From Clostridium sp. (lineage in GTDB: Bacteria; Bacillota; Clostridia; Clostridiales; Clostridiaceae), in the NCBI RefSeq assembly GCF_022773025.1, contig NZ_JALEZF010000064.1: a stretch of 64,000 bases of DNA; one strand, given 5' to 3'. The notes below the pieces were generated by a model. That model was given only the letters and a program-made list of their open reading frames with translations. It searched no databases and had not been told where the DNA came from. Positions 1 through 64,000 of the stretch are shown here, in pieces; position 1 is the stretch's first letter, and every line of letters starts with the position of its first letter. A program made the position numbers and the translations under genes.

Positions 1-1
1 A

Positions 2-502
2 ACTATTTCTGCATTATATAGTGAGGACATAAAAACAATAACTATGTGGCAGATGGGGTCTTTCTCTATGAAGGGCTGGTCATATCTTGCAATGGGAGTG
101 CCATTTTTTATAGTGGGCATATTAATAGTTTTAAGATATTGTAGAGAGATGGATGTTTTAAGTTTTGGAGAGGAGCAGGCAAAGTCTGTAGGAGTAGAAA
201 CCAAATCAGTAAAGAAAATATTATTTATGGCTATAGCACTTCTCACAGGTACTTCTGTGGCTTTGAGTGGAACAATAGGATTTATAGATCTTATAATACC
301 TCATTTAGTGAGAAAAATTTTTGGACCAAGGCATAAGGTTGTTATACCTATGTGCATAATATTTGGAGGAACCTTAATGGTTATAACAGATATGGTAGCT
401 AGAACTATAGCAGCACCATCAGAACTGCCAATAGGAGCAATAACAGCAATTATAGGAGCTCCGTTCTTTGCATACTTATATTTTAACAGGAGAAGTAGGT
501 GA
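2..502 (+). CDS. FecCD/BtuC-family ABC transporter permease (iron-siderophore or cobalamin type), 5' end outside the window
   Basis: The frame is open from base 2. The hydrophobic TM-rich C-terminus (…GAITAIIGAPFFAYLY…) is typical of FecCD permeases. The cognate ATPase gene starts 4 nt downstream. Confidence 0.8.
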   Translation, partial: TISALYSEDIKTITMWQMGSFSMKGWSYLAMGVPFFIVGILIVLRYCREMDVLSFGEEQAKSVGVETKSVKKILFMAIALLTGTSVALSGTIGFIDLIIPHLVRKIFGPRHKVVIPMCIIFGGTLMVITDMVARTIAAPSELPIGAITAIIGAPFFAYLYFNRRSR

Positions 503-506
503 TTAG

Positions 507-1262
507 GTGCTTGAGATAAACAATTTATATTGCGGATATGATGGAATTGATGTTGTTAAGGGAGTCTCCTTTAAAGTAGAACCTGGTCAAAACTTATCCA
601 TAGTAGGACCTAATGGCTGCGGAAAGACGACTTTGTTAAGAGCAATTGCAAATCTTATTGAGTATAAAGGTGAGATAAAAATAGATGGGGAAGAAGTAAA
701 TCATATAAAGAGAAGAGAATTAGCTAAAAAGGTAGCGCTTATGACTCAGACTTCAGAAATTTACTTTCCATATACAGTTTTTGAAACTGTGGCTTTAGGA
801 AGATATGCTCATCTTCAAGGAGCGTTTTCAACACTTTCCAAAGAAGATGAAGAGAAGGTTTTAAGTTGTCTTAATACCGTTGGTCTTTTAGACTCTAAAG
901 ACAGGATAATAAATGAATTGTCAGGGGGACAGCTTCAAAGAGTTTATCTTGCAAGAGCCTTTGCTCAAGATCCAGATATACTTTTATTGGATGAGCCAAC
1001 CAATCACTTAGATTTAAAGTGTCAGATAGAGATTTTAGTCTACGTAAACAAATGGATAAAGGAAAATAATAAGACTGTCATAGGAGTTCTTCATGATTTG
1101 AATTTGGTACAGATGTTTAGCGAAAGCATATTGATGCTCAAGGATGGGAAGATAGTTTCTCTTGGAGATGCAAAAGATGTTTTAGAAAAAGAAAAGTTAA
1201 AATCTGTGTACGGAATAGACATAAAGAATTTTATGCTTGAAGCACTAGGAAAATGGAAGTAG
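507..1262 (+). CDS. ABC transporter ATP-binding protein (FecE/BtuD-like)
   Basis: GTG start after AGGTGA. Walker A GPNGCGKTT, signature LSGGQLQR, Walker B LLLDEPTNHLD. Confidence 0.9.
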   Translation: MLEINNLYCGYDGIDVVKGVSFKVEPGQNLSIVGPNGCGKTTLLRAIANLIEYKGEIKIDGEEVNHIKRRELAKKVALMTQTSEIYFPYTVFETVALGRYAHLQGAFSTLSKEDEEKVLSCLNTVGLLDSKDRIINELSGGQLQRVYLARAFAQDPDILLLDEPTNHLDLKCQIEILVYVNKWIKENNKTVIGVLHDLNLVQMFSESILMLKDGKIVSLGDAKDVLEKEKLKSVYGIDIKNFMLEALGKWK

Positions 1263-1273
1263 GGTGATTAACC

Positions 1274-1921
1274 ATGGGTAAAAAATTTATAATGTCATAC
1301 AGTTGTGGAAAGGATAGTACCCTTGCACTTTATCGAATGATAAAGGAAGGAAATATTCCGGTAGGGCTTTTAGTAACTATAGACAAAGATAGGGGTCAGA
1401 GTTGGTTTCATGGAGTACCAAGACATATTCTTCAACAGGTATCAAAATCATTAAATATTCCTCTTGTACCTGTTGAATGTGAAGGAGACCAATATGAAAC
1501 TATTTTTGAGGAAGTACTAAAAAATCAAAAAGCTTTAGGTGCCACAGCTTGTGTATTTGGAGATATTGATATAGAGCACCATAGAACTTGGTGTACAGAT
1601 AGATGCGTGGCAGCAGAAATGGAAGCTATATTTCCGTTATGGCAGGAAGACAGAGAAAAATTAACCTATGAATTCATAGATAGTGGCTTCAAGACAGTTC
1701 TTAAAAATGTAAAGCTAGAATTTCTAGGTGAAGAATTTCTCGGAAAAATTCTAACAAGAGAACTTGTAAAGAAAATAAAAGAAACTGGCGCAGACCCATG
1801 TGGGGAAAATGGAGAGTACCACACATTTGTATTTGATGGTCCTATTTATAATGAACCAGTAGCTTTTGAAATTCAGCAAAACACTCTAACAGATAGCCAT
1901 GGATATTTAAACATAAAATAG
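1274..1921 (+). CDS. Dph6-related PP-loop ATP pyrophosphatase (DUF71/MJ0570 family)
   Basis: N-terminal PP-loop SYSCGKDS and C-terminal GENGEYHTFV motif typical of the diphthine-ammonia-ligase-like family. Lies between the ABC uptake genes and cobQ. Confidence 0.65.
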   Translation: MGKKFIMSYSCGKDSTLALYRMIKEGNIPVGLLVTIDKDRGQSWFHGVPRHILQQVSKSLNIPLVPVECEGDQYETIFEEVLKNQKALGATACVFGDIDIEHHRTWCTDRCVAAEMEAIFPLWQEDREKLTYEFIDSGFKTVLKNVKLEFLGEEFLGKILTRELVKKIKETGADPCGENGEYHTFVFDGPIYNEPVAFEIQQNTLTDSHGYLNIK

Positions 1922-1932
1922 GAGGGAAATAT

Positions 1933-3399
1933 ATGGATACTAAAAAGATAATGTTCCTTGGAACTGCCTCATCAGTAGGAAAGAGCACAGTTGCAACAGC
2001 CTTTTGTAGATATTTTAAAAGAAATGGCTATAAGGTAGCACCATTCAAGGCTCTAAACATATCACTAAATTCTTTTGTTACTAATGATGGTGATGAAATC
2101 GGAAGAGCTCAGGTTGTACAAGCTGAAGCCTGCGAAATAGAACCTAAGGAATATATGAATCCAATTCTCATGAAACCTAGTGCAGGCTATAAAACTCAAG
2201 TTATAGTTAGAGGGAAAGTACACTGTACTATGGATTCCTACAAGTACAAAGAACTGAATCCATATTTGAAAACTGTAGCAAAAGAAGCTTTCTGTGATAT
2301 ATCAAAGGACTATGATGTAATAGTCTTAGAAGGCTCTGGAAGTTGCGCCGAAATAAATTTAAAAGACACAGACATAGCAAATATGAAGATGGCAGAAATG
2401 GCAGAGGCACCTGTTATATTAGTAGCAGATATAAGCAAGGGGGGAGTATTTGCCTCTATAGTTGGTACTGTGATGCTTCTAGATGAAAAAGAAAGAAGCA
2501 GGATAAAGGGAGTAATAATAAATAAATTCAGAGGTAGAAAAGAATTATTTGAAAGTGCCATGAAGCAAATAGAAGATATAATACATATACCAGTTTTAGG
2601 AGTAATGCCTCATATTGAACTTGATATAGAAGAAGAAGATGGCGCCACTGAAAATATAAGAAATATAAAAGGACAAGGTGTAGATGTGGCTGTAATAAGG
2701 CTTCCACATATGTCGAACTTTACTGATTTCACTTCATTAGGAAAGATAAAAGATGTCAATGTGAGATATGTAGAGGATCCAAAGGATTTAAATGGAGCTC
2801 ATATGATAATAATCCCTGGAAGTAAAAACACCATTGATGATTTAAACTTCATAAAGAACGGTGGCTTTGAAAAAGCTTTAATTAAGGCAAAAGAAAAAGG
2901 TACATTAATCTTGGGTGTATGTGGCGGTTATCAAATTCTCGGAAAGAAGATAAGTGACCTAGAAGGAGTAGAGGGAGAATCAAGAATAGAAGAAGGACTT
3001 GGATTCTTAGATATGGAAACCACTTTCAATAAGATAAAAAATACTAGACAAATTAAAGGTATGGATTGTGATGGAAATGAAATAACAGGATATGAAATAC
3101 ATAATGGAGACAGTATTCCATTGTCAAAGCAAAATATATGGATAAAAGACAATAATGGAAAGGTTCTTGGAATGAAAAGCTCTGACGGAAAAGTACTTGG
3201 AACCTACATACATGGGCTTTTTGATGAAGGAGACTTTGCACTAAAGCTTATAAACCATCTAAAAGAAGATCTTAATCTAGATATAGAGGAAGAGATGAAA
3301 TACAAAGACTACAAGATGATGCAGTATGATAAGCTATGTGATGTTCTTGAAGAAAATATAAATATGGATCTTGTAAAGGAAATATTAGGAGAAAATTAA
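1933..3399 (+). CDS. cobQ: Cobyric acid synthase
   Basis: 488 aa. N-terminal P-loop GTASSVGKST (CobB/CobQ-like) and C-terminal GATase-1 domain with GVCGGYQILG and YIHG. Confidence 0.9.
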   Translation: MDTKKIMFLGTASSVGKSTVATAFCRYFKRNGYKVAPFKALNISLNSFVTNDGDEIGRAQVVQAEACEIEPKEYMNPILMKPSAGYKTQVIVRGKVHCTMDSYKYKELNPYLKTVAKEAFCDISKDYDVIVLEGSGSCAEINLKDTDIANMKMAEMAEAPVILVADISKGGVFASIVGTVMLLDEKERSRIKGVIINKFRGRKELFESAMKQIEDIIHIPVLGVMPHIELDIEEEDGATENIRNIKGQGVDVAVIRLPHMSNFTDFTSLGKIKDVNVRYVEDPKDLNGAHMIIIPGSKNTIDDLNFIKNGGFEKALIKAKEKGTLILGVCGGYQILGKKISDLEGVEGESRIEEGLGFLDMETTFNKIKNTRQIKGMDCDGNEITGYEIHNGDSIPLSKQNIWIKDNNGKVLGMKSSDGKVLGTYIHGLFDEGDFALKLINHLKEDLNLDIEEEMKYKDYKMMQYDKLCDVLEENINMDLVKEILGEN

Positions 3400-3468
3400 T
3401 AAGTATCATAATAAAAAACATGATATATTATAAGTAAATATAAATAAAAAATAAAAGAGGGGATATCT

Positions 3469-5499
3469 ATGAGAAAAAGCAAAGGTTTATACATAGGTAT
3501 AGCAGTAGTTTTGGTTGTGGCTATAGCAGTGGGAGCGTTCTTTTTCATGAAGAAAAAATCTTCCAAAAAGCCTGAAGACACTTTAAACGCTTATGTAGAA
3601 TTATTAAATTCAAAAGACTATGAAGCTATGTATGATTTAATTAGCAGTGATAGTAAGGACAATATTTCAAAAGATGATTTTGTAACAAGAAATAAAAATA
3701 TATATGAGGGAATAGAAGCACAAAACATAGAAGTGAAAGTGAGCGAAACTTCAAAAGATGGAGATGAGGCAACCATCACTTACACTACAGACATGAATAC
3801 AGTAGCAGGTGATATAAGCTTTCAAAATAGCATAAAAACTATAAAAGATAAGGATTCAAAAGAATATAAATTAGCCTGGAACTCTCAAGCTATATTTCCA
3901 GAGCTAGGAGATAGCGATAAAGTTAGAATTAGTACAAAGAAATCTACAAGAGGAAGCATACTAGATAGGAACAAAAGTGCATTAGCTAAGGATGGAGTTG
4001 CAGCAGAAGTTGGAATAGTTCCAGGTAAGCTGACTAACAAAGAAGAGTCAATAAAGACAATAGCAGAAATCTTAGAAATATCAACAGATGTTATAAATAA
4101 TAAGCTTGGGGCATCTTACGTAAAGGACGATATGTTTGTACCTATAAAAGTTATATCAGCAAATGATAGCAGAGTAACACAGCTTCTAAGCATATCAGGA
4201 ATCATGGTTAATGATAAACAAAGCAGAATTTACCCATTAGGGTCAATGGCTGCACACCTTACTGGATATGTTCAGAGTATAAATGCTGAAGAATTAGAAG
4301 CACGCAAGGGACAAAACTACAATCAAAATTCAGTTTTAGGAAAAGCAGGACTTGAAAAGTTATATGAAGAAAAGCTTAGAGGAATAGACGGTGCAGAAAT
4401 ATTTATCACTGACAAGTTAGGAAATAAGAAAGCTACTATAGCAACAAGAGAAGTTAAAAATGGTAGCGATGTGACAGTTACCATAGATAATTCTATGCAG
4501 GCACTTTTATATGGTCAATTAGAGAAGGACAAGGGGGCATCAGTTGCTATGAATCCTAATACAGGAGAAGTTTTAGCACTTGTAAGCACTCCATCCTATG
4601 ACCCTAATGATTTTGTTATGGGAATGTCTCAAGAAAAATGGGATTCATTAAATTCAGATCCAAATAAACCTCTATACAATAGATTCCAAAGCAATGCAGT
4701 TCCAGGTTCTTCATTTAAGCCTATAACTGCAGCAATAGGATTAGATACTAAAACTCTAGATCCAAATGCTACTAAAGCTATCTCAGGGCTTAAATGGCAA
4801 AAGGATAGCAGTTGGGGAGATTATTTTGTAACAAGAGTTTCTGATTATGGAAGCGATACAAATTTATTAAATGCTATGGTATATTCAGATAATATATACT
4901 TTGCTCAAACAGCTTTGGATATAGGAAAAGATAAATTTGCAGAAGAATTAAAGAAGCTTGGTTTTGATGAGGATATGCCTTTTGAATATGGAGTGTCCAC
5001 TTCAAAATTTGCATCAGATGGAACTATAAAGACAGATGTTCAGCTTGCCGATAGCGGATATGGACAAGGAGAAATTCTTATAAATCCACTACACTTATCA
5101 TCTATCTATACCATGTTTGTAAATGGTGGTAATATACTAAATCCATATCTTGAGTACAAAGCTTCTCCGGAAGCAAAGGTGTGGAAGGAAAACGCTGTTT
5201 CAAAAGAATCAGCAGATATAGTTTTAAATGCAATGATTCAGGTTGTTGAGAATCCAAAGGGTACAGGACATGAGGCCTATATAGATGGATTAAAAATAGC
5301 AGCCAAAACAGGAACAGCAGAAATAAAGGCAAGTCAAAGCGATACAACAGGCACAGAGCTTGGATGGTTCATAGCTATGACTACAAATAAGGGAAATAAA
5401 AATCTTTTAGTAGCAGTAATGGCAGAAGACGTTAAAGACAGAGGCGGCAGCCATTATGTAATACCAATGGTTAAAAAGGCTTTACAAACAGTGAAATAA
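3469..5499 (+). CDS. Class B penicillin-binding protein with MecA_N-like (NTF2) N-terminal domain and transpeptidase domain
   Basis: N-terminal membrane anchor. SxxK (SSFK), SxN (YSDN) and KTG (KTGT) transpeptidase motifs occur in the correct order. 676 aa, as in PBP2a/PBP3-type proteins. Confidence 0.85.
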   Translation: MRKSKGLYIGIAVVLVVAIAVGAFFFMKKKSSKKPEDTLNAYVELLNSKDYEAMYDLISSDSKDNISKDDFVTRNKNIYEGIEAQNIEVKVSETSKDGDEATITYTTDMNTVAGDISFQNSIKTIKDKDSKEYKLAWNSQAIFPELGDSDKVRISTKKSTRGSILDRNKSALAKDGVAAEVGIVPGKLTNKEESIKTIAEILEISTDVINNKLGASYVKDDMFVPIKVISANDSRVTQLLSISGIMVNDKQSRIYPLGSMAAHLTGYVQSINAEELEARKGQNYNQNSVLGKAGLEKLYEEKLRGIDGAEIFITDKLGNKKATIATREVKNGSDVTVTIDNSMQALLYGQLEKDKGASVAMNPNTGEVLALVSTPSYDPNDFVMGMSQEKWDSLNSDPNKPLYNRFQSNAVPGSSFKPITAAIGLDTKTLDPNATKAISGLKWQKDSSWGDYFVTRVSDYGSDTNLLNAMVYSDNIYFAQTALDIGKDKFAEELKKLGFDEDMPFEYGVSTSKFASDGTIKTDVQLADSGYGQGEILINPLHLSSIYTMFVNGGNILNPYLEYKASPEAKVWKENAVSKESADIVLNAMIQVVENPKGTGHEAYIDGLKIAAKTGTAEIKASQSDTTGTELGWFIAMTTNKGNKNLLVAVMAEDVKDRGGSHYVIPMVKKALQTVK

Positions 5500-5659
5500 T
5501 AGATATTAGAAGCAGATGGCAAGGATTAAAAAATTTAGTTCTGCTGTCTGCTCATTTTTATGCTAATTAATAAATCATTGCTAAAATAAATAATAAATAA
5601 AACTTAAGTAAAAACTAAATTATATTTTGGAGTGATAAAAAATTTATGGAGAAAGAGAA

Positions 5660-5962
5660 ATGGCAAAGAAAACTAGTGCAAACAATGATATGTTAAAAGA
5701 TGCAAAGAAGAAATCCTCAGCAAAAATATATTCTATGATATTGCATTTAGTCAATGAAGGAAGGCAGGATTTAGCTGAACTAGTTATGAAGGTGGACTAT
5801 TTATTGCAGTATACAAGTGCCTGTATAAAGGATAAGGACTATGATGAGGCGAGAGAAACTATGACAAAGGTTGAGATTAGATTACAAACTTTAAAGGATG
5901 AAGGTGTAGATATTGAGCATCTAGAGTATTTACATGACGGTATTAAGGATAAAATAAAATAA
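5660..5962 (+). CDS. Hypothetical small helical protein (100 aa)
   Basis: ORF preceded by a GGAGAAAGAG RBS. I recognise no family. No terminator lies between it and the downstream ORF-free region. Confidence 0.45.
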   Translation: MAKKTSANNDMLKDAKKKSSAKIYSMILHLVNEGRQDLAELVMKVDYLLQYTSACIKDKDYDEARETMTKVEIRLQTLKDEGVDIEHLEYLHDGIKDKIK

Positions 5963-6024
5963 ATGTCTAAATGTTTGTATGGAAAAATATTGAAAATAAT
6001 TATGCGGTGAGTTAGAATGAAGGC

Positions 6025-6666
6025 AATGAAAGTTCATGAAGCGCTTTATTTAATATATATAAAAATCATTACTTCAATAGGTAAAAGGCTTAAAGCTCAA
6101 ATTTAATCCTAGGAATGACTACAATTAAGATAGTAGGTGAGAGAGAAACAATAAAATCTTGTGAAGTGGTAGAAAAAATAATTTTGGATAAGGTATGCTA
6201 AAATTAGCATGCTGCAAATAGACCAGAGTTCATAAGGAGTTTTATTGAAACTATTATGTTTTGTCAGGGAAATATACCTATAGAGAGATGTTATTTTAAA
6301 CAAAGGTATATGAGAATCAGTTTTGGTTTTAATGTGAAGCTCTAGGTATTTTAGAATGGACTATAAAAAATTTTATAGCTAAGTGTATTGCCGTTAGGTA
6401 ATGAGAGCACCACATATGAAGGCTGAAGTCAATGACACGTGAAGGCATGACCATGGCTTATAGTCGTGGCTGCCTCAGCATTATTGCGTAAAAAGTCATA
6501 TAAGATTCAGATAAACTAAGGCTTAAATATCTTTGTAAAATCAACTGCAGCACCGTGAAGCTTTGGGCAGTTGATAAAGAAATCATAGGGAAGTGAGAGC
6601 CTATAGAAAATATTCTGTACAACAAATAAAAGCCTCTAAATTTGTTTAGGGGCTTTTATTTGTTGT
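6025..6666 (+). ncRNA. Candidate large structured non-coding RNA of unknown class (the boundaries are inferred)
   Basis: Sigma-A-like promoter TTGAAA-17-TAGAAT at 5990-6018. About 640 nt with no credible ORF. A local GC-rich island at 6395-6480 sits in an AT-rich genome. The hexamer GTGAAG occurs 4 times. Two similar hairpins present AC(C)GUGAA loops (6428-6451 and 6541-6574). The region ends in a 22-bp hairpin. Confidence 0.35.
6619..6666. terminator. Long perfect hairpin; bidirectional intrinsic terminator
   Basis: ACAACAAATAAAAGCCTCTAAA-TTTG-TTTAGGGGCTTTTATTTGTTGT gives 22 bp with one G-U pair. The GC core is flanked by complementary A and T tracts. Confidence 0.75.
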
Positions 6667-6791
6667 TTGAGAATTCATCTGCTCTTCTTGAATTTGAAGG
6701 GAAATATATTTAATTCTTAAAGAATATGAATAAATCTTTGAGATATATGCACCCTATTTTAGAAGGTTAAAATGGAGGTGCATATTTTATT

Positions 6792-7514
6792 ATGAAAAAA
6801 ACTATGATAAGGATTTATGCTTTTATTCTTGCAATAACTATAATTGCTGGACTTTTAGCTGGAATAACTAATGTGAGGATAGCAAAGGCATCAGAAAATC
6901 AAAAGGTAGCATATCTGACCTTTGATGATGGTCCAAGTAAAAATACTGGAAAGGTACTTGATATACTAAAAAGTGAAGGTATTCACGCTACATTTTTTGT
7001 GATAAAACCAATATATGATGAAGATGTGAAATTTATGAAGAGAGCTTTTGATGAGGGGAATGCCATAGGAAATCATACCTATGAACATGACTTCGATAAG
7101 GTTTATGCTTCAGAAAAAGTTTTCTGGAGTAATTTCAATAAGGAGCAGGAATTGATAGAATCTATAACAGGAAGACCTAGCTGCCTTTTTAGATTTCCAG
7201 GAGGATCAAAAAATAGTGTGGTCACCAAAAGAAATGGTAAACAGTTTAATATAAAGCTTGGCAAGGAATTAGAGGAGAAAGGTATACATTATTTTAATTG
7301 GGATGTAGACTCTGGAGATGGAATGACAGACCATGCTTCATCAGCATCTATCTATAACAATGTGATGAAGCAGATAAAAGGCAGGGATAAAGCTATAATT
7401 TTGATGCATGACTCTAAAGAAAAGAAAACCACAATAGAAGCCCTCCCAAGAATAATAAAATCTTTAAAAGAGCAGGGCTACACCTTTGACACTTTAGAAA
7501 ATTATAATAAGTAG
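6792..7514 (+). CDS. Polysaccharide deacetylase (NodB homology domain), membrane-anchored or secreted
   Basis: N-terminal hydrophobic anchor. NodB motifs LTFDDGPS and HTYEH. C-terminal ILMHD. Confidence 0.85.
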   Translation: MKKTMIRIYAFILAITIIAGLLAGITNVRIAKASENQKVAYLTFDDGPSKNTGKVLDILKSEGIHATFFVIKPIYDEDVKFMKRAFDEGNAIGNHTYEHDFDKVYASEKVFWSNFNKEQELIESITGRPSCLFRFPGGSKNSVVTKRNGKQFNIKLGKELEEKGIHYFNWDVDSGDGMTDHASSASIYNNVMKQIKGRDKAIILMHDSKEKKTTIEALPRIIKSLKEQGYTFDTLENYNK

Positions 7515-7599
7515 ATTACTATTCAAATTTATGGAAAATGGTATAATATAATTATAGCTTAAAATAATATTCTAAGGTTAGGATAAGGAGGGTATATAA

Positions 7600-8685
7600 A
7601 TGTTTTTAATGCCTAAGTTTAGAGAACCAGACTTCGAGAGATCAGACCTAAAGAAAGCTCCAAATGTAAAATTTGAAGAAGTAAAGGTGAAGGGGATTGC
7701 TCCAGATAATTATCATGGAACGTCTATGTATCCAGAGTACTACAAAATAAATGGTTCATGGACTTTAATAAAAGAAAGCAGAATGGACTGCGTTCCTGTG
7801 ATACTTGAAAATGGAGAGGTTGAAGCAAAGGAATTTAGACGATTAGAACCTTATGACAAGGTAATAGTAGGGCGTACAGAAGATGGAAGTGAGGGGATAT
7901 ATCTTCATGCTTCAGGATTTTATGACGAGGATAGTACAAATGATGTCTTTGGATTTAGAACAGGAAGATCCAGAGAAACTCCTTACGCAAAGGATTATAA
8001 AAAGCTATGTGATTTACTAAAATATGAAAAAGATAATGGTTATATAGTGTGGGTTCTAGGTCCAGCAGCAGTATTTGATGATAAATCAAGAGAAGCTATG
8101 TCAGAAATCATAGACAAAGGATATGCTCATGCTGTATTTGGAGGCAATGCAGTTGCTACCCACGATTTAGAAGGAGCATTATTCCACACCGCTTTAGGTC
8201 AGGATATATCATCGCTAGAAAATAAAAAGAATGGACATTATCATCATTTAGACACCATAAATTTAGTTAATAGGGCAGGCGGAATAGAGGAGGCCATAAG
8301 AGAATATGAAATAGATAACGGAGTTATATATTCATGCGTTAAAAATAATATTCCTTATGTTCTTACAGGATCAATAAGGGATGATGGACCGCTACTTCCT
8401 GTAAAATCCAACATGGCAGAAGCTCAAGATGCAATGAGGTATCATACAAGAAAGGCTACTACAGTTATATGCCTTGCAACACAGCTTCATACCATAGCTA
8501 CAGGTAATGTTACACCTTCCTATACAGTGGTAAATGGTGAGGTAAGACCTGTATTTATATATGCAGTTGATATTTCTGAGTTTGTATTAAATAAGCTCAG
8601 AGATAGAGGGACTTTAGAGGTAACAACTATAGTTTCAAATATTCACGATTTTTTATTTAAAGTTAAGACATTATTAAATCAATAA
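7600..8685 (+). CDS. TIGR00300 / LOR-SDH-domain family protein (possible archaeal-type ornithine cyclodeaminase-like enzyme)
   Basis: 361 aa with FGGNAVATHD and GSIRDDGPLLPV segments, which I associate with this family. The assignment is from memory only. Confidence 0.45.
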   Translation: MFLMPKFREPDFERSDLKKAPNVKFEEVKVKGIAPDNYHGTSMYPEYYKINGSWTLIKESRMDCVPVILENGEVEAKEFRRLEPYDKVIVGRTEDGSEGIYLHASGFYDEDSTNDVFGFRTGRSRETPYAKDYKKLCDLLKYEKDNGYIVWVLGPAAVFDDKSREAMSEIIDKGYAHAVFGGNAVATHDLEGALFHTALGQDISSLENKKNGHYHHLDTINLVNRAGGIEEAIREYEIDNGVIYSCVKNNIPYVLTGSIRDDGPLLPVKSNMAEAQDAMRYHTRKATTVICLATQLHTIATGNVTPSYTVVNGEVRPVFIYAVDISEFVLNKLRDRGTLEVTTIVSNIHDFLFKVKTLLNQ

Positions 8686-8703
8686 TACAAGGGGGACTAA
8701 AAA

Positions 8704-9870
8704 ATGAGAAATTTCCATTACTCAATACCAACGGAAATATACTTTGGAAAAGGACAAATATCAAAACTGTCAGAGGCAGTAAAAAAATACGGTAACAAAG
8801 TATTGATGGTTTATGGCGGTGGAAGTATAAAGAAGATGGGATTATACGATAAGGTTTTAGCTCTTCTAAAGGATGCTGACATAGAAGTAGTGGAACTTGG
8901 AGGAGTAGATCCAAATCCAAGAGTTACTTCTGTAGAGGAAGGTGCTAAGCTTTGTAGAGAAAATAATATAGAGGTTATTTTAGCTGTAGGTGGAGGAAGT
9001 ACCATAGACTGTGCAAAGGCTATAGGAGCAGCTTGTTACTACGATGGAGAACCATGGGATATAGTGGCTAATACTTCAAAGATAACAAAGGTTTTACCTG
9101 TAATATCAGTTCTTACATTATCAGCTACTGGTTCAGAAATGGACCCATTTGCAGTTATTTCAAACATGGATACAAATGAAAAGCTTGGAATGGCAAACGA
9201 AGGAATGAGACCAAAGGCATCTATATTAGATCCGGAATACACATACTCTGTGCCAAAGAATCAGACAGCAGCGGGAACAGCAGATATAATGAGTCACATA
9301 TTTGAGGAATATTTCAGTGCTGAGAGAAATGCTTATGTACAAGATAGGATGGCAGAAGCTTTATTGAAGACTTGTATAAAGTATGGAGATATAGCTGTAA
9401 AAGACCCTAACAATTATGAGGCAAGAGCAAATCTTATGTGGGCATCAAGCCTTGCTATAAATGGAATATTAGACTGCGGAAAGAACAATGCATGGAGTGT
9501 CCATCCTATGGAGCATGAATTAAGTGCATTTTATGATATAACCCATGGTGTAGGTCTTGCAATACTTACTCCTCATTGGATGAGATATGTTTTAAATGAG
9601 GATAACGTAGACAAATTTGTAGAGTACGGAGTAAACGTATGGGATATAGATAAGAATTTAGATAGATATGATATAGCAAATAAAGCTATAGATATGACAA
9701 AGAAGTTCTTCACAGAGAACCTAGAAATCCCAGAAACTCTTAGAGAAGTTGGCATAGGAGAAGAAAAGCTTGAGCTTATGGCAAAACAGGCCACTAGGTT
9801 TGGAGCTATAGGAAGCTTTGAATTATTAGAAGCTAAAGATGTTTTAAATATATATAAGGCAGCTTTATAA
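8704..9870 (+). CDS. Iron-containing (group III) alcohol dehydrogenase, butanol-dehydrogenase/YqhD-like
   Basis: GGGS(T/V)IDxAK nucleotide-binding motif (VGGGSTIDCAKAI). Metal-binding His cluster (HxxxH region HPMEHELS, ITHGVG). 388 aa. Confidence 0.9.
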   Translation: MRNFHYSIPTEIYFGKGQISKLSEAVKKYGNKVLMVYGGGSIKKMGLYDKVLALLKDADIEVVELGGVDPNPRVTSVEEGAKLCRENNIEVILAVGGGSTIDCAKAIGAACYYDGEPWDIVANTSKITKVLPVISVLTLSATGSEMDPFAVISNMDTNEKLGMANEGMRPKASILDPEYTYSVPKNQTAAGTADIMSHIFEEYFSAERNAYVQDRMAEALLKTCIKYGDIAVKDPNNYEARANLMWASSLAINGILDCGKNNAWSVHPMEHELSAFYDITHGVGLAILTPHWMRYVLNEDNVDKFVEYGVNVWDIDKNLDRYDIANKAIDMTKKFFTENLEIPETLREVGIGEEKLELMAKQATRFGAIGSFELLEAKDVLNIYKAAL

Positions 9871-9938
9871 ACTGAATTCTTAGCTTCATCTAGATTTTTA
9901 AATTTATAAGACAAATTGAATTTAAGGAAGGGATAGGA

Positions 9939-11141
9939 TTGAAAAATGGAAGATGGATTCTCCTGATTTCTATTTTCTTTCTATTACTTTTAGGATTGTG
10001 CATCAGCCAGAAGGATAAGCTTTCTTTCTGGCTGTCATCTTTAAAGGAGAAGAGAGAAATAGAAAATCAAATTAACTCTATGAACTTAGATGAAAAAGTT
10101 GGTCAGCTTGTTATAAGCGGATTCAAAGGAGAAACTGTCAGCGAAGAATTAAAGGAACTTATCGAAAAATCTCATATAGGTGGAGTTATACTTTTCAGCT
10201 CTAACATAAAGGATTCAAATCAGCTTATAGAACTCACGAATTCCATAAAAGATATAAATATCATAAGTGACGGGATTCCTATATTTATATCAGTGGATCA
10301 AGAGGGAGGTAGGGTTTCTAGACTACCAAAGGACATTGAAAAATTTCCAAGTGCAGCGCATATAGGAGATCACGGAGATGAAAATTACAGTTATAAGGTT
10401 GGAAATGCATTAGGACAAGTGATAAAAACTTTTGGATTCAATTTAAATTTTGCCCCAGTATTAGATGTGGCAAGTAATCCAGAAAATAAAGTCATAGGAG
10501 ATAGAGCTTTTGGAGATAATGAAGATCTAGTGTGCCGAATGGGTTTACAGTTTATGAATGGACTAAGAAGTAGCAATGTAATTTCAGTAGTAAAACATTT
10601 CCCAGGACATGGTGACACAAAAGAAGATTCTCATTATGAGCTTCCATACTTAAATCATCATAAGGAAAGGCTTGATGCCATTGAGTTTGCGCCATTTAAG
10701 AAGGCTATAGAGAATGGAACTGATGGCATAATGGTAAGCCATATTGTTTTGAAAAACATAGATAATAAAAATCCAGCTACCATGTCAAAAGCTGTGGTCA
10801 CAGATATATTACGTAAAGAATTCAACTATGAGGGAGTTATATTCACAGATGATATAAATATGGGGGCTATAGCCAATAATTATCCTTTGAGGGATGCTGT
10901 TATAAAAACTATAGATGCAGGAGTTGACGTCATAGTAAGTTCTAAGGGAGTAGAAGATACAAAACTTATCATAGAAATCATAAAAGATGCCCTTAAGAAG
11001 GGTGATATTTCTGAAGAAAGAATCAAGGAAAGTCTTAATAGAATTTTAAAACTAAAATATAAATATAGTCTTGAAGATAAAAAGCTTTCCAATATAAATC
11101 TAGATAAGATTAATAGATTTATAAATGAAAATATAAAATAA
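9939..11141 (+). CDS. Glycoside hydrolase family 3 N-terminal domain protein (beta-N-acetylhexosaminidase, NagZ-like) with N-terminal anchor
   Basis: KHFPGHGDTKEDSH and VDQEGGRV motifs of GH3. Signal/anchor helix present. A TTG start is implied, so the start is uncertain. Confidence 0.8.
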   Translation: MKNGRWILLISIFFLLLLGLCISQKDKLSFWLSSLKEKREIENQINSMNLDEKVGQLVISGFKGETVSEELKELIEKSHIGGVILFSSNIKDSNQLIELTNSIKDINIISDGIPIFISVDQEGGRVSRLPKDIEKFPSAAHIGDHGDENYSYKVGNALGQVIKTFGFNLNFAPVLDVASNPENKVIGDRAFGDNEDLVCRMGLQFMNGLRSSNVISVVKHFPGHGDTKEDSHYELPYLNHHKERLDAIEFAPFKKAIENGTDGIMVSHIVLKNIDNKNPATMSKAVVTDILRKEFNYEGVIFTDDINMGAIANNYPLRDAVIKTIDAGVDVIVSSKGVEDTKLIIEIIKDALKKGDISEERIKESLNRILKLKYKYSLEDKKLSNINLDKINRFINENIK

Positions 11142-11181
11142 GAAAATCCATGAGGACTTCAAATCTTCATGGATTTTTCTT
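11142..11181. terminator. Bidirectional intrinsic terminator
   Basis: AAAATCCATGA...TCATGGATTTT forms an 11-bp stem flanked by A and T runs between convergent genes. Confidence 0.75.
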
Positions 11182-11212
11182 TAACATTATTTAATTTTGT
11201 GATTTTAAAATA

Positions 11213-11446
11213 TTAAGAAAGCCATAAGATTAAAAGTACGATTAAAGAAAAGATTAGATATATCACGCCTTCTATTTTAGTTAAAATTAAGGCATGATGG
11301 TTAGGCTCAGCATAATTATAAGAGTTAAATCTGTAGGAAAAGTCTATAAAGCCTTCAGTGTGAAATATAGCATAATAGGCGGGGATTCCAAGAGCTATGA
11401 GCACTAAAGAGCCAAATATTTTTCCCATTATCAAAATACTACTCAT
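11213..11446 (-). CDS. Small hypothetical membrane protein (77 aa)
   Basis: The internal ATG at 11446 is preceded by GAGAGGAG. Two predicted TM helices. The longer ORF-track start at 11533 has no RBS. Confidence 0.45.
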   Translation of the reverse strand: MSSILIMGKIFGSLVLIALGIPAYYAIFHTEGFIDFSYRFNSYNYAEPNHHALILTKIEGVIYLIFSLIVLLILWLS

Positions 11447-11566
11447 AAAAGACTCCTCTCTATAATAATATTTCCTTAATATTATTATACCATAAGGATT
11501 AGAAAAATGTTCTCCAAATAAATATAGTGCCACAAAAGCCCTTTCACTTTTGTGGCACTATATTAT

Positions 11567-12199
11567 TTATCTATTTCCGCCGAATAGCTTTGCTTTATAG
11601 TATTTGTCAGCACCGTATATTGCAGCAAGAGGATTATGACATAGTACTCTGTCTTTCACAGCAAAAACTGTTATTGGTGCATCAGAATGTTTTATAAATA
11701 GTGAATCATGACCTACACATAGTCCTAATAATATGTTTAAATCTGTGTGTGCTTCGTTTAGAAGGATTGCTTGGCCTATTGGATTACACATTGGTTCATA
11801 AGTTCCAGGTCTAACTTGTTCGGCATCAGTTATATTTATAAAAGATTTTGGAATGCTGCCATTCTTACAAACTATAGATTCAACTTCAAAGCCGTGATGA
11901 CGAAGTATGGAACAGAAAGTTTGAGCCTCTTTTATAAGTCCTATACAGAAAGCAACGCCTATTTTCTTATAACCACATTTATGAGCGAAATCTATTATCT
12001 CTTCTACCCTTGTCTTTTGGCAGTACCCTTCACTTTCCACCAATGCAGAATTGTGGGCTATATTTAGAGTTTCCTCATCCTTATAGTATTCTTTTATGTT
12101 ATTCTGTTCTTTTTCTAATCTGCATGGGCAGTTTAAAGGAGCATTTTCAATATCTCCATTTTTACAGTTATTTTGTTTACAAGAATCACAAGTATACAT
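11567..12199 (-). CDS. DUF1847 domain-containing Cys-rich (metal-binding) protein
   Basis: N-terminal CxxC..C..CPC cluster followed by a conserved C-terminal domain ending …CVGHD…CHNP. Family recalled from similar clostridial and archaeal proteins. Confidence 0.55.
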   Translation of the reverse strand: MYTCDSCKQNNCKNGDIENAPLNCPCRLEKEQNNIKEYYKDEETLNIAHNSALVESEGYCQKTRVEEIIDFAHKCGYKKIGVAFCIGLIKEAQTFCSILRHHGFEVESIVCKNGSIPKSFINITDAEQVRPGTYEPMCNPIGQAILLNEAHTDLNILLGLCVGHDSLFIKHSDAPITVFAVKDRVLCHNPLAAIYGADKYYKAKLFGGNR

Positions 12200-12284
12200 A
12201 AATTTGTCCCCCTTATGTTATAAAATTTGTCTTAACAGAAGATTGTAGGTGGCCTATTTGAAATTCAAATTTAGAAAATAAATT

Positions 12285-13115
12285 TTACTCTAAAATGAAT
12301 TTGTCTAAGGCTTTTGCTATACCACAACAACAATTAGTATCGGTTATATAATCAGCCATTGCTTTTATATCTTCAGATGCATTTCCCATTGCTATTCCGA
12401 GACCAGCACTTTGAATCATGGAAGAATCATTTTCGCTGTCCCCAAAGCATATGATTTCTTTTGGATCTATATTTAACGATTGGGCTAAGGCGTTAATGCC
12501 GCTAAATTTGCATATTCCCTTTGGGAGAATCTCAAGGTTAGTAGGACCGGAACTAGAAACCTCCAGATTACCAAAAGCAAGGATATCACGTCTTATATTC
12601 TCTATCATAGATAGGTCTTCTTTAAATAGAAATAGTGCCTTTAAAAGTTTTCCTGGAAATTTTTCAAAGGCTGTGCTTATATCATCTACAACATGAAATT
12701 TGATTTTTAAATCATCAGATATGGCAGTCTTATTAGTTTTTACGTGAGGATCATTTTCATCAAATGGAGTTATAGTAATAAGAGTGTCTGAGGTATTAAA
12801 AAGAAAATCTACATCATATTTTTTTATAATGGAACAGATATTATTAAACTGTTCTTTGTTTAAGGCAGCATTATATAGAGGCTTGTCCTCATCGTAACCT
12901 CTCACATAACCTCCGTTAGATGAAATTATATATGGAGCAATTCCTAGATCATGAGCATAGAATTTGGCTGAATTATATATTCTGCCGGTAGAGAATGCTA
13001 TCTTTATTCCATTATTATAAGCTTTTTTTATAGCTTCAGCATCACCAAAGGAAATTTCCTTATCATCATTTAATAGTGTGCCATCTAAGTCAGTGCAAAT
13101 TAGTTTATATTTCAT
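12285..13115 (-). CDS. Cof-type HAD-IIB family hydrolase (sugar phosphatase)
   Basis: DLDGTLL motif I, STGR motif II, GDSENDSSM motif IV. Confidence 0.85.
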   Translation of the reverse strand: MKYKLICTDLDGTLLNDDKEISFGDAEAIKKAYNNGIKIAFSTGRIYNSAKFYAHDLGIAPYIISSNGGYVRGYDEDKPLYNAALNKEQFNNICSIIKKYDVDFLFNTSDTLITITPFDENDPHVKTNKTAISDDLKIKFHVVDDISTAFEKFPGKLLKALFLFKEDLSMIENIRRDILAFGNLEVSSSGPTNLEILPKGICKFSGINALAQSLNIDPKEIICFGDSENDSSMIQSAGLGIAMGNASEDIKAMADYITDTNCCCGIAKALDKFILE

Positions 13116-13261
13116 TGTTAACCTCCTTTTGATTTATAAGAAAATTGTATATCAAATTATAAAATAATTCCATAAAATTCAGTATATAAGAGAATAAATA
13201 TGAAGAAGGAATGAATAATTTTGAAAATACTAAATAATGGAACTTAGGAGAATAGAAATTA

Positions 13262-13276
13262 ATATAATGATTATAG
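13262..13276. promoter_or_regulatory. PerR/Fur-type 7-1-7 box upstream of catalase
   Basis: ATATAATGATTATAG contains the perfect palindrome TATAAT-G-ATTATA and matches the B. subtilis PerR box TTATAATNATTATAA at 13 of 15 positions. It lies 23 nt upstream of the catalase ATG. Confidence 0.55.
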
Positions 13277-13298
13277 CTATAAAGCATTGGAGGAAATT

Positions 13299-14756
13299 AT
13301 GAGGGAGTATGAAAATAAAAATGTTTTAACAACCAATGAAGGGGCTCCTATAATGAACAATCAAAACTCACTAACTGTTGGAGATAGAGGGCCAGTTTTG
13401 CTTCAGGATATACAGCTTATAGAAAAGTTTGCTCAATTTGATAGGGAGAGGATTCCAGAAAGAGTTGTACATGCAAAAGGTGCTGGGGCTCATGGATATT
13501 TTCAAGTGTATAAACCTATGAAAAACTATACCATAGCGAGATTTTTACAAAATCCAGATGAAAAAACTCCTGTATTTGTGAGATTTTCCACAGTTATAGG
13601 TTCAAAAGGTTCCGCAGATACAGCAAGAGATCCTAGAGGTTTTGCAGTGAAGTTTTACACAAAAGATGGAAATTATGATTTGGCTGGAAATGATATTCCT
13701 GTGTTTTTTATAAGGGATGGTATGAAGTTTCCTGATTTGATTCATGCTCTTAAACCTGCACCAGATACTAATATTATTGATCAAAATAGAGTTTGGGACT
13801 TCTTTTCTAGTATGCCAGAAACTACACATATGATAACTTGGGTATATTCTGATAGGGGAACTATAAAGAGTTATAGAAGAATTGAAGGCTTTGGAGTTAA
13901 TACTTTTGTGTGGGTAAATGATAAGGGAGAGAGAAGATTCGTAAAATATCATTGGAAGCCAGCTTTAGGTGTTGAAACTATAGATAGAAAAGAAGCTGAA
14001 TTTTTGGCTGGAGCTGATCCAGATATTGCAACAAGAGATTTATATGATACTCTTAAAAAAGGTGAAACCGTAGAGTATGAGCTTCTAGTACAGCTTATGA
14101 GCACTAAAGAGGATTGCACGCTAGACTTCGATCCATTAGATGCAACAAAGTTGTGGCCAGAAGACAAATTCCCATTGATGAAGGTTGGAAGGCTTATATT
14201 GGATAGAGCACCTGAAAATTTCTTTGCTGAAGTAGAGCAAGTTGCTTTTTGTCCATCTAATCTTGTACCAGGAATAGAGATGTCTGCAGATAAGATGCTA
14301 CAAGGAAGACTTTTTGCATATAGGGATACTCAAAGATATAGAGTTGGTACAAATTTTGCACAGCTTCCAATAAATAGACCTAAGTGTCCAGTTAATAATA
14401 ATATTCAAGATGGTTCTATGCGGTATTTTGCAAAATCAGGTACGGTGAATTATGATCCAAATACCTTAGATGATGGAAATCCAAAGGAAGCAAAGGGTAT
14501 GATTATGCCGACAGAATATGTGTCAGGAAAAATTGAAAGAAAAACTATACCTAATACAGAGGATTTTAAACAGGCTGGAGATAGATATCGAGCTATGACG
14601 GATATAGAAAAAGAACATTTAGTAGACAATATAGCAAATGATTTGTGGCAGGCTAATGAAGAAATACAAATAAGAGCTATAGGAAATTTTACTAAGGCCT
14701 GTCCAGAATTCGGGAAAAGAGTAGCGAAGGCTCTAAAGATAGCGGATTATGAATAA
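13299..14756 (+). CDS. katA: Monofunctional heme catalase
   Basis: RERIPERVVHAKGAGAHGYF distal-His motif and RLFAYRDTQRYR proximal-Tyr motif. I prefer the ATG at 13299 (GGAGG RBS) to the TTG at 13287. Confidence 0.93.
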   Translation: MREYENKNVLTTNEGAPIMNNQNSLTVGDRGPVLLQDIQLIEKFAQFDRERIPERVVHAKGAGAHGYFQVYKPMKNYTIARFLQNPDEKTPVFVRFSTVIGSKGSADTARDPRGFAVKFYTKDGNYDLAGNDIPVFFIRDGMKFPDLIHALKPAPDTNIIDQNRVWDFFSSMPETTHMITWVYSDRGTIKSYRRIEGFGVNTFVWVNDKGERRFVKYHWKPALGVETIDRKEAEFLAGADPDIATRDLYDTLKKGETVEYELLVQLMSTKEDCTLDFDPLDATKLWPEDKFPLMKVGRLILDRAPENFFAEVEQVAFCPSNLVPGIEMSADKMLQGRLFAYRDTQRYRVGTNFAQLPINRPKCPVNNNIQDGSMRYFAKSGTVNYDPNTLDDGNPKEAKGMIMPTEYVSGKIERKTIPNTEDFKQAGDRYRAMTDIEKEHLVDNIANDLWQANEEIQIRAIGNFTKACPEFGKRVAKALKIADYE

Positions 14757-14767
14757 ATTAAAAGTGT

Positions 14768-14806
14768 ATGCTGTAAAGTGTGAAAATCATTTTACAGCAT
14801 TTTTTA
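14768..14806 (+). terminator. Intrinsic terminator after catalase
   Basis: ATGCTGTAAA...TTTACAGCAT forms a 10-bp stem followed by TTTTTA. Confidence 0.75.
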
Positions 14807-14932
14807 CAAATTAATTGAAGCATTGATAAAATGTGTTTTGAATAAATAGGGCACTTTAACACAAAATAAAATTGACCACGAAAACATTAAAGTATTAAAA
14901 ATATAATAATATACAGACTAGGAGGAAGAAAA

Positions 14933-15112
14933 ATGACAAATAAAGAGCTTTCTTATTTAGAAGACTGCTTAGGAGCAGAACAAGAGCTTCAAGCAAAATG
15001 CTTAGACTATGCAAATAGAGTTCAAGATACTGAGATGAAACAGTTATTAACTAGTTTGGCTTCATGTCATCAAAAACATTTTGGAACATTATTTACAGAA
15101 TTGAATAAGTAG
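14933..15112 (+). CDS. Small Coat-F-like / ferritin-like spore coat family protein (59 aa, below the ORF-track cutoff)
   Basis: AGGAGGAAG RBS 5 nt upstream of the ATG. Helical sequence …ELSYLEDCLGAEQEL…CHQKHF… pairs with the downstream Coat-F-like gene. Confidence 0.5.
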   Translation: MTNKELSYLEDCLGAEQELQAKCLDYANRVQDTEMKQLLTSLASCHQKHFGTLFTELNK

Positions 15113-15124
15113 GAGGATGGAAGA

Positions 15125-15391
15125 ATGAATAAGACAATGACAGATAAAGAATTATTAACTGATGTATTAACTTCTGAAAAATCCTTAGTATCCTTATATA
15201 ATCATGCTATCCAAGAAGCTGCTACAGAGTGCGTTCACTCAAACTTTGAGCAAGTATTTAATGAAGCTGTAAAAGATCAATATAAGGTATTTAAAGCTAT
15301 GGAACAAAAAGGATGGTATAAAGTAGAGCAGGCCCAAGAGCAGGCTGTAGAAAAAGCAAAAAATAAATTTACAAATAATATGAATGCCTAA
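15125..15391 (+). CDS. Coat F domain (spore coat protein F-like) protein
   Basis: DKELLTDVLTSEKSLVSLYNHAIQEA… is typical of the Coat_F family. GGAGGATGG RBS. Confidence 0.6.
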   Translation: MNKTMTDKELLTDVLTSEKSLVSLYNHAIQEAATECVHSNFEQVFNEAVKDQYKVFKAMEQKGWYKVEQAQEQAVEKAKNKFTNNMNA

Positions 15392-15442
15392 AAAGATTAA
15401 AATAAAATATGGTAAAGTAAGGATTTCTTAAAATGCAAAATG

Positions 15443-15528
15443 AAAAGGAGCCAACATGAGGTGTAATTTCAAGTGTTAGATATAGTATCCCTAACACTTG
15501 AGATTCACATCAAATGGCTCCTTTTTAT
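15443..15528. terminator. Long imperfect hairpin; bidirectional terminator between the Coat-F-like gene and queT
   Basis: Outer stem AAAAGGAGCCA/TGGCTCCTTTT (11 bp) encloses a further roughly 20-bp imperfect helix. A and T tracts lie on both sides. Confidence 0.7.
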
Positions 15529-16052
15529 AGTGATTCTAGCTTGTTTACACCATTTCTATTTTCTTTATTAATTAAAAGTACATCTACAAGATGTTTGTTT
15601 TTAAATAGTTTCTTAAATAATGGATATCCAACTATAGTCATAACTAAGAATTCTCCGATAAATATAGTTATCATATTAAATAATATAGGCTGATTTGCTA
15701 CTATATAAAGCTCTATAGGTACAACAATAGCATTTATAAGAGGCCATAAAGAAGCTACAAATAGATTTCTACTTTTATAAATCATATATGTGGAAATTAA
15801 AGTTGCAAGACTTCCAACAATAACGTCGATAAATCCGAAGCTGTACAAATTTGATATAGCGCAACCTAAAACAAGTCCTGGAATGTATAAAGGGTCTATA
15901 AAAGCTAAGAAATTTAAAAGTTCCGAAGGTCTAGCCTGAATTCCACCATAGGAAATTTCAGAAAATGCTATAGTCACAACACAATATAATGTGGCTACCA
16001 AAGATATTTTTGCTAGTGCGTTTACGGATATTTTTTTTGATGAGTTGTTCAT
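15525..16052 (-). CDS. queT: QueT family queuosine-precursor transporter
   Basis: 175-aa polytopic protein resembling the QueT family (…YGGIQARPSE…IPGL..GCA..NL…GSLATL…). A preQ1 riboswitch lies upstream. Confidence 0.8.
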   Translation of the reverse strand: MNNSSKKISVNALAKISLVATLYCVVTIAFSEISYGGIQARPSELLNFLAFIDPLYIPGLVLGCAISNLYSFGFIDVIVGSLATLISTYMIYKSRNLFVASLWPLINAIVVPIELYIVANQPILFNMITIFIGEFLVMTIVGYPLFKKLFKNKHLVDVLLINKENRNGVNKLESL

Positions 16053-16244
16053 AGATATAAATCCTCCTAATATATAGATTAATTAAGCCAAAATATTTGA
16101 AAATTAAGCTATAAAAATCTTAAAAAATAATTATTTAAGCCTTATGCAAATTAAAATCTAATGGGCCCCAAACTTATAATATACATAAGCTTAAATAGGA
16201 GAATTACATGCGACACAAAGAAACAAAGTTTATAAATACTTTGC

Positions 16245-16276
16245 AAAAAATAAAAAGTCTGTCTCAAAGACAGACC
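16245..16276 (-). terminator. Riboswitch expression-platform terminator (minus strand)
   Basis: On the minus strand, GGTCTGTCT-TTG-AGACAGAC is followed by TTTTTATTTTTT, about 70 nt downstream of the preQ1 aptamer. Confidence 0.65.
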
Positions 16277-16347
16277 TTTTAAAAGAATGAAAAATGCGCA
16301 AACAAAAGCTATATCGAAAAATGATACAGCATCCTACTTAAAAGGTG

Positions 16348-16387
16348 CCTTAGTTTTGTTTTAGGACAGGCGGCTTACGAACTGTCC
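16348..16387 (-). promoter_or_regulatory. preQ1-I riboswitch aptamer
   Basis: The minus strand reads GGACAG-UUCGUAAGCCGC-CUGUCC-UAAAACAAAACUAAGG: a 6-bp P1, a loop, and the A-rich tail ending ACUAAGG that is characteristic of preQ1-I. A TTGATT-17-TATAAT promoter sits at 16408-16436 (minus). Confidence 0.75.
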
Positions 16388-16484
16388 ATATTAAATTATC
16401 TTTTATAATTATACAAAGGTTATACCATTAAATCAAGAAATAAAATAAAAAATGTGAAATTTTAATAGGAAACTATAGATATAT

Positions 16485-16539
16485 TTGACAAAACTAAATA
16501 AGAGAGTTATTATCTAATTAAGATATTACTTAATTAGAT
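16485..16539 (+). promoter_or_regulatory. Sigma-A promoter with overlapping ArsR/SmtB-type palindromic operator
   Basis: TTGACA (16485-16490), 17 nt, TATTAT (16508-16513). Inverted repeat ATCTAATTAAG-N6-CTTAATTAGAT (16512-16539) overlaps the -10 region and the transcription start. Confidence 0.65.
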
Positions 16540-16550
16540 GGAGAAAACTT

Positions 16551-16919
16551 ATGGAAAATATAGTTCAAGCTTTTAAAGCTTTAGGTGATGAGAACAGATT
16601 AAAGATTTTAATAATACTTTCTCAAAGGAGAATCTGTGGTAAGGGAATAGCTAGACATTTAGGGTTATCAGAAGCAGCAGTGTCTCAGCATTTGAAAATT
16701 TTAAGAGAAGCAGATTTGATTTATGGTGAGAAGCATGGATATTATGTTAATTACAATTTAAGAGAAGAAAAGCTTCAGGAATTAGCGGGATTTGTAGATT
16801 ACATAAGAGATAGCAGGCTTGGTAAAAGATGCTACATAGATACTAACATTCCAAATGATTGCAATATTGCATGCAAGGCAAATAAAAATAAATGTTGTAA
16901 AAGAATTAAGGAGGATTAG
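16551..16919 (+). CDS. ArsR/SmtB family metalloregulator with Cys-rich C-terminal tail
   Basis: Winged HTH (…LGDENRLKILIIL…CGKGIARHLGLSEAAVSQHLKILREADLI…). The tail carries CNIACKANKNKCC. Confidence 0.85.
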   Translation: MENIVQAFKALGDENRLKILIILSQRRICGKGIARHLGLSEAAVSQHLKILREADLIYGEKHGYYVNYNLREEKLQELAGFVDYIRDSRLGKRCYIDTNIPNDCNIACKANKNKCCKRIKED

Positions 16920-16921
16920 TT

Positions 16922-17293
16922 ATGAGAATTTGTATACCAGTTGAAGAATTTAAAGGATTAGAAAGCGTTGCCTATGGACATTTTGGTTCAGCACCTTACT
17001 TTTTAATTTATGATTCAGAGACAAAAGAGATAAAGGGAATCTCAAATGGAGATTTAGGACATGAACATGGAAAGTGTCAGCCATTGAAAGCTATTGAAGG
17101 AGAGAAGGTTGATTTTGCCCTAGTAGGTGGGATAGGCAAAGGAGCTTTACTAAAATTAGAAACTGAAGGAATAAAAGTTTATAGAGCTGAACCTTTATCA
17201 GCAGAAGAAAACATAAGATTGTTTGGTGAGGATAAACTACAAAGAATAGGAGTACAAAATAGCTGTACTCATGATCATTGCGAAACTCATTAA
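16922..17293 (+). CDS. NifB/NifX-family (dinitrogenase FeMo-cofactor-binding domain) protein
   Basis: 123 aa. …HFGSAPYFLIYD… is the hallmark of the Nitro_FeMo-Co domain. Translationally coupled to the arsR-like gene. Confidence 0.75.
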   Translation: MRICIPVEEFKGLESVAYGHFGSAPYFLIYDSETKEIKGISNGDLGHEHGKCQPLKAIEGEKVDFALVGGIGKGALLKLETEGIKVYRAEPLSAEENIRLFGEDKLQRIGVQNSCTHDHCETH

Positions 17294-17300
17294 TAAAAGG

Positions 17301-17347
17301 GGCGCTATGCATATGGTGAAAATCATTTTGCATAGCGCCTTTTTTAT
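17301..17347 (+). terminator. Intrinsic terminator
   Basis: GGCGCTATGCA...TGCATAGCGCC forms an 11-bp stem followed by TTTTTTAT. Confidence 0.85.
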
Positions 17348-17419
17348 ATTTTATGAATAAATTTAGCTCAGGCAACAAAATATAGTTATATAACTTTACT
17401 ATATAAGGAGGACACACAT

Positions 17420-17920
17420 ATGAATAAGAGAAGAGTAATATCACTTTTCATGATTATGATACTATGTTTTGGAGTGACAGCGTCAGCAAAACCAGAAGAA
17501 AATAGAGGAGTAACCTTTATGGGAGAAGTAATAGAGGTGAAGAAAGATGGAGACAAGACTTCTCTTTTAGTTGAAGGATACTTAAAGGGATGCGATATAT
17601 ACAAAGAAAAACTTTTGGTACATATAACTGATGAAACTAAGATTAAGCTAGCTTGTGATGAAGAAGGCATGAAAGAACAAAAGGAAGATTGCAAAAAAGA
17701 AGAAAAAAGCCAAAATGTAAAGGACAGTAAAAAACAAGATGCAAAAGAAGAAAAGAAGCAAGATAGCAAAGACAGCAAGGATAAAGGAAACTCAGTTCAA
17801 CAAGTAAAGATAGATTTCACAAAAGGTGACACAGTCTTTATGGTATTAGATAAGGCTATGACAAAATCAATACCACCTCAAGTGAATGCAAAGTTCATCA
17901 AGGTTACAAAGGTTAAATAA
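17420..17920 (+). CDS. Secreted hypothetical protein with a K/E/D-rich low-complexity insert
   Basis: Signal peptide (…LCFGVTASA/KPE). Central repeats KKEEKSQNVKDSKKQDAKEEKKQDSKDSKDK. Strong AAGGAGG RBS. Confidence 0.55.
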   Translation: MNKRRVISLFMIMILCFGVTASAKPEENRGVTFMGEVIEVKKDGDKTSLLVEGYLKGCDIYKEKLLVHITDETKIKLACDEEGMKEQKEDCKKEEKSQNVKDSKKQDAKEEKKQDSKDSKDKGNSVQQVKIDFTKGDTVFMVLDKAMTKSIPPQVNAKFIKVTKVK

Positions 17921-18005
17921 TATATAAATAATTTTAAATTATCATAGTTGATTTTAACATTTGTAGATTATAAATTAGATAATATATAGATAGTTTCGAA
18001 TGAAT

Positions 18006-18046
18006 AAAAATAGACGACTGAAATTATGCAGTCGTCTATTTTTATT
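18006..18046. terminator. Bidirectional intrinsic terminator
   Basis: AAAAATAGACGACTG...CAGTCGTCTATTTTT forms a 15-bp stem between convergent genes. Confidence 0.85.
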
Positions 18047-19019
18047 ACACAAACAAATCTACTATTTTAAAATTAACCGTGCCTACTAGACCTTTATTGG
18101 TAAGTCTAAGTTCTGGAAGTACAGCTAGGGCTATAAGAGCCATAGTCATAAATGGAGATACTAAATCGCATCCAAGTTCTTTCCAGCCTTCATCTAGTTT
18201 CTCAACTAAATCAGCAACTATTTCAAAATCATAAGGGGTAAGAGTTTTACCTAGATTCATAGTTGATTTAGCGAAGTCAGGATAATCTTTTCTTGGTATA
18301 TCTATAATTAACTTTCCACTATCGCTTACTAATTCACCATTAATAAGCACCTTATCAACCTTTACTCTTGATAAATCATCTAATATAGCAATATCAGCAA
18401 GTTTTCCAGGAGATATAGAGCCTAAATCTCTGCTCACATTAAAACAATCAGCAACATTTATTGTAGTCATCTGTATTGCATTTATAGGATTTACACCTTC
18501 TTCAATAGCTCTCTTTACGATATGATCCATATGACCATACTCTATAAGTGTGTTTGCATGTCTGTCATCACTAACTAAAGTTACAAATCTAGTATCAAGA
18601 TTATTTTCTGTAACGCATCTTATGGTCTCCTTAACGTCATGCCAAGCAGAGCCTTCTCTAAGCTGAGCATACACACCTAATCTGATCTTTGCTAAAGCAT
18701 CTTCTTTTCTAACTGATTCATGACAGCAACTTACACCAGAATCTATGTAAGCATTGAGACCTGAACCAATTTCTGGCATTGAATAGTGTCCTGTTACAGT
18801 TTTATTATTTTTTAGAGTAGATTGGATTTTTCTATGAACTTCATCATCTCCATATAGGACTCCAGGGAAATTCATCATTTCTCCAAGACCGACGATATCG
18901 TCTGAAAGCATAGCTTCTCCTACATCATCATCATTACTCTCCTCCCAGTATAAGTATATTTTTTCTATTATACTACTTAATTCAAAAAAATCAAAACAAA
19001 TATGATATAATGAGTACAA
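18045..19019 (-). pseudogene. ade: Adenine deaminase remnant: N-terminally truncated and apparently carrying an internal deletion
   Basis: From …GLGEMMNFPGVL… onward it resembles the middle of adenine deaminase (…SGVSCCHES…, …GSISPGKLADIAILD…) and its extreme C-terminus (…PFMTMALIALAVLPELRLTNKGLV…). The N-terminal part of the protein, including the HxH metal site, and the core of the C-terminal domain are absent. The first roughly 45 codons are unrelated AT-rich sequence with no RBS. Confidence 0.6.
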
Positions 19020-19048
19020 AGAAAATTTTGTATAAGAGGATAAGTGAG

Positions 19049-19738
19049 ATGTTTACACCAGTTAAAAATACCAAAGTATATGAATGTGTTGTAGAACAAA
19101 TTAAATTAATGATAAATACAGGTCAACTTAAAAAAGGAGATAAGCTTCCCACAGAGAGAGAAATGTCAGAGCAGCTTCAAGTGAGTCGAGCATCTGTAAG
19201 GGAAGCTCTTAGAGCCTTGGAGGTAATAGGCCTTATTGAAAGCAAACAAGGGGCAGGCAATTTTATAAAAGAATCTTTTGGAGGAGCACTTTTTGAGCCA
19301 TTGTCTATAATGTTTACTATAGAAAATAGTACAGGTGATAGTATTTATGAGATAAGAGAGATACTAGAGCTTGAAACTGTAAAATTAGCTGCAGCTAGAA
19401 TTAGTGAAGAAGAATTAATGTCAATGAAAAAAACTGTTGAAGAGATGATGAATTGTGATGATGAAAGCAATAATATAGAGCTAGACAAGGAGTTTCACTA
19501 CACAATAGCCAAAGCTTCAAGAAATATGTTGATAATTAATTTTCTTCAAGTAATATCAGAGCTCATAGACGAATTCATAAAAGACTCAAGAAGCAAAATT
19601 CTAGTTGAGAAAAAGAATAGAGCGAGACTTATGAACATACATTACAGCATATATGAGGCCTTAAAAGATAGAAATTCAGATAAAGCATATGAGGCTATGA
19701 AAGAACACTTCATAATAATAAGAGAATATATGGAATGA
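19049..19738 (+). CDS. GntR/FadR-family transcriptional regulator (LctA/LldR-like)
   Basis: N-terminal GntR wHTH (…KLPTEREMSEQLQVSRASVREALRALEVIGLIESKQGAG…) and C-terminal FCD domain. I prefer the ATG at 19049 (AAGAGGA RBS), because a TGnTATAAT-like -10 overlaps the ORF-track ATG at 19010. Confidence 0.8.
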   Translation: MFTPVKNTKVYECVVEQIKLMINTGQLKKGDKLPTEREMSEQLQVSRASVREALRALEVIGLIESKQGAGNFIKESFGGALFEPLSIMFTIENSTGDSIYEIREILELETVKLAAARISEEELMSMKKTVEEMMNCDDESNNIELDKEFHYTIAKASRNMLIINFLQVISELIDEFIKDSRSKILVEKKNRARLMNIHYSIYEALKDRNSDKAYEAMKEHFIIIREYME

Positions 19739-19934
19739 TTGTTAAGAAAAATACAGAAATCTATGGTAAACAATGAAAACTATAGTTTTTGTATTTTTTT
19801 TATAAATTAAAATAGTCAGAAAATAGCCTGATATAAATAGTATACGGTTACAAAAAAATAATGATCGAATATGATAAAATAATAACAATTGTTCCATATT
19901 AAAGAAAAAGGTAGTAATATAAAGATAAATAAAT

Positions 19935-19945
19935 TGGTCTGACAA
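19935..19945. promoter_or_regulatory. Candidate FadR/LldR-type operator half-palindrome upstream of etfB
   Basis: TGGTCTGACAA fits the TNGTNNNACNA consensus of GntR/FadR-subfamily operators. It lies 30 nt upstream of the etfB start. Confidence 0.4.
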
Positions 19946-19974
19946 CCTTACGAATATGAAAGAGGAGTGATTTT

Positions 19975-20763
19975 ATGGATATAGTAGTATGTATTAAACA
20001 AGTACCAGGAACTTCGAAAGTTGAGGTAGATCCTATTACAGGAGTTCTTAAGAGAGATGGTATAGACACTAAAATGAATCCTTATGATTTATATGCATTG
20101 GAGACTGCTTTGAGATTAAAGGAAAAGAATAATGGCACAATAAAGGTCATTTCTATGGGACCACCTCAGGCTACGGAAGTTATAAAAGAAGCATTTTCCA
20201 TGGGAGCAGATGAAGGAATTTTAATATCGGATAGAAAATTTGCAGGAGCAGATGTATTGGCTACCTCATATACCATATCTCAGGGAATAAGAAGCCTTGG
20301 AAAGTTTGATTTAATAATCTGTGGAAAACAAACTACAGATGGTGACACTGCCCAAGTTGGAGCAGAGGTTGCTGAATATTTGGATATTCCTCATGTGGCT
20401 AATGTAAAAAATATATTAGAAGTGAATGATAGCTCTCTAAGCTGTGAGATGGATCTTCCAGAAGCTTTAGAATTAGTAGATATAAAGTTTCCTTGTTTAA
20501 TAACAGTAGATAAGGATATATTTCAGCCAAGACTTCCTTCATATAAGAAAAAGTTAGATACGAAAGATAGAAAAATAAATATCATATCCCTAAAAGATTT
20601 TAGTGACAAGGATGAGAAGAAATATGGATTAAATGGTTCACCAACTCAAGTTGAAAGAATATTTCCACCTGAATCTAAAGCTCATCATGAGATAATACAA
20701 GGAAATTCAGATGAGATTACTAAAAAAGTAGTTTCAAAATTAAAAGAATTAAAATTCGTATAA
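19975..20763 (+). CDS. etfB: Electron transfer flavoprotein beta subunit (LctB-like)
   Basis: [13 protein letters not shown]… is the canonical EtfB N-terminus. 262 aa. Confidence 0.9.
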
Positions 20764-20779
20764 AGGGGAGATAAAGACA

Positions 20780-21967
20780 ATGGGGAGACTTGTTATAAAC
20801 CAAGAAAAAATACAAGATATAAAAAAGATTATTAGTATATGTCCTTTTGGTGCAATGGAAGAACAAAATGGGCATCTAGAAATAAACTCCAACTGTAAGA
20901 TGTGTAAGCTTTGCGTAAAGAATGGACAAGGTGCAATTGAATTTGTAGAAGAGAAAATTCAGGCCATAGATAAAAGTCAATGGCAGGGGATAGCGGTATA
21001 TGTAGACCATGTTGAAGGAAATATACATCCTGTTACTTTTGAACTTATAGGAAAAGCTAAAGAGCTAGCTAAAAAGATAAATCAAAAGGTATATTGTATA
21101 TTTATAGGCTACAACATAAAGAGTAAGGCAGAAGAACTTCTTCACTATGGAGTAGATGAAGTAATGGTATATGATAGAAAAGAATTAGAGGATTTTAGGA
21201 TAGAACCATATACATTTGTATTTGCTGATTTTATAAATAAAGTCAAGCCATCCTCTATACTAGTAGGAGCTACTACTGTAGGAAGATCATTAGCGCCAAG
21301 AGTTGCGGCTAGATTTAGGACAGGACTTACTGCTGACTGTACAGTACTTGATGTAAAAGAAAACTCGGATTTAGTGCAGATAAGACCTGCCTTTGGTGGA
21401 AACATAATGGCTCAAATTAACACACCAAATTCTAGACCGCAAATGGCTACAGTAAGGTATAAAGTTATGTCATCACCTTTAAGAGAAAGTAATGCATCAG
21501 GGCACATAAATTTTTGTGATATAGATAGTAGAAAACTAACTTCAGGTATAAATGTGAAGAGTATAATACCTAAAGAAAAAGAACATAGCATATCAGAAGC
21601 TGAAGTAATAGTTGCAGTTGGAAGAGGAATCAAGAGTGAAAAAGATATGGAAATGATAAAAGAACTTGCAAATGTGCTTCATGGAGAAGTTGGTTCTACT
21701 AGACCACTTATAGAAAGTGGATGGATGGATGCAAAAAATCAAATTGGACTAAGTGGAAAAACTGTTAGACCAAAGCTTATCATAGCTTGTGGTATTTCAG
21801 GAGCAGTTCAGTTTACTGCAGGAATGAACAATTCAGACTGTATATTTGCAATAAACAAAGATCCTAAAGCACCTATCTTTAAGATTGCCCATTATGGAAT
21901 AGTAGGAGATATATATGATATAGTTCCTAAAATTATAGATGAAATTAAGAGTGTAGGGGAGGTATAG
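20780..21967 (+). CDS. etfA: Electron transfer flavoprotein alpha subunit with N-terminal ferredoxin-like Cys-cluster domain (LctC-like)
   Basis: The N-terminal roughly 60 aa contain CPFGA… and CKMCKLC… motifs. The remainder is EtfA with the FAD-binding tail …[14 protein letters not shown]…. Confidence 0.88.
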
Positions 21968-21969
21968 TT

Positions 21970-23367
21970 ATGGAATATAAAGCAGTAAATTCTGAGGATA
22001 TACAGTTCATTAGCCATATAATAAATGATGAGGAAAGAGTATTTCATGGAGAAAATATAAATGAAGATTATAGCCATGATGAATTAGGCGGAGCAAAAAG
22101 AATGCCTGATATTGTTGTAAAAGTCATTTCTACAGAAGAAGTCTCAAAAATTATGAAGTATGCTTATGAGAATAACATACAAGTAACACCTAGAGGATCA
22201 GGAACTGGACTTGTTGGAGCGGCAGTTCCTATACATGGTGGAATTGTAATTGATTTGAGCAGTATGAATCAAATACTAGATTTAGATGAAGAAAACTTAA
22301 CATTGACTCTAGAACCAGGAGTTCTTTTAATGGAAATATCAAAGTATGTAGAAGAACATGATTTGTTTTACCCACCTGATCCAGGAGAAAAGACTGCAAC
22401 TATAGGCGGAAATATAAATACAAATGCAGGTGGAATGAGAGCAGTAAAATATGGAGTTACTAGGGACTATGTAAGAGGTATGGAAGTAGTTTTACCAAAC
22501 GGAAAAGTAGTAGAGTTTGGTGGGAAAGTTGTAAAAAATAGTTCGGGATACAGCCTAAAAGATTTAATGGTTGGATCAGAAGGAACTTTAGGGATTATAA
22601 CAAAGGCTACATTAAAACTTCTGCCATTACCAAAGAAAGCAATAAGCCTTTTAGTACCATTTAATGATTTAGGACAAGCTATAGATACAGTACCTAAAAT
22701 AATAAAATCAAAATCAATCCCTACAGCAATAGAGTTTATGGAAAGAGAAGCGATAACTGCTGCAGAAGAGTTTTTAGGAAAGAAGTTCCCAGACAATTCG
22801 GCTAATGCATATCTACTACTTACATTTGACGGAAATTCTTTAGAGGAGGTAGAATCTGCTTATGAGAAAGTGGCTGATATATGTCTTGAACAAGGAGCTA
22901 TAGACGTGTTTATATCTAACACTGAAGAGAGACAAGAGTCTATTTGGTCAGCTAGAGGAGCTTTTTTAGAAGCAATAAAGGCATCTACTACAGAAATGGA
23001 TGAGGTTGACGTAGTTGTACCAAGAAATAAGGTTGCAGAGTTTGTTAAGTTTACCAAGGATGTAGAAAAGAAGAATGAAATAAGAATAAGAAGCTTTGGA
23101 CATGCTGGAGATGGAAATCTTCATGTATATATATTAAGAGATGCTTTAGGAAAAGAGCAATGGGAAAAGAAGCTTAATGAATCTATGGAGGATTTGTATA
23201 GTAAAGCAAGAGAGTTGATGGGACAAGTGTCTGGAGAGCATGGAATAGGTTATGCTAAAAAGACTTATCTAAATGAATCTCTGTCAGAAGAAACAATAGA
23301 AATAATGAAAGGATTAAAAATGGCTTTTGACCCTAAAAACATTTTAAATCCAGACAAAATAGTTTAA
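21970..23367 (+). CDS. FAD-binding oxidoreductase, GlcD/LctD-type (Etf-dependent lactate dehydrogenase candidate)
   Basis: PCMH-type FAD-binding domain (…[16 protein letters not shown]…) and C-terminal FAD-oxidase domain (…[11 protein letters not shown]…). Immediately follows etfBA. Confidence 0.85.
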
Positions 23368-23626
23368 AAAATTTTTTATTAGTGATTATTTATCAAAAAA
23401 GTGGGCATATAATAAATAAGAGTTTAAAAGAGAGAGTCTAAATTTAATATAGGGATGTTTTTGAAATTTATGTTGTGCTTTTTAGTGCTATGTGTTATCA
23501 TGAGATATACGCTTGTGGGAAAAGTCTCATAAACGAGATTTAATACTGATTTAAACATTCCCTTAGGAGTCTAGAATCAATTTTAAATCTAAATTAAATT
23601 TTTATAGAAAAAAGGAGAATGTTTAA

Positions 23627-23797
23627 ATGGCAGATAAGACTATTGTATGTAAAGATTGTTCAAAGGAGTTTGTTTTCACTGAGGGAGAGCAAGCATTCTA
23701 CAAAGAAAAAGGATTCGAAAACGAACCAGTAAGATGCCCAGAGTGCAGAAAAGCTAGAAAGCAACAAAGCAACAACAACAGAGGATTCAGAAGATAA
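23627..23797 (+). CDS. Small zinc-ribbon protein (zf-trcl-like, 56 aa; below the ORF-track cutoff)
   Basis: AAGGAGA RBS. MADKTIVCKDCSKEFVFTEGEQAFYKEKGFENEPVRCPECRKARK… has two CxxC pairs and the F.F..GEQ.FY..KGF..P.RC..CR motif. Confidence 0.7.
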   Translation: MADKTIVCKDCSKEFVFTEGEQAFYKEKGFENEPVRCPECRKARKQQSNNNRGFRR

Positions 23798-23808
23798 TAT
23801 TTGAATTT

Positions 23809-23848
23809 AAAAGACCTATAAGAGTAATCTTATAGGTCTTGTTTTTTT
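23809..23848. terminator. Bidirectional intrinsic terminator
   Basis: AAGACCTATAAG...CTTATAGGTCTT forms a 12-bp stem followed by GTTTTTTT. Confidence 0.85.
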
Positions 23849-23850
23849 AT

Positions 23851-24720
23851 CTAAACATATAGATTTAATTTTTTTATATAAGTGCGTATTGCATGAGCAA
23901 CACCATTTTCTGTGTTCTTTAATGTAGTGAAAGAACAAAGTTTTTTGATTTCTTCTCTAGCATTCCCCATGGCTATGCTGTAATGGGCTACTTTAAGCAT
24001 ACTTAAATCATTAAAGCTGTCACCTATAGCCATTGTCTCATCTAAAGATACATTAAGGTGAGATGCAAGACATTTTAATGCATGTCCCTTTGAAGTTATA
24101 GATTGAGTGACTTCAAAGTTGTAGTCAGTAGAAGCAAAGGTAGCGAATTCGGGTTTACTATTGCAGTAATCCATAGCTTTTTGACGTTTGTCTTGGTCAA
24201 AAGTTACAACCTGTAGGTTAAGAGGCTTGTCCTCTACAGATAGAATTTCTTCAGCAGATGAAAGTACAAGCTTATTTGCTTGAGATTGTAATGCTCCAAC
24301 TATATTAAGATGAAGGGCATCAGAGTAATTATATTTGTCTTTTGCTCTATAGAAATCATCCTTTAATGTATCAAAAGCTGTATCTAGATACATGTTGTTA
24401 AAGTCATTTTCTATTTCATAAAAATAATCATTTCTCTCAAGCCAATCAACAGCATCTTTAAGGGCTGATGAATCTAATTCAAAGGTTTCAAGGAATTCTC
24501 CATCTTTTGAGCACACTGAAGCACCATTGTTAGAAATGATATGAGTTTTTATTCCAGCTTCGTCTATAAGTGCTTTTGCATCGGCATAGTATCTTCCAGT
24601 ACAGATAGATACCTCTATTCCAAGATTTTGAGCAAATTTTATTGCTTCTGCATTTTCACGGGATATTTTGTGGTCTGAGTGTAGTAAAGTTCCATCTAAA
24701 TCTATTGCTATAAGTTTCAT
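23851..24720 (-). CDS. Cof-type HAD-IIB family hydrolase (sugar phosphatase)
   Basis: DLDGTLL, CTGR and GDSFNDLSM motifs. Downstream of deoR on the same strand. Confidence 0.85.
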   Translation of the reverse strand: MKLIAIDLDGTLLHSDHKISRENAEAIKFAQNLGIEVSICTGRYYADAKALIDEAGIKTHIISNNGASVCSKDGEFLETFELDSSALKDAVDWLERNDYFYEIENDFNNMYLDTAFDTLKDDFYRAKDKYNYSDALHLNIVGALQSQANKLVLSSAEEILSVEDKPLNLQVVTFDQDKRQKAMDYCNSKPEFATFASTDYNFEVTQSITSKGHALKCLASHLNVSLDETMAIGDSFNDLSMLKVAHYSIAMGNAREEIKKLCSFTTLKNTENGVAHAIRTYIKKLNLYV

Positions 24721-24742
24721 ATAAATCCTCCTAAAGTTTAAA

Positions 24743-25504
24743 TTATTCTGTTACTATCAAATTCACGTTATTTTCATCCAAGATCTTCATGAAATCTTCA
24801 TTAGGCATTTTGTCAGTTATCATTATGTCTATGTCTTTTAAATCGCAGATCTTTATAAATGATGTTTTGCCAAGCTTTGAGTGATCTATGAGAAGTATTA
24901 CCTCATCAGAATTTTTGATCACTTCTCTTATTATAGCTGCAGCATCCTCATAAATACCTGTTAATCCTTTTGAACTTAGGGATGAACCACCAATAAATGC
25001 TTTGTTAAAGTGATAGTTAGAAAGCATTGATAAAGTCGATGGGCCATAAAGATATCTATGATAAGTATTAAGGGTTCCACCCAATATGGTTATGTTCATA
25101 TTAGAATTCTTAGATAAAATATCTCCTAAGTTTATAGAATTGGTAACTACGTTCAAATCATCAGTGATTATAAGTTCTGCTAAATTTTGAACTGTGGTAG
25201 AGGTATCCATAAATACAGCTTCACCTTGATTGATAAAGGATAGTGATTTTGTAGCTATTTTATATTTCTCTTCAGATTCTATAGAAAGTCGTTCTCTGTA
25301 TGGTTTTATATCGTAATGTTCAGAGCTAGGGAGTATAGCACCTCCATGAGTTCTGACGATACATCCGTTTTTCTCTAAAAGAACTAAATCACGTCTTGCA
25401 GTATCCCTTGATACATCGTAAAGTTTGCAAATTTGATCTATACTTATACGCTTGTTCTCAGAGAGAAAATTCAAAATAGAATCCATTCTTTCCTGCTGAA
25501 ACAC
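24743..25504 (-). CDS. DeoR family transcriptional regulator
   Basis: N-terminal DeoR HTH (…ISIDQICKLYDVSRDTARRDLVLLEKNGCIVRTHGGA…) and C-terminal sugar-phosphate sensor domain. GTG start with GGAGG RBS. Confidence 0.88.
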   Translation of the reverse strand: MFQQERMDSILNFLSENKRISIDQICKLYDVSRDTARRDLVLLEKNGCIVRTHGGAILPSSEHYDIKPYRERLSIESEEKYKIATKSLSFINQGEAVFMDTSTTVQNLAELIITDDLNVVTNSINLGDILSKNSNMNITILGGTLNTYHRYLYGPSTLSMLSNYHFNKAFIGGSSLSSKGLTGIYEDAAAIIREVIKNSDEVILLIDHSKLGKTSFIKICDLKDIDIMITDKMPNEDFMKILDENNVNLIVTE

Positions 25505-25574
25505 CTCATTACCTCCTATCGAAATAAGTATTTCACTTAAATTATAAGATGATTTAGAAGAAATCTCAAGTTTT

Positions 25575-25605
25575 TATAAGTAATTTTAATTAAATATAAG
25601 TAATT
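25575..25605. promoter_or_regulatory. Direct repeat pair TATAAGTAATT x2 in the deoR / galK-like divergent intergenic region (candidate DeoR operator)
   Basis: Identical 11-mers at 25575-25585 and 25595-25605, spaced 20 bp start to start (two helical turns). Confidence 0.35.
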
Positions 25606-25755
25606 GATATAAAATGTCTCATTTAAGGAAGATGAATAAGAAAAGTGATAAATGAAAACTATGAAATTTCTTTAAATGATTATGGATATATCTGCATTTA
25701 TTTCTACTTGAATTAATAAAGATAATATAAGAGTAAAGTAGGAGGGCGATACCAT

Positions 25756-26868
25756 ATGGTATATGAAGAACAATTAATTACTTGTCCAGCAAGTATAAAT
25801 TTGATGGGGGACCAACTGGCATACAATGGTGGTGTAATAATATCATTAACAATGGGAAAAAAATTCACTATGAGTATCAAAGGTAGAGGTGATGATACTA
25901 TAAAACTCACATTTCCTAAGAGTACTTTAGAAATGCATATAAAAAATATTGAAAGTCAAAGGTTAGAAGGAGCAGAAGGATTTACAGAATATAACGGGGA
26001 AGCTTTGATTAACTTGATATTAAAAGAATTGAAGAAAAATAAAATCATGATATCTAAAGGGTTTGAAGCAGAATACAATTTTGATTTAGCTTCTTACGAA
26101 AAAAATAGTACAACCATAGCATTTGAGTTTTTAACTCTAAAAGGGATTAATAATATAAATAATTACAATTTAAGCGATGCTGATATGGAAAGCATAAATG
26201 AAAATATACAGGTAAGAAAAGGAAGGGGATACAGAGGTACTAGCGAAAGCTTTATGATGAATATGTGCAAAGAAAATCAAGGACATGTTCTCTATTGTCA
26301 AAGCTTAAAACACGAATCCATACCAGTGAATTACGATGGATATTCAATAATCATATCCTCTAATGATAATTTGAGTAGAAGAAACTTTGAGGAGGGAAAG
26401 ATACGTCAATGTAATGATGCTCTTCAAAAGTTTCAAAGACTAGTGAATATATCTTCCTTATGCAACTTGTCTACATCGGAATTTGAAAAGTTTAAGGGCG
26501 TTTTAGATAAGGATACATTGAAGGTTGTTGCTTATGTAGTTTATGAAAACTCCATAGTGAAAAATAGTATTCAAAAATTAAAGAACGGAAATATAAAGGA
26601 TGTGGGGATGATTATGAAAAAATCCCATGAAGAATTAAAAAATCTTTATGGGATAGTTAATGAGGAACATGATTTTATATTCAATGAAGCCATAAAGATA
26701 GAGGGGTGCATTGGAAGCAAGATGAGCGAAAGCTCCCTAGGAATGTGTAATTTGAGTATTGTAAAAGATGAGGCTGTAGATGATTTTAAGAAAAGGTTAG
26801 GAGAAGAATATAAGACTAGATACCATGAGGATTTAAGCTTTTATGTTCAGTCTCTCAAGAATAAATAA
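25756..26868 (+). CDS. Galactokinase-like GHMP-family protein with degenerate catalytic and ATP-binding motifs
   Basis: N-terminus PASINLMGDQLAYNGG compared with the GalK signature GRVNLIGEHTDYNGG. Motif II is replaced by DLASYEKNSTTIAFE. Motif III GSKMSESSLGMC compared with GARMTGAGFGGC. The C-terminus is GalK-like (…YKTRYHEDLSFYV). Confidence 0.6.
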   Translation: MVYEEQLITCPASINLMGDQLAYNGGVIISLTMGKKFTMSIKGRGDDTIKLTFPKSTLEMHIKNIESQRLEGAEGFTEYNGEALINLILKELKKNKIMISKGFEAEYNFDLASYEKNSTTIAFEFLTLKGINNINNYNLSDADMESINENIQVRKGRGYRGTSESFMMNMCKENQGHVLYCQSLKHESIPVNYDGYSIIISSNDNLSRRNFEEGKIRQCNDALQKFQRLVNISSLCNLSTSEFEKFKGVLDKDTLKVVAYVVYENSIVKNSIQKLKNGNIKDVGMIMKKSHEELKNLYGIVNEEHDFIFNEAIKIEGCIGSKMSESSLGMCNLSIVKDEAVDDFKKRLGEEYKTRYHEDLSFYVQSLKNK

Positions 26869-26919
26869 TAGAGCAATTTCAAACAATAAACTATGACTAA
26901 ATTAAAAGGAGCTATACAT

Positions 26920-28386
26920 ATGGTGAATTTTAAAAATATACAAAAGAATCGTATCTACAAAAATCTTTTTAATGGACAATGGGTAGAAAGTGATAGGGAT
27001 GAAAATATAGAAATAAAGTCACCTATAGATGATAGTACTTTAGGCTATGTTCAAGCTATGACCAGGGAAGAGGCAGATAAAGCTATTGAAAATGCATATG
27101 ATGCACAAAAATATTGGAAGCAGGTACCTATTAATAAGAGAGCAGACATTCTTCATAGAGCCGCCAGTATTTTAGAGGAAAATGCAGAGGAAATAGCTGA
27201 AGTTCTAACTATGGAAATAGCAAAGGATAAGAAGAGCTCACTGGCAGAAGTCACCCGTACAGCTGATTATATTAGATTTTCTGCTGATGCAGGAAAACAG
27301 CTTGAAGGAGAAACTATTCCTGGAGACAGTTTTCCTGGAATTGAAAAAACTAAAATATCTGTAGTGACTAGAGAACCTTTAGGTGTAGTTCTTGCCATAT
27401 CACCTTTTAACTATCCAATAAACTTATCAGCATCAAAAATTGCGCCTGCTCTTATTTCAGGAAATTCTGTTATCCTAAAGCCGCCTACTCAAGGATGCAT
27501 ATCAGCATTATACCTAGCAGAGGTTTTTAATAAAGCTGGTCTTCCTAGAGGAGTTTTGAATACAATAACAGGAAAGGGTAGGGATATAGGAGATTATGTT
27601 GTGACTCATCCTAAAATAGATTTTATAAACTTTACAGGGAGTACAGAGATTGGTCAACATATTTCAAAAATAACTACCATGAAGCCTGTGCTTCTAGAAC
27701 TTGGAGGAAAGGACGCAGCTATAGTTTTAGAGGATGCAGATTTAGATGAAGCAGCAAAGAATGTAGCAAATGGGGCATATTCATATTCGGGACAGAGATG
27801 CACCGCCGTAAAAAGAATTCTAGTAATGGAAAAAGTCGCAGATGAATTTTCAGCAAAACTCAAGAGATTGGTGGAAGAATTATCAGTTGGAGACCCTAGA
27901 GAAAATAAGGTCATAGGACCTCTTATCAATGATAAGTCTGCTGATTTTGTTATGGAGTTAATAGAAGATGCAGAGAAAAAAGGGGCGAAACTCCTAGTTG
28001 GCGGAAAGCGTGAAGGAAAGCTTATATATCCAACATTATTTGATTATGTGAATCTTGATATGAGAATAGCATGGGAGGAACCTTTTGGACCAGTGCTTCC
28101 TATAATAAGGATAAAATCCATAGATGAAGCTATAGAAATTGCAAATGAATCTAAATATGGACTTCAAAGTTCTATTTTTACAAAAGACATAGATAAAGCA
28201 TTTTATATAGCAAACAAATTAGAAGTAGGAACAGTGCAAATAAACAATAAACCAGAAAGAGGGCCAGATCACTTCCCATTTTCGGGAGTGAAGTCGTCAG
28301 GAATGGGCACTCAAGGCATAAAATATTCTATAGAAGCTATATCCAGATTAAAGGCAGTGGTTTTGAATTTGAAAAAAGAAATATAG
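26920..28386 (+). CDS. gapN: NADP-dependent non-phosphorylating glyceraldehyde-3-phosphate dehydrogenase
   Basis: Near-collinear resemblance to streptococcal and clostridial GapN (…LAISPFNYPVNL…, …FKPPTQG…, ELGGKD, GQRCTAVKR catalytic Cys, …EEPFGPVLPIIR…). I prefer the ATG at 26920 (AAAGGAG RBS). Confidence 0.9.
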   Translation: MVNFKNIQKNRIYKNLFNGQWVESDRDENIEIKSPIDDSTLGYVQAMTREEADKAIENAYDAQKYWKQVPINKRADILHRAASILEENAEEIAEVLTMEIAKDKKSSLAEVTRTADYIRFSADAGKQLEGETIPGDSFPGIEKTKISVVTREPLGVVLAISPFNYPINLSASKIAPALISGNSVILKPPTQGCISALYLAEVFNKAGLPRGVLNTITGKGRDIGDYVVTHPKIDFINFTGSTEIGQHISKITTMKPVLLELGGKDAAIVLEDADLDEAAKNVANGAYSYSGQRCTAVKRILVMEKVADEFSAKLKRLVEELSVGDPRENKVIGPLINDKSADFVMELIEDAEKKGAKLLVGGKREGKLIYPTLFDYVNLDMRIAWEEPFGPVLPIIRIKSIDEAIEIANESKYGLQSSIFTKDIDKAFYIANKLEVGTVQINNKPERGPDHFPFSGVKSSGMGTQGIKYSIEAISRLKAVVLNLKKEI

Positions 28387-28687
28387 AAATAATAATGCAA
28401 GACATGTATCTTTATGTTTTATAGATATATGTCTTTTTTATTTTGAGTAAAAAAAGTGAACTGTCTCTATAGGTTGAGGGGAGAGGACAATCCACAATAA
28501 TGAGTTCGATAATCTATAAAATTATTATGCCATATAATGGGTTTTCAAAGAATACATATATATTTCAAAGTTGTTATAAAAAGATTACAAAAATTTCTGG
28601 GTAGTTATAACTATTTAACCATTGAACTCTTAGGGTATGATTAAATATAATTATAAGTATAGATTAAAAGGTAAAGAGAGGATAGAT

Positions 28688-29839
28688 ATGAAAAAATTAA
28701 TCCCTATGATTATGATAGTGATTCTAATGTCTACTTTCACTGGATGCAGCAGTCTTTATGAGGTTCCTGTAAATTTGATGAGGACGCCGAAGCTAAATGA
28801 TAATTACATAAAAAATCAAAAGTATCTTACGGATAGCGAATTAAGGGTACTTATCCAAAGCTTTATGCCTGAAGGGTACAAGCTTTTGGAAGATAATAAG
28901 AGCATGGAGAAGCAAAGCATTTATGATTTAGACGTAGATGGGGACAAGAAAAATGAGTATGTAGTTTTAGTTAGAAATTCAAATAAAACTAATGTAGGAT
29001 TTTTTGTGGTAAAGAGCAAATACGGAAAATGGGCAAAGGTATTTGAATGGATGGATGAAGGTATAGGAATTAAGACTGTAAAAGCCATCAGAGGACTAAA
29101 TGATAAGGATATAAGACTACTTGTAGGAAATATGATAAATTCAAAGGGGCCTTCCGAATATTATCTTTTTAATTTTAAAGACAATTGGGATGGTTATTAT
29201 GTTGATTTAGGAACGTGGAGTGAATTATCAATAGTACAAAGCACTGATGAAAGCATAAATTTTGTGGTGGAAAATAGGGATGAATCCATGATTTCAGACC
29301 TATATTCTGTAAGCTATGATGGAGAGAAGTTTACTTATAACAGTAGCGCAGACATTTATCAAAGTAAGATAAATGAATATAAATCAATGATTGATGAATA
29401 TGAAGGAAACGAGAGTGCTTGGTATTATTATATATATGCTAAATTAATGGCAGGACGTTATGAAGAAGCACTTAAGAATGTAAATGAATATCTAGGCAGG
29501 GATAAAAGCAGAGATTCTATTAAGATCAGTGAAGTAAAGTTTCAGGTACTGAAAGCAATGATATTATCAAAACTTGATAGAGCTAAGGAGGCTCAAGAGA
29601 TTATTGACAAATATCAAGAATCATTCAAAGATCCAGAGGTTTTGTTTGCCTATGATGTAAAAGCATATGAATTTTATTACATTGCGGGAGTGGTGAGCAA
29701 AGGATTAAAAGATACAAAAATGGCTGATTACAATTTCAATAAAGCTTTAGATAGACTTGAAAAGACCTATGATAAAAAGATTACTGGATATCAAGAGATT
29801 ATAAGTGAAGTGGTAGAAAGCTTAATAAAGGCGCAATAA
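28688..29839 (+). CDS. Lipoprotein with C-terminal TPR-like helical repeats, upstream of a two-component system
   Basis: The internal ATG at 28688 is preceded by AGAGAGGA. Lipobox …STFTGC/SS. FG-GAP-like DLDVDGDKKNEY segment. The C-terminal third is helical and TPR-like. Confidence 0.6.
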   Translation: MKKLIPMIMIVILMSTFTGCSSLYEVPVNLMRTPKLNDNYIKNQKYLTDSELRVLIQSFMPEGYKLLEDNKSMEKQSIYDLDVDGDKKNEYVVLVRNSNKTNVGFFVVKSKYGKWAKVFEWMDEGIGIKTVKAIRGLNDKDIRLLVGNMINSKGPSEYYLFNFKDNWDGYYVDLGTWSELSIVQSTDESINFVVENRDESMISDLYSVSYDGEKFTYNSSADIYQSKINEYKSMIDEYEGNESAWYYYIYAKLMAGRYEEALKNVNEYLGRDKSRDSIKISEVKFQVLKAMILSKLDRAKEAQEIIDKYQESFKDPEVLFAYDVKAYEFYYIAGVVSKGLKDTKMADYNFNKALDRLEKTYDKKITGYQEIISEVVESLIKAQ

Positions 29840-29863
29840 AGTAGTTTTAGGAGGATGACGGAT

Positions 29864-30550
29864 ATGGACAAGATATTGGTAGTTGAAGATGAAGAGAATA
29901 TAAGAAGTTTTATAGAAATAAATCTTACGGTAAATAAATTTTATGTAAAAGAAGCATCTTGTGGAGAAGAGGCATTTAAGGCATTAGAGAGTGAAGACTT
30001 TGATATAGTAGTTTTGGATATAATGCTTCCTGACATAAGCGGATTCAAGATTTGTGAAAGGATTAGGGAGGAGTATCCTAAGATAGCCGTTATAATGCTT
30101 ACAGCTAAGAATCAAGATATAGACAAGATAATGGGACTTGAAAGTGGAGCCGATGATTATATGATAAAACCATTTAACCCCACAGAATTAGTATGGAGAA
30201 TTAAGGCTTTGCTTAGACGAATAAAAGGTGTTGAAAAAGAAGATAATGATATCATAAAAGTAAATGAATTATCCTTAGATAAGAGGTCAAAAAAATTCTT
30301 TAAAAATGATAATGAAATAAAACTTACCTTAAAAGAGATGAATATAATGGAACTTTTTATGACCAATGTTGGAAAAGCATTTTCAAGAGACGAGCTCTTA
30401 GATAAAATTTGGGGTGAGAATTTTTATGGTGATGTAAAAACTGTAGATGTCCATATAAGAAGGCTTAGGGAAAAAGTAGAAGATAGCCCATCAAAACCTA
30501 AATATATAGAAACCTTATGGGGATTTGGTTATAGGATGAGAGAGAGATGA
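29864..30550 (+). CDS. OmpR-family response regulator
   Basis: Receiver domain (…ILVVEDEE…, DIVVLDIMLPD phospho-Asp, KPF). Winged-helix output (…VDVHIRRLREK…GFGYRM). I prefer the start at 29864 (AGGAGG, 10-nt spacing). Confidence 0.9.
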   Translation: MDKILVVEDEENIRSFIEINLTVNKFYVKEASCGEEAFKALESEDFDIVVLDIMLPDISGFKICERIREEYPKIAVIMLTAKNQDIDKIMGLESGADDYMIKPFNPTELVWRIKALLRRIKGVEKEDNDIIKVNELSLDKRSKKFFKNDNEIKLTLKEMNIMELFMTNVGKAFSRDELLDKIWGENFYGDVKTVDVHIRRLREKVEDSPSKPKYIETLWGFGYRMRER

Positions 30551-31929
30551 TAAAAAGTATAAAAAAGAGAATACTAACATATTATTTAATCGCTATATCT
30601 ATAACAGTAGGAATACTTGGTGTGTTTTCTTGGTACAGCTTGAGGGAATATTATTATAGAAGCATATCTCACAATATGAGTGAACAATTAGATGTAGCAA
30701 ACACATTTTTCAATAAGTATCTAAAAACAATGCCTTTGAGAAAAGCTTCAGAAGAAGTGGCGGATACATTATTTGTAAATACTAATATTCAAATACAAGT
30801 TATAGATGAGGACAAAAGTTTAGTATTGGATACTCTAGGCATAAGTGATATAGATTTTAAGAGTGATCCTTATATAGATAGGGTGCTGAAGAATAATGAG
30901 AATATAACTATAAACGGAAAGCTCCTAAGCTACAGTGATGACAATGTAATGATAATAATGAAGCCTATAACAAGCAAAAGTACCGATGGTGTAATTCGGT
31001 TTATTACATCCTTAGAAGAAGTAGACAAGGCACTAGACAGGATAGGTGGATTTATAATACTCATAGCAATTTTAATAATAGCAGTCATATGTATGATAAG
31101 TGCACAGATATCAAAAAGTATAATAGGACCTCTTCTAAAGTTAAACGATACAGCTAAGAGAATGGCTAAGGGAGAATATACAGTAAAGGCAGAAAAGGTT
31201 TATGATGATGAGATTGGCAATCTTTCTGACACGCTAAATGGAATGTGTAAGGAAATTTTAAAAAGTGAGAAACTAAAAAATGATTTTATATCATCTATAT
31301 CTCATGAACTAAAAACCCCTCTTACATCTATAAAAGGATGGGGAACCACCTTAAAGATAAAAGAGCTTCAATCAGAACAGATGATGGAAAAAGGACTTAA
31401 TATAATCATCAGCGAAAGTGACAGGCTCACTGGGCTTGTAAATGAACTTTTAGATTTTTCAAGATATGAAACGGGAAATATAAGTCTTAAACTTGAAAAG
31501 TTCAATATGGACACCTTGCTACAAGATATATGTGTTCAGATGAAGCCTAGAACTGAAAGAGCAGGTGTTGAATTAATCTATGAGTATGGAAACCTAGGAG
31601 AAATTACTGCTGACAAAAACAGATTAAAACAGGTTTTTATAAATCTTGTAGATAATTCTATAAAGTTCTCTAAGAATGGAAAGGTAAAAATATCTTCTAG
31701 AAAGATGGGAAGCTTTTTGCAGGTATTCATAGAGGATAATGGTTGTGGTATAAAAGAAGAAGATTTAGCAAAGGTAAAACAAAAATTCTTTAAAAGCTCC
31801 TTAGACACTCCAGGAAACGGAATAGGCTTAGCCCTATGTGATGAGATTTTAAAACTTCATGGAGGAAGGCTGAAGCTAGAAAGTGAATATGGCAAAGGAA
31901 CTAGAGCCACTGTAGAGTTAAAATCTTAG
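30547..31929 (+). CDS. Sensor histidine kinase (2 TM, HAMP, HisKA, HATPase_c)
   Basis: H-box SHELKTPLTSI, N-box LVDNSIKFS, G-boxes DNGCGI and GNGIGLA. The start overlaps the response regulator stop (ATGA). Confidence 0.9.
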   Translation: MIKSIKKRILTYYLIAISITVGILGVFSWYSLREYYYRSISHNMSEQLDVANTFFNKYLKTMPLRKASEEVADTLFVNTNIQIQVIDEDKSLVLDTLGISDIDFKSDPYIDRVLKNNENITINGKLLSYSDDNVMIIMKPITSKSTDGVIRFITSLEEVDKALDRIGGFIILIAILIIAVICMISAQISKSIIGPLLKLNDTAKRMAKGEYTVKAEKVYDDEIGNLSDTLNGMCKEILKSEKLKNDFISSISHELKTPLTSIKGWGTTLKIKELQSEQMMEKGLNIIISESDRLTGLVNELLDFSRYETGNISLKLEKFNMDTLLQDICVQMKPRTERAGVELIYEYGNLGEITADKNRLKQVFINLVDNSIKFSKNGKVKISSRKMGSFLQVFIEDNGCGIKEEDLAKVKQKFFKSSLDTPGNGIGLALCDEILKLHGGRLKLESEYGKGTRATVELKS

Positions 31930-32031
31930 AAATAATAAATTTAAATTAATGTAATAGGAAAACTTTAAGGTTGACACGGAAGAGAATATCAACTAAAATT
32001 ATTTTTAGTAATTAAATATATGCTTTAAATT

Positions 32032-32217
32032 GGTACAGAGAGACCAGAAAGAGGTATGAGATGAGATTATATGCTTTTTGTTATACACAAAAACAAAATA
32101 TTGTGCAGCAGAATTTAGCGGAAATGCTAAATCTAATTGTCATTAAATTTAATAAGAATAGATACAGGATAGTGAGAGAATTATCGTAAAAGGTAATGCT
32201 CTTATTATCCTTTTTTT
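32032..32217 (+). promoter_or_regulatory. Transcription attenuator leader of carAB (possibly PyrR-type)
   Basis: Strong terminator GGATAGTGAGAG...CTCTTATTATCC plus T7 at 32167-32217, 37 nt upstream of the carA ATG. An upstream hairpin GGU-ACAGAGAG-ACC (32032-32045) resembles the CAGAGAG PyrR-binding loop. An additional hairpin ATTTAGC/GCTAAAT lies at about 32113-32136. Confidence 0.5.
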
Positions 32218-32253
32218 ATGTAGCAATATAGAAATAGAGGGGAGAAATAAGAA

Positions 32254-33300
32254 ATGGTAGCGAAGCTTATATTAGAAAATGGAAGAATCTTCGAAGGAAA
32301 GGCTTTTGGATATATTAGTGATACAGTAGGAGAGGTAGTATTTAATACAGGAATGACAGGATATCAAGAAATCCTTACAGATCCATCCTACTATGGACAG
32401 ATAGTTACTATGACATATCCGCTTATAGGAAACTACGGAATAAACTTAGAGGATCTAGAATCAGCATCTCCTAAGGTTAAAGGATTTATAGTTAGAGAAG
32501 CTAGTGATGAGCCTAACAACTGGAGATGTGAGCTTACACTTGATGCATATCTAAAAGACAATAAGATAATGGGAATTCAAGGGATAGATACAAGAGCTTT
32601 AACAAAGCTCTTAAGAAATCACGGAACTATGAGAGGAATAATAACAACTAAGGAGCTTGGATTAGAAGAAGCACAAAATCTAATAATGGGATTCTCAAAC
32701 AAAGAGGCAGTAAAGAATGTAACTCCAAAGGAAAGCTATGTAATTGAAGGTGAAGGACATCATGTAGCAGTTATGGACTTTGGAATAAAAGCAAATATAC
32801 TTAGATGCTTCAAAGAAAGAGGCTGTAAAATTACTGTATTCCCAGCCCATGCGACAAGCGAAGAGATATTAGATGTGAATCCAGACTTAGTATTCTTATC
32901 TAACGGCCCTGGAGACCCAGAGGATTTAGATGGAGCAATAGAAACTATAAAGAATCTTGTAGGAAAGAAACCTATAGCAGGAATATGCTTAGGACATCAG
33001 CTTTTAGCCTTAAGTCTTGGAGGCAAGACTGGAAGATTAAAGTTTGGACATAGAGGATCAAATCATCCAGTTAAAGATTTAGAAGAGAACAAGATATTTA
33101 TAACATCTCAAAATCACGGATATGTTGTTACAGAAATGCCACAGGGAATGAAGGTAACTCACATAAATGTAAATGATGAAACTATTGAGGGAATGAGACA
33201 TGAGACAATGCCAATGTTCAGCATTCAGTTCCACCCAGAAGCATGTCCAGGACCAAGAGAAAATCAATACTTATTCGATAAATTTTTAGGTTTAATATAG
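32254..33300 (+). CDS. carA: Carbamoyl-phosphate synthase small (glutaminase) subunit
   Basis: [17 protein letters not shown] motif. GATase catalytic [17 protein letters not shown] and FSIQFHPE. Confidence 0.95.
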
Positions 33301-33316
33301 GGGAGGAGAGAGTAGT

Positions 33317-36300
33317 ATGCCATTAAATAAAGATATTAAAAAAGTTTTAGTTATAGGATCAGGTCCAATAATCATAGGTCAGGCAGCAGAATTCGATTAT
33401 TCAGGAACTCAAGCTTGTGAAGCATTAAGAGAAGAAGGAATAGAAGTAGTACTAGTTAATTCTAACCCAGCTACAATAATGACAGACAAAGAAATCGCAG
33501 ATAAGGTTTATATAGAGCCACTTACAGTAGAATTCGTTGAGAAGATAATAGAAAAGGAAAGACCAGACAGCGTTCTTGCAGGAATGGGCGGACAGACAGC
33601 ACTAAACTTAGCTGTAGAACTTTCTGAAAAGGGGATACTTGAAAAATACGGGGTAAATGTAATAGGAACTTCCATTGCATCTATAAAGAAAGGTGAAGAC
33701 AGAGAGCTTTTCAAAGACCTTATGGATGAAATAAATGAGCCAATAATAGAGAGTGACATAGTTACAACTCTAGAGCATGGAATGGAGTATGCAAATCAAA
33801 TAGGATACCCAGTTATAGTAAGACCAGCTTACACACTAGGGGGAACAGGCGGCGGAATCGCAGAAAATGAAGAGTCATTAAAGATTATATTAGAGTCAGG
33901 ACTTAAACTAAGTCCAGTTGGTCAAGTACTTCTTGAAAAGAGCGTAAAGGGATGGAAAGAAGTAGAGTACGAGGTTATGAGAGATGGTGATGGAAACTGT
34001 ATCACAATATGTAATATGGAGAACATCGATCCTGTTGGAGTACATACAGGAGATAGTATAGTTGTAGCACCAAGTCAGACTTTATCAGACAAAGAGTATC
34101 AAATGCTTAGAACAGCATCAATAAACATAATAAATGCTGTAGGAATAGAGGGAGGATGTAACGTACAGTTTGCACTTCACCCAACAAGCTTCAAATATGC
34201 TGTAATTGAAATCAACCCAAGAGTTAGTAGATCATCAGCTCTTGCATCAAAAGCAACAGGATATCCAATAGCAAAGCTTGCTACAAAGATAGCTTTAGGA
34301 TATACCCTAGATGAGATAAAGAATGCAGTTACAGGAAAGACTTATGCATGTTTTGAACCAACGCTCGACTACGTAGTAGTAAAGATTCCAAAGTGGCCTT
34401 TCGATAAATTCAAGAAGGCAGATAGAATACTAGGAACAAAGATGATGGCAACTGGAGAGATAATGGCTATAGGTTCAAACTTTGAAGCAGCTCTTCTAAA
34501 GGGGGTACGTTCTTTAGAAATCGGACAATACTCACTAGAGCATAAGGCTTCAAGAACTTACTCAATGGAGCACCTTAAAAAGAGAGTTATAACTCCAGAT
34601 GACGAAAGATTATTCGCACTAGCTGAAATTCTAAGAAGAGGATACTCTATAGAAAAGGTATGTGAAATCACAGGAATGGATAAATTCTTCGTGAACAAAA
34701 TCAAATATATCGTAGACCAAGAAGAAAGACTAAAAAATAGCTCAGTTGATGATTTAAATAAAGAATGGTTATTTGAACTTAAGAGAAAAGGATTCTCTGA
34801 TAAGGCAATAGCTGATTTCTTAAAAGCTACACCAGAAGAGATTCTAGAGCTTCGAAACATATGGAAGATAAAAGTAGGCTACAACATGGTTGATACCTGC
34901 GGAGGAGAGTTTGAAGCATTATCACCATATTATTACTCAGCTTATGGAGTAGATGATGAGGTTGTAGTAAGTGACAAGAAAAAGGTTATAGTTATAGGTT
35001 CTGGTCCTATAAGAATAGGTCAGGGAATAGAGTTTGACTACGCTTCAGTTCACTGTATAAAAGCCCTAGAAAACATGGGAATCGAAACAATAATCATAAA
35101 TAATAACCCAGAGACAGTAAGTACAGACTTTGATATCTCAGATAAGCTATACTTCGAACCACTTACAGAAGAAGATACACTAAATATAATAGAGAAAGAA
35201 AAACCATTAGGAGTTATTCTTCAGTTTGGTGGACAGACAGCTATAAAGCTTGCAAAATTCTTCGAAGAGAAAAAGGTTCCTGTGTTAGGAACACTTCCAA
35301 GTCACATAGATGAAGCGGAAGATAGAGAAAAGTTTGATGAAATACTAGAAAAACTTGATATAAAGAGGCCAAAGGGAAAAGCTGTATGGTCTGTTGAAGA
35401 GGGAATGAAAGAAGCAGAAGCTTTAGGATACCCAGTGCTTGTTAGACCTTCATATGTACTTGGCGGACAGGGAATGGAAATCACTTACGAAGAAAAAGAA
35501 CTTAAGGCATACTTAGAGGGAGCTTTCATAAGAGATAGCAAAAATCCAGTATTAATAGACAGATACTTACTAGGAAGAGAAATAGAAGTAGATGCTATAT
35601 GCGATGGAGAAGATATATTAATCCCTGGAATAATGGAACACTTAGATAGGGCAGGAATACACTCAGGGGATAGTGTAACTATATATCCAAGCCAAAATAT
35701 AAATGACCAAATAAAAGCAGCAGTTTTAGATTACTCAAGAAAGCTTGCACTAGAATTAAAAGTAATGGGTATGATAAACATTCAGTTCATAGAATTCAAA
35801 GGAGAACTTTATGTAATAGAAGTTAACCCAAGAGCAAGTAGAACAGTTCCATATATAAGCAAGGTTTCAGGAGTGCCTATAGTTGATATAGCGACAAGAG
35901 TCATGCTTGGAGAAAAGATAAAGGACATCGGATATGGAGTAGACATTTATAAAGAGCCTGAAGTTATATCAGTTAAGGTTCCAGTATTCTCAACTCACAA
36001 GCTAGGAAAAGTAGAAGTAAGTTTAGGACCAGAGATGAAATCAACAGGAGAAGTTCTAGGACTTGGACATACAGTTGAAGAAGCTCTTTATAAGGGATTT
36101 GTAGCAGCAGGAACTTATATGATGGAGTCATCAAAGAGAATATTAGCTACAGTTAATAACAAAGATAAGAAGGAATTCTTACCGATAGCAGAGAATTTAA
36201 GTAAATTAGGCTACACTTTTGTAGCGACATCTGGAACAGCAGCTCTTTTAAGAGAAGCAGGAATAGAAGTTACAGAAGTTAGAAAGATAAATGAAGAAAA

Positions 36301-36517
36301 GCCAAACATACTAGATTTAATAGAAAATGGAGAAATTGATCTTGTAGTCAACACTCCAACAAAGGGAAATGACTCATCTAGAGATGGTTTCAAAATAAGA
36401 AGAACAGCTATAGAGCGTTCAATCCCAGTTATTACATCAATAGACACTTTAATCGCCATAACTAGAATCGAAGGAAAAGACATAAAGATAAAAGACCTAG
36501 ATGTAATAAGCCTATAA
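33317..36517 (+). CDS. carB: Carbamoyl-phosphate synthase large subunit
   Basis: 1066 aa. Duplicated ATP-grasp halves (…[20 protein letters not shown]… and …[19 protein letters not shown]…) and a C-terminal MGS-like domain. Confidence 0.96.
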
Positions 36518-36537
36518 TATAAAAAAACATAATATAA

Positions 36538-36603
36538 GACCGACTTTGATATTGGATGACAGGACAAAAATATAGCATCTAGTGTTAAAGTCGGTCATTT
36601 TAG
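36538..36603 (+). terminator. Probable terminator after carB (large-loop hairpin)
   Basis: GACCGACTTT...AAAGTCGGTC forms a 10-bp stem followed by ATTTTAGTTT. The loop is unusually long at about 39 nt. Confidence 0.5.
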
Positions 36604-36635
36604 TTTCTAAAATATTCATTTGGGGGGATAGGTAG

Positions 36636-39686
<3,051 letters not shown>

Positions 39687-39769
39687 ATTAAATCCTCACT
39701 CCTTAGAAAGTTGAACTATTTTTTATATTAGTTTAAAATGGAAGGTAATGAAAAAAGGGGGAAATAGGA

Positions 39770-40576
39770 GTGAGTACGTGTATATACTATTTTACTGCAA
39801 CAGGAAATTCTTTGTATATTGCAAAAATGCTTGGAAACATAATACCTGACAGTAAAATTCTTTCTATACTTCAGTCTAGTAAAAAAGAGAAAACCAGTGT
39901 AGAGGCAGATAAAATTGGTTTTGTATTTCCTTTGTATTATGGAGGTATTCCTAGAGTTGTAGAGCAATTTATAAAAAAGCTAGATATAAAGGGAAATCCT
40001 GAAATATTTGCCATAGCTACAAGGGGAAGCAGCACTGGAATGCTAAAAAGTCAAATTAATAAGCTCATGATGCCAAAAAATTTGCAATTAAATTATTTGA
40101 CCTATATAAATATGCCATCAAATTATGTGAGACTTTATGATATGAAGGGAAAGCAGGAAAATAAAAATATAATACTAAATGCTAAAGATGAGGCCATAAA
40201 AGCAGCCCACGAAATTGAAACGGGCATAAACAAAGTTGAAAAAGATTCTATTGTAGCAAGCTTAATATATAAGCCTATGTATAAGTTATGGAAAAAATCT
40301 TTGCGTAGAAAAGATACAAACTTCACTATCAATAATGACTGTAATCGTTGCGGAACCTGTGTGAAGATATGTCCTGTAAATAACATAATCTTAGATGATG
40401 GAAATCCAAAATGGCTTCATAATTGTGAGGACTGTATGGCATGCATCCATATATGCCCTAAAAAAGCTATAAACATAGGAACAAAAACAGAAAAAAGAAG
40501 CAGATATAGAAACCCATTTGTAGATGTTAAGGAAATAATAGATCAAAAGATTACAAAAGAAGATATAACTTACTAA
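39770..40576 (+). CDS. EFR1-family ferredoxin (flavodoxin-like domain plus 2x[4Fe-4S] motif)
   Basis: N-terminus CIYYFTATGNSLYIAKML (flavodoxin-like). C-terminus CNRCGTCVKICP and CEDCMACIHICP. GTG start after GGAAATAGGA. Confidence 0.75.
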   Translation: MSTCIYYFTATGNSLYIAKMLGNIIPDSKILSILQSSKKEKTSVEADKIGFVFPLYYGGIPRVVEQFIKKLDIKGNPEIFAIATRGSSTGMLKSQINKLMMPKNLQLNYLTYINMPSNYVRLYDMKGKQENKNIILNAKDEAIKAAHEIETGINKVEKDSIVASLIYKPMYKLWKKSLRRKDTNFTINNDCNRCGTCVKICPVNNIILDDGNPKWLHNCEDCMACIHICPKKAINIGTKTEKRSRYRNPFVDVKEIIDQKITKEDITY

Positions 40577-40682
40577 ACTTATATAATCAAATAAGGAAAA
40601 GTTAAAGAGATCATGAAAAGAAGTAGGGTAGGCCTTAAAAGCTTATCCTATTTTATTTTTTTCATAAAATATTACAATAGTA

Positions 40683-40711
40683 TTGACAAACGAACATGTG
40701 TTCTGTAAAAT
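40683..40711 (+). promoter_or_regulatory. Sigma-A promoter with an embedded LexA (Cheo) box
   Basis: TTGACA (40683-40688), 17 nt, TAAAAT (40706-40711). The spacer contains CGAACATGTGTTCT (40691-40704), which fits CGAAC-N4-GTTC(G/T). Confidence 0.7.
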
Positions 40712-40786
40712 AAATATTGTGATGATGCATAATATTTTTACTTCAGAATATATATTATTAAAGTGATATTCAAAGGAGAGAGAAAC

Positions 40787-41059
40787 ATGAAGAAGAAAAG
40801 TGGGTTGTTTGTAAAGATAAATTATAAGAATGAACTAAATAGTATGGGACAGAAGGCAGAACTTAAGCATCAAAGGGGAACGGGAGAACTGAACAAATAC
40901 TTATTCTGTGCAGGAACATATAATAAAGATGGTGGCACTATGATATTTAGAGCCAATGATATAGAAGAAGCAAAATATATTGTAGATAATAATCCATTCG
41001 TTAATATGGCCAGATATAGCTATGAGATATTAAGTAGAAACAGCATTGTTTTAAGTTAA
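40787..41059 (+). CDS. YciI-like (Dabb-fold) small protein
   Basis: 90 aa from the ATG at 40787 (AAAGGAGAG RBS). The pattern …H….L..AG…..G.MIFRANDIEEAKYIVDNNPF… resembles the YciI family. Confidence 0.55.
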   Translation: MKKKSGLFVKINYKNELNSMGQKAELKHQRGTGELNKYLFCAGTYNKDGGTMIFRANDIEEAKYIVDNNPFVNMARYSYEILSRNSIVLS

Positions 41060-41102
41060 GAGTTATTTAGATCAAGAGCTAAGAGTGACATAGTGAAGAG
41101 TT
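41055..41102 (+). repeat. Copy A of a short dispersed repeat (GTTAAGAGTT … TAGTGAAGAGTT)
   Basis: GTTAAGAGTTATTTAGATCAAGAGCTAAGAGTGACATAGTGAAGAGTT. The ends match copies B and C, with a 16-nt internal expansion. It overlaps the stop codon of the YciI-like gene. Confidence 0.6.
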
Positions 41103-41236
41103 TGAACGGAAATTTTGAGAATGCGGCAATAGTTTTTGATATATTTAAGATTTATTTTTTAGTTGAACGGGATAGAATGATTCTTTATATAAAAAGCTCC
41201 ATGAAGTGTATATTGCTTCATGGAGCTTAATTGCGT

Positions 41237-43138
41237 TTAGATATCTAAAAGATTTTTTTGGTATTCTGCATACATGGACCTTAGAAGTGCCATCTTTTCA
41301 TCTAATTCTATTTGAAGATTAGATACTGTATCATAATCTTTTTCAGCTATTGCAGTTTTTATTCTAGTGAATAAGCTTTTGCTTGTGTAGCTGTCTTTCA
41401 TTAGATAATATCTTAAATCATTTATTATCATCCAGTTCTTTACATCTAGGTCTAGGGCTTTGTCATATTGATGAAGCATCTTGTAAGAACGGATTTCATC
41501 CATATAGTTTGAAAGTATCCTATTCTTTATTTCAGTAGCCCATTTATTAGTTGAGCTTAATCTGAAACTGTTTATTACAGCATCAGTGAATACGTCATTT
41601 GCAGTTAATACAGAAAGCTTCTCTTTATACTTTGTAAATGCACTAAAATTTTCATGAACTGTAGCAGGTGCTTTTCCAAAGAATTTAGTTCTTTCTTCTT
41701 CGGTATAATCATCAAATACATCTTCTTCAGATCTATAAGCTCTTTCTTTCTCAAGGTAATTTGAAGTTTCTCCTGGTTTCTTAGAAAGTTCAGCTAAAAG
41801 CTCTTCATCTGAAAGATTAGATTCTAAAGCGTATCGTATTCCATCGCACATAGCCATGTAAGTTACAGCCATAGCTAAATAAGTGTTAGTGTAAGGGTTA
41901 GGGCTTCTAAGTTCAAATCTTGTTGCAAGAGGATTGTCATTATCTCTTACAACTCCAACAAGTACTGTTCTGTTTCTTGAAGGAACTTCTACGCTTCTAC
42001 CTAAAGAAGTAACGATACATATAGGAGCTTCAAATCCAGGTTTTAATCTTCTTAGAGAATCGTTAGTTGAAGATATGAAAGGATTCATTATCTCGTAATT
42101 TTTAAGGACTCCCATAATAGCGCCATAACCTATTCCACTTAGGAATTGATCTTCTTTTCCAGCAAATAAATTGATTCTTCTGCCATCCTTTAGCTTTAAT
42201 GCAACACCTATATGAATGTGTTTTCCATTACCTGCAACTCCATCGATAGGCTTAGCATTTAAAGTAACTTCTAGTCCGTTTCTTCTGAATGTTTCTTGAA
42301 CTAAATCTCTCACCCAAAGTTCGTTATCAGCAGCTTGTATAGCGGTAGAATATTTCCAGTCTATTTCAAGTTGTTCCATTATGTGATTTAGGCTTCCTGT
42401 TTCAGTAAGTTTAGCCTTTATACCACCAACTTCTTTATGACCCATTTCAGGTTCTAGACCGTAATTTTCCATAATCATTAAAGTTTGTTCCATAGCAGTT
42501 CTTACACAGCCAGTTGTCTTTTTCCAATATTGTTCTTGAAGAGTTTGAGACGTTGAAAGTTCTTCAGTTTCGGCTTTGTCATTTGGAGTCTTAACCCAAA
42601 ATTCAAGCTCTGTTGCAGAAGTTGCTACTATTTCAGATATATCATCAACTGTGATACCGAATGATGTTAGGCTTTCAGGATGTTTTGCCAATAATTCAAG
42701 AAGAGATGATTTAAAATAATCAATAGAATTTTTTAATATCTTACGAGAGTCAACAAATTTGTTGCAATGCTTTAAGAAGCAAGGAATTCTAATTGTTCCG
42801 ATTGGGTTTCCAGTGATTGCATCGATATTTTCATAATTGTAGTCTATGAACCAATTACAATCTAAATCAGATATCATGTCAACTTTTGCATTGTTTAAAG
42901 ATGCTATTCCAGGAAGGGCAACTGAGGAACCATCTGTTTGAGCAGCGTGTCCATATAGAAAGTTGTCCATATCCTCTAAAAATACTTTTATAGGGATTCT
43001 TTCGTCGGTGTCATTTCCTGATAAATCTACTCCTATTAAAGAAACAAATTTAATTTCGGGATGGTTTTCGATTATATTACTTAGACTTTTAGGACAATGG
43101 GATTCTTTTGGTATAAAATACAGTAATTCATTTTTCAT
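41237..43138 (-). CDS. glnA: Glutamine synthetase, type III-like (633 aa)
   Basis: GS catalytic-domain motifs (…EMGHKEVGG…, KPIDGVAGNGKHIHIG, …RSPNPYTNTYL…) in a protein longer than GSI. Confidence 0.8.
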   Translation of the reverse strand: MKNELLYFIPKESHCPKSLSNIIENHPEIKFVSLIGVDLSGNDTDERIPIKVFLEDMDNFLYGHAAQTDGSSVALPGIASLNNAKVDMISDLDCNWFIDYNYENIDAITGNPIGTIRIPCFLKHCNKFVDSRKILKNSIDYFKSSLLELLAKHPESLTSFGITVDDISEIVATSATELEFWVKTPNDKAETEELSTSQTLQEQYWKKTTGCVRTAMEQTLMIMENYGLEPEMGHKEVGGIKAKLTETGSLNHIMEQLEIDWKYSTAIQAADNELWVRDLVQETFRRNGLEVTLNAKPIDGVAGNGKHIHIGVALKLKDGRRINLFAGKEDQFLSGIGYGAIMGVLKNYEIMNPFISSTNDSLRRLKPGFEAPICIVTSLGRSVEVPSRNRTVLVGVVRDNDNPLATRFELRSPNPYTNTYLAMAVTYMAMCDGIRYALESNLSDEELLAELSKKPGETSNYLEKERAYRSEEDVFDDYTEEERTKFFGKAPATVHENFSAFTKYKEKLSVLTANDVFTDAVINSFRLSSTNKWATEIKNRILSNYMDEIRSYKMLHQYDKALDLDVKNWMIINDLRYYLMKDSYTSKSLFTRIKTAIAEKDYDTVSNLQIELDEKMALLRSMYAEYQKNLLDI

Positions 43139-43162
43139 ACTAGAAATCCTACATATTTATAA

Positions 43163-43179
43163 TGTAAGATTTTTTCACA
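43163..43179. promoter_or_regulatory. GlnR/TnrA-type box upstream of the glutamine synthetase gene
   Basis: TGTAAGATTTTTTCACA fits TGTNA-N7-TNACA exactly. It lies 25-41 nt upstream of the GS start codon and abuts a TATAAA -10-like element on the minus strand. Confidence 0.5.
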
Positions 43180-43515
43180 TCCTTTCACTAATAATTCTTT
43201 TAAATAAAAATCAGGAATACACAAAAGTACGTACTTAAATTAAAATAAAATATAAAAACATTCTAGTATAAAGCGTATGATGTGTCAATATAAAAAGATA
43301 TAATTCACGCAATAATGAAAATTTATGAATTATAGTATGTATGAAAAGGTATAGAATTGACAATTAGTTAAAATAATTAGAAAAAGAATAAAAACATAGA
43401 AAACAGATAATTGTGAATATAATAGTATTTTTCGGGATTTTAGTTATAATAATTATTGATAGCCTAATTGAAGAGTGGTTATAATTATAGAGAAGGTTTT
43501 GAAAGGAGAGATATT

Positions 43516-44034
43516 ATGATAAATCCTGTAGTTACTATAAAAATGAAAGACGGAGGTATAATAAGAGTTGAATTATACCCTGAGGTAGCGCCAAATACAG
43601 TTAATAATTTTATATCTTTAGTTAAGAAAGGATTCTATGATGGCTTAATATTCCATAGAGTTATCCCAGGTTTCATGGTACAAGGAGGATGTCCAGAGGG
43701 TACTGGAATAGGTGGTCCTGGATATGCAATAAAAGGAGAATTTGCAGCTAACGGCTTTAAAAATGACCTTAAACACGAAAGAGGAGTTATATCAATGGCA
43801 AGAGCTATGAACAAAGATTCAGCTGGAAGCCAATTCTTCATAATGGTAGCAGATGCTCCACACTTAGATTCTCAATATGCAGCCTTTGGTAAAGTTATAG
43901 AAGGAATGCACGTTGTAGATACAATAGTTTCTACAAAGACTGACCGTATGGATAAACCATATGAAGATCAAATTATGGAAAGTGTAGTTGCAGAAACATT
44001 TGATACTGAGTATGCTGAACCACAGAAATTATAA
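43516..44034 (+). CDS. ppiB: Peptidyl-prolyl cis-trans isomerase, cyclophilin type
   Basis: FHRVIPGFMVQGG and SAGSQFFI motifs. I prefer the ATG at 43516 (AAAGGAGAG RBS). Confidence 0.92.
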   Translation: MINPVVTIKMKDGGIIRVELYPEVAPNTVNNFISLVKKGFYDGLIFHRVIPGFMVQGGCPEGTGIGGPGYAIKGEFAANGFKNDLKHERGVISMARAMNKDSAGSQFFIMVADAPHLDSQYAAFGKVIEGMHVVDTIVSTKTDRMDKPYEDQIMESVVAETFDTEYAEPQKL

Positions 44035-44052
44035 TAGAAGGCAGGTACAGCT

Positions 44053-44415
44053 ATGAACAATAAGAGGCTTCTTTTAGTATATGGATTATCGAAAGAAGAA
44101 ATAGATTTTTTATCTATATCAAAAATAGAGTATATAGATATAAGACCTGATATGGCATCCTGTAAAATAGCCGACATAATAAATGGTAAGGCTCATATGG
44201 GAACTATGCCTAAGCTTCCCGAGGAAAAAGTTATACTTATGAATGGTTATAACCAGAATGAAATAATGAATATGGTTAACCTTATAAGAGCTGGTATCGG
44301 TAAAGCACCAATACTTGCAGCAGTAACAGAGAATTCAAGCAAATGGTCTTTTGATTATCTATTAAACCATTTAATCGAAGAGAGAGAATGGTATAGGAAT
44401 AATTCTAAAAAATAG
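44053..44415 (+). CDS. Hypothetical protein (possibly DUF3783 family)
   Basis: 120-aa ORF with good coding character. The family is recalled only weakly. Confidence 0.35.
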   Translation: MNNKRLLLVYGLSKEEIDFLSISKIEYIDIRPDMASCKIADIINGKAHMGTMPKLPEEKVILMNGYNQNEIMNMVNLIRAGIGKAPILAAVTENSSKWSFDYLLNHLIEEREWYRNNSKK

Positions 44416-44441
44416 TATTTTGTTTAGAGAGGACGATAAAG

Positions 44442-45131
44442 GTGAGCAGAGTAGGAGAGAAAATAAAGAGGGCTAGAGAAGAAAATAAAATGACTCAAAA
44501 ACAGCTTGCCAAAAAACTTGGAGTATCTGAAAGTTTCATAAATGAAGTTGAGATTGGAAGAAAGATCATCAATGAGAATATGATTACAAAAGTATCCAAG
44601 GTTTTAAATAAAAATATAAATGACATAGGCATGTCTGTGGAAGAGGAAGCTGGAAACAGTAGAGAAGTTCCATCGGTTTATGATAAGCAGTCTAAAGCTG
44701 CGCCAAAAGAGGAAGTTAAAGATATCTGGAACAAAGCTTTTGGAGATGTTATGAGAAATGTGCCAGTATATGATTATACGTTGAAAAATCTTAAGGGATA
44801 TAGAGAGATGGCAGTTCACTCAAACAAGATAGAAGGTTTTAATCAAGATAAGGTATTCTTTTTGGAAATTTCCGATGAGGATATGGCTGGATATAGAATT
44901 CAAAAGGGTGATATAGCCTTTTGTGCAGCGATAAAAGAAATTGAGAATAACAGCATATGTTTTGTAGAATACAAAGGCATCAGAGCTGTGAGAGCTGTAA
45001 AGAAGCTAGACAATACAAAAGTACTTCTTTTGAACAATTCCAGAGGAGATGTGAGGACAGAAACTTTAAACATAAAAGATATAAAACCTCTAGGAAAACT
45101 ATTAAAACTTGAAATAACACTTAAAGGTTAA
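44442..45131 (+). CDS. XRE-family HTH regulator with a degenerate LexA/S24-like C-terminal domain
   Basis: N-terminal HTH (…MTQKQLAKKLGVSESFINEVEIGRK…). The C-terminal region aligns without gaps to the LexA cleavage domain, but has SDEDM in place of GDSM and R in place of the catalytic K. Confidence 0.65.
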   Translation: MSRVGEKIKRAREENKMTQKQLAKKLGVSESFINEVEIGRKIINENMITKVSKVLNKNINDIGMSVEEEAGNSREVPSVYDKQSKAAPKEEVKDIWNKAFGDVMRNVPVYDYTLKNLKGYREMAVHSNKIEGFNQDKVFFLEISDEDMAGYRIQKGDIAFCAAIKEIENNSICFVEYKGIRAVRAVKKLDNTKVLLLNNSRGDVRTETLNIKDIKPLGKLLKLEITLKG

Positions 45132-45272
45132 AATTGCTTTTGAGCAAAACAAGAAACTTTAGGAGAAATCCTAGGGTTTTTCTTTTTGTAAATATAAAAT
45201 ATTTCAAGGAGTTAGGAAAGTTTTTTCACCATTTAGAGAGAAGATTCATAATTATATACTGTATAGAAAAAA

Positions 45273-46997
45273 ATGGGAGTGAGTAACATATTAGCAGATG
45301 CAACGGTAAATTTAATTTTAAAGTTACCGCCTGAATTAAGGGAAAGATTATATAAACTTTCTACGGAAGATGTGTTTATGCCAGGACAGGTAGAATTCAT
45401 AGTGATCTTTGGGGAAGAGGTAGAACTTGTAAGAGAATCTACACAAGAGTTTGGTGGAACTTTTGAAAATTTAGGATTTGGATATGGAATCATATATCTT
45501 CCGATTTTAAAAATAGACAATATCTTTAAAATAAAAGGGGTAGATTATGTTGAACTTCCAAAAATACTTTTCACATCCTATGCTGTAAGCAATAGGGTAT
45601 CTTGTGTCAATGAAGCATGGACTGCATATGGATTAAGTGGAGAAGGTGTACTGGTAGGATTTATAGATTCAGGTATAGATTATACACATCCGGCTTTTGA
45701 CGATGAGAATGGGAGAACACGAATAGAGTATATATATGATTTATCCCAAGGAGGAAAGGTATGGAATAAGGAACAAATTCAAAAGGCTATTGACTCGCCA
45801 AACCCACTAAGCGTAGTAGATGAGGTTGATGATAATGGACATGGTACCCATGTAGCAAGTATAGCATGTGGAGGTGGAAAAATAAGCCCTGTATATTATG
45901 GCCCTGCATACAAGAGTTCCATTGCGATGGTAAAAATAACTCCTAAGGGAAGCTTAAATATGGGAACAAGTACCCTTATAATGAGGGGAATTAAATTCCT
46001 TATAGATAAATCCAAGGAATTAAATAAGCCCCTAGTTATAAATTTAAGTCTAAGTACTAGTAGTGGTGCACACAATGGCAAGAGTTTGTTTGAGAAGTAT
46101 ATAGAAACAGTAAGTGCATTGGAGCCAATAGTTTTTGTAGCGGCGGCAGGAAATGATGGAGATACAGCTCAACATGTGGGTGGAATACTTAATGAAACAC
46201 AAGATATATCTTTGAATATATCTAAAGATGAATCAAGTATAGCTATACCTTTATATAAAGGATTACTAAGTAATATAAGCATTGAAATAATAAATCCAGC
46301 CTCACAAAGTAGCGGAGTAATAGAAGTTAAAGAAGATTTTTTTGATAGGCAGGTAGGAAATGACCGAGTTCTAATATACTATACAGGTCCGAAACCCTTT
46401 GATATAGACGGAGAAATTGTAATAAGTATGATTTCTCCAGAAAATCAATTCTTATTAAGTGGAGTATGGACTATTAGAATTAAATTGTTAAATAAATTAC
46501 CTAGTATATATAATATGTGGATTTCAGTAACAGCTAGTTTAAATAAAGAAACAAAATTTTTTAATCCTGATATATACAATACCTTAGGTATACCTGCTAC
46601 AGTTGAAAATGTTATATCTGTTGGAAGCTATAATCCTTTTACAGGAAATATATCATCTTTTTCTGGCAGAGGGTCTATAGCTAATCAAGTATTAAAACCA
46701 GATATAGTTGCTCCAGGAGAGAATATAGAGGCAGCAATTCCTAAAAGTAGATATGGAACTAAGACAGGAACATCTATGGCAACACCAGAAGTGTCGGGCA
46801 TATGTGCATTACTTCTAGAATGGGGGATTATTAAAGGCAATGATGTGATACTTTATGGAGAAAGGTTAAAGTACTATCTTGTCAAAGGGGCCAAAAGAGA
46901 AAGAACTGATGTAGTATATCCGGATCCTGTTTGGGGATATGGAGAAGTATGTTTAAATAATGCTCTGAATTTGTTAAAGATTAATAGGGGGAATTAA
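45273..46997 (+). CDS. cspB: Germination-specific subtilisin-like protease (CspB-like, S8 family)
   Basis: Catalytic triad present: GFIDSGID (Asp), GHGTHVAS (His), GTSMATPEVSG (Ser). Located in a csp-csp-sleC arrangement. Confidence 0.8.
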   Translation: MGVSNILADATVNLILKLPPELRERLYKLSTEDVFMPGQVEFIVIFGEEVELVRESTQEFGGTFENLGFGYGIIYLPILKIDNIFKIKGVDYVELPKILFTSYAVSNRVSCVNEAWTAYGLSGEGVLVGFIDSGIDYTHPAFDDENGRTRIEYIYDLSQGGKVWNKEQIQKAIDSPNPLSVVDEVDDNGHGTHVASIACGGGKISPVYYGPAYKSSIAMVKITPKGSLNMGTSTLIMRGIKFLIDKSKELNKPLVINLSLSTSSGAHNGKSLFEKYIETVSALEPIVFVAAAGNDGDTAQHVGGILNETQDISLNISKDESSIAIPLYKGLLSNISIEIINPASQSSGVIEVKEDFFDRQVGNDRVLIYYTGPKPFDIDGEIVISMISPENQFLLSGVWTIRIKLLNKLPSIYNMWISVTASLNKETKFFNPDIYNTLGIPATVENVISVGSYNPFTGNISSFSGRGSIANQVLKPDIVAPGENIEAAIPKSRYGTKTGTSMATPEVSGICALLLEWGIIKGNDVILYGERLKYYLVKGAKRERTDVVYPDPVWGYGEVCLNNALNLLKINRGN

Positions 46998-46998
46998 T

Positions 46999-48726
46999 AT
47001 GGATATAAAATTTGATACAGTGTCCGATAATAACAGTTTAAATGAGTGTGCTAAAAAGTTTTATGATAACGGTTATACTAGTGTTATAGCAGCATATTCG
47101 GGAGACTTAGTAGGAGCCTTAAAAAATATAGATTATGCCTGTGCATTCATAATAAATGATGATACTGCTGTAGTTATTGTAAAGATAGGGAAGGTTTATA
47201 GTCTTATAGATGATGTAAAAGAAATACGATATGTGGATGCTATAACTCCATTTACCTTAAATTATATTTCTCCCCTTGAAGCATCAAATATAACACCTTT
47301 TCATGACAATCCCTTTTTAAAACTTACTGGTAGGGGAGTTATAGTGGGAATTATTGATACAGGTATTGATTATTTAAATGAGGAGTTTATATACGAAGAT
47401 GATACTACAAAAATATTTGCAATATGGGATCAAAGTCTTCCAATTACACCAGGTCAAATAGATGTAGGACTTGGAAGCTATTATAACAGGGATGATATTA
47501 ATAAGGCAATTAAGCTTTATAAAGATGGTGGTGATCCTTATAGTATAGTTCCTTCTAAAGATGAGGTTGGACATGGGACAAAAATGGCTGGAATAATAGG
47601 AGGAAGAGGAAAAAATCCAGCATTTATAGGAGGGGCTCCTGACTGTGAATTTGTTGTAGTAAAGCTTAAACCAACATATGTTACAGACAAAGGGGAACCG
47701 GTATATACACCAGCAAGTATACTGTTAGCGCTTACTTTTTTTAATTCTTTACTAAAGAATCCAGATATTCCTCCTATTGTAGTGTATTTGCCATTAGGAT
47801 CTAATTTAGGATCTCATGATGGAAACAGTCTTCTAGATAAAAATATCGATAGGTATTCAGAAACCATAGGAACAGTTGTAGTTACAAGCACAGGTAATCA
47901 GGGGAACCAACAGGTTCATGTATCTGGAACTATAGAAAATACAGGTGATTCAAAAATTATCGAACTAAAGGTATCACCTACACAGAAAAATATAATAATG
48001 CAAATTTGGATAAAGAAGCCAGATAAGGTTTCGTTAAGTATAATATCACCATCGGGAGAAGTTATAGAGAAAATACCTGCGAAGCTTCAGAAGAATGAAG
48101 AGATAAAGTTTATATTTGAAGGAAGCACGGCTTATGTGCAGTACTTTATACCAGAAGAAATAACAGGTGATGAACTTATAAGTGTTGAAATAAAAGATAT
48201 AAGGGAGGGAATATGGCAGTTTAAGCTTATAGGAGACTATATTGCAGATGGTAGGTATGATGCTTATATTCCTCAGAGGGAACTTTTGGAAGGAGATACG
48301 AAATTTTTAAATTCAACTTCATCAACAACCTTGACACTACCTTCAGATGGCAGACAGATTATAACCACCTCATTTTATGACCAAAACAATAATGCCATAG
48401 TTGCAGAATCAGGAAGGGGGTATACAAGGGACAATAGAATTAAACCAGATATTGCAGCAGGTGGAGTGAATGCAGTTACTACATCGCCGGGAGGAGCGTT
48501 ATCTACTGTAACAGGTGGAAGTGTTGCAGCAGCAGTTGTGGCTTCAGCTTGTGCCCTCATATTTCAATGGGGGATAGTTGAAGGAAGAGATCCAAGGATA
48601 TATGCACCAAAGATGAAGACCTATTTAATAAGAGGTACAAATAAGAGAGAAGGAGAAACATATCCTAATCCTATATTGGGATATGGAACATTAGACTTAA
48701 AAGCTGTTTTCGAAAATATAAGATAG
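46999..48726 (+). CDS. Germination-specific subtilisin-like protease paralogue (CspA/CspC-like)
   Basis: GIIDTGID (Asp), GHGTKMAG (His), and TGGSVAAA (Ser retained, in a GGS rather than GTS context). N-terminus …YSGDLVGALKNIDYA… is typical of Csp prodomains. Confidence 0.75.
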   Translation: MDIKFDTVSDNNSLNECAKKFYDNGYTSVIAAYSGDLVGALKNIDYACAFIINDDTAVVIVKIGKVYSLIDDVKEIRYVDAITPFTLNYISPLEASNITPFHDNPFLKLTGRGVIVGIIDTGIDYLNEEFIYEDDTTKIFAIWDQSLPITPGQIDVGLGSYYNRDDINKAIKLYKDGGDPYSIVPSKDEVGHGTKMAGIIGGRGKNPAFIGGAPDCEFVVVKLKPTYVTDKGEPVYTPASILLALTFFNSLLKNPDIPPIVVYLPLGSNLGSHDGNSLLDKNIDRYSETIGTVVVTSTGNQGNQQVHVSGTIENTGDSKIIELKVSPTQKNIIMQIWIKKPDKVSLSIISPSGEVIEKIPAKLQKNEEIKFIFEGSTAYVQYFIPEEITGDELISVEIKDIREGIWQFKLIGDYIADGRYDAYIPQRELLEGDTKFLNSTSSTTLTLPSDGRQIITTSFYDQNNNAIVAESGRGYTRDNRIKPDIAAGGVNAVTTSPGGALSTVTGGSVAAAVVASACALIFQWGIVEGRDPRIYAPKMKTYLIRGTNKREGETYPNPILGYGTLDLKAVFENIR

Positions 48727-48806
48727 AAGAAAAAGTGTAATAAAATGGTAACACATTATTTTTTTTATCATATTATATAATGAAGCATTTTAAAAGGAGA
48801 TTGTTT

Positions 48807-50150
48807 ATGGCAACTGGATATTTAAAGGTTCAAGTTTTTGAAAATGACAGCTATGTGCCTATTGATAAAGCTAAAGTCACTATAACACCTGTTGGTGCAG
48901 AACAAGGAGCCAGTGATACTATTCAGACAAATTCATCTGGAGTTACAGATGTGGTAGAGCTAGATGCCCCACCAATAGCATTTTCTCAGAGACCATCAGA
49001 GCAGATACCTTATAGTTTTTCTGATGTTATGGTAGAGGCAGAAGGATACGCACCACAATTAATAAAAGGAGTTCAAATATATCCAGAAATAACGGCATTA
49101 CAACAATTGTTTCTAAAAAAAGATAAAGGTTTAACTAGACAAAACGAAACTATAATTATAATACAGCCTAACGTTTTAGTAGGTAACTATCCTCCTAAGA
49201 TACCGGAAGAACCAATAAAACCTATGCCAAAATCCACAGGACAAGTAGTCTTACCCAATGTTGTAGTACCAGAATTTATAATTGTACATGATGGTGGTCC
49301 TAATTCATCAGGTCCTAATTATACAGTTCCATTTCCTGAATATGTAAAGAATGTAGCCAGTAGTGAAATATACTCAACATGGCCTGAAAATACTATAAGA
49401 GCCAACGTAAATGCCATAGTTTCATTTACATTAAACAGAATATATACAGAATGGTATCCAAGTAGAGGTAAGGATTTTGATATTACAAATTCTACTGCTT
49501 ATGATCATGCTTTTAGTTATGGAAGAAATGTGTATGAAAATATAAGCAGAATAGTAGATGACCTATTTACTACTTATATAAAAAGAAGTGGAGTTAGACA
49601 GCCTCTACTTACTCAGTATTGTGACGGTGTACAAGTACAGTGCCCAGGGTGGATGACTCAATGGGGAAGCAAGTATTTAGGCGATCAGGGAAAAACACCT
49701 TATGAAATTTTAACTAATTACTATGGAAATGACATAAACTTAGTTACTGCAGAAGAAGTTGAGGGAATACCTAGGTCCTATCCTGGATATACCCTTGAAA
49801 TAGGTTCAACTGGACAACCTGTCATAACAGTTCAGACTTATTTAAATAGGATTTCTCAAAATTATCCATTGATACCTAAGGTAAGAGTGGATGGAATATA
49901 TGGAAATGATACAAAGGAATCAGTAAAGGTATTTCAAGGGATATTTGGACTTTCACAGACGGGCAATGTAGATTATGCAACATGGTATAAGCTATCTCAA
50001 ATATATGTAGGTGTAACTAAAATAGCAGAGCTTAGAGGACATGAAGAAGAGATAAGTCCAGTAGGAGCAAGAGATTTTTATCCACCATTAGGATTTGGGA
50101 ATCATCCTTTAAGCGATGTACCTAAAATAAAATATTGGGATGATTTATAA
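48807..50150 (+). CDS. sleC: Spore cortex-lytic enzyme pre-pro-form (SleC-like) with C-terminal peptidoglycan-binding domain
   Basis: Follows the csp genes. C-terminal PG_binding_1 repeat (…VDGIYGNDTKESVKVFQGIFGLSQTGNVDYATW…). I prefer the ATG at 48807 (AAGGAG RBS). Confidence 0.75.
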   Translation: MATGYLKVQVFENDSYVPIDKAKVTITPVGAEQGASDTIQTNSSGVTDVVELDAPPIAFSQRPSEQIPYSFSDVMVEAEGYAPQLIKGVQIYPEITALQQLFLKKDKGLTRQNETIIIIQPNVLVGNYPPKIPEEPIKPMPKSTGQVVLPNVVVPEFIIVHDGGPNSSGPNYTVPFPEYVKNVASSEIYSTWPENTIRANVNAIVSFTLNRIYTEWYPSRGKDFDITNSTAYDHAFSYGRNVYENISRIVDDLFTTYIKRSGVRQPLLTQYCDGVQVQCPGWMTQWGSKYLGDQGKTPYEILTNYYGNDINLVTAEEVEGIPRSYPGYTLEIGSTGQPVITVQTYLNRISQNYPLIPKVRVDGIYGNDTKESVKVFQGIFGLSQTGNVDYATWYKLSQIYVGVTKIAELRGHEEEISPVGARDFYPPLGFGNHPLSDVPKIKYWDDL

Positions 50151-50273
50151 AAAATCATAAAGTAAGGACTTCCTAATTATTTGGAAGTCCAATCTATTTT
50201 TAAAGTATATTAACGATTAATGTATTATAATGTATAATTTCATTATTGTATATTGTAAGAGGAGGGGAGTAAT

Positions 50274-52061
50274 GTGGCAGGGAAGAGAGATATTTTTAGT
50301 TGGATAGATGTAGGTCGCAAAGTCTATGGAGATGAAGTCATAGATAAAGCTATAAGGGATTATTCCTATGAAGACATTCTAGTTCAAATAGAAATGAGAA
50401 ATAATAAGACTATATTAGAGATAGTACATAACATATCAGACATAATAGATAAAAGCGAAGATATTGTATGGGAGGAACTAGGGAAAGGTGTTTTTAATAA
50501 TCTTCAAGAACTTTATCCTAGCTACCTCATATGTGATAATGCATATATGTTTTTAAAATCTTTAAATGATATTTTAAAATATACGGCTATGAAGGTAAAT
50601 GCAGAGTGTTTAGGAAACATGCATATTGTTGAATTGGGGAAAAAACAAGCTATAATAACATTTCATTCAAACATAGGATGTTCTGATTTGTTTTATGGTG
50701 CCTTAAATGGTTGTGAAGAGTATTTTAATGAAAAGCTGTATGTTAAAGAAATTAATAAGACTTTGGAAACATTAGTTTTAGAAGTAGAATTTCAATATGA
50801 TATCTATATTGAACGTAAGTACACTATAAACAATGGCTTATCTTTAGGATTCATAAAACTATTAGAAGCTAAGATAGCACTAGTAGTTTTTTTGATTAAT
50901 ATACTAGTCAACGGTCTAGTATTAGACCTTAAGATAGCTGTAATATCATCAATACTGATTTCAATTTTAATATTTATAATTTTAAATATAACTATGAAAC
51001 CAAGAGCTTTTTTAGAGAATGAAATACAACGATTAAAGGATAAAAAGTATTATGATAACTTTGCTATAAGTACTCATGACCAATTTGAAGACTTTTTCAA
51101 GAAATTGAGGGAACTTAAATTGGAAGAAAGGGAGAGCATTATTGTGCAAAAGGGTATAAGCGATGATATGCATAGACTTATAAATAGTATGAATAGCAGT
51201 TACGAGTCTATTAATAATGGCACAGATGAAATCTCACATATAATTACACAGATATCTAGAAGAGTAGATGAAAATGTAGAAAGAAAAGAAGAGGTAGGTA
51301 AAATATTAAATAAAAATATAAGTGTGCTGAAATCTATAATAGAAATAGAAAATATAAATAAGAGTGAAATGGAGAAGTACATTGAAAAGAGTGTTAAAAG
51401 CTATGAAAGTATAGAAAATTTCAATAGAAATATTTCTGTAGCTTTAAGGAGTTTTAGAGATGTTAATAACAAAGGGATTGAAATTCAAGATGGAATCAAA
51501 AATATATCTCAGATTGCAAATATGGTAGATAACATTGCAGAACAGGTAAATCTATTATCTCTTAATGCTTCTATAAAAGCTACAAGAGTTGGAGAGGATG
51601 GGGAAGAATTTATAGTTATATTAAATTCTTTAAGAAGGCTAGCAGAACAAAGCCGTCTTGCAGGAAAAGATATAAATGATAATCTATACAAGTTCACAAG
51701 CGATGTAAGTAGCTTAATAATAAAATTAAATCAACAATATGAATTTTGGGAAGATGAAGCTAAGCGTCTTCATGAAATTAAAAATATGAATTATGAAACC
51801 ACTATTTTTATGAAAGATATATCAGAAGCATTAATAAAAAATATAAATAATTTAGACAGAGAATATAAACATATAGAAAAAACAGAGAATTTATTAAATG
51901 AAATGGCATTAGTGGCTAAGAATAATTCAATTTCTGCAAAAGAAGTGAATAATAATCTCTCTATATATAAAGATAGAATAGATACTTTGAAAACAGTTAT
52001 AGAAAGCTTTAAAGAAGTAAGTATGATTTTTAATGATTATACAGATCAATATAAAGTATAG
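50274..52061 (+). CDS. Methyl-accepting chemotaxis-type protein with N-terminal H-NOX-like domain lacking the heme-ligating residues
   Basis: The first roughly 180 aa parallel Thermoanaerobacter/Clostridium H-NOX (SWI…VYGDEVIDKA…, …VWEELGKGVF…LYPSY…). Two TM helices lie at about aa 195-250. MCP hairpin-tip motif …EQVNLLSLNASIKATRVGEDGEEF…. GTG start after GGAGGGGAG. Confidence 0.7.
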   Translation: MAGKRDIFSWIDVGRKVYGDEVIDKAIRDYSYEDILVQIEMRNNKTILEIVHNISDIIDKSEDIVWEELGKGVFNNLQELYPSYLICDNAYMFLKSLNDILKYTAMKVNAECLGNMHIVELGKKQAIITFHSNIGCSDLFYGALNGCEEYFNEKLYVKEINKTLETLVLEVEFQYDIYIERKYTINNGLSLGFIKLLEAKIALVVFLINILVNGLVLDLKIAVISSILISILIFIILNITMKPRAFLENEIQRLKDKKYYDNFAISTHDQFEDFFKKLRELKLEERESIIVQKGISDDMHRLINSMNSSYESINNGTDEISHIITQISRRVDENVERKEEVGKILNKNISVLKSIIEIENINKSEMEKYIEKSVKSYESIENFNRNISVALRSFRDVNNKGIEIQDGIKNISQIANMVDNIAEQVNLLSLNASIKATRVGEDGEEFIVILNSLRRLAEQSRLAGKDINDNLYKFTSDVSSLIIKLNQQYEFWEDEAKRLHEIKNMNYETTIFMKDISEALIKNINNLDREYKHIEKTENLLNEMALVAKNNSISAKEVNNNLSIYKDRIDTLKTVIESFKEVSMIFNDYTDQYKV

Positions 52062-52067
52062 GTGAAG

Positions 52068-52112
52068 AAATGGTGCTACAAAATATTTAATTATTTTGTA
52101 GCACCATTTTTT
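52068..52112. terminator. Bidirectional intrinsic terminator
   Basis: AAATGGTGCTACAAAATA...TATTTTGTAGCACCATTT forms an 18-bp stem between convergent genes. Confidence 0.88.
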
Positions 52113-53172
52113 ATCCTTTAGATTTTTTATTTGAGCGTATATAAAATAGTATAAGTTGTGATAGAAAGATTAGACTTAAAGCACCGAAGAAAGGATATAG
52201 TATGGAGATTAGTCGTCCAAAACCTATTTGTGATATAGGAATCGTCACTAAAAATACCAAGAATATTCCCTTCTTAAATGGAATTTTAAATCGTTCATCT
52301 AAGGTTTTACTTATACTGTAAATATCAGAAACTTGAGTTGAAAACATCTCACACCATATGACCATTAGTAGCATTATTTGAAGAGGTTTACCAAATCTAT
52401 TTGCTATATAGAGAAGAGGTATCTCATAGTTATAGATGTAGGGTTTGTTGAGCATAAGCATTATATTTAGAAAAATACACAACACCGTAAGTATGCCAGC
52501 TCCTATCGTAACTCCAGTGGTCAAAACTTTTGTATTCTTTATTTCCCTGCTTAATGGAACTAGAACTCCAGTACAGCTTAGGAGATTAAAACCTGTATAA
52601 AGCAGAGTTGATATAAACCAATTATCTTTTTCATGAGATATAGCAGTGAGATGAGGGATGGTTATTATATCTTTGTAGAAAAAAATATAAAGTGAAAATA
52701 TGGTGATTATTATAGTGATTAAGCAAGGAACTATAAAAGTGTTTATCTTTACTAATCCTTGAGTATCCTTTAGCAGAGTAGTGATGGTGAAAATCCCCAT
52801 TAAAATCATGCCCACCCATTTAGGAACTCCCAAAAATTGATTCAAAAGAGCTCCACTGGCTGCAAGAATTATAGAAGCACTGCTCAAAAGAAACAATGAA
52901 GTAATAAGTCCGGTTAGCTTTCCTAAAAAATTAGGGCTTACAAAGGTCATGAATTCGTTGTAGGATTGAAGATTGTACTTTACGCTTATTTTGCATACTA
53001 AAGATCCTATAAGTATGTAAAGTACTCCACATAAAAGAATCCCAAAGAAACTTGGAAATCCATAAGCAGCAAAAAAGTTTGTTATTTCTTTTCCAGATGC
53101 AAGACCAGCACCAACGATAGTTCCGACAAATACAGCTGCCAATTGAAAGATTAATCCTATCTTGTTTTTCAT
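52111..53172 (-). CDS. YkvI-family membrane protein (amino-acid-permease-like/GerAB-like fold)
   Basis: N-terminus …VFVGTIVGAGLASGKEITNFF… resembles B. subtilis YkvI. About 10-11 TM helices. Confidence 0.7.
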   Translation of the reverse strand: MKNKIGLIFQLAAVFVGTIVGAGLASGKEITNFFAAYGFPSFFGILLCGVLYILIGSLVCKISVKYNLQSYNEFMTFVSPNFLGKLTGLITSLFLLSSASIILAASGALLNQFLGVPKWVGMILMGIFTITTLLKDTQGLVKINTFIVPCLITIIITIFSLYIFFYKDIITIPHLTAISHEKDNWFISTLLYTGFNLLSCTGVLVPLSREIKNTKVLTTGVTIGAGILTVLCIFLNIMLMLNKPYIYNYEIPLLYIANRFGKPLQIMLLMVIWCEMFSTQVSDIYSISKTLDERFKIPFKKGIFLVFLVTIPISQIGFGRLISILYPFFGALSLIFLSQLILFYIRSNKKSKG

Positions 53173-53296
53173 TTAATGTATCCTCCTTTCTTAATAATGT
53201 GAAGAAGAAATATTTCCATAAAAATTATTTTATCTATATAAATATATAAATGAGGAATAATAAAAATGATTAAATCTAGAAAAGGAGTGAAGTTTT

Positions 53297-54388
53297 GTGA
53301 AGAAAAAGTTTTTTCATTTTTTTTCAGTTGCTATTTTAGGTATTTTATTTGTTACACTTTCATCATGTTTCTCTAAAGGTAAAGAACCAGCAGAAGCTGA
53401 TATAGATGTATTTAAGAGTAAGGAGGTGATAGGTTTTGTTGACTCTTATATGGAGTGCCTGTTTAAGGGAGAATACTCAAAAGCGGAGGCAATGCACTTA
53501 GATGGAAATGATAGTTTTCAAAATGTAGAAGATAATTTGAAGATCATGGGATGGAAGACAGAAGAGGTTAGTAATGCTGTGGATGGTGCCATGGTAAAGG
53601 TTATGGTATGTAAAAGCTCAAAAGAAAATGTGGTATCAATCCTTGAGCGGTATGATATAAATGTAGAAAAGGATAATGAGGAATACAAGATAAAGAGTGT
53701 AAAGATATCAAAAGAAGAGGAGAGCTTTAAAGAAGGAGAAAATCTTAGAATAAGACAGAAAAATAATGTTAAGACAAATCTTCTCATAGACAAATCAGGG
53801 CTGCCTCAATATGTTTATCCTAAAGATGATAAGGAAAAGATTAAGGAAACTCAAATTTCACCTCAATCAGAATTTGCCTTAAGTGCATTTAATTATTCAG
53901 GAGAAAAGATAGCAGTATCAAGTGAAGACAAGGATGCTTTTATCTCAATAATAAAGATTGAAGAAGATTTAAAAGTTCAAGGAAAAGCCGATGATATGGA
54001 CAAAAAGGAAAAAGGAGACAGTAGTAATGATGATAAGAACAATGTAAGAGAAATTCCCATAGGAAAGGAAATAATCCCTCTTGATATTATAAAAGATTCA
54101 AAGATTGAACTTTTGATTTTTTCTAAAGATGAAAAGTTTTTAGCTGTTCAATATAAAGATTATGAAGGAACTACAAGAATTAGATGCTATAATTCCGATT
54201 CAGGAGATATTGTAGCAGAAGAGTTAGTGGATAAGTTTCCACCTGATATATATGATTTGCTCTTTGAAGGATTTGATGAAAGTAATTTGTATTTGAGTGC
54301 AAGAGCAAAGGAATACAATGATGTGGAAAATAAAGTTGCACCTGTATCGGTAAAGATTAATTTAAAAGACTTTAAGATTGAAAAATAA
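53297..54388 (+). CDS. Hypothetical lipoprotein
   Basis: GTG start after AAGGAG. Lipobox …TLSSC/FS. No recognisable domain; the central region is acidic and K-rich. Confidence 0.5.
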   Translation: MKKKFFHFFSVAILGILFVTLSSCFSKGKEPAEADIDVFKSKEVIGFVDSYMECLFKGEYSKAEAMHLDGNDSFQNVEDNLKIMGWKTEEVSNAVDGAMVKVMVCKSSKENVVSILERYDINVEKDNEEYKIKSVKISKEEESFKEGENLRIRQKNNVKTNLLIDKSGLPQYVYPKDDKEKIKETQISPQSEFALSAFNYSGEKIAVSSEDKDAFISIIKIEEDLKVQGKADDMDKKEKGDSSNDDKNNVREIPIGKEIIPLDIIKDSKIELLIFSKDEKFLAVQYKDYEGTTRIRCYNSDSGDIVAEELVDKFPPDIYDLLFEGFDESNLYLSARAKEYNDVENKVAPVSVKINLKDFKIEK

Positions 54389-54444
54389 TAAGGTATACTT
54401 ATAATTGAAAAATTAAATTTATTTTAAATAGTGAGGATAACAGC

Positions 54445-55377
54445 ATGACAAAATTATGGGGAGACAAGAGATACCACAGTTTAAATTATTTCTTAAGGGA
54501 AAAATTTGGCGAAAAGGTATTTAAAATTTCACTTGATGCTGGATTTTCATGCCCGAATAGAGATGGAACTATAAGCAAGGGGGGATGTATCTTCTGTAGT
54601 GAAAGAGGATCTGGAGACTTTGCTGGAGATAGAAAATTCTCTATTACAAATCAGTTCAATGATATAAAAGACATGATGAGGAAAAAGTGGAAAAGTGGAA
54701 AATATATTGCATATTTTCAAGCCTACACTAATACATATGCCCCAGTTGATGTACTAAGGGCAAAATATACAGAAGCTGTGGAACAAGAAGGGGTGGTAGC
54801 ACTAGCAATAGCCACAAGACCTGATTGTTTAAGTGAGGAAGTTTTAGACCTTTTACAGGAATTCAATAATAAGGTGTATGTTTGGGTAGAACTTGGCCTT
54901 CAAACTTCAAAAGAATCAACTGCGAAATTCATTAATCGAGGATATGACTTGCCTGTCTTTGAAAAAGCAGTTAAAGATTTAAGAGATAGAGGAATAGATG
55001 TAGTAGTACATACTATCTTTGGTCTGCCAAAAGAGGAAAAAGATGATATGATAGAAACTATAAGATATTTATCATCTAAAGATATTCAAGGTATAAAGAT
55101 ACATTTATTGCATCTGATGAAAGATACCTTAATGGTAAGGTTATATGAAGATGGAAAAATGAAGTTCATGAGCCAAGGGGAGTACATAGAACTCATAGGA
55201 AAGGCAATCTCTTTACTGCCGCCAGGGGTAGTAGTTCATAGAGTTACAGGGGATGCTCCAAGAGATTTGCTTATAGAACCACAGTGGAGCCTTAAGAAAT
55301 GGGAAGTTTTAAATGCTATAGATAAATATCTAGAAGACAATGATATTTATCAAGGCAAGGAATATGTTGAAAAATAG
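54445..55377 (+). CDS. TIGR01212-family radical SAM protein (YhcC-like)
   Basis: Characteristic N-terminus …FKISLDAGFSCPNRDG…GGCIFCS… with the atypically spaced Cys cluster of this family. Confidence 0.8.
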   Translation: MTKLWGDKRYHSLNYFLREKFGEKVFKISLDAGFSCPNRDGTISKGGCIFCSERGSGDFAGDRKFSITNQFNDIKDMMRKKWKSGKYIAYFQAYTNTYAPVDVLRAKYTEAVEQEGVVALAIATRPDCLSEEVLDLLQEFNNKVYVWVELGLQTSKESTAKFINRGYDLPVFEKAVKDLRDRGIDVVVHTIFGLPKEEKDDMIETIRYLSSKDIQGIKIHLLHLMKDTLMVRLYEDGKMKFMSQGEYIELIGKAISLLPPGVVVHRVTGDAPRDLLIEPQWSLKKWEVLNAIDKYLEDNDIYQGKEYVEK

Positions 55378-55524
55378 AAATATAATTTTCTAAAGCTTAG
55401 ACAAACAAGTCTAAGTTTTAAAGCTAGCAAGGACAAGCCTTTACTGATTTATTGATTTATAATAAACGGAGATTTATTTTATTTAAGGGTATAACATAGG
55501 AATAATAGTTGGAGGGTAGCTTAG

Positions 55525-56466
55525 ATGTACTATTTTAAAAACTTTTTAGAAGAGCTTGCAGATAATACTAAGATTGGCTTTAACCTTTTAAATGAGGGAA
55601 AAGCATTAATATTTTGTGGGTTGAAATCAAATAGCATAGAAAAAAGTTCAATAGAAGTGTCATTAGGCAATAATAGGGGGTTAATAGAAGTAGAGAAATC
55701 TATGGAGGCATGTTTACCAATCATAAAATGCTACATAGAAGATAAGTATAAGGATATATTTTACTTAAGAGAGCAGTTTTTTGGGGATGTGCTTCAAGGA
55801 AATAAGGTTCCTTTAGATAAGTTTCGAAAAAGCCTTCCTATGGTGGAGACTGGATGCACTTTATTTATGGTATCTATTGAGGGAAGCAAGTATGAGACAC
55901 TAAATACATTAAAGAATGTTTATGAAGGAAGCAATATAATTTCCATGATATATGGAGAAGAAATTATAATTATAGGAGTCTTCGACGATAGGGAATGTGA
56001 AGGCAAAAAGATAGTGTCTCTTTTAAGCAATAAGCTTAATTGTAGGTGCTATGTGAGCTATGGAGAAGTAGCTTACAGCATAGAGGATATAAAGATTGCT
56101 TATGAAGAAGGCAAAGAAGCCATGGACCTTGGAAAGAGAATCGGTGGTAAAGGCAATGTATACAATTATTCAGATATGTTTCTTGAAAGAGCAATTTGCA
56201 ATATAAACAATAAAGTTAAGACACAATTCTATAATGAATTTAAAGACAAATTCAACAATTTCGACGATGAGATGCTAAATACCATCGAGGAATTTATAAG
56301 CTGTGATCTTAATATAAGTGAAGCTGCAAAGAGTCTCTATATTCATAGAAATACTTTAATATATAGATTAGACAAGATAGCAAAAGATACAGGTTATGAC
56401 ATAAGAAATTTCAGACAAGCAGCTACATTTACAATCGCTTTTCTAATCTGGAAAGAATTAAAATAA
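55525..56466 (+). CDS. PucR/CdaR-type transcriptional regulator (C-terminal HTH_30)
   Basis: C-terminus …LNISEAAKSLYIHRNTLIYRLDKIAKDTGYDIRNF… is the PucR C-terminal HTH. Confidence 0.75.
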   Translation: MYYFKNFLEELADNTKIGFNLLNEGKALIFCGLKSNSIEKSSIEVSLGNNRGLIEVEKSMEACLPIIKCYIEDKYKDIFYLREQFFGDVLQGNKVPLDKFRKSLPMVETGCTLFMVSIEGSKYETLNTLKNVYEGSNIISMIYGEEIIIIGVFDDRECEGKKIVSLLSNKLNCRCYVSYGEVAYSIEDIKIAYEEGKEAMDLGKRIGGKGNVYNYSDMFLERAICNINNKVKTQFYNEFKDKFNNFDDEMLNTIEEFISCDLNISEAAKSLYIHRNTLIYRLDKIAKDTGYDIRNFRQAATFTIAFLIWKELK

Positions 56467-56492
56467 TAGCCTTAAGGGAGATGAAGTACGAA

Positions 56493-57203
56493 ATGAAGGT
56501 TGATGTAGTAATATCAGCAGATCATATCAAAGAGGGAGAATTACAAGGAAAGATTGCGGTTGTTATAGACATGCTTAGAGCAACATCCGTAATGGTTACA
56601 GCCCTAGATAATGGCGCCACAAAAGTAGTACCATTCCTAACAGTAGAAGAAGCCTTTGATTACTCAAAGAAGCATGAGGGTCAAGTAATCCTAGGAGGAG
56701 AAAGAAAGGCAGTAAAAATAGAAGGATTTGATTTTTCCAACTCACCATTAGAATATACTAAAGAAGTGGTTGAGGGAAAAATTCTTGCTATGACTACCAG
56801 CAACGGAACTAGAGCCATAAAAGGCTGTACTGGTGCAAGCCATATATTTATTGCTGCTCTGCTTAATGGAAAAGCCATATGCAGAAAACTTCAAGAGTTA
56901 AATGAAGATGTGGTTATAGTAAATTCAGGAACTATGGGTCAATTTTCTATGGATGATTTCATATGTGCAGGTTATATAATAGAAACTTTAACAAAACATA
57001 ATCCTAAAATTGAACTTTCAGATATAGCTAAGACAGCAAAATATATATACGAAAATAATAAGGACATAGATTCTTTCATAAAGAATGCACGTCACTACGA
57101 TATCCTAAAATCCTTAGGACTTTCAGGAGATTTGCAGTATTGCATGAAAAAGGACATCATAGATAGGACACCAGAATATATTGACGGCGAGATAACTATA
57201 TAA
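56493..57203 (+). CDS. comB: 2-phosphosulfolactate phosphatase family protein
   Basis: …VVIDMLRATS…GGER….GFDFSNSP…SNGT… are motifs of the ComB family. The start is either 56493 or 56481. Confidence 0.8.
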   Translation: MKVDVVISADHIKEGELQGKIAVVIDMLRATSVMVTALDNGATKVVPFLTVEEAFDYSKKHEGQVILGGERKAVKIEGFDFSNSPLEYTKEVVEGKILAMTTSNGTRAIKGCTGASHIFIAALLNGKAICRKLQELNEDVVIVNSGTMGQFSMDDFICAGYIIETLTKHNPKIELSDIAKTAKYIYENNKDIDSFIKNARHYDILKSLGLSGDLQYCMKKDIIDRTPEYIDGEITI

Positions 57204-57235
57204 GTTAAGAGTTGACTAGTGAATAGTGAAGAGTT
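57204..57235 (+). repeat. Copy B of the short dispersed repeat
   Basis: GTTAAGAGTTGACTAGTGAATAGTGAAGAGTT lies immediately after the comB stop codon. Confidence 0.65.
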
Positions 57236-57289
57236 TTATTGAAATTAAGAATTTAGGTAAGTTTGAAGAGAGAAAAAAATAAAACTTTT

Positions 57290-57340
57290 AAGGGATGTAA
57301 CATGATTTTGTGTAAACAAATCTTATACATCCCTTTTGTT
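57290..57340. terminator. Bidirectional terminator between comB and arsM
   Basis: AAGGGATGTA...TACATCCCTT forms a 10-bp stem with a structured loop. T-run on the plus strand and A-run (a T-run on the minus strand) on the other side. Confidence 0.7.
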
Positions 57341-57352
57341 GATTAATGGATT

Positions 57353-58144
57353 TTATAATTTTGTTGCTTTTATTGATGCAGACATAATATACTCTCCAAC
57401 TTTTAAATTATGTGCCCATTTCTCTGCATATTCCTTTGAAACCTCTTTTGTTTCAATTAAAATATCACTAAAGCCAGCTTTTTTTAAATATACTTTTAGC
57501 TCTTCAACTGAAGAAGCTCCAGTAACTCAGCCACAATAAAGCTTCTCATCTTGCTTCATTTCTTCTGTAAGTTCTTTGATAAGGACGATATCAGAAATGG
57601 CAACTCTGCCACCACGTTTTAATACACGATAAGCTTCATTATAAACCCTTTGCTTATTAGGTGATAGATTTATAACGCAATTGGAGATAATTACATCTGC
57701 TGTATTATCAGCTACGGGAAGATTCTCAATCTCTCCCAATCTAAAATCTACATTTTTGTACATATATTTTCTACATAGAAGTCGTGACTTTGTAATCATC
57801 TCTGGAGTCATATCAACTCCAATTACATAGCCATTAATTCCAACTTTTTTTGAAGCTAGAAAACAATCGAATCCACCGCCGCTTCCAAGATCTATAACAG
57901 TTTCTCCATCTTTAAGATCAGCTATTAATTGAGGATTTCCACAACCTAACCCCATGTTAGCTTCTTCGGGAGTATTTAATATTTCCTCATCAGAATAACC
58001 AATTTTACGTGATATTTCTAGTGGAGAATTTTCAAGCTTTAGATTTCCACTACAGCATCTAGATTTATCCGTATTCTGTAGAGCTATTTTGCTATAACTA
58101 TTTCTAACAGCATTTCTTACATCTATCTTTTTAAAATTACTCAT
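57353..58144 (-). CDS. arsM: ArsM-type SAM-dependent (arsenite) methyltransferase, predicted selenoprotein (UGA at 57527-57529 read as Sec)
   Basis: SAM motif VIDLGSGGGFD. Conserved Cys at CCSG, GLGCGNP and SNCVINL. The frame continues for 57 codons past the in-frame TGA into a family-typical C-terminus. A SECIS-like hairpin follows the UGA. ATG at 58144 with GGAGGG RBS. Confidence 0.7.
57498..57518 (-). promoter_or_regulatory. SECIS-like hairpin 8 nt downstream of the in-frame UGA
   Basis: mRNA AGCU(U)CUUC-AGUU-GAAGAGCU: an 8-bp stem, a single bulged U, and a tetraloop containing GU. Confidence 0.6.
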
Positions 58145-58210
58145 ATTTCCCTCCAAGTTATAATTTGCTTTAAATCTAATATAATATAGAAGTTTGCTTA
58201 TTTGAATATT

Positions 58211-58438
58211 TTAATTCATTATTTTTTTAAAAATATAAGTAACAAAAAATCCTCTATCATCTTGATTTTCTACATACTTAATTAGCTTAAAAGATTTCAA
58301 TATATCTTCGAAATCCGTTGGCTGTATTAAATCATCTTTTCTAATTTTGGAATCAACTTTATGTTTATGCCCAAAACCACAAACAAATAAAATACCTTCA
58401 TCAGTTAAATGATCTTTGATATAACATATAAAATTTAA
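58211..58438 (-). pseudogene. C-terminal fragment of a class I SAM-dependent methyltransferase (no start codon or N-terminus)
   Basis: A 75-codon open frame …IKDHLTDEGILFVCGFGHK…DDRGFFVTYIFKK* resembles post-motif-III methyltransferase sequence. It begins right after the upstream gene's stop and has no Met or RBS. Confidence 0.45.
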
Positions 58439-58440
58439 AG

Positions 58441-58935
58441 TTAATTAGATGCAATAGGAGGTAGATCATAATTTTCAATTACTTCATCTATTAAAGAAAG
58501 ATAAGCTACCATATTTTTTTTATCTTGTTCGTTAAAATCAGAAGTTCTAGATTTATCTTTAAGATACAGTTGTTCTAGATATATAGTATGGGCTTGTGAC
58601 CACATAGAATGATATTTTTTCATTTTATCTATTCTTGATATATTAAAGATGCCATTTAAGTTTTCGCTGTCTTTAATAATTTTCTCCATTTTATTACGGT
58701 TAATTTGATCAAGAATATCTTCGGACTTTATAATTTCTATGTTGGGATATGAGTCAACCATTTTTTTATAAACAGTATATTCTAATTTGGCATTAGTATA
58801 AAATTCATCGATAAAATCTTTTTCTAATTGTTCGGCCTTTATAGAAGCCTCTTGCTTATAAGAATAGCTTTCATAAAGTGGGACAAACAAGATGAGAATT
58901 GCAACAGTACAAATTAAAAGAACTTTCTTTTTCAT
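58441..58935 (-). CDS. Hypothetical membrane-anchored protein (164 aa)
   Basis: ATG at 58935 with AGGAGGA RBS. N-terminal TM anchor (KKVLLICTVAILILFVPL). The remainder is helical with no recognised family. Confidence 0.5.
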   Translation of the reverse strand: MKKKVLLICTVAILILFVPLYESYSYKQEASIKAEQLEKDFIDEFYTNAKLEYTVYKKMVDSYPNIEIIKSEDILDQINRNKMEKIIKDSENLNGIFNISRIDKMKKYHSMWSQAHTIYLEQLYLKDKSRTSDFNEQDKKNMVAYLSLIDEVIENYDLPPIASN

Positions 58936-59081
58936 AGTCATCCTCCTAACTTTATAATATGTATATACTAAAATATACGAAATATAAAGAAGTAAAGTAA
59001 CATGAAATTTAAATTTTATAATTAAAAAATAACATAAAGACAAAGTTATGTGAAATATTAACCTAAACTTTGCGCTATATC

Positions 59082-59113
59082 AACTATTCACTCTTCACTA
59101 CGTAACTCTTAAC
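59082..59113 (-). repeat. Copy C of the short dispersed repeat (inverted relative to copy B)
   Basis: The reverse complement reads GTTAAGAGTTACGTAGTGAAGAGTGAATAGTT, matching copy B at roughly 27 of 32 positions by eye. Confidence 0.65.
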
Positions 59114-59114
59114 T

Positions 59115-59142
59115 AAAAAAAGATGCCCTAAGGCATCCTTTT
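59115..59142 (-). terminator. Intrinsic terminator after rlmI (minus strand)
   Basis: The minus strand reads AAAAGGATGCC-TTAG-GGCATC followed by TTTTTTT. Confidence 0.75.
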
Positions 59143-60327
59143 TTAAACCACTTGGAATATATAAAATTTTAAATAATAAGATTCATCTGAGTTCCAAAGT
59201 ATTGGATGGTCAGCACTTTGGGTTCTGAATTCAACTTGTCTTATAGATCTTCTAGCATCCATAGCAGCTTCCATGATAGTAGCTTTTAATAAATCTTCTT
59301 TCATGAAGTGTGAGCATGAGCAGGTTACAAAATACCCATAAGGCTTTACCATCTTAAGCCCTCTTAGATTGATTTCTTTGTAACCTCTTTTAGCTCCATT
59401 TACAGTGTTTCTAGACTTGGTGAAAGCTGGAGGGTCAAGTATAACTACATCGAACTGCTTTCCTTCTTTAGCCCACTGTGGAAGAACATCAAAAGCATTG
59501 TGGCATTGGAATTTTACAGTGTCTTGAAGATTATTAAGTTCTGCATTTCTTGTAGCACAATCTACAGCATGCTGAGATACATCAACTCCAAGGACTGATT
59601 TTGCACCTGCTATACCAGCATTTAAGGCAAAGGAGCCTGTGTGAGTGAAGCAGTCTAAAACTGTAGCATCCTTACATATTCTATGTATGGCAGCTCTGTT
59701 TTCCTTTTGATCTAAGAAGAAACCGGTCTTTTGTCCATTCTCTAAATCAACTAAATATTTAACTCCATTTTCCACAATTTCAATGTCAGTTGGGAATGGG
59801 TCAGTTAGGAATCCTTTTGTTTGAGAAAGACCTTCAAGCTCTCTAGAAGCTATATCACTTCTTTCATAAACGCCTTTTCCGCCAAAATCATTCATAAGGA
59901 TATCTACGATTATATCTCTGTATTTGTCCATACCTAGAGAAGATATTTGGATAACGTAGTAATCCTCATATTTATCTATAGTAAGTCCAGGAAGAAAGTC
60001 AGCTTCCCCAAATACAAAACGACAGCTTGAAGTATCTATAACTTTTTTTCTGTAATTCCAAGCAGCCTCCATACGTCTTTTAAAGAAATCTCTATCTATT
60101 TCTTCATTTATGTCTCTAGTCATCATTCTGATAGTTATCTTTGAAGCATCATTTATGTAACCTTTACCTATGAAGTTTCCTTTAAAATTATAAACTTCAA
60201 CTATATCTCCATTGGTGTATTCCCCATCGTACTCGTTAATCTCATCTGTATATATCCATGGACATCCATTTTCCGCTTTACGGCCTTTGCCCTTATGCAA
60301 GTAGAATTTTGATGACAATAAGCTCAT
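59143..60327 (-). CDS. rlmI: Class I SAM-dependent 23S rRNA (cytosine-C5) methyltransferase, RlmI/YwbD-like (PUA + MTase)
   Basis: …GHPWIY… PUA-like N-terminus. SAM motif VLDCFTHTGSF. DPPAF catalytic motif. The start is uncertain: the ATG at 60327 abuts the RBS, and the TTG at 60318 has better spacing. Confidence 0.85.
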   Translation of the reverse strand: MSLLSSKFYLHKGKGRKAENGCPWIYTDEINEYDGEYTNGDIVEVYNFKGNFIGKGYINDASKITIRMMTRDINEEIDRDFFKRRMEAAWNYRKKVIDTSSCRFVFGEADFLPGLTIDKYEDYYVIQISSLGMDKYRDIIVDILMNDFGGKGVYERSDIASRELEGLSQTKGFLTDPFPTDIEIVENGVKYLVDLENGQKTGFFLDQKENRAAIHRICKDATVLDCFTHTGSFALNAGIAGAKSVLGVDVSQHAVDCATRNAELNNLQDTVKFQCHNAFDVLPQWAKEGKQFDVVILDPPAFTKSRNTVNGAKRGYKEINLRGLKMVKPYGYFVTCSCSHFMKEDLLKATIMEAAMDARRSIRQVEFRTQSADHPILWNSDESYYLKFYIFQVV

Positions 60328-60470
60328 CTCCTTTGTGAATTTAATATATTAGATTATATCATAATTTCTCATGGTAGCATAAAAATATCGATAAAGTTAT
60401 TTTATCTTTGTATAAAGTGAAATCTTATCCTATAATTAATAAGGATACCTACTTTAAGAGGAGGATTTTT

Positions 60471-62381
60471 ATGAACTTAATAACATTAGAGAACATAAGC
60501 AAAAATTATAGTGAAAAGAAACTTTTAGATAATATATCTTTAGGAATAAATGAGGGAGACAAGATTGGTGTAATTGGAATCAATGGCACAGGCAAATCAA
60601 CTTTCCTTAAGATTATCGCAGGTGTAGAGCATTGTGACAGCGGAAATATAATAAAGGGTAATAAAGTTAGAATAGAGTACCTATCTCAAAATCCAGAGTA
60701 TGATTTTGAAGCTACAGTTTTGGAACAGGTATTCAAGGGCAATTCTCAAGAGATGAAGCTTTTGAGAGAATATGAGGATGTCTTGGAACGTGTTAATGAG
60801 GGAGAAGATTTATCGGATAGATTGATTAGCATTCAAAGTAAGATAGATACTATGGCTCTTTGGGATTTAGAGAGTGAAGCAAAGACTATACTTACTAAGC
60901 TTGGAATAAGTGATTTCAAAGCTAAGATAGGGGATCTATCTGGAGGTCAGAGGAAGAGAATATCTCTTGCTAGTGCACTTATAACTCCTAGTGAACTTCT
61001 AGTATTAGATGAGCCTACAAATCATATGGATAGTGAAACTATAACATGGCTTGAAGGTTACCTCAACAATAGAAAAGGTGCCTTTATAATGATAACCCAT
61101 GATAGATATTTCTTGGACAGAGTTGCAAACAGAATAATTGAAATTTATGATGGCTCACTTTACAGTTATGAGGGAAATTATAGCTTATTTGTTGAGAAGA
61201 AGGCGGAGAGAGAAGCTGATGAGATAGCAACTCAAAAGAAAAAGGAAAGTTTATTTAGGAAAGAACTTGCATGGATTAAGAGGGGAGCTAAGGCTAGAAG
61301 TACAAAGCAGAAGGCTAGGATAGACAGATTTGAAGACCTTAAGGACAGTATGGGATATAAGTCTCAGGAAAATGTAGAGCTTTCTGTGCAAGGATCAAGA
61401 CTTGGAAACAAGGTCATAGAGATGGACCATGTGGAAAAATCCTTTGATGGACAGAAATATATAGATGACTTTAGCTATATACTTTTGAGGGATGACAGAA
61501 TAGGAATTGTAGGACCTAATGGAATAGGAAAATCAACCCTTATGAACATAATAAGCGGAGAGATTAAGGCAGACAGTGGAACTATTGATATTGGAGACAC
61601 AGTAAAGATAGGATATTTCTCACAAGAAACTTATCACATGGATGAAGATATGAGAGTTATAGATTATGTAAAGGAGATTGCTGAGTACCTTCCTCTAGCA
61701 AATGGAGACAGGATAACAGCATCTCAAATGCTTGAGAAATTCTTATTTACAGGTTCTATGCAGTATACTCCTATAGGAAAGCTTTCAGGAGGGGAGAGAA
61801 GGAGACTTTATCTATTAAGAGTACTTATGGGAGCTCCAAACGTACTTCTTCTAGATGAACCTACAAATGACCTAGATATAGCAACACTTACAATATTGGA
61901 AGACTTTTTAGATGATTTTAATGGACCCGTGATAACAGTATCCCATGATAGATATTTCTTAGACAGAGTATGCAATAAGATATTTGCATATGAAGGTAAC
62001 GGAATCATAGAGAGATATAACGGAAACTATGGGGATTATTTATCAACAGTTGAGGAGAAAAATTTATCTACAATTGTGGATAAAGCTCCGAAAAAAGAAA
62101 AACCTCAGCCAAAGAATGAAGAGAGAAAGCAAAAGCAACTTAAATTCTCCTATAAAGAACAGAAAGAGTTCGATGAGATTGATGAGGTTATCGAGTCTTT
62201 AGAAAATAAAATTCAAGAGCTAGATGAAGCAATAGACAGATACAGCTCAGACTTTGGCAAACTTCAAGATCTTCTATCAGAAAAAGAGGCAACTGAAGCT
62301 AAGCTAGAAGATAAGTATGATAGATGGACTTATCTGAACGAACTGAACGAAGAGATTCAGAGAAACAAGAATATGAAATAG
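60471..62381 (+). CDS. ABC-F family ATPase (Uup/YfmR-like translation factor type)
   Basis: Two NBDs (GINGTGKST/LSGGQRKR/LVLDEPTNHMD and GPNGIGKST/LSGGERRR/LLLDEPTNDLD). No TM domains. C-terminal coiled coil. I prefer the ATG at 60471 (AGAGGAGGA RBS). Confidence 0.9.
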   Translation: MNLITLENISKNYSEKKLLDNISLGINEGDKIGVIGINGTGKSTFLKIIAGVEHCDSGNIIKGNKVRIEYLSQNPEYDFEATVLEQVFKGNSQEMKLLREYEDVLERVNEGEDLSDRLISIQSKIDTMALWDLESEAKTILTKLGISDFKAKIGDLSGGQRKRISLASALITPSELLVLDEPTNHMDSETITWLEGYLNNRKGAFIMITHDRYFLDRVANRIIEIYDGSLYSYEGNYSLFVEKKAEREADEIATQKKKESLFRKELAWIKRGAKARSTKQKARIDRFEDLKDSMGYKSQENVELSVQGSRLGNKVIEMDHVEKSFDGQKYIDDFSYILLRDDRIGIVGPNGIGKSTLMNIISGEIKADSGTIDIGDTVKIGYFSQETYHMDEDMRVIDYVKEIAEYLPLANGDRITASQMLEKFLFTGSMQYTPIGKLSGGERRRLYLLRVLMGAPNVLLLDEPTNDLDIATLTILEDFLDDFNGPVITVSHDRYFLDRVCNKIFAYEGNGIIERYNGNYGDYLSTVEEKNLSTIVDKAPKKEKPQPKNEERKQKQLKFSYKEQKEFDEIDEVIESLENKIQELDEAIDRYSSDFGKLQDLLSEKEATEAKLEDKYDRWTYLNELNEEIQRNKNMK

Positions 62382-62463
62382 TAGTATAGACTTTGGAATA
62401 AGATGATGGAGTTTTATTAGCTTTAATTAATAAATAACTTTAAAGTGAAAAATGTGTCAAAAG

Positions 62464-62492
62464 TTGACATATGATATACAATGACATATAAT
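62464..62492 (+). promoter_or_regulatory. Sigma-A promoter of the TPP riboswitch-cytX unit
   Basis: TTGACA, 17 nt, TATAAT (consensus). Confidence 0.8.
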
Positions 62493-62511
62493 TTAATTAT
62501 TATAAATATTT

Positions 62512-62600
62512 GAACAGGGGAGCTTGTATTGCAGGCTGAGAGGAAGTAATCAACTTCGACCCTTACACCTGATTTGGATAATGCCAACGTAGGAAGTGAT
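62512..62600 (+). promoter_or_regulatory. TPP (THI-box) riboswitch aptamer
   Basis: …GGGGAGC…GCUGAGA…ACCCUUACACCUGAUUUGGAUAAUGCCAACGUAGGAAG… matches the THI element core (CUGAGA, ACCUGAU, GGAUAAUGCC). Confidence 0.92.
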
Positions 62601-62616
62601 CGACATTTGCTTTTTC

Positions 62617-62650
62617 GCGGGAAATACCATATGGTGTTTCCCGCTTTTTG
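62617..62650 (+). terminator. TPP riboswitch expression-platform terminator
   Basis: GCGGGAAATACC-ATAT-GGTGTTTCCCGC followed by TTTTTG. Confidence 0.85.
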
Positions 62651-62683
62651 TCCTGTTCAAAGGAATGAAAGGATGTAGAATTT

Positions 62684-63850
62684 GTGGAAAAATCAAAAAC
62701 TTCAACTCTAAGTAATGCATTGATTTGGTTCGGTGCAGCAGTATCTATTGCAGAAATACTAACAGGAACATTAATTGCTCCTTTAGGATTTTCTAAAGGT
62801 CTTGCAGCAATAATTATTGGACATGTTATAGGCTGTGCTTTACTATACTTTACAGGAATTATAGGAGCGCAAACTGAAAAGAGCTCTATGGAAACAGTAA
62901 AGATTTCATTTGGGCAGAAGGGATCTCTATTGTTTTCTACTTTAAATGTTTTGCAGCTTGTAGGATGGACGGCTGTAATGATTGTAAGCGGTGCAGCAGC
63001 GGCAAGCTCTGTTTATAATATAGGAGGAGACTGGGTATGGAGTATTGCTATAGGTGTTCTTATCGCTCTTTGGGTTATCATAGGACTTAAGAATCTTGGA
63101 AAGCTTAATATGATAGCTATGGGTGGACTATTTATCTTGACTATAATACTTAGTACAGTAATCTTCAAAGGGAATGCAACAGTTGTTTTAGAACAAGGCA
63201 TAAGTTTCGGAGCAGCAGTGGAACTTTCAGTTGCAATGCCTCTTTCGTGGCTTCCGCTTATCTCAGATTACACTCGTGAAGCGGCAAAGCCAAAGCAAGC
63301 AACTCTTGTGAGTTCAATAGCGTATTTTTTAGTTAGCTGTTGGATGTATGTAATAGGAATGGGAGCTGCTATATTTACAGGTGAAAGCGATATAGCAAAG
63401 ATAATGATGAGCGCAGGTCTTGGCATAATTGCAGTAATCATAATCATTTTTTCAACTGTTACAACAACTTTTTTAGATGTTTATTCTGCAGGGGTTAGCT
63501 CTGAGAGTATTTCAAAGAAGTTAAAGGAAAAGCCAGTTGCCATAGCAGTATGTGCTATTGGAACGCTACTTGCTATATTCACTCCAATAACTCAATATGA
63601 AAACTTTTTATATCTAATAGGGTCCGTATTTGCTCCTATGATTGCAATATTAATCACCGATTTCTTTATTCTAAAGAAGGATCATACAGGGGAAACGGTA
63701 AGTATTATCAATGTAGTTATATGGGCAATAGGATTTGTAGTGTATAGAATATTTATGACCATAGACACACCGCTAGGAAACACACTGCCTGTTATGGTTA
63801 TAATATCAATACTTTGCATGGTGGCTAATAAAATATTTAGGGATAAATAA
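62684..63850 (+). CDS. cytX: Putative hydroxymethylpyrimidine transporter CytX (NCS1 family)
   Basis: 388-aa 12-TM protein. N-terminus …NALIWFGAAVSIAEILTG… is typical of CytX. Directly controlled by a TPP riboswitch. GTG start. Confidence 0.8.
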   Translation: MEKSKTSTLSNALIWFGAAVSIAEILTGTLIAPLGFSKGLAAIIIGHVIGCALLYFTGIIGAQTEKSSMETVKISFGQKGSLLFSTLNVLQLVGWTAVMIVSGAAAASSVYNIGGDWVWSIAIGVLIALWVIIGLKNLGKLNMIAMGGLFILTIILSTVIFKGNATVVLEQGISFGAAVELSVAMPLSWLPLISDYTREAAKPKQATLVSSIAYFLVSCWMYVIGMGAAIFTGESDIAKIMMSAGLGIIAVIIIIFSTVTTTFLDVYSAGVSSESISKKLKEKPVAIAVCAIGTLLAIFTPITQYENFLYLIGSVFAPMIAILITDFFILKKDHTGETVSIINVVIWAIGFVVYRIFMTIDTPLGNTLPVMVIISILCMVANKIFRDK

Positions 63851-64000
63851 GCAGAAGTTTTTAGCTTTAGGGATATTGAATAAACTTATTTATATGATTT
63901 GAGAGATGAAAGCACTATTCGCATTTATCGGGTTTGAGTAGCTGGGTATTGGAATTATGATACTTCATTTTGTAAAGGAAGGAATCAGATTTTTACTTTA

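What the first reader, a model, noticed from the sequence alone, without database searches (positions are those of the whole stretch)
5963..6791. 820-bp ORF-free region with GC-rich island, fourfold GUGAAG motif and duplicated hairpin modules: candidate large structured RNA
No credible ORF lies between the 100-aa gene and the deacetylase gene; the 64-aa antisense ORF 6109..6303 is low-complexity junk. A near-consensus promoter (TTGAAA-17-TAGAAT, 5990-6018) faces into the region, and a 22-bp hairpin terminator (6619-6666) closes it, implying a transcript of about 640 nt. The segment 6395-6480 is close to 50% GC in a roughly 30% GC genome. The hexamer GTGAAG occurs at 6161, 6334, 6439 and 6555, whereas fewer than 0.1 occurrences would be expected by chance at this base composition. 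Two of these copies sit in similar hairpins. The first is GTCA…UG.C-[ACGUGAA]-G.CA…TGAC (6428-6451). The second is TCAACTGC-AGC-[ACCGUGAA]-GCU…GCAGTTGA (6541-6574). Further stable local helices lie at 6191-6214, 6272-6311 and 6361-6378. I could not match it to any riboswitch or housekeeping RNA that I know: there is no T-box, B12 box, THI box, SRP, RNase P or tmRNA signature. It could belong to a large ornate class (OLE, ROOL, GOLLD or raiA type) or be something not yet described.
Basis: seen in the sequence. Interest (0 to 1): 0.6.

Follow-up and report, generated by a model that had tools for sequence, protein, structure and literature searches.

The report
Undescribed large folded Clostridium RNA
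This gene-free stretch most likely encodes a folded non-coding RNA of about 600 bases that matches no catalogued RNA family and was found in only two related Clostridium species; its job is unknown.

Summary
The region is real and most likely a stand-alone gene for a folded non-coding RNA of about 600-645 nt on the + strand. One independent homologue was found, in Clostridium cadaveris. It keeps both promoter hexamers and the terminator. The body is 85% identical, against 67% at four-fold degenerate sites. Pairs predicted from the window alone tolerate the homologue's substitutions more often than chance (17 of 28 kept, null 37%, P about 0.003; none of 26 control segments as low). RNA-library contigs from two studies lie between promoter and terminator, a weak hint of a discrete transcript. 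It is not OLE or ROOL (tested with positive controls), and no Rfam family matches. Limits: only two sequences; the C. cadaveris copy folds no better than shuffles; strand and abundance are unmeasured. Best mechanism (inferred): an RNA acting in trans through its fold, as a protein-binding scaffold like OLE or ROOL. It is a new candidate family with unproven function.

The parts
5990..6018 (+). sigma-A-type promoter-like site, TTGAAA-17-TAGAAT; start of transcription inferred near 6025
   Evidence: both hexamers kept in C. cadaveris with a changed spacer
6025..6670 (+). candidate non-coding RNA, about 600-645 nt (ends inferred from promoter and terminator)
   Evidence: 85% identity to the homologue over 6025-6615; folding z -3.0 on +, -0.7 on -; RNA-run contigs at 6037-6598, 6044-6598, 6116-6632, 6255-6407
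6069..6596 (+). predicted closing helix joining the 5' and 3' ends (6069-6075 with 6590-6596)
   Evidence: 7 pairs possible in both species, invariant, so no covariation; predicted only
6077..6281 (+). 5' domain: closed by 6077-6083/6275-6281, with a long irregular helix 6149-6165/6229-6247 and hairpin 6192-6213
   Evidence: hairpin 6192-6213 has six changed pairs, four kept (one compensatory), two broken
6300..6536 (+). long-range interrupted helix enclosing the 3' domain (6300-6309/6527-6536, 6311-6314/6522-6525)
   Evidence: 4 of 10 pairs changed, all four kept: A-U to G-C, A-U to G-U, G-C to G-U, G-U to G-C; probability 0.67 in the window, 0.99 in C. cadaveris
6334..6509 (+). GC-richer branched 3' domain (helices 6339-6343/6404-6408, 6361-6378, 6386-6403, 6443-6447/6471-6475, 6451-6469, 6478-6487)
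   Evidence: compensatory changes at 6362/6377 and 6479/6486, two broken pairs at 6453-6454
6540..6575 (+). hairpin carrying the conserved CGUGAAG loop segment
   Evidence: outer stem probability 0.98 in the window, 0.93 in C. cadaveris
6619..6666 (+). 22-bp hairpin, intrinsic-terminator-like
   Evidence: core pairs probability 1.0 when folded with the body; homologue flagged as terminator-like on both strands
5660..5962 (+). upstream gene, 100-aa all-helical protein of no Pfam or NCBIfam family; no terminator between it and the RNA promoter
   Evidence: present in 38 of 147 family genomes
6723..6765 (+). conserved block after the terminator; possibly the deacetylase gene's own promoter (GAATA-17-CACCCTA resembles a sporulation-sigma site; consensus recalled, not from a call)
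   Evidence: one difference in 43 nt between the two species
6792..7514 (+). downstream polysaccharide deacetylase gene (PF01522)
   Evidence: its orthologue in G001 has no such RNA upstream

Best explanation
A stand-alone gene for a stable, multi-domain non-coding RNA of about 600-645 nt. It is transcribed on the + strand from the sigma-A-type promoter at 5990-6018 and ends at the hairpin at 6619-6666. It folds into a closing helix, a 5' domain, a long interrupted helix carrying a branched GC-richer domain, and a 3' hairpin. It most likely works in trans through its three-dimensional fold, as a scaffold that binds protein partners or copies of itself in the manner of OLE and ROOL, and not as an mRNA, an antisense RNA or a riboswitch. 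SHOWN: no coding capacity, conservation above synonymous sites, conserved promoter and terminator, retention of predicted pairs in one homologue. HINTED: a discrete transcript. INFERRED: strand, exact ends, abundance, and the scaffold mechanism. I put a real structured RNA at about 0.8, stand-alone action in trans at about 0.6, and the scaffold or self-assembly mechanism itself at about 0.35.
For: Body 84.8% identical to the homologue against 66.6% at 11,669 four-fold sites of 108 orthologues; its indels include lengths 1, 2 and 3 and substitutions show no clear codon phase (25/34/22). Promoter hexamers and terminator core kept. Pair-retention test with the structure taken from the window alone (pairs p>0.5): 17 of 28 changed pairs kept, null 37%, P 0.002-0.004; reciprocal test 13 of 20-21, P below 0.001; minus strand P 0.2; 0 of 26 control segments at P<=0.01 and 2 of 26 at P<=0.05. 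Folding z -3.0 without the terminator. All 14 DNA runs that hold it have 97-100% of the region's words, three RNA runs hold 54-61%; their contigs lie at 6037-6598, 6044-6598 (study P6) and 6116-6632 (study P8), with no listed loose ends there. No long complementarity to the rest of the genome (best blastn-short E 0.09). The terminator is not out-competed by the body.
Against: Only two independent sequences, so no proper covariation test. The C. cadaveris copy folds no better than shuffles (z -0.28), and none of its 12 sliding windows on + falls below z -1. With pairs at p>0.7 the window-derived test is not significant (9 of 18, P 0.10-0.13). Intergenic DNA is generally well kept between these species: median 80%, this region ranks 10th of 30. 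The RNA evidence is contigs only, from runs chosen for holding the stretch; strand and level are unknown; X15 has depth in 29 of 30 bins, so DNA carry-over is possible; in X18 another listed piece is deeper. Not found in the third species of the genus (G001, 95% complete) or in any other genome searched, unlike the widespread OLE. No partner, phenotype or self-pairing loop was shown.
Confidence: 0.6

Rival explanations
1. A long structured 3' extension of the 100-aa gene's mRNA, or an RNA cut from it, forming a local RNA-protein pair with that small helical protein.
For: No terminator between the stop at 5962 and the promoter at 5990. Both gene and RNA are missing from G001. The protein has a basic N-terminus and aligns over its whole length with ~85-aa ribosomal chains at Z 8-9.6 (these are probably bS20, my inference from chain label and size).
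Against: The gene occurs in 38 of 147 family genomes, and 29 loci from other genera have no similar sequence downstream. The structural match is at the level of generic helical bundles (best Z 10.5 to an unrelated protein; no Foldseek hit at E<=0.001). RNA contigs start at 6037, 6044 and 6116 and do not run into the gene; in X15 a separate contig covers 5924. A separate promoter is conserved.
Confidence: 0.14
2. A long 5' leader (riboswitch or attenuator) that controls read-through of the 6619-6666 terminator into the deacetylase gene.
For: Promoter, structured region, terminator, then a same-strand gene is the layout of an attenuator. The segment 6272-6281 has three conserved alternative partners, so switching is possible. 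AGGCUU at 6086 and 6519 can pair with the terminator's 5' arm.
Against: Best duplex of the 5' arm with the body is -9.7 kcal/mol against -28 for the terminator, whose core pairs have probability 1.0. No Rfam riboswitch. The deacetylase orthologue in G001 lacks the region. A conserved block after the terminator may be the gene's own promoter (inference).
Confidence: 0.1
3. A decayed or domesticated remnant of a catalytic or mobile RNA (ORF-less group II or group I intron, second RNase P-like RNA) that still folds.
For: Size and multi-domain layout fit an ORF-less intron (established knowledge); narrow, patchy distribution fits an insertion.
Against: No intron or RNase P model matches at E<=10 in either species. 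Single copy in the genome. It is not inside a gene and has its own promoter and terminator. The genome has an intact RNase P RNA elsewhere. No phage or plasmid homologue.
Confidence: 0.07
4. Ordinary intergenic DNA or an unrecognisably decayed protein gene, transcribed incidentally, with no RNA function.
For: Other intergenic regions are about as conserved; the homologue's folding z is -0.28; no homologue beyond two species.
Against: 590 nt kept at 85% with only small indels while synonymous sites are at 67%; pair retention above controls; no codon phase; no protein similarity within the genome; RNA contigs bounded by promoter and terminator.
Confidence: 0.09

Closest known systems
ROOL RNA (Rfam RF03087), including the Ligilactobacillus salivarius long RNA
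   Same: Similar size (model 574 positions), stand-alone, multi-domain with a closing helix; GUGAA/UGAAG segments occur in both. The L. salivarius RNA also looked species-specific when first described (PMC5643018, abstract).
   Different: No match to the Rfam model or to a profile of 22 phage ROOL-type loci that does detect the L. salivarius RNA at E 3e-9. No tRNA gene in the 64-kb window, whereas ROOL is often near tRNA islands in phages (PMC12286853, passages).
OLE RNA (Rfam RF01071)
   Same: About 600 nt, chromosomal, in Clostridia; found in 24 of 40 relatives.
   Different: No match to the model or to a profile of 23 clostridial OLE RNAs; the proteins encoded just downstream of OLE have no tblastn hit in this genome. 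OLE is GC-rich and widespread; this RNA is 32% GC and was found in two species.
GOLLD RNA (Rfam RF02032)
   Same: Large, multi-domain RNA of unknown function.
   Different: No match (no positive control run); GOLLD often exceeds 800 nt and is phage- and tRNA-associated (PMC12286853, passages).
raiA motif RNA (RF03072), 6S RNA, RNase P RNA, tmRNA
   Same: Structured stand-alone RNAs of Clostridia.
   Different: Each has its own gene elsewhere in this genome and none matches this region.

Membership tests
OLE RNA | Match to covariance model RF01071 | tested here: not met
   No match in the genome at E<=1 or in the region at E<=10; the model rings in 24 of 40 relatives
OLE RNA | Similarity to clostridial OLE sequences | tested here: not met
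   nhmmer profile of 23 OLE RNAs: best -6.7 bits, E 4.7
OLE RNA | oapA partner gene directly downstream | tested here: not met
   Downstream gene is a polysaccharide deacetylase; 18 proteins from just downstream of OLE (taken as OapA, my inference) have no tblastn hit in the genome
ROOL RNA | Match to covariance model RF03087 | tested here: not met
   None at E<=1 in the genome or E<=10 in either copy; positive controls ring (15 of 20 loci)
ROOL RNA | Similarity to a diverse ROOL profile | tested here: not met
   Profile of 22 loci (13 confirmed by cmscan, 9 by profile similarity only): both copies score at the level of 60 shuffles, held-out L. salivarius ROOL E 3e-9
ROOL RNA | Phage or prophage location, often near tRNA genes | tested here: not met
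   Neighbours are housekeeping-type genes; 0 tRNA genes in the window; no homologue in phage records
GOLLD RNA | Match to the conserved 3' domain model RF02032 | tested here: inconclusive
   No match, but only 90 of 806 candidates were scored and no genome with a known GOLLD served as control
raiA, 6S, RNase P, tmRNA | Being the genome's copy of that RNA | tested here: not met
   Copies found on contigs C30, C33, C72, C100; no match here
Large ornate bacterial ncRNAs (as a kind) | Hundreds of nucleotides, non-coding, own promoter and terminator | tested here: met
Large ornate bacterial ncRNAs (as a kind) | Extensive secondary structure proven by covariation | tested here: inconclusive
   Two sequences only; pair retention above chance at p>0.5, not at p>0.7 for the window-derived structure; the count on the joint structure is circular
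Large ornate bacterial ncRNAs (as a kind) | High abundance as a discrete transcript | tested here: inconclusive
   Contigs of RNA runs bounded by promoter and terminator; contigs cannot give level, strand or ends
Large ornate bacterial ncRNAs (as a kind) | Self-assembly or protein scaffold | not testable with these tools
   Needs mass photometry, cryo-EM or pull-down
Known riboswitch or T-box leader | Rfam aptamer match and a competing antiterminator | tested here: not met

The most novel reading that the evidence does not exclude
A new class of large ornate RNA, unrelated to OLE, ROOL, GOLLD and raiA, made abundantly in a Clostridium lineage that lacks OLE, folding by itself into a defined multi-domain, possibly self-assembling particle and filling an OLE-like stress or sporulation role, perhaps with the neighbouring small helical protein as partner.
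Probability: 0.25. Interest if true: 0.75.

Novelty: new variant of a known kind. Interest (0 to 1): 0.5.

Why it matters
[quoted passage not shown] A further unrelated example of about 600 nt in a culturable Clostridium (C. cadaveris carries the homologue) would give a new fold to solve and a clean single-copy knockout target. All three species of this genus lack a detectable OLE RNA, which makes a functional stand-in a testable idea. The narrow range limits general importance.

Tried and rejected
Homologue hunting that led nowhere beyond the two species. blastn over 60 relatives, 380 family genomes (102 with a match at E<=0.01, only G000 and G002 full-length, the rest pieces of 85 nt or less) and 300 class genomes. 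Covariance models of the 3' domain (2 of 147 family, 1 of 141 order, 1 of 150 phylum) and of the 5' domain (2 of 146, where only 15 of several hundred candidates per genome were scored). Some genomes could not be scored in most of these searches, so this is 'not found', not 'absent'. Phage and plasmid records. One metagenome motif scan: 2 of 42 hits homologous, both near-identical to the two known copies. A family-wide search for ROOL could not be obtained, so ROOL references came from phage contigs and a plasmid. Ideas rejected: fourfold GUGAAG as a repeated module; a hidden small protein (the shared 29-aa frame 6256-6345 differs at 6 residues and has no well-spaced ribosome-binding site, read by eye); an RNase P P4-like pairing of 6029-6037 with 6453-6461 (motif recalled; the 3' strand is changed in the homologue); group I and group II intron motifs (recalled; not in the right order, no Rfam support); linkage to the 100-aa gene in other genera. 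The 100-aa protein's fold searches gave only generic helical matches. Runs X19 and X20 hold small shares (0.15, 0.10); X20's single 153-nt contig is not counted as evidence. A decayed-gene test against public protein sets was not run; only the own genome was searched. Literature: eight searches listed nothing on this RNA; supplements of large RNA-motif surveys were not read and could list it.

Full report
OBSERVATION. The 829 nt between the 100-aa gene (5660-5962) and the polysaccharide deacetylase gene (6792-7514, PF01522) hold no credible ORF. The promoter-like site at 5990-6018 and the 22-bp hairpin at 6619-6666 are there, as are the GC-rich patch (48.8%) and the four GTGAAG copies. The chance expectation for that hexamer is 0.3, not below 0.1; four copies were not reached in 2000 shuffles, but some GC-containing hexamer reached four copies in 102 of 2000, and only two of the four copies survive in the homologue. 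The first of the two 'duplicated' hairpins (6428-6451) has pair probability 0.0 and does not fold in the homologue; the second (6541-6574) is well supported. Rfam gives nothing at the gathering score and, at E<=10, 27 weak rows, nearly all on the terminator hairpin; the homologue's body gives 3 chance-level rows.

HOMOLOGUES. One independent homologue was found: the record L037, titled Clostridium cadaveris JCM 1392. The copy in handle G002 scores identically and is counted as the same sequence; metagenome contig L101 differs from it at one base and L098 is a near-identical part of the window's own copy. Gene order is the same on both sides. The third species of the genus (G001, 95% complete) has orthologues of the flanking penicillin-binding-protein and deacetylase genes at other places, without the RNA beside either. 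blastn and two covariance models found nothing else in 146-380 family genomes, 141 order, 300 class and 150 phylum genomes, nor in phage, plasmid or viral collections. These searches score few candidates per genome and start from two similar sequences, so distant members can be missed.

IS IT UNDER SELECTION? Between the two species, four-fold degenerate sites are 66.6% identical (11,669 sites, 108 orthologues), coding DNA 86.4%, and the RNA body 84.8%. That is well above synonymous sites, but other syntenic intergenic regions have a median of 80% and this one ranks 10th of 30, so conservation alone is not decisive. Both promoter hexamers are unchanged while the spacer differs, and the terminator core is kept. 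Indels of 1, 2 and 3 nt and the lack of codon phase argue against a protein gene.

IS IT STRUCTURED? Without the terminator the + strand folds at z -3.0 and the - strand at -0.7; the C. cadaveris copy gives only -0.28. To avoid circularity I took pairs predicted from one sequence alone and asked whether the other's substitutions keep them. With pairs at p>0.5 from the window, 16-17 of 27-28 changed pairs stay canonical against 36-37% in the null (P 0.002-0.004); the reciprocal gives 13 of 20-21 (P below 0.001). At p>0.7 the window-derived test is not significant (9 of 18) while the reciprocal is (5 of 6-7, P 0.008-0.03). The minus strand gives P 0.2, and of 26 control segments of 590 nt (27 tried, one not aligned; mostly coding) none reached P<=0.01 and two P<=0.05. 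The strongest single feature is the long-range helix 6300-6309/6527-6536: four of ten pairs changed and all four are kept. The working model is a closing helix (6069-6075/6590-6596), a 5' domain (6077-6281), the long interrupted helix enclosing a branched GC-richer domain, and a 3' hairpin. Some predicted pairs break (11 of 27-28), and two sequences cannot prove covariation.

IS IT TRANSCRIBED? Of 24 runs listed, 14 DNA runs hold 97-100% of the region's words (all flagged as possible sources of this DNA), three RNA runs hold 54-61%, one 'RNA?, probably DNA' run 60%, two RNA runs 10-15% and four none. Laid on window 1-20000, the RNA-run contigs cover 6037-6598 (X15, depth 17.5, against 3.9-6.7 for its other listed pieces), 6044-6598 (X17, same study), 6116-6632 (X18, another study; a piece elsewhere is deeper) and 6255-6407 (X20). 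None runs into a neighbouring gene. This fits a discrete RNA between promoter and terminator, but the runs were picked for holding the stretch, DNA may be present, and contigs give no strand, end or level. It is a weak hint.

HOW IT MOST LIKELY WORKS. It does not code, shows no long complementarity to other parts of the genome, and cannot readily disrupt its terminator. The deacetylase orthologue exists without it in G001, and a conserved block at 6723-6765 may be that gene's own promoter (resemblance to a sporulation-sigma site is recalled; the passages I saw in PMC7438776 did not print the consensus). The 100-aa gene exists in 38 of 147 family genomes, without similar downstream sequence in 29 loci of other genera. 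What remains is an RNA that acts in trans through its fold. By analogy with OLE and ROOL, which form RNA-only dimers and cages (PMC12286853, passages), I favour a scaffold for protein partners or for self-assembly. That step is inference (about 0.35). Rivals: 3' extension or partner RNA of the 100-aa protein (0.14; its fold matches ~85-aa ribosomal chains only at generic-bundle level), attenuator of the deacetylase (0.10), remnant of a catalytic RNA (0.07), no function (0.09).

COMPARISON WITH KNOWN FAMILIES. It works, at most, like the large ornate RNAs; it is not shown to be a member of any. OLE: model and a 23-sequence profile negative, no partner gene, while 24 of 40 relatives have OLE and none of the three species of this genus does. 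ROOL: model negative with positive controls, and a 22-locus profile that detects the held-out L. salivarius RNA scores both copies like shuffles. GOLLD: negative without a positive control. raiA, 6S, RNase P and tmRNA lie elsewhere in the genome. The L. salivarius RNA is a caution: it was reported as species-specific (PMC5643018, abstract and one results section read) and matches ROOL, so a narrow range by BLAST does not prove a new class; here, though, the family models themselves fail.

NOVELTY AND VERDICT. Eight literature searches (listings only, apart from the three papers named) showed nothing on this RNA; supplements of motif surveys were not read. Verdict: a probable new large structured RNA of a known general kind, restricted so far to two Clostridium species, function unproven. 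Interest 0.5.

Noticed in passing
window 5660-5962: Uncharacterised 100-aa all-helical protein (pLDDT 93) in 38 of 147 family genomes, no Pfam or NCBIfam family; full-length alignment to ~85-aa ribosomal chains (probably bS20) at Z 8-9.6, not above generic helical bundles; the genome's own bS20 is on contig C104.
   Followed up: partly
window 6272-6281: The invariant segment ATATACCTAT has three invariant complementary partners (6077-6083, 6304-6311, 6343-6349), which could allow alternative folds, a pseudoknot or inter-molecular pairing.
   Followed up: no
window 6723-6765: 43-nt block with one difference between the two species just upstream of the deacetylase gene; GAATA-17-CACCCTA may be a sporulation-sigma promoter (consensus recalled).
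   Followed up: partly
window about 23367-23850, 16052-16550 and 31929-32253: Other long intergenic regions kept at 95%, 87% and 89% between the two species, with no ATG ORF above 56 aa; may hold regulatory RNAs or small genes.
   Followed up: no
window 62506-62612: TPP riboswitch above the Rfam gathering score, upstream of the ORF at 62684.
   Followed up: no
G000, G001, G002 (whole genomes): No OLE RNA detected in any of the three species of this genus, although 24 of 40 relatives have it.
   Followed up: partly
L012, L014, L016, L023, within 1 kb downstream of the 100-aa homologue: In one genus the gene is followed by several dispersed copies of a 120-200-nt non-coding repeat, unrelated to this RNA.
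   Followed up: no
L454, L456, L461, L475: Phage-contig ROOL RNAs only just above the gathering score (106-108 bits), apparently a divergent ROOL subgroup.
   Followed up: no
window 6359 and 6421: The RNA-run contigs differ from the window by G>A at 6359 (all four runs) and 6421 (three runs); probably strain differences.
   Followed up: no
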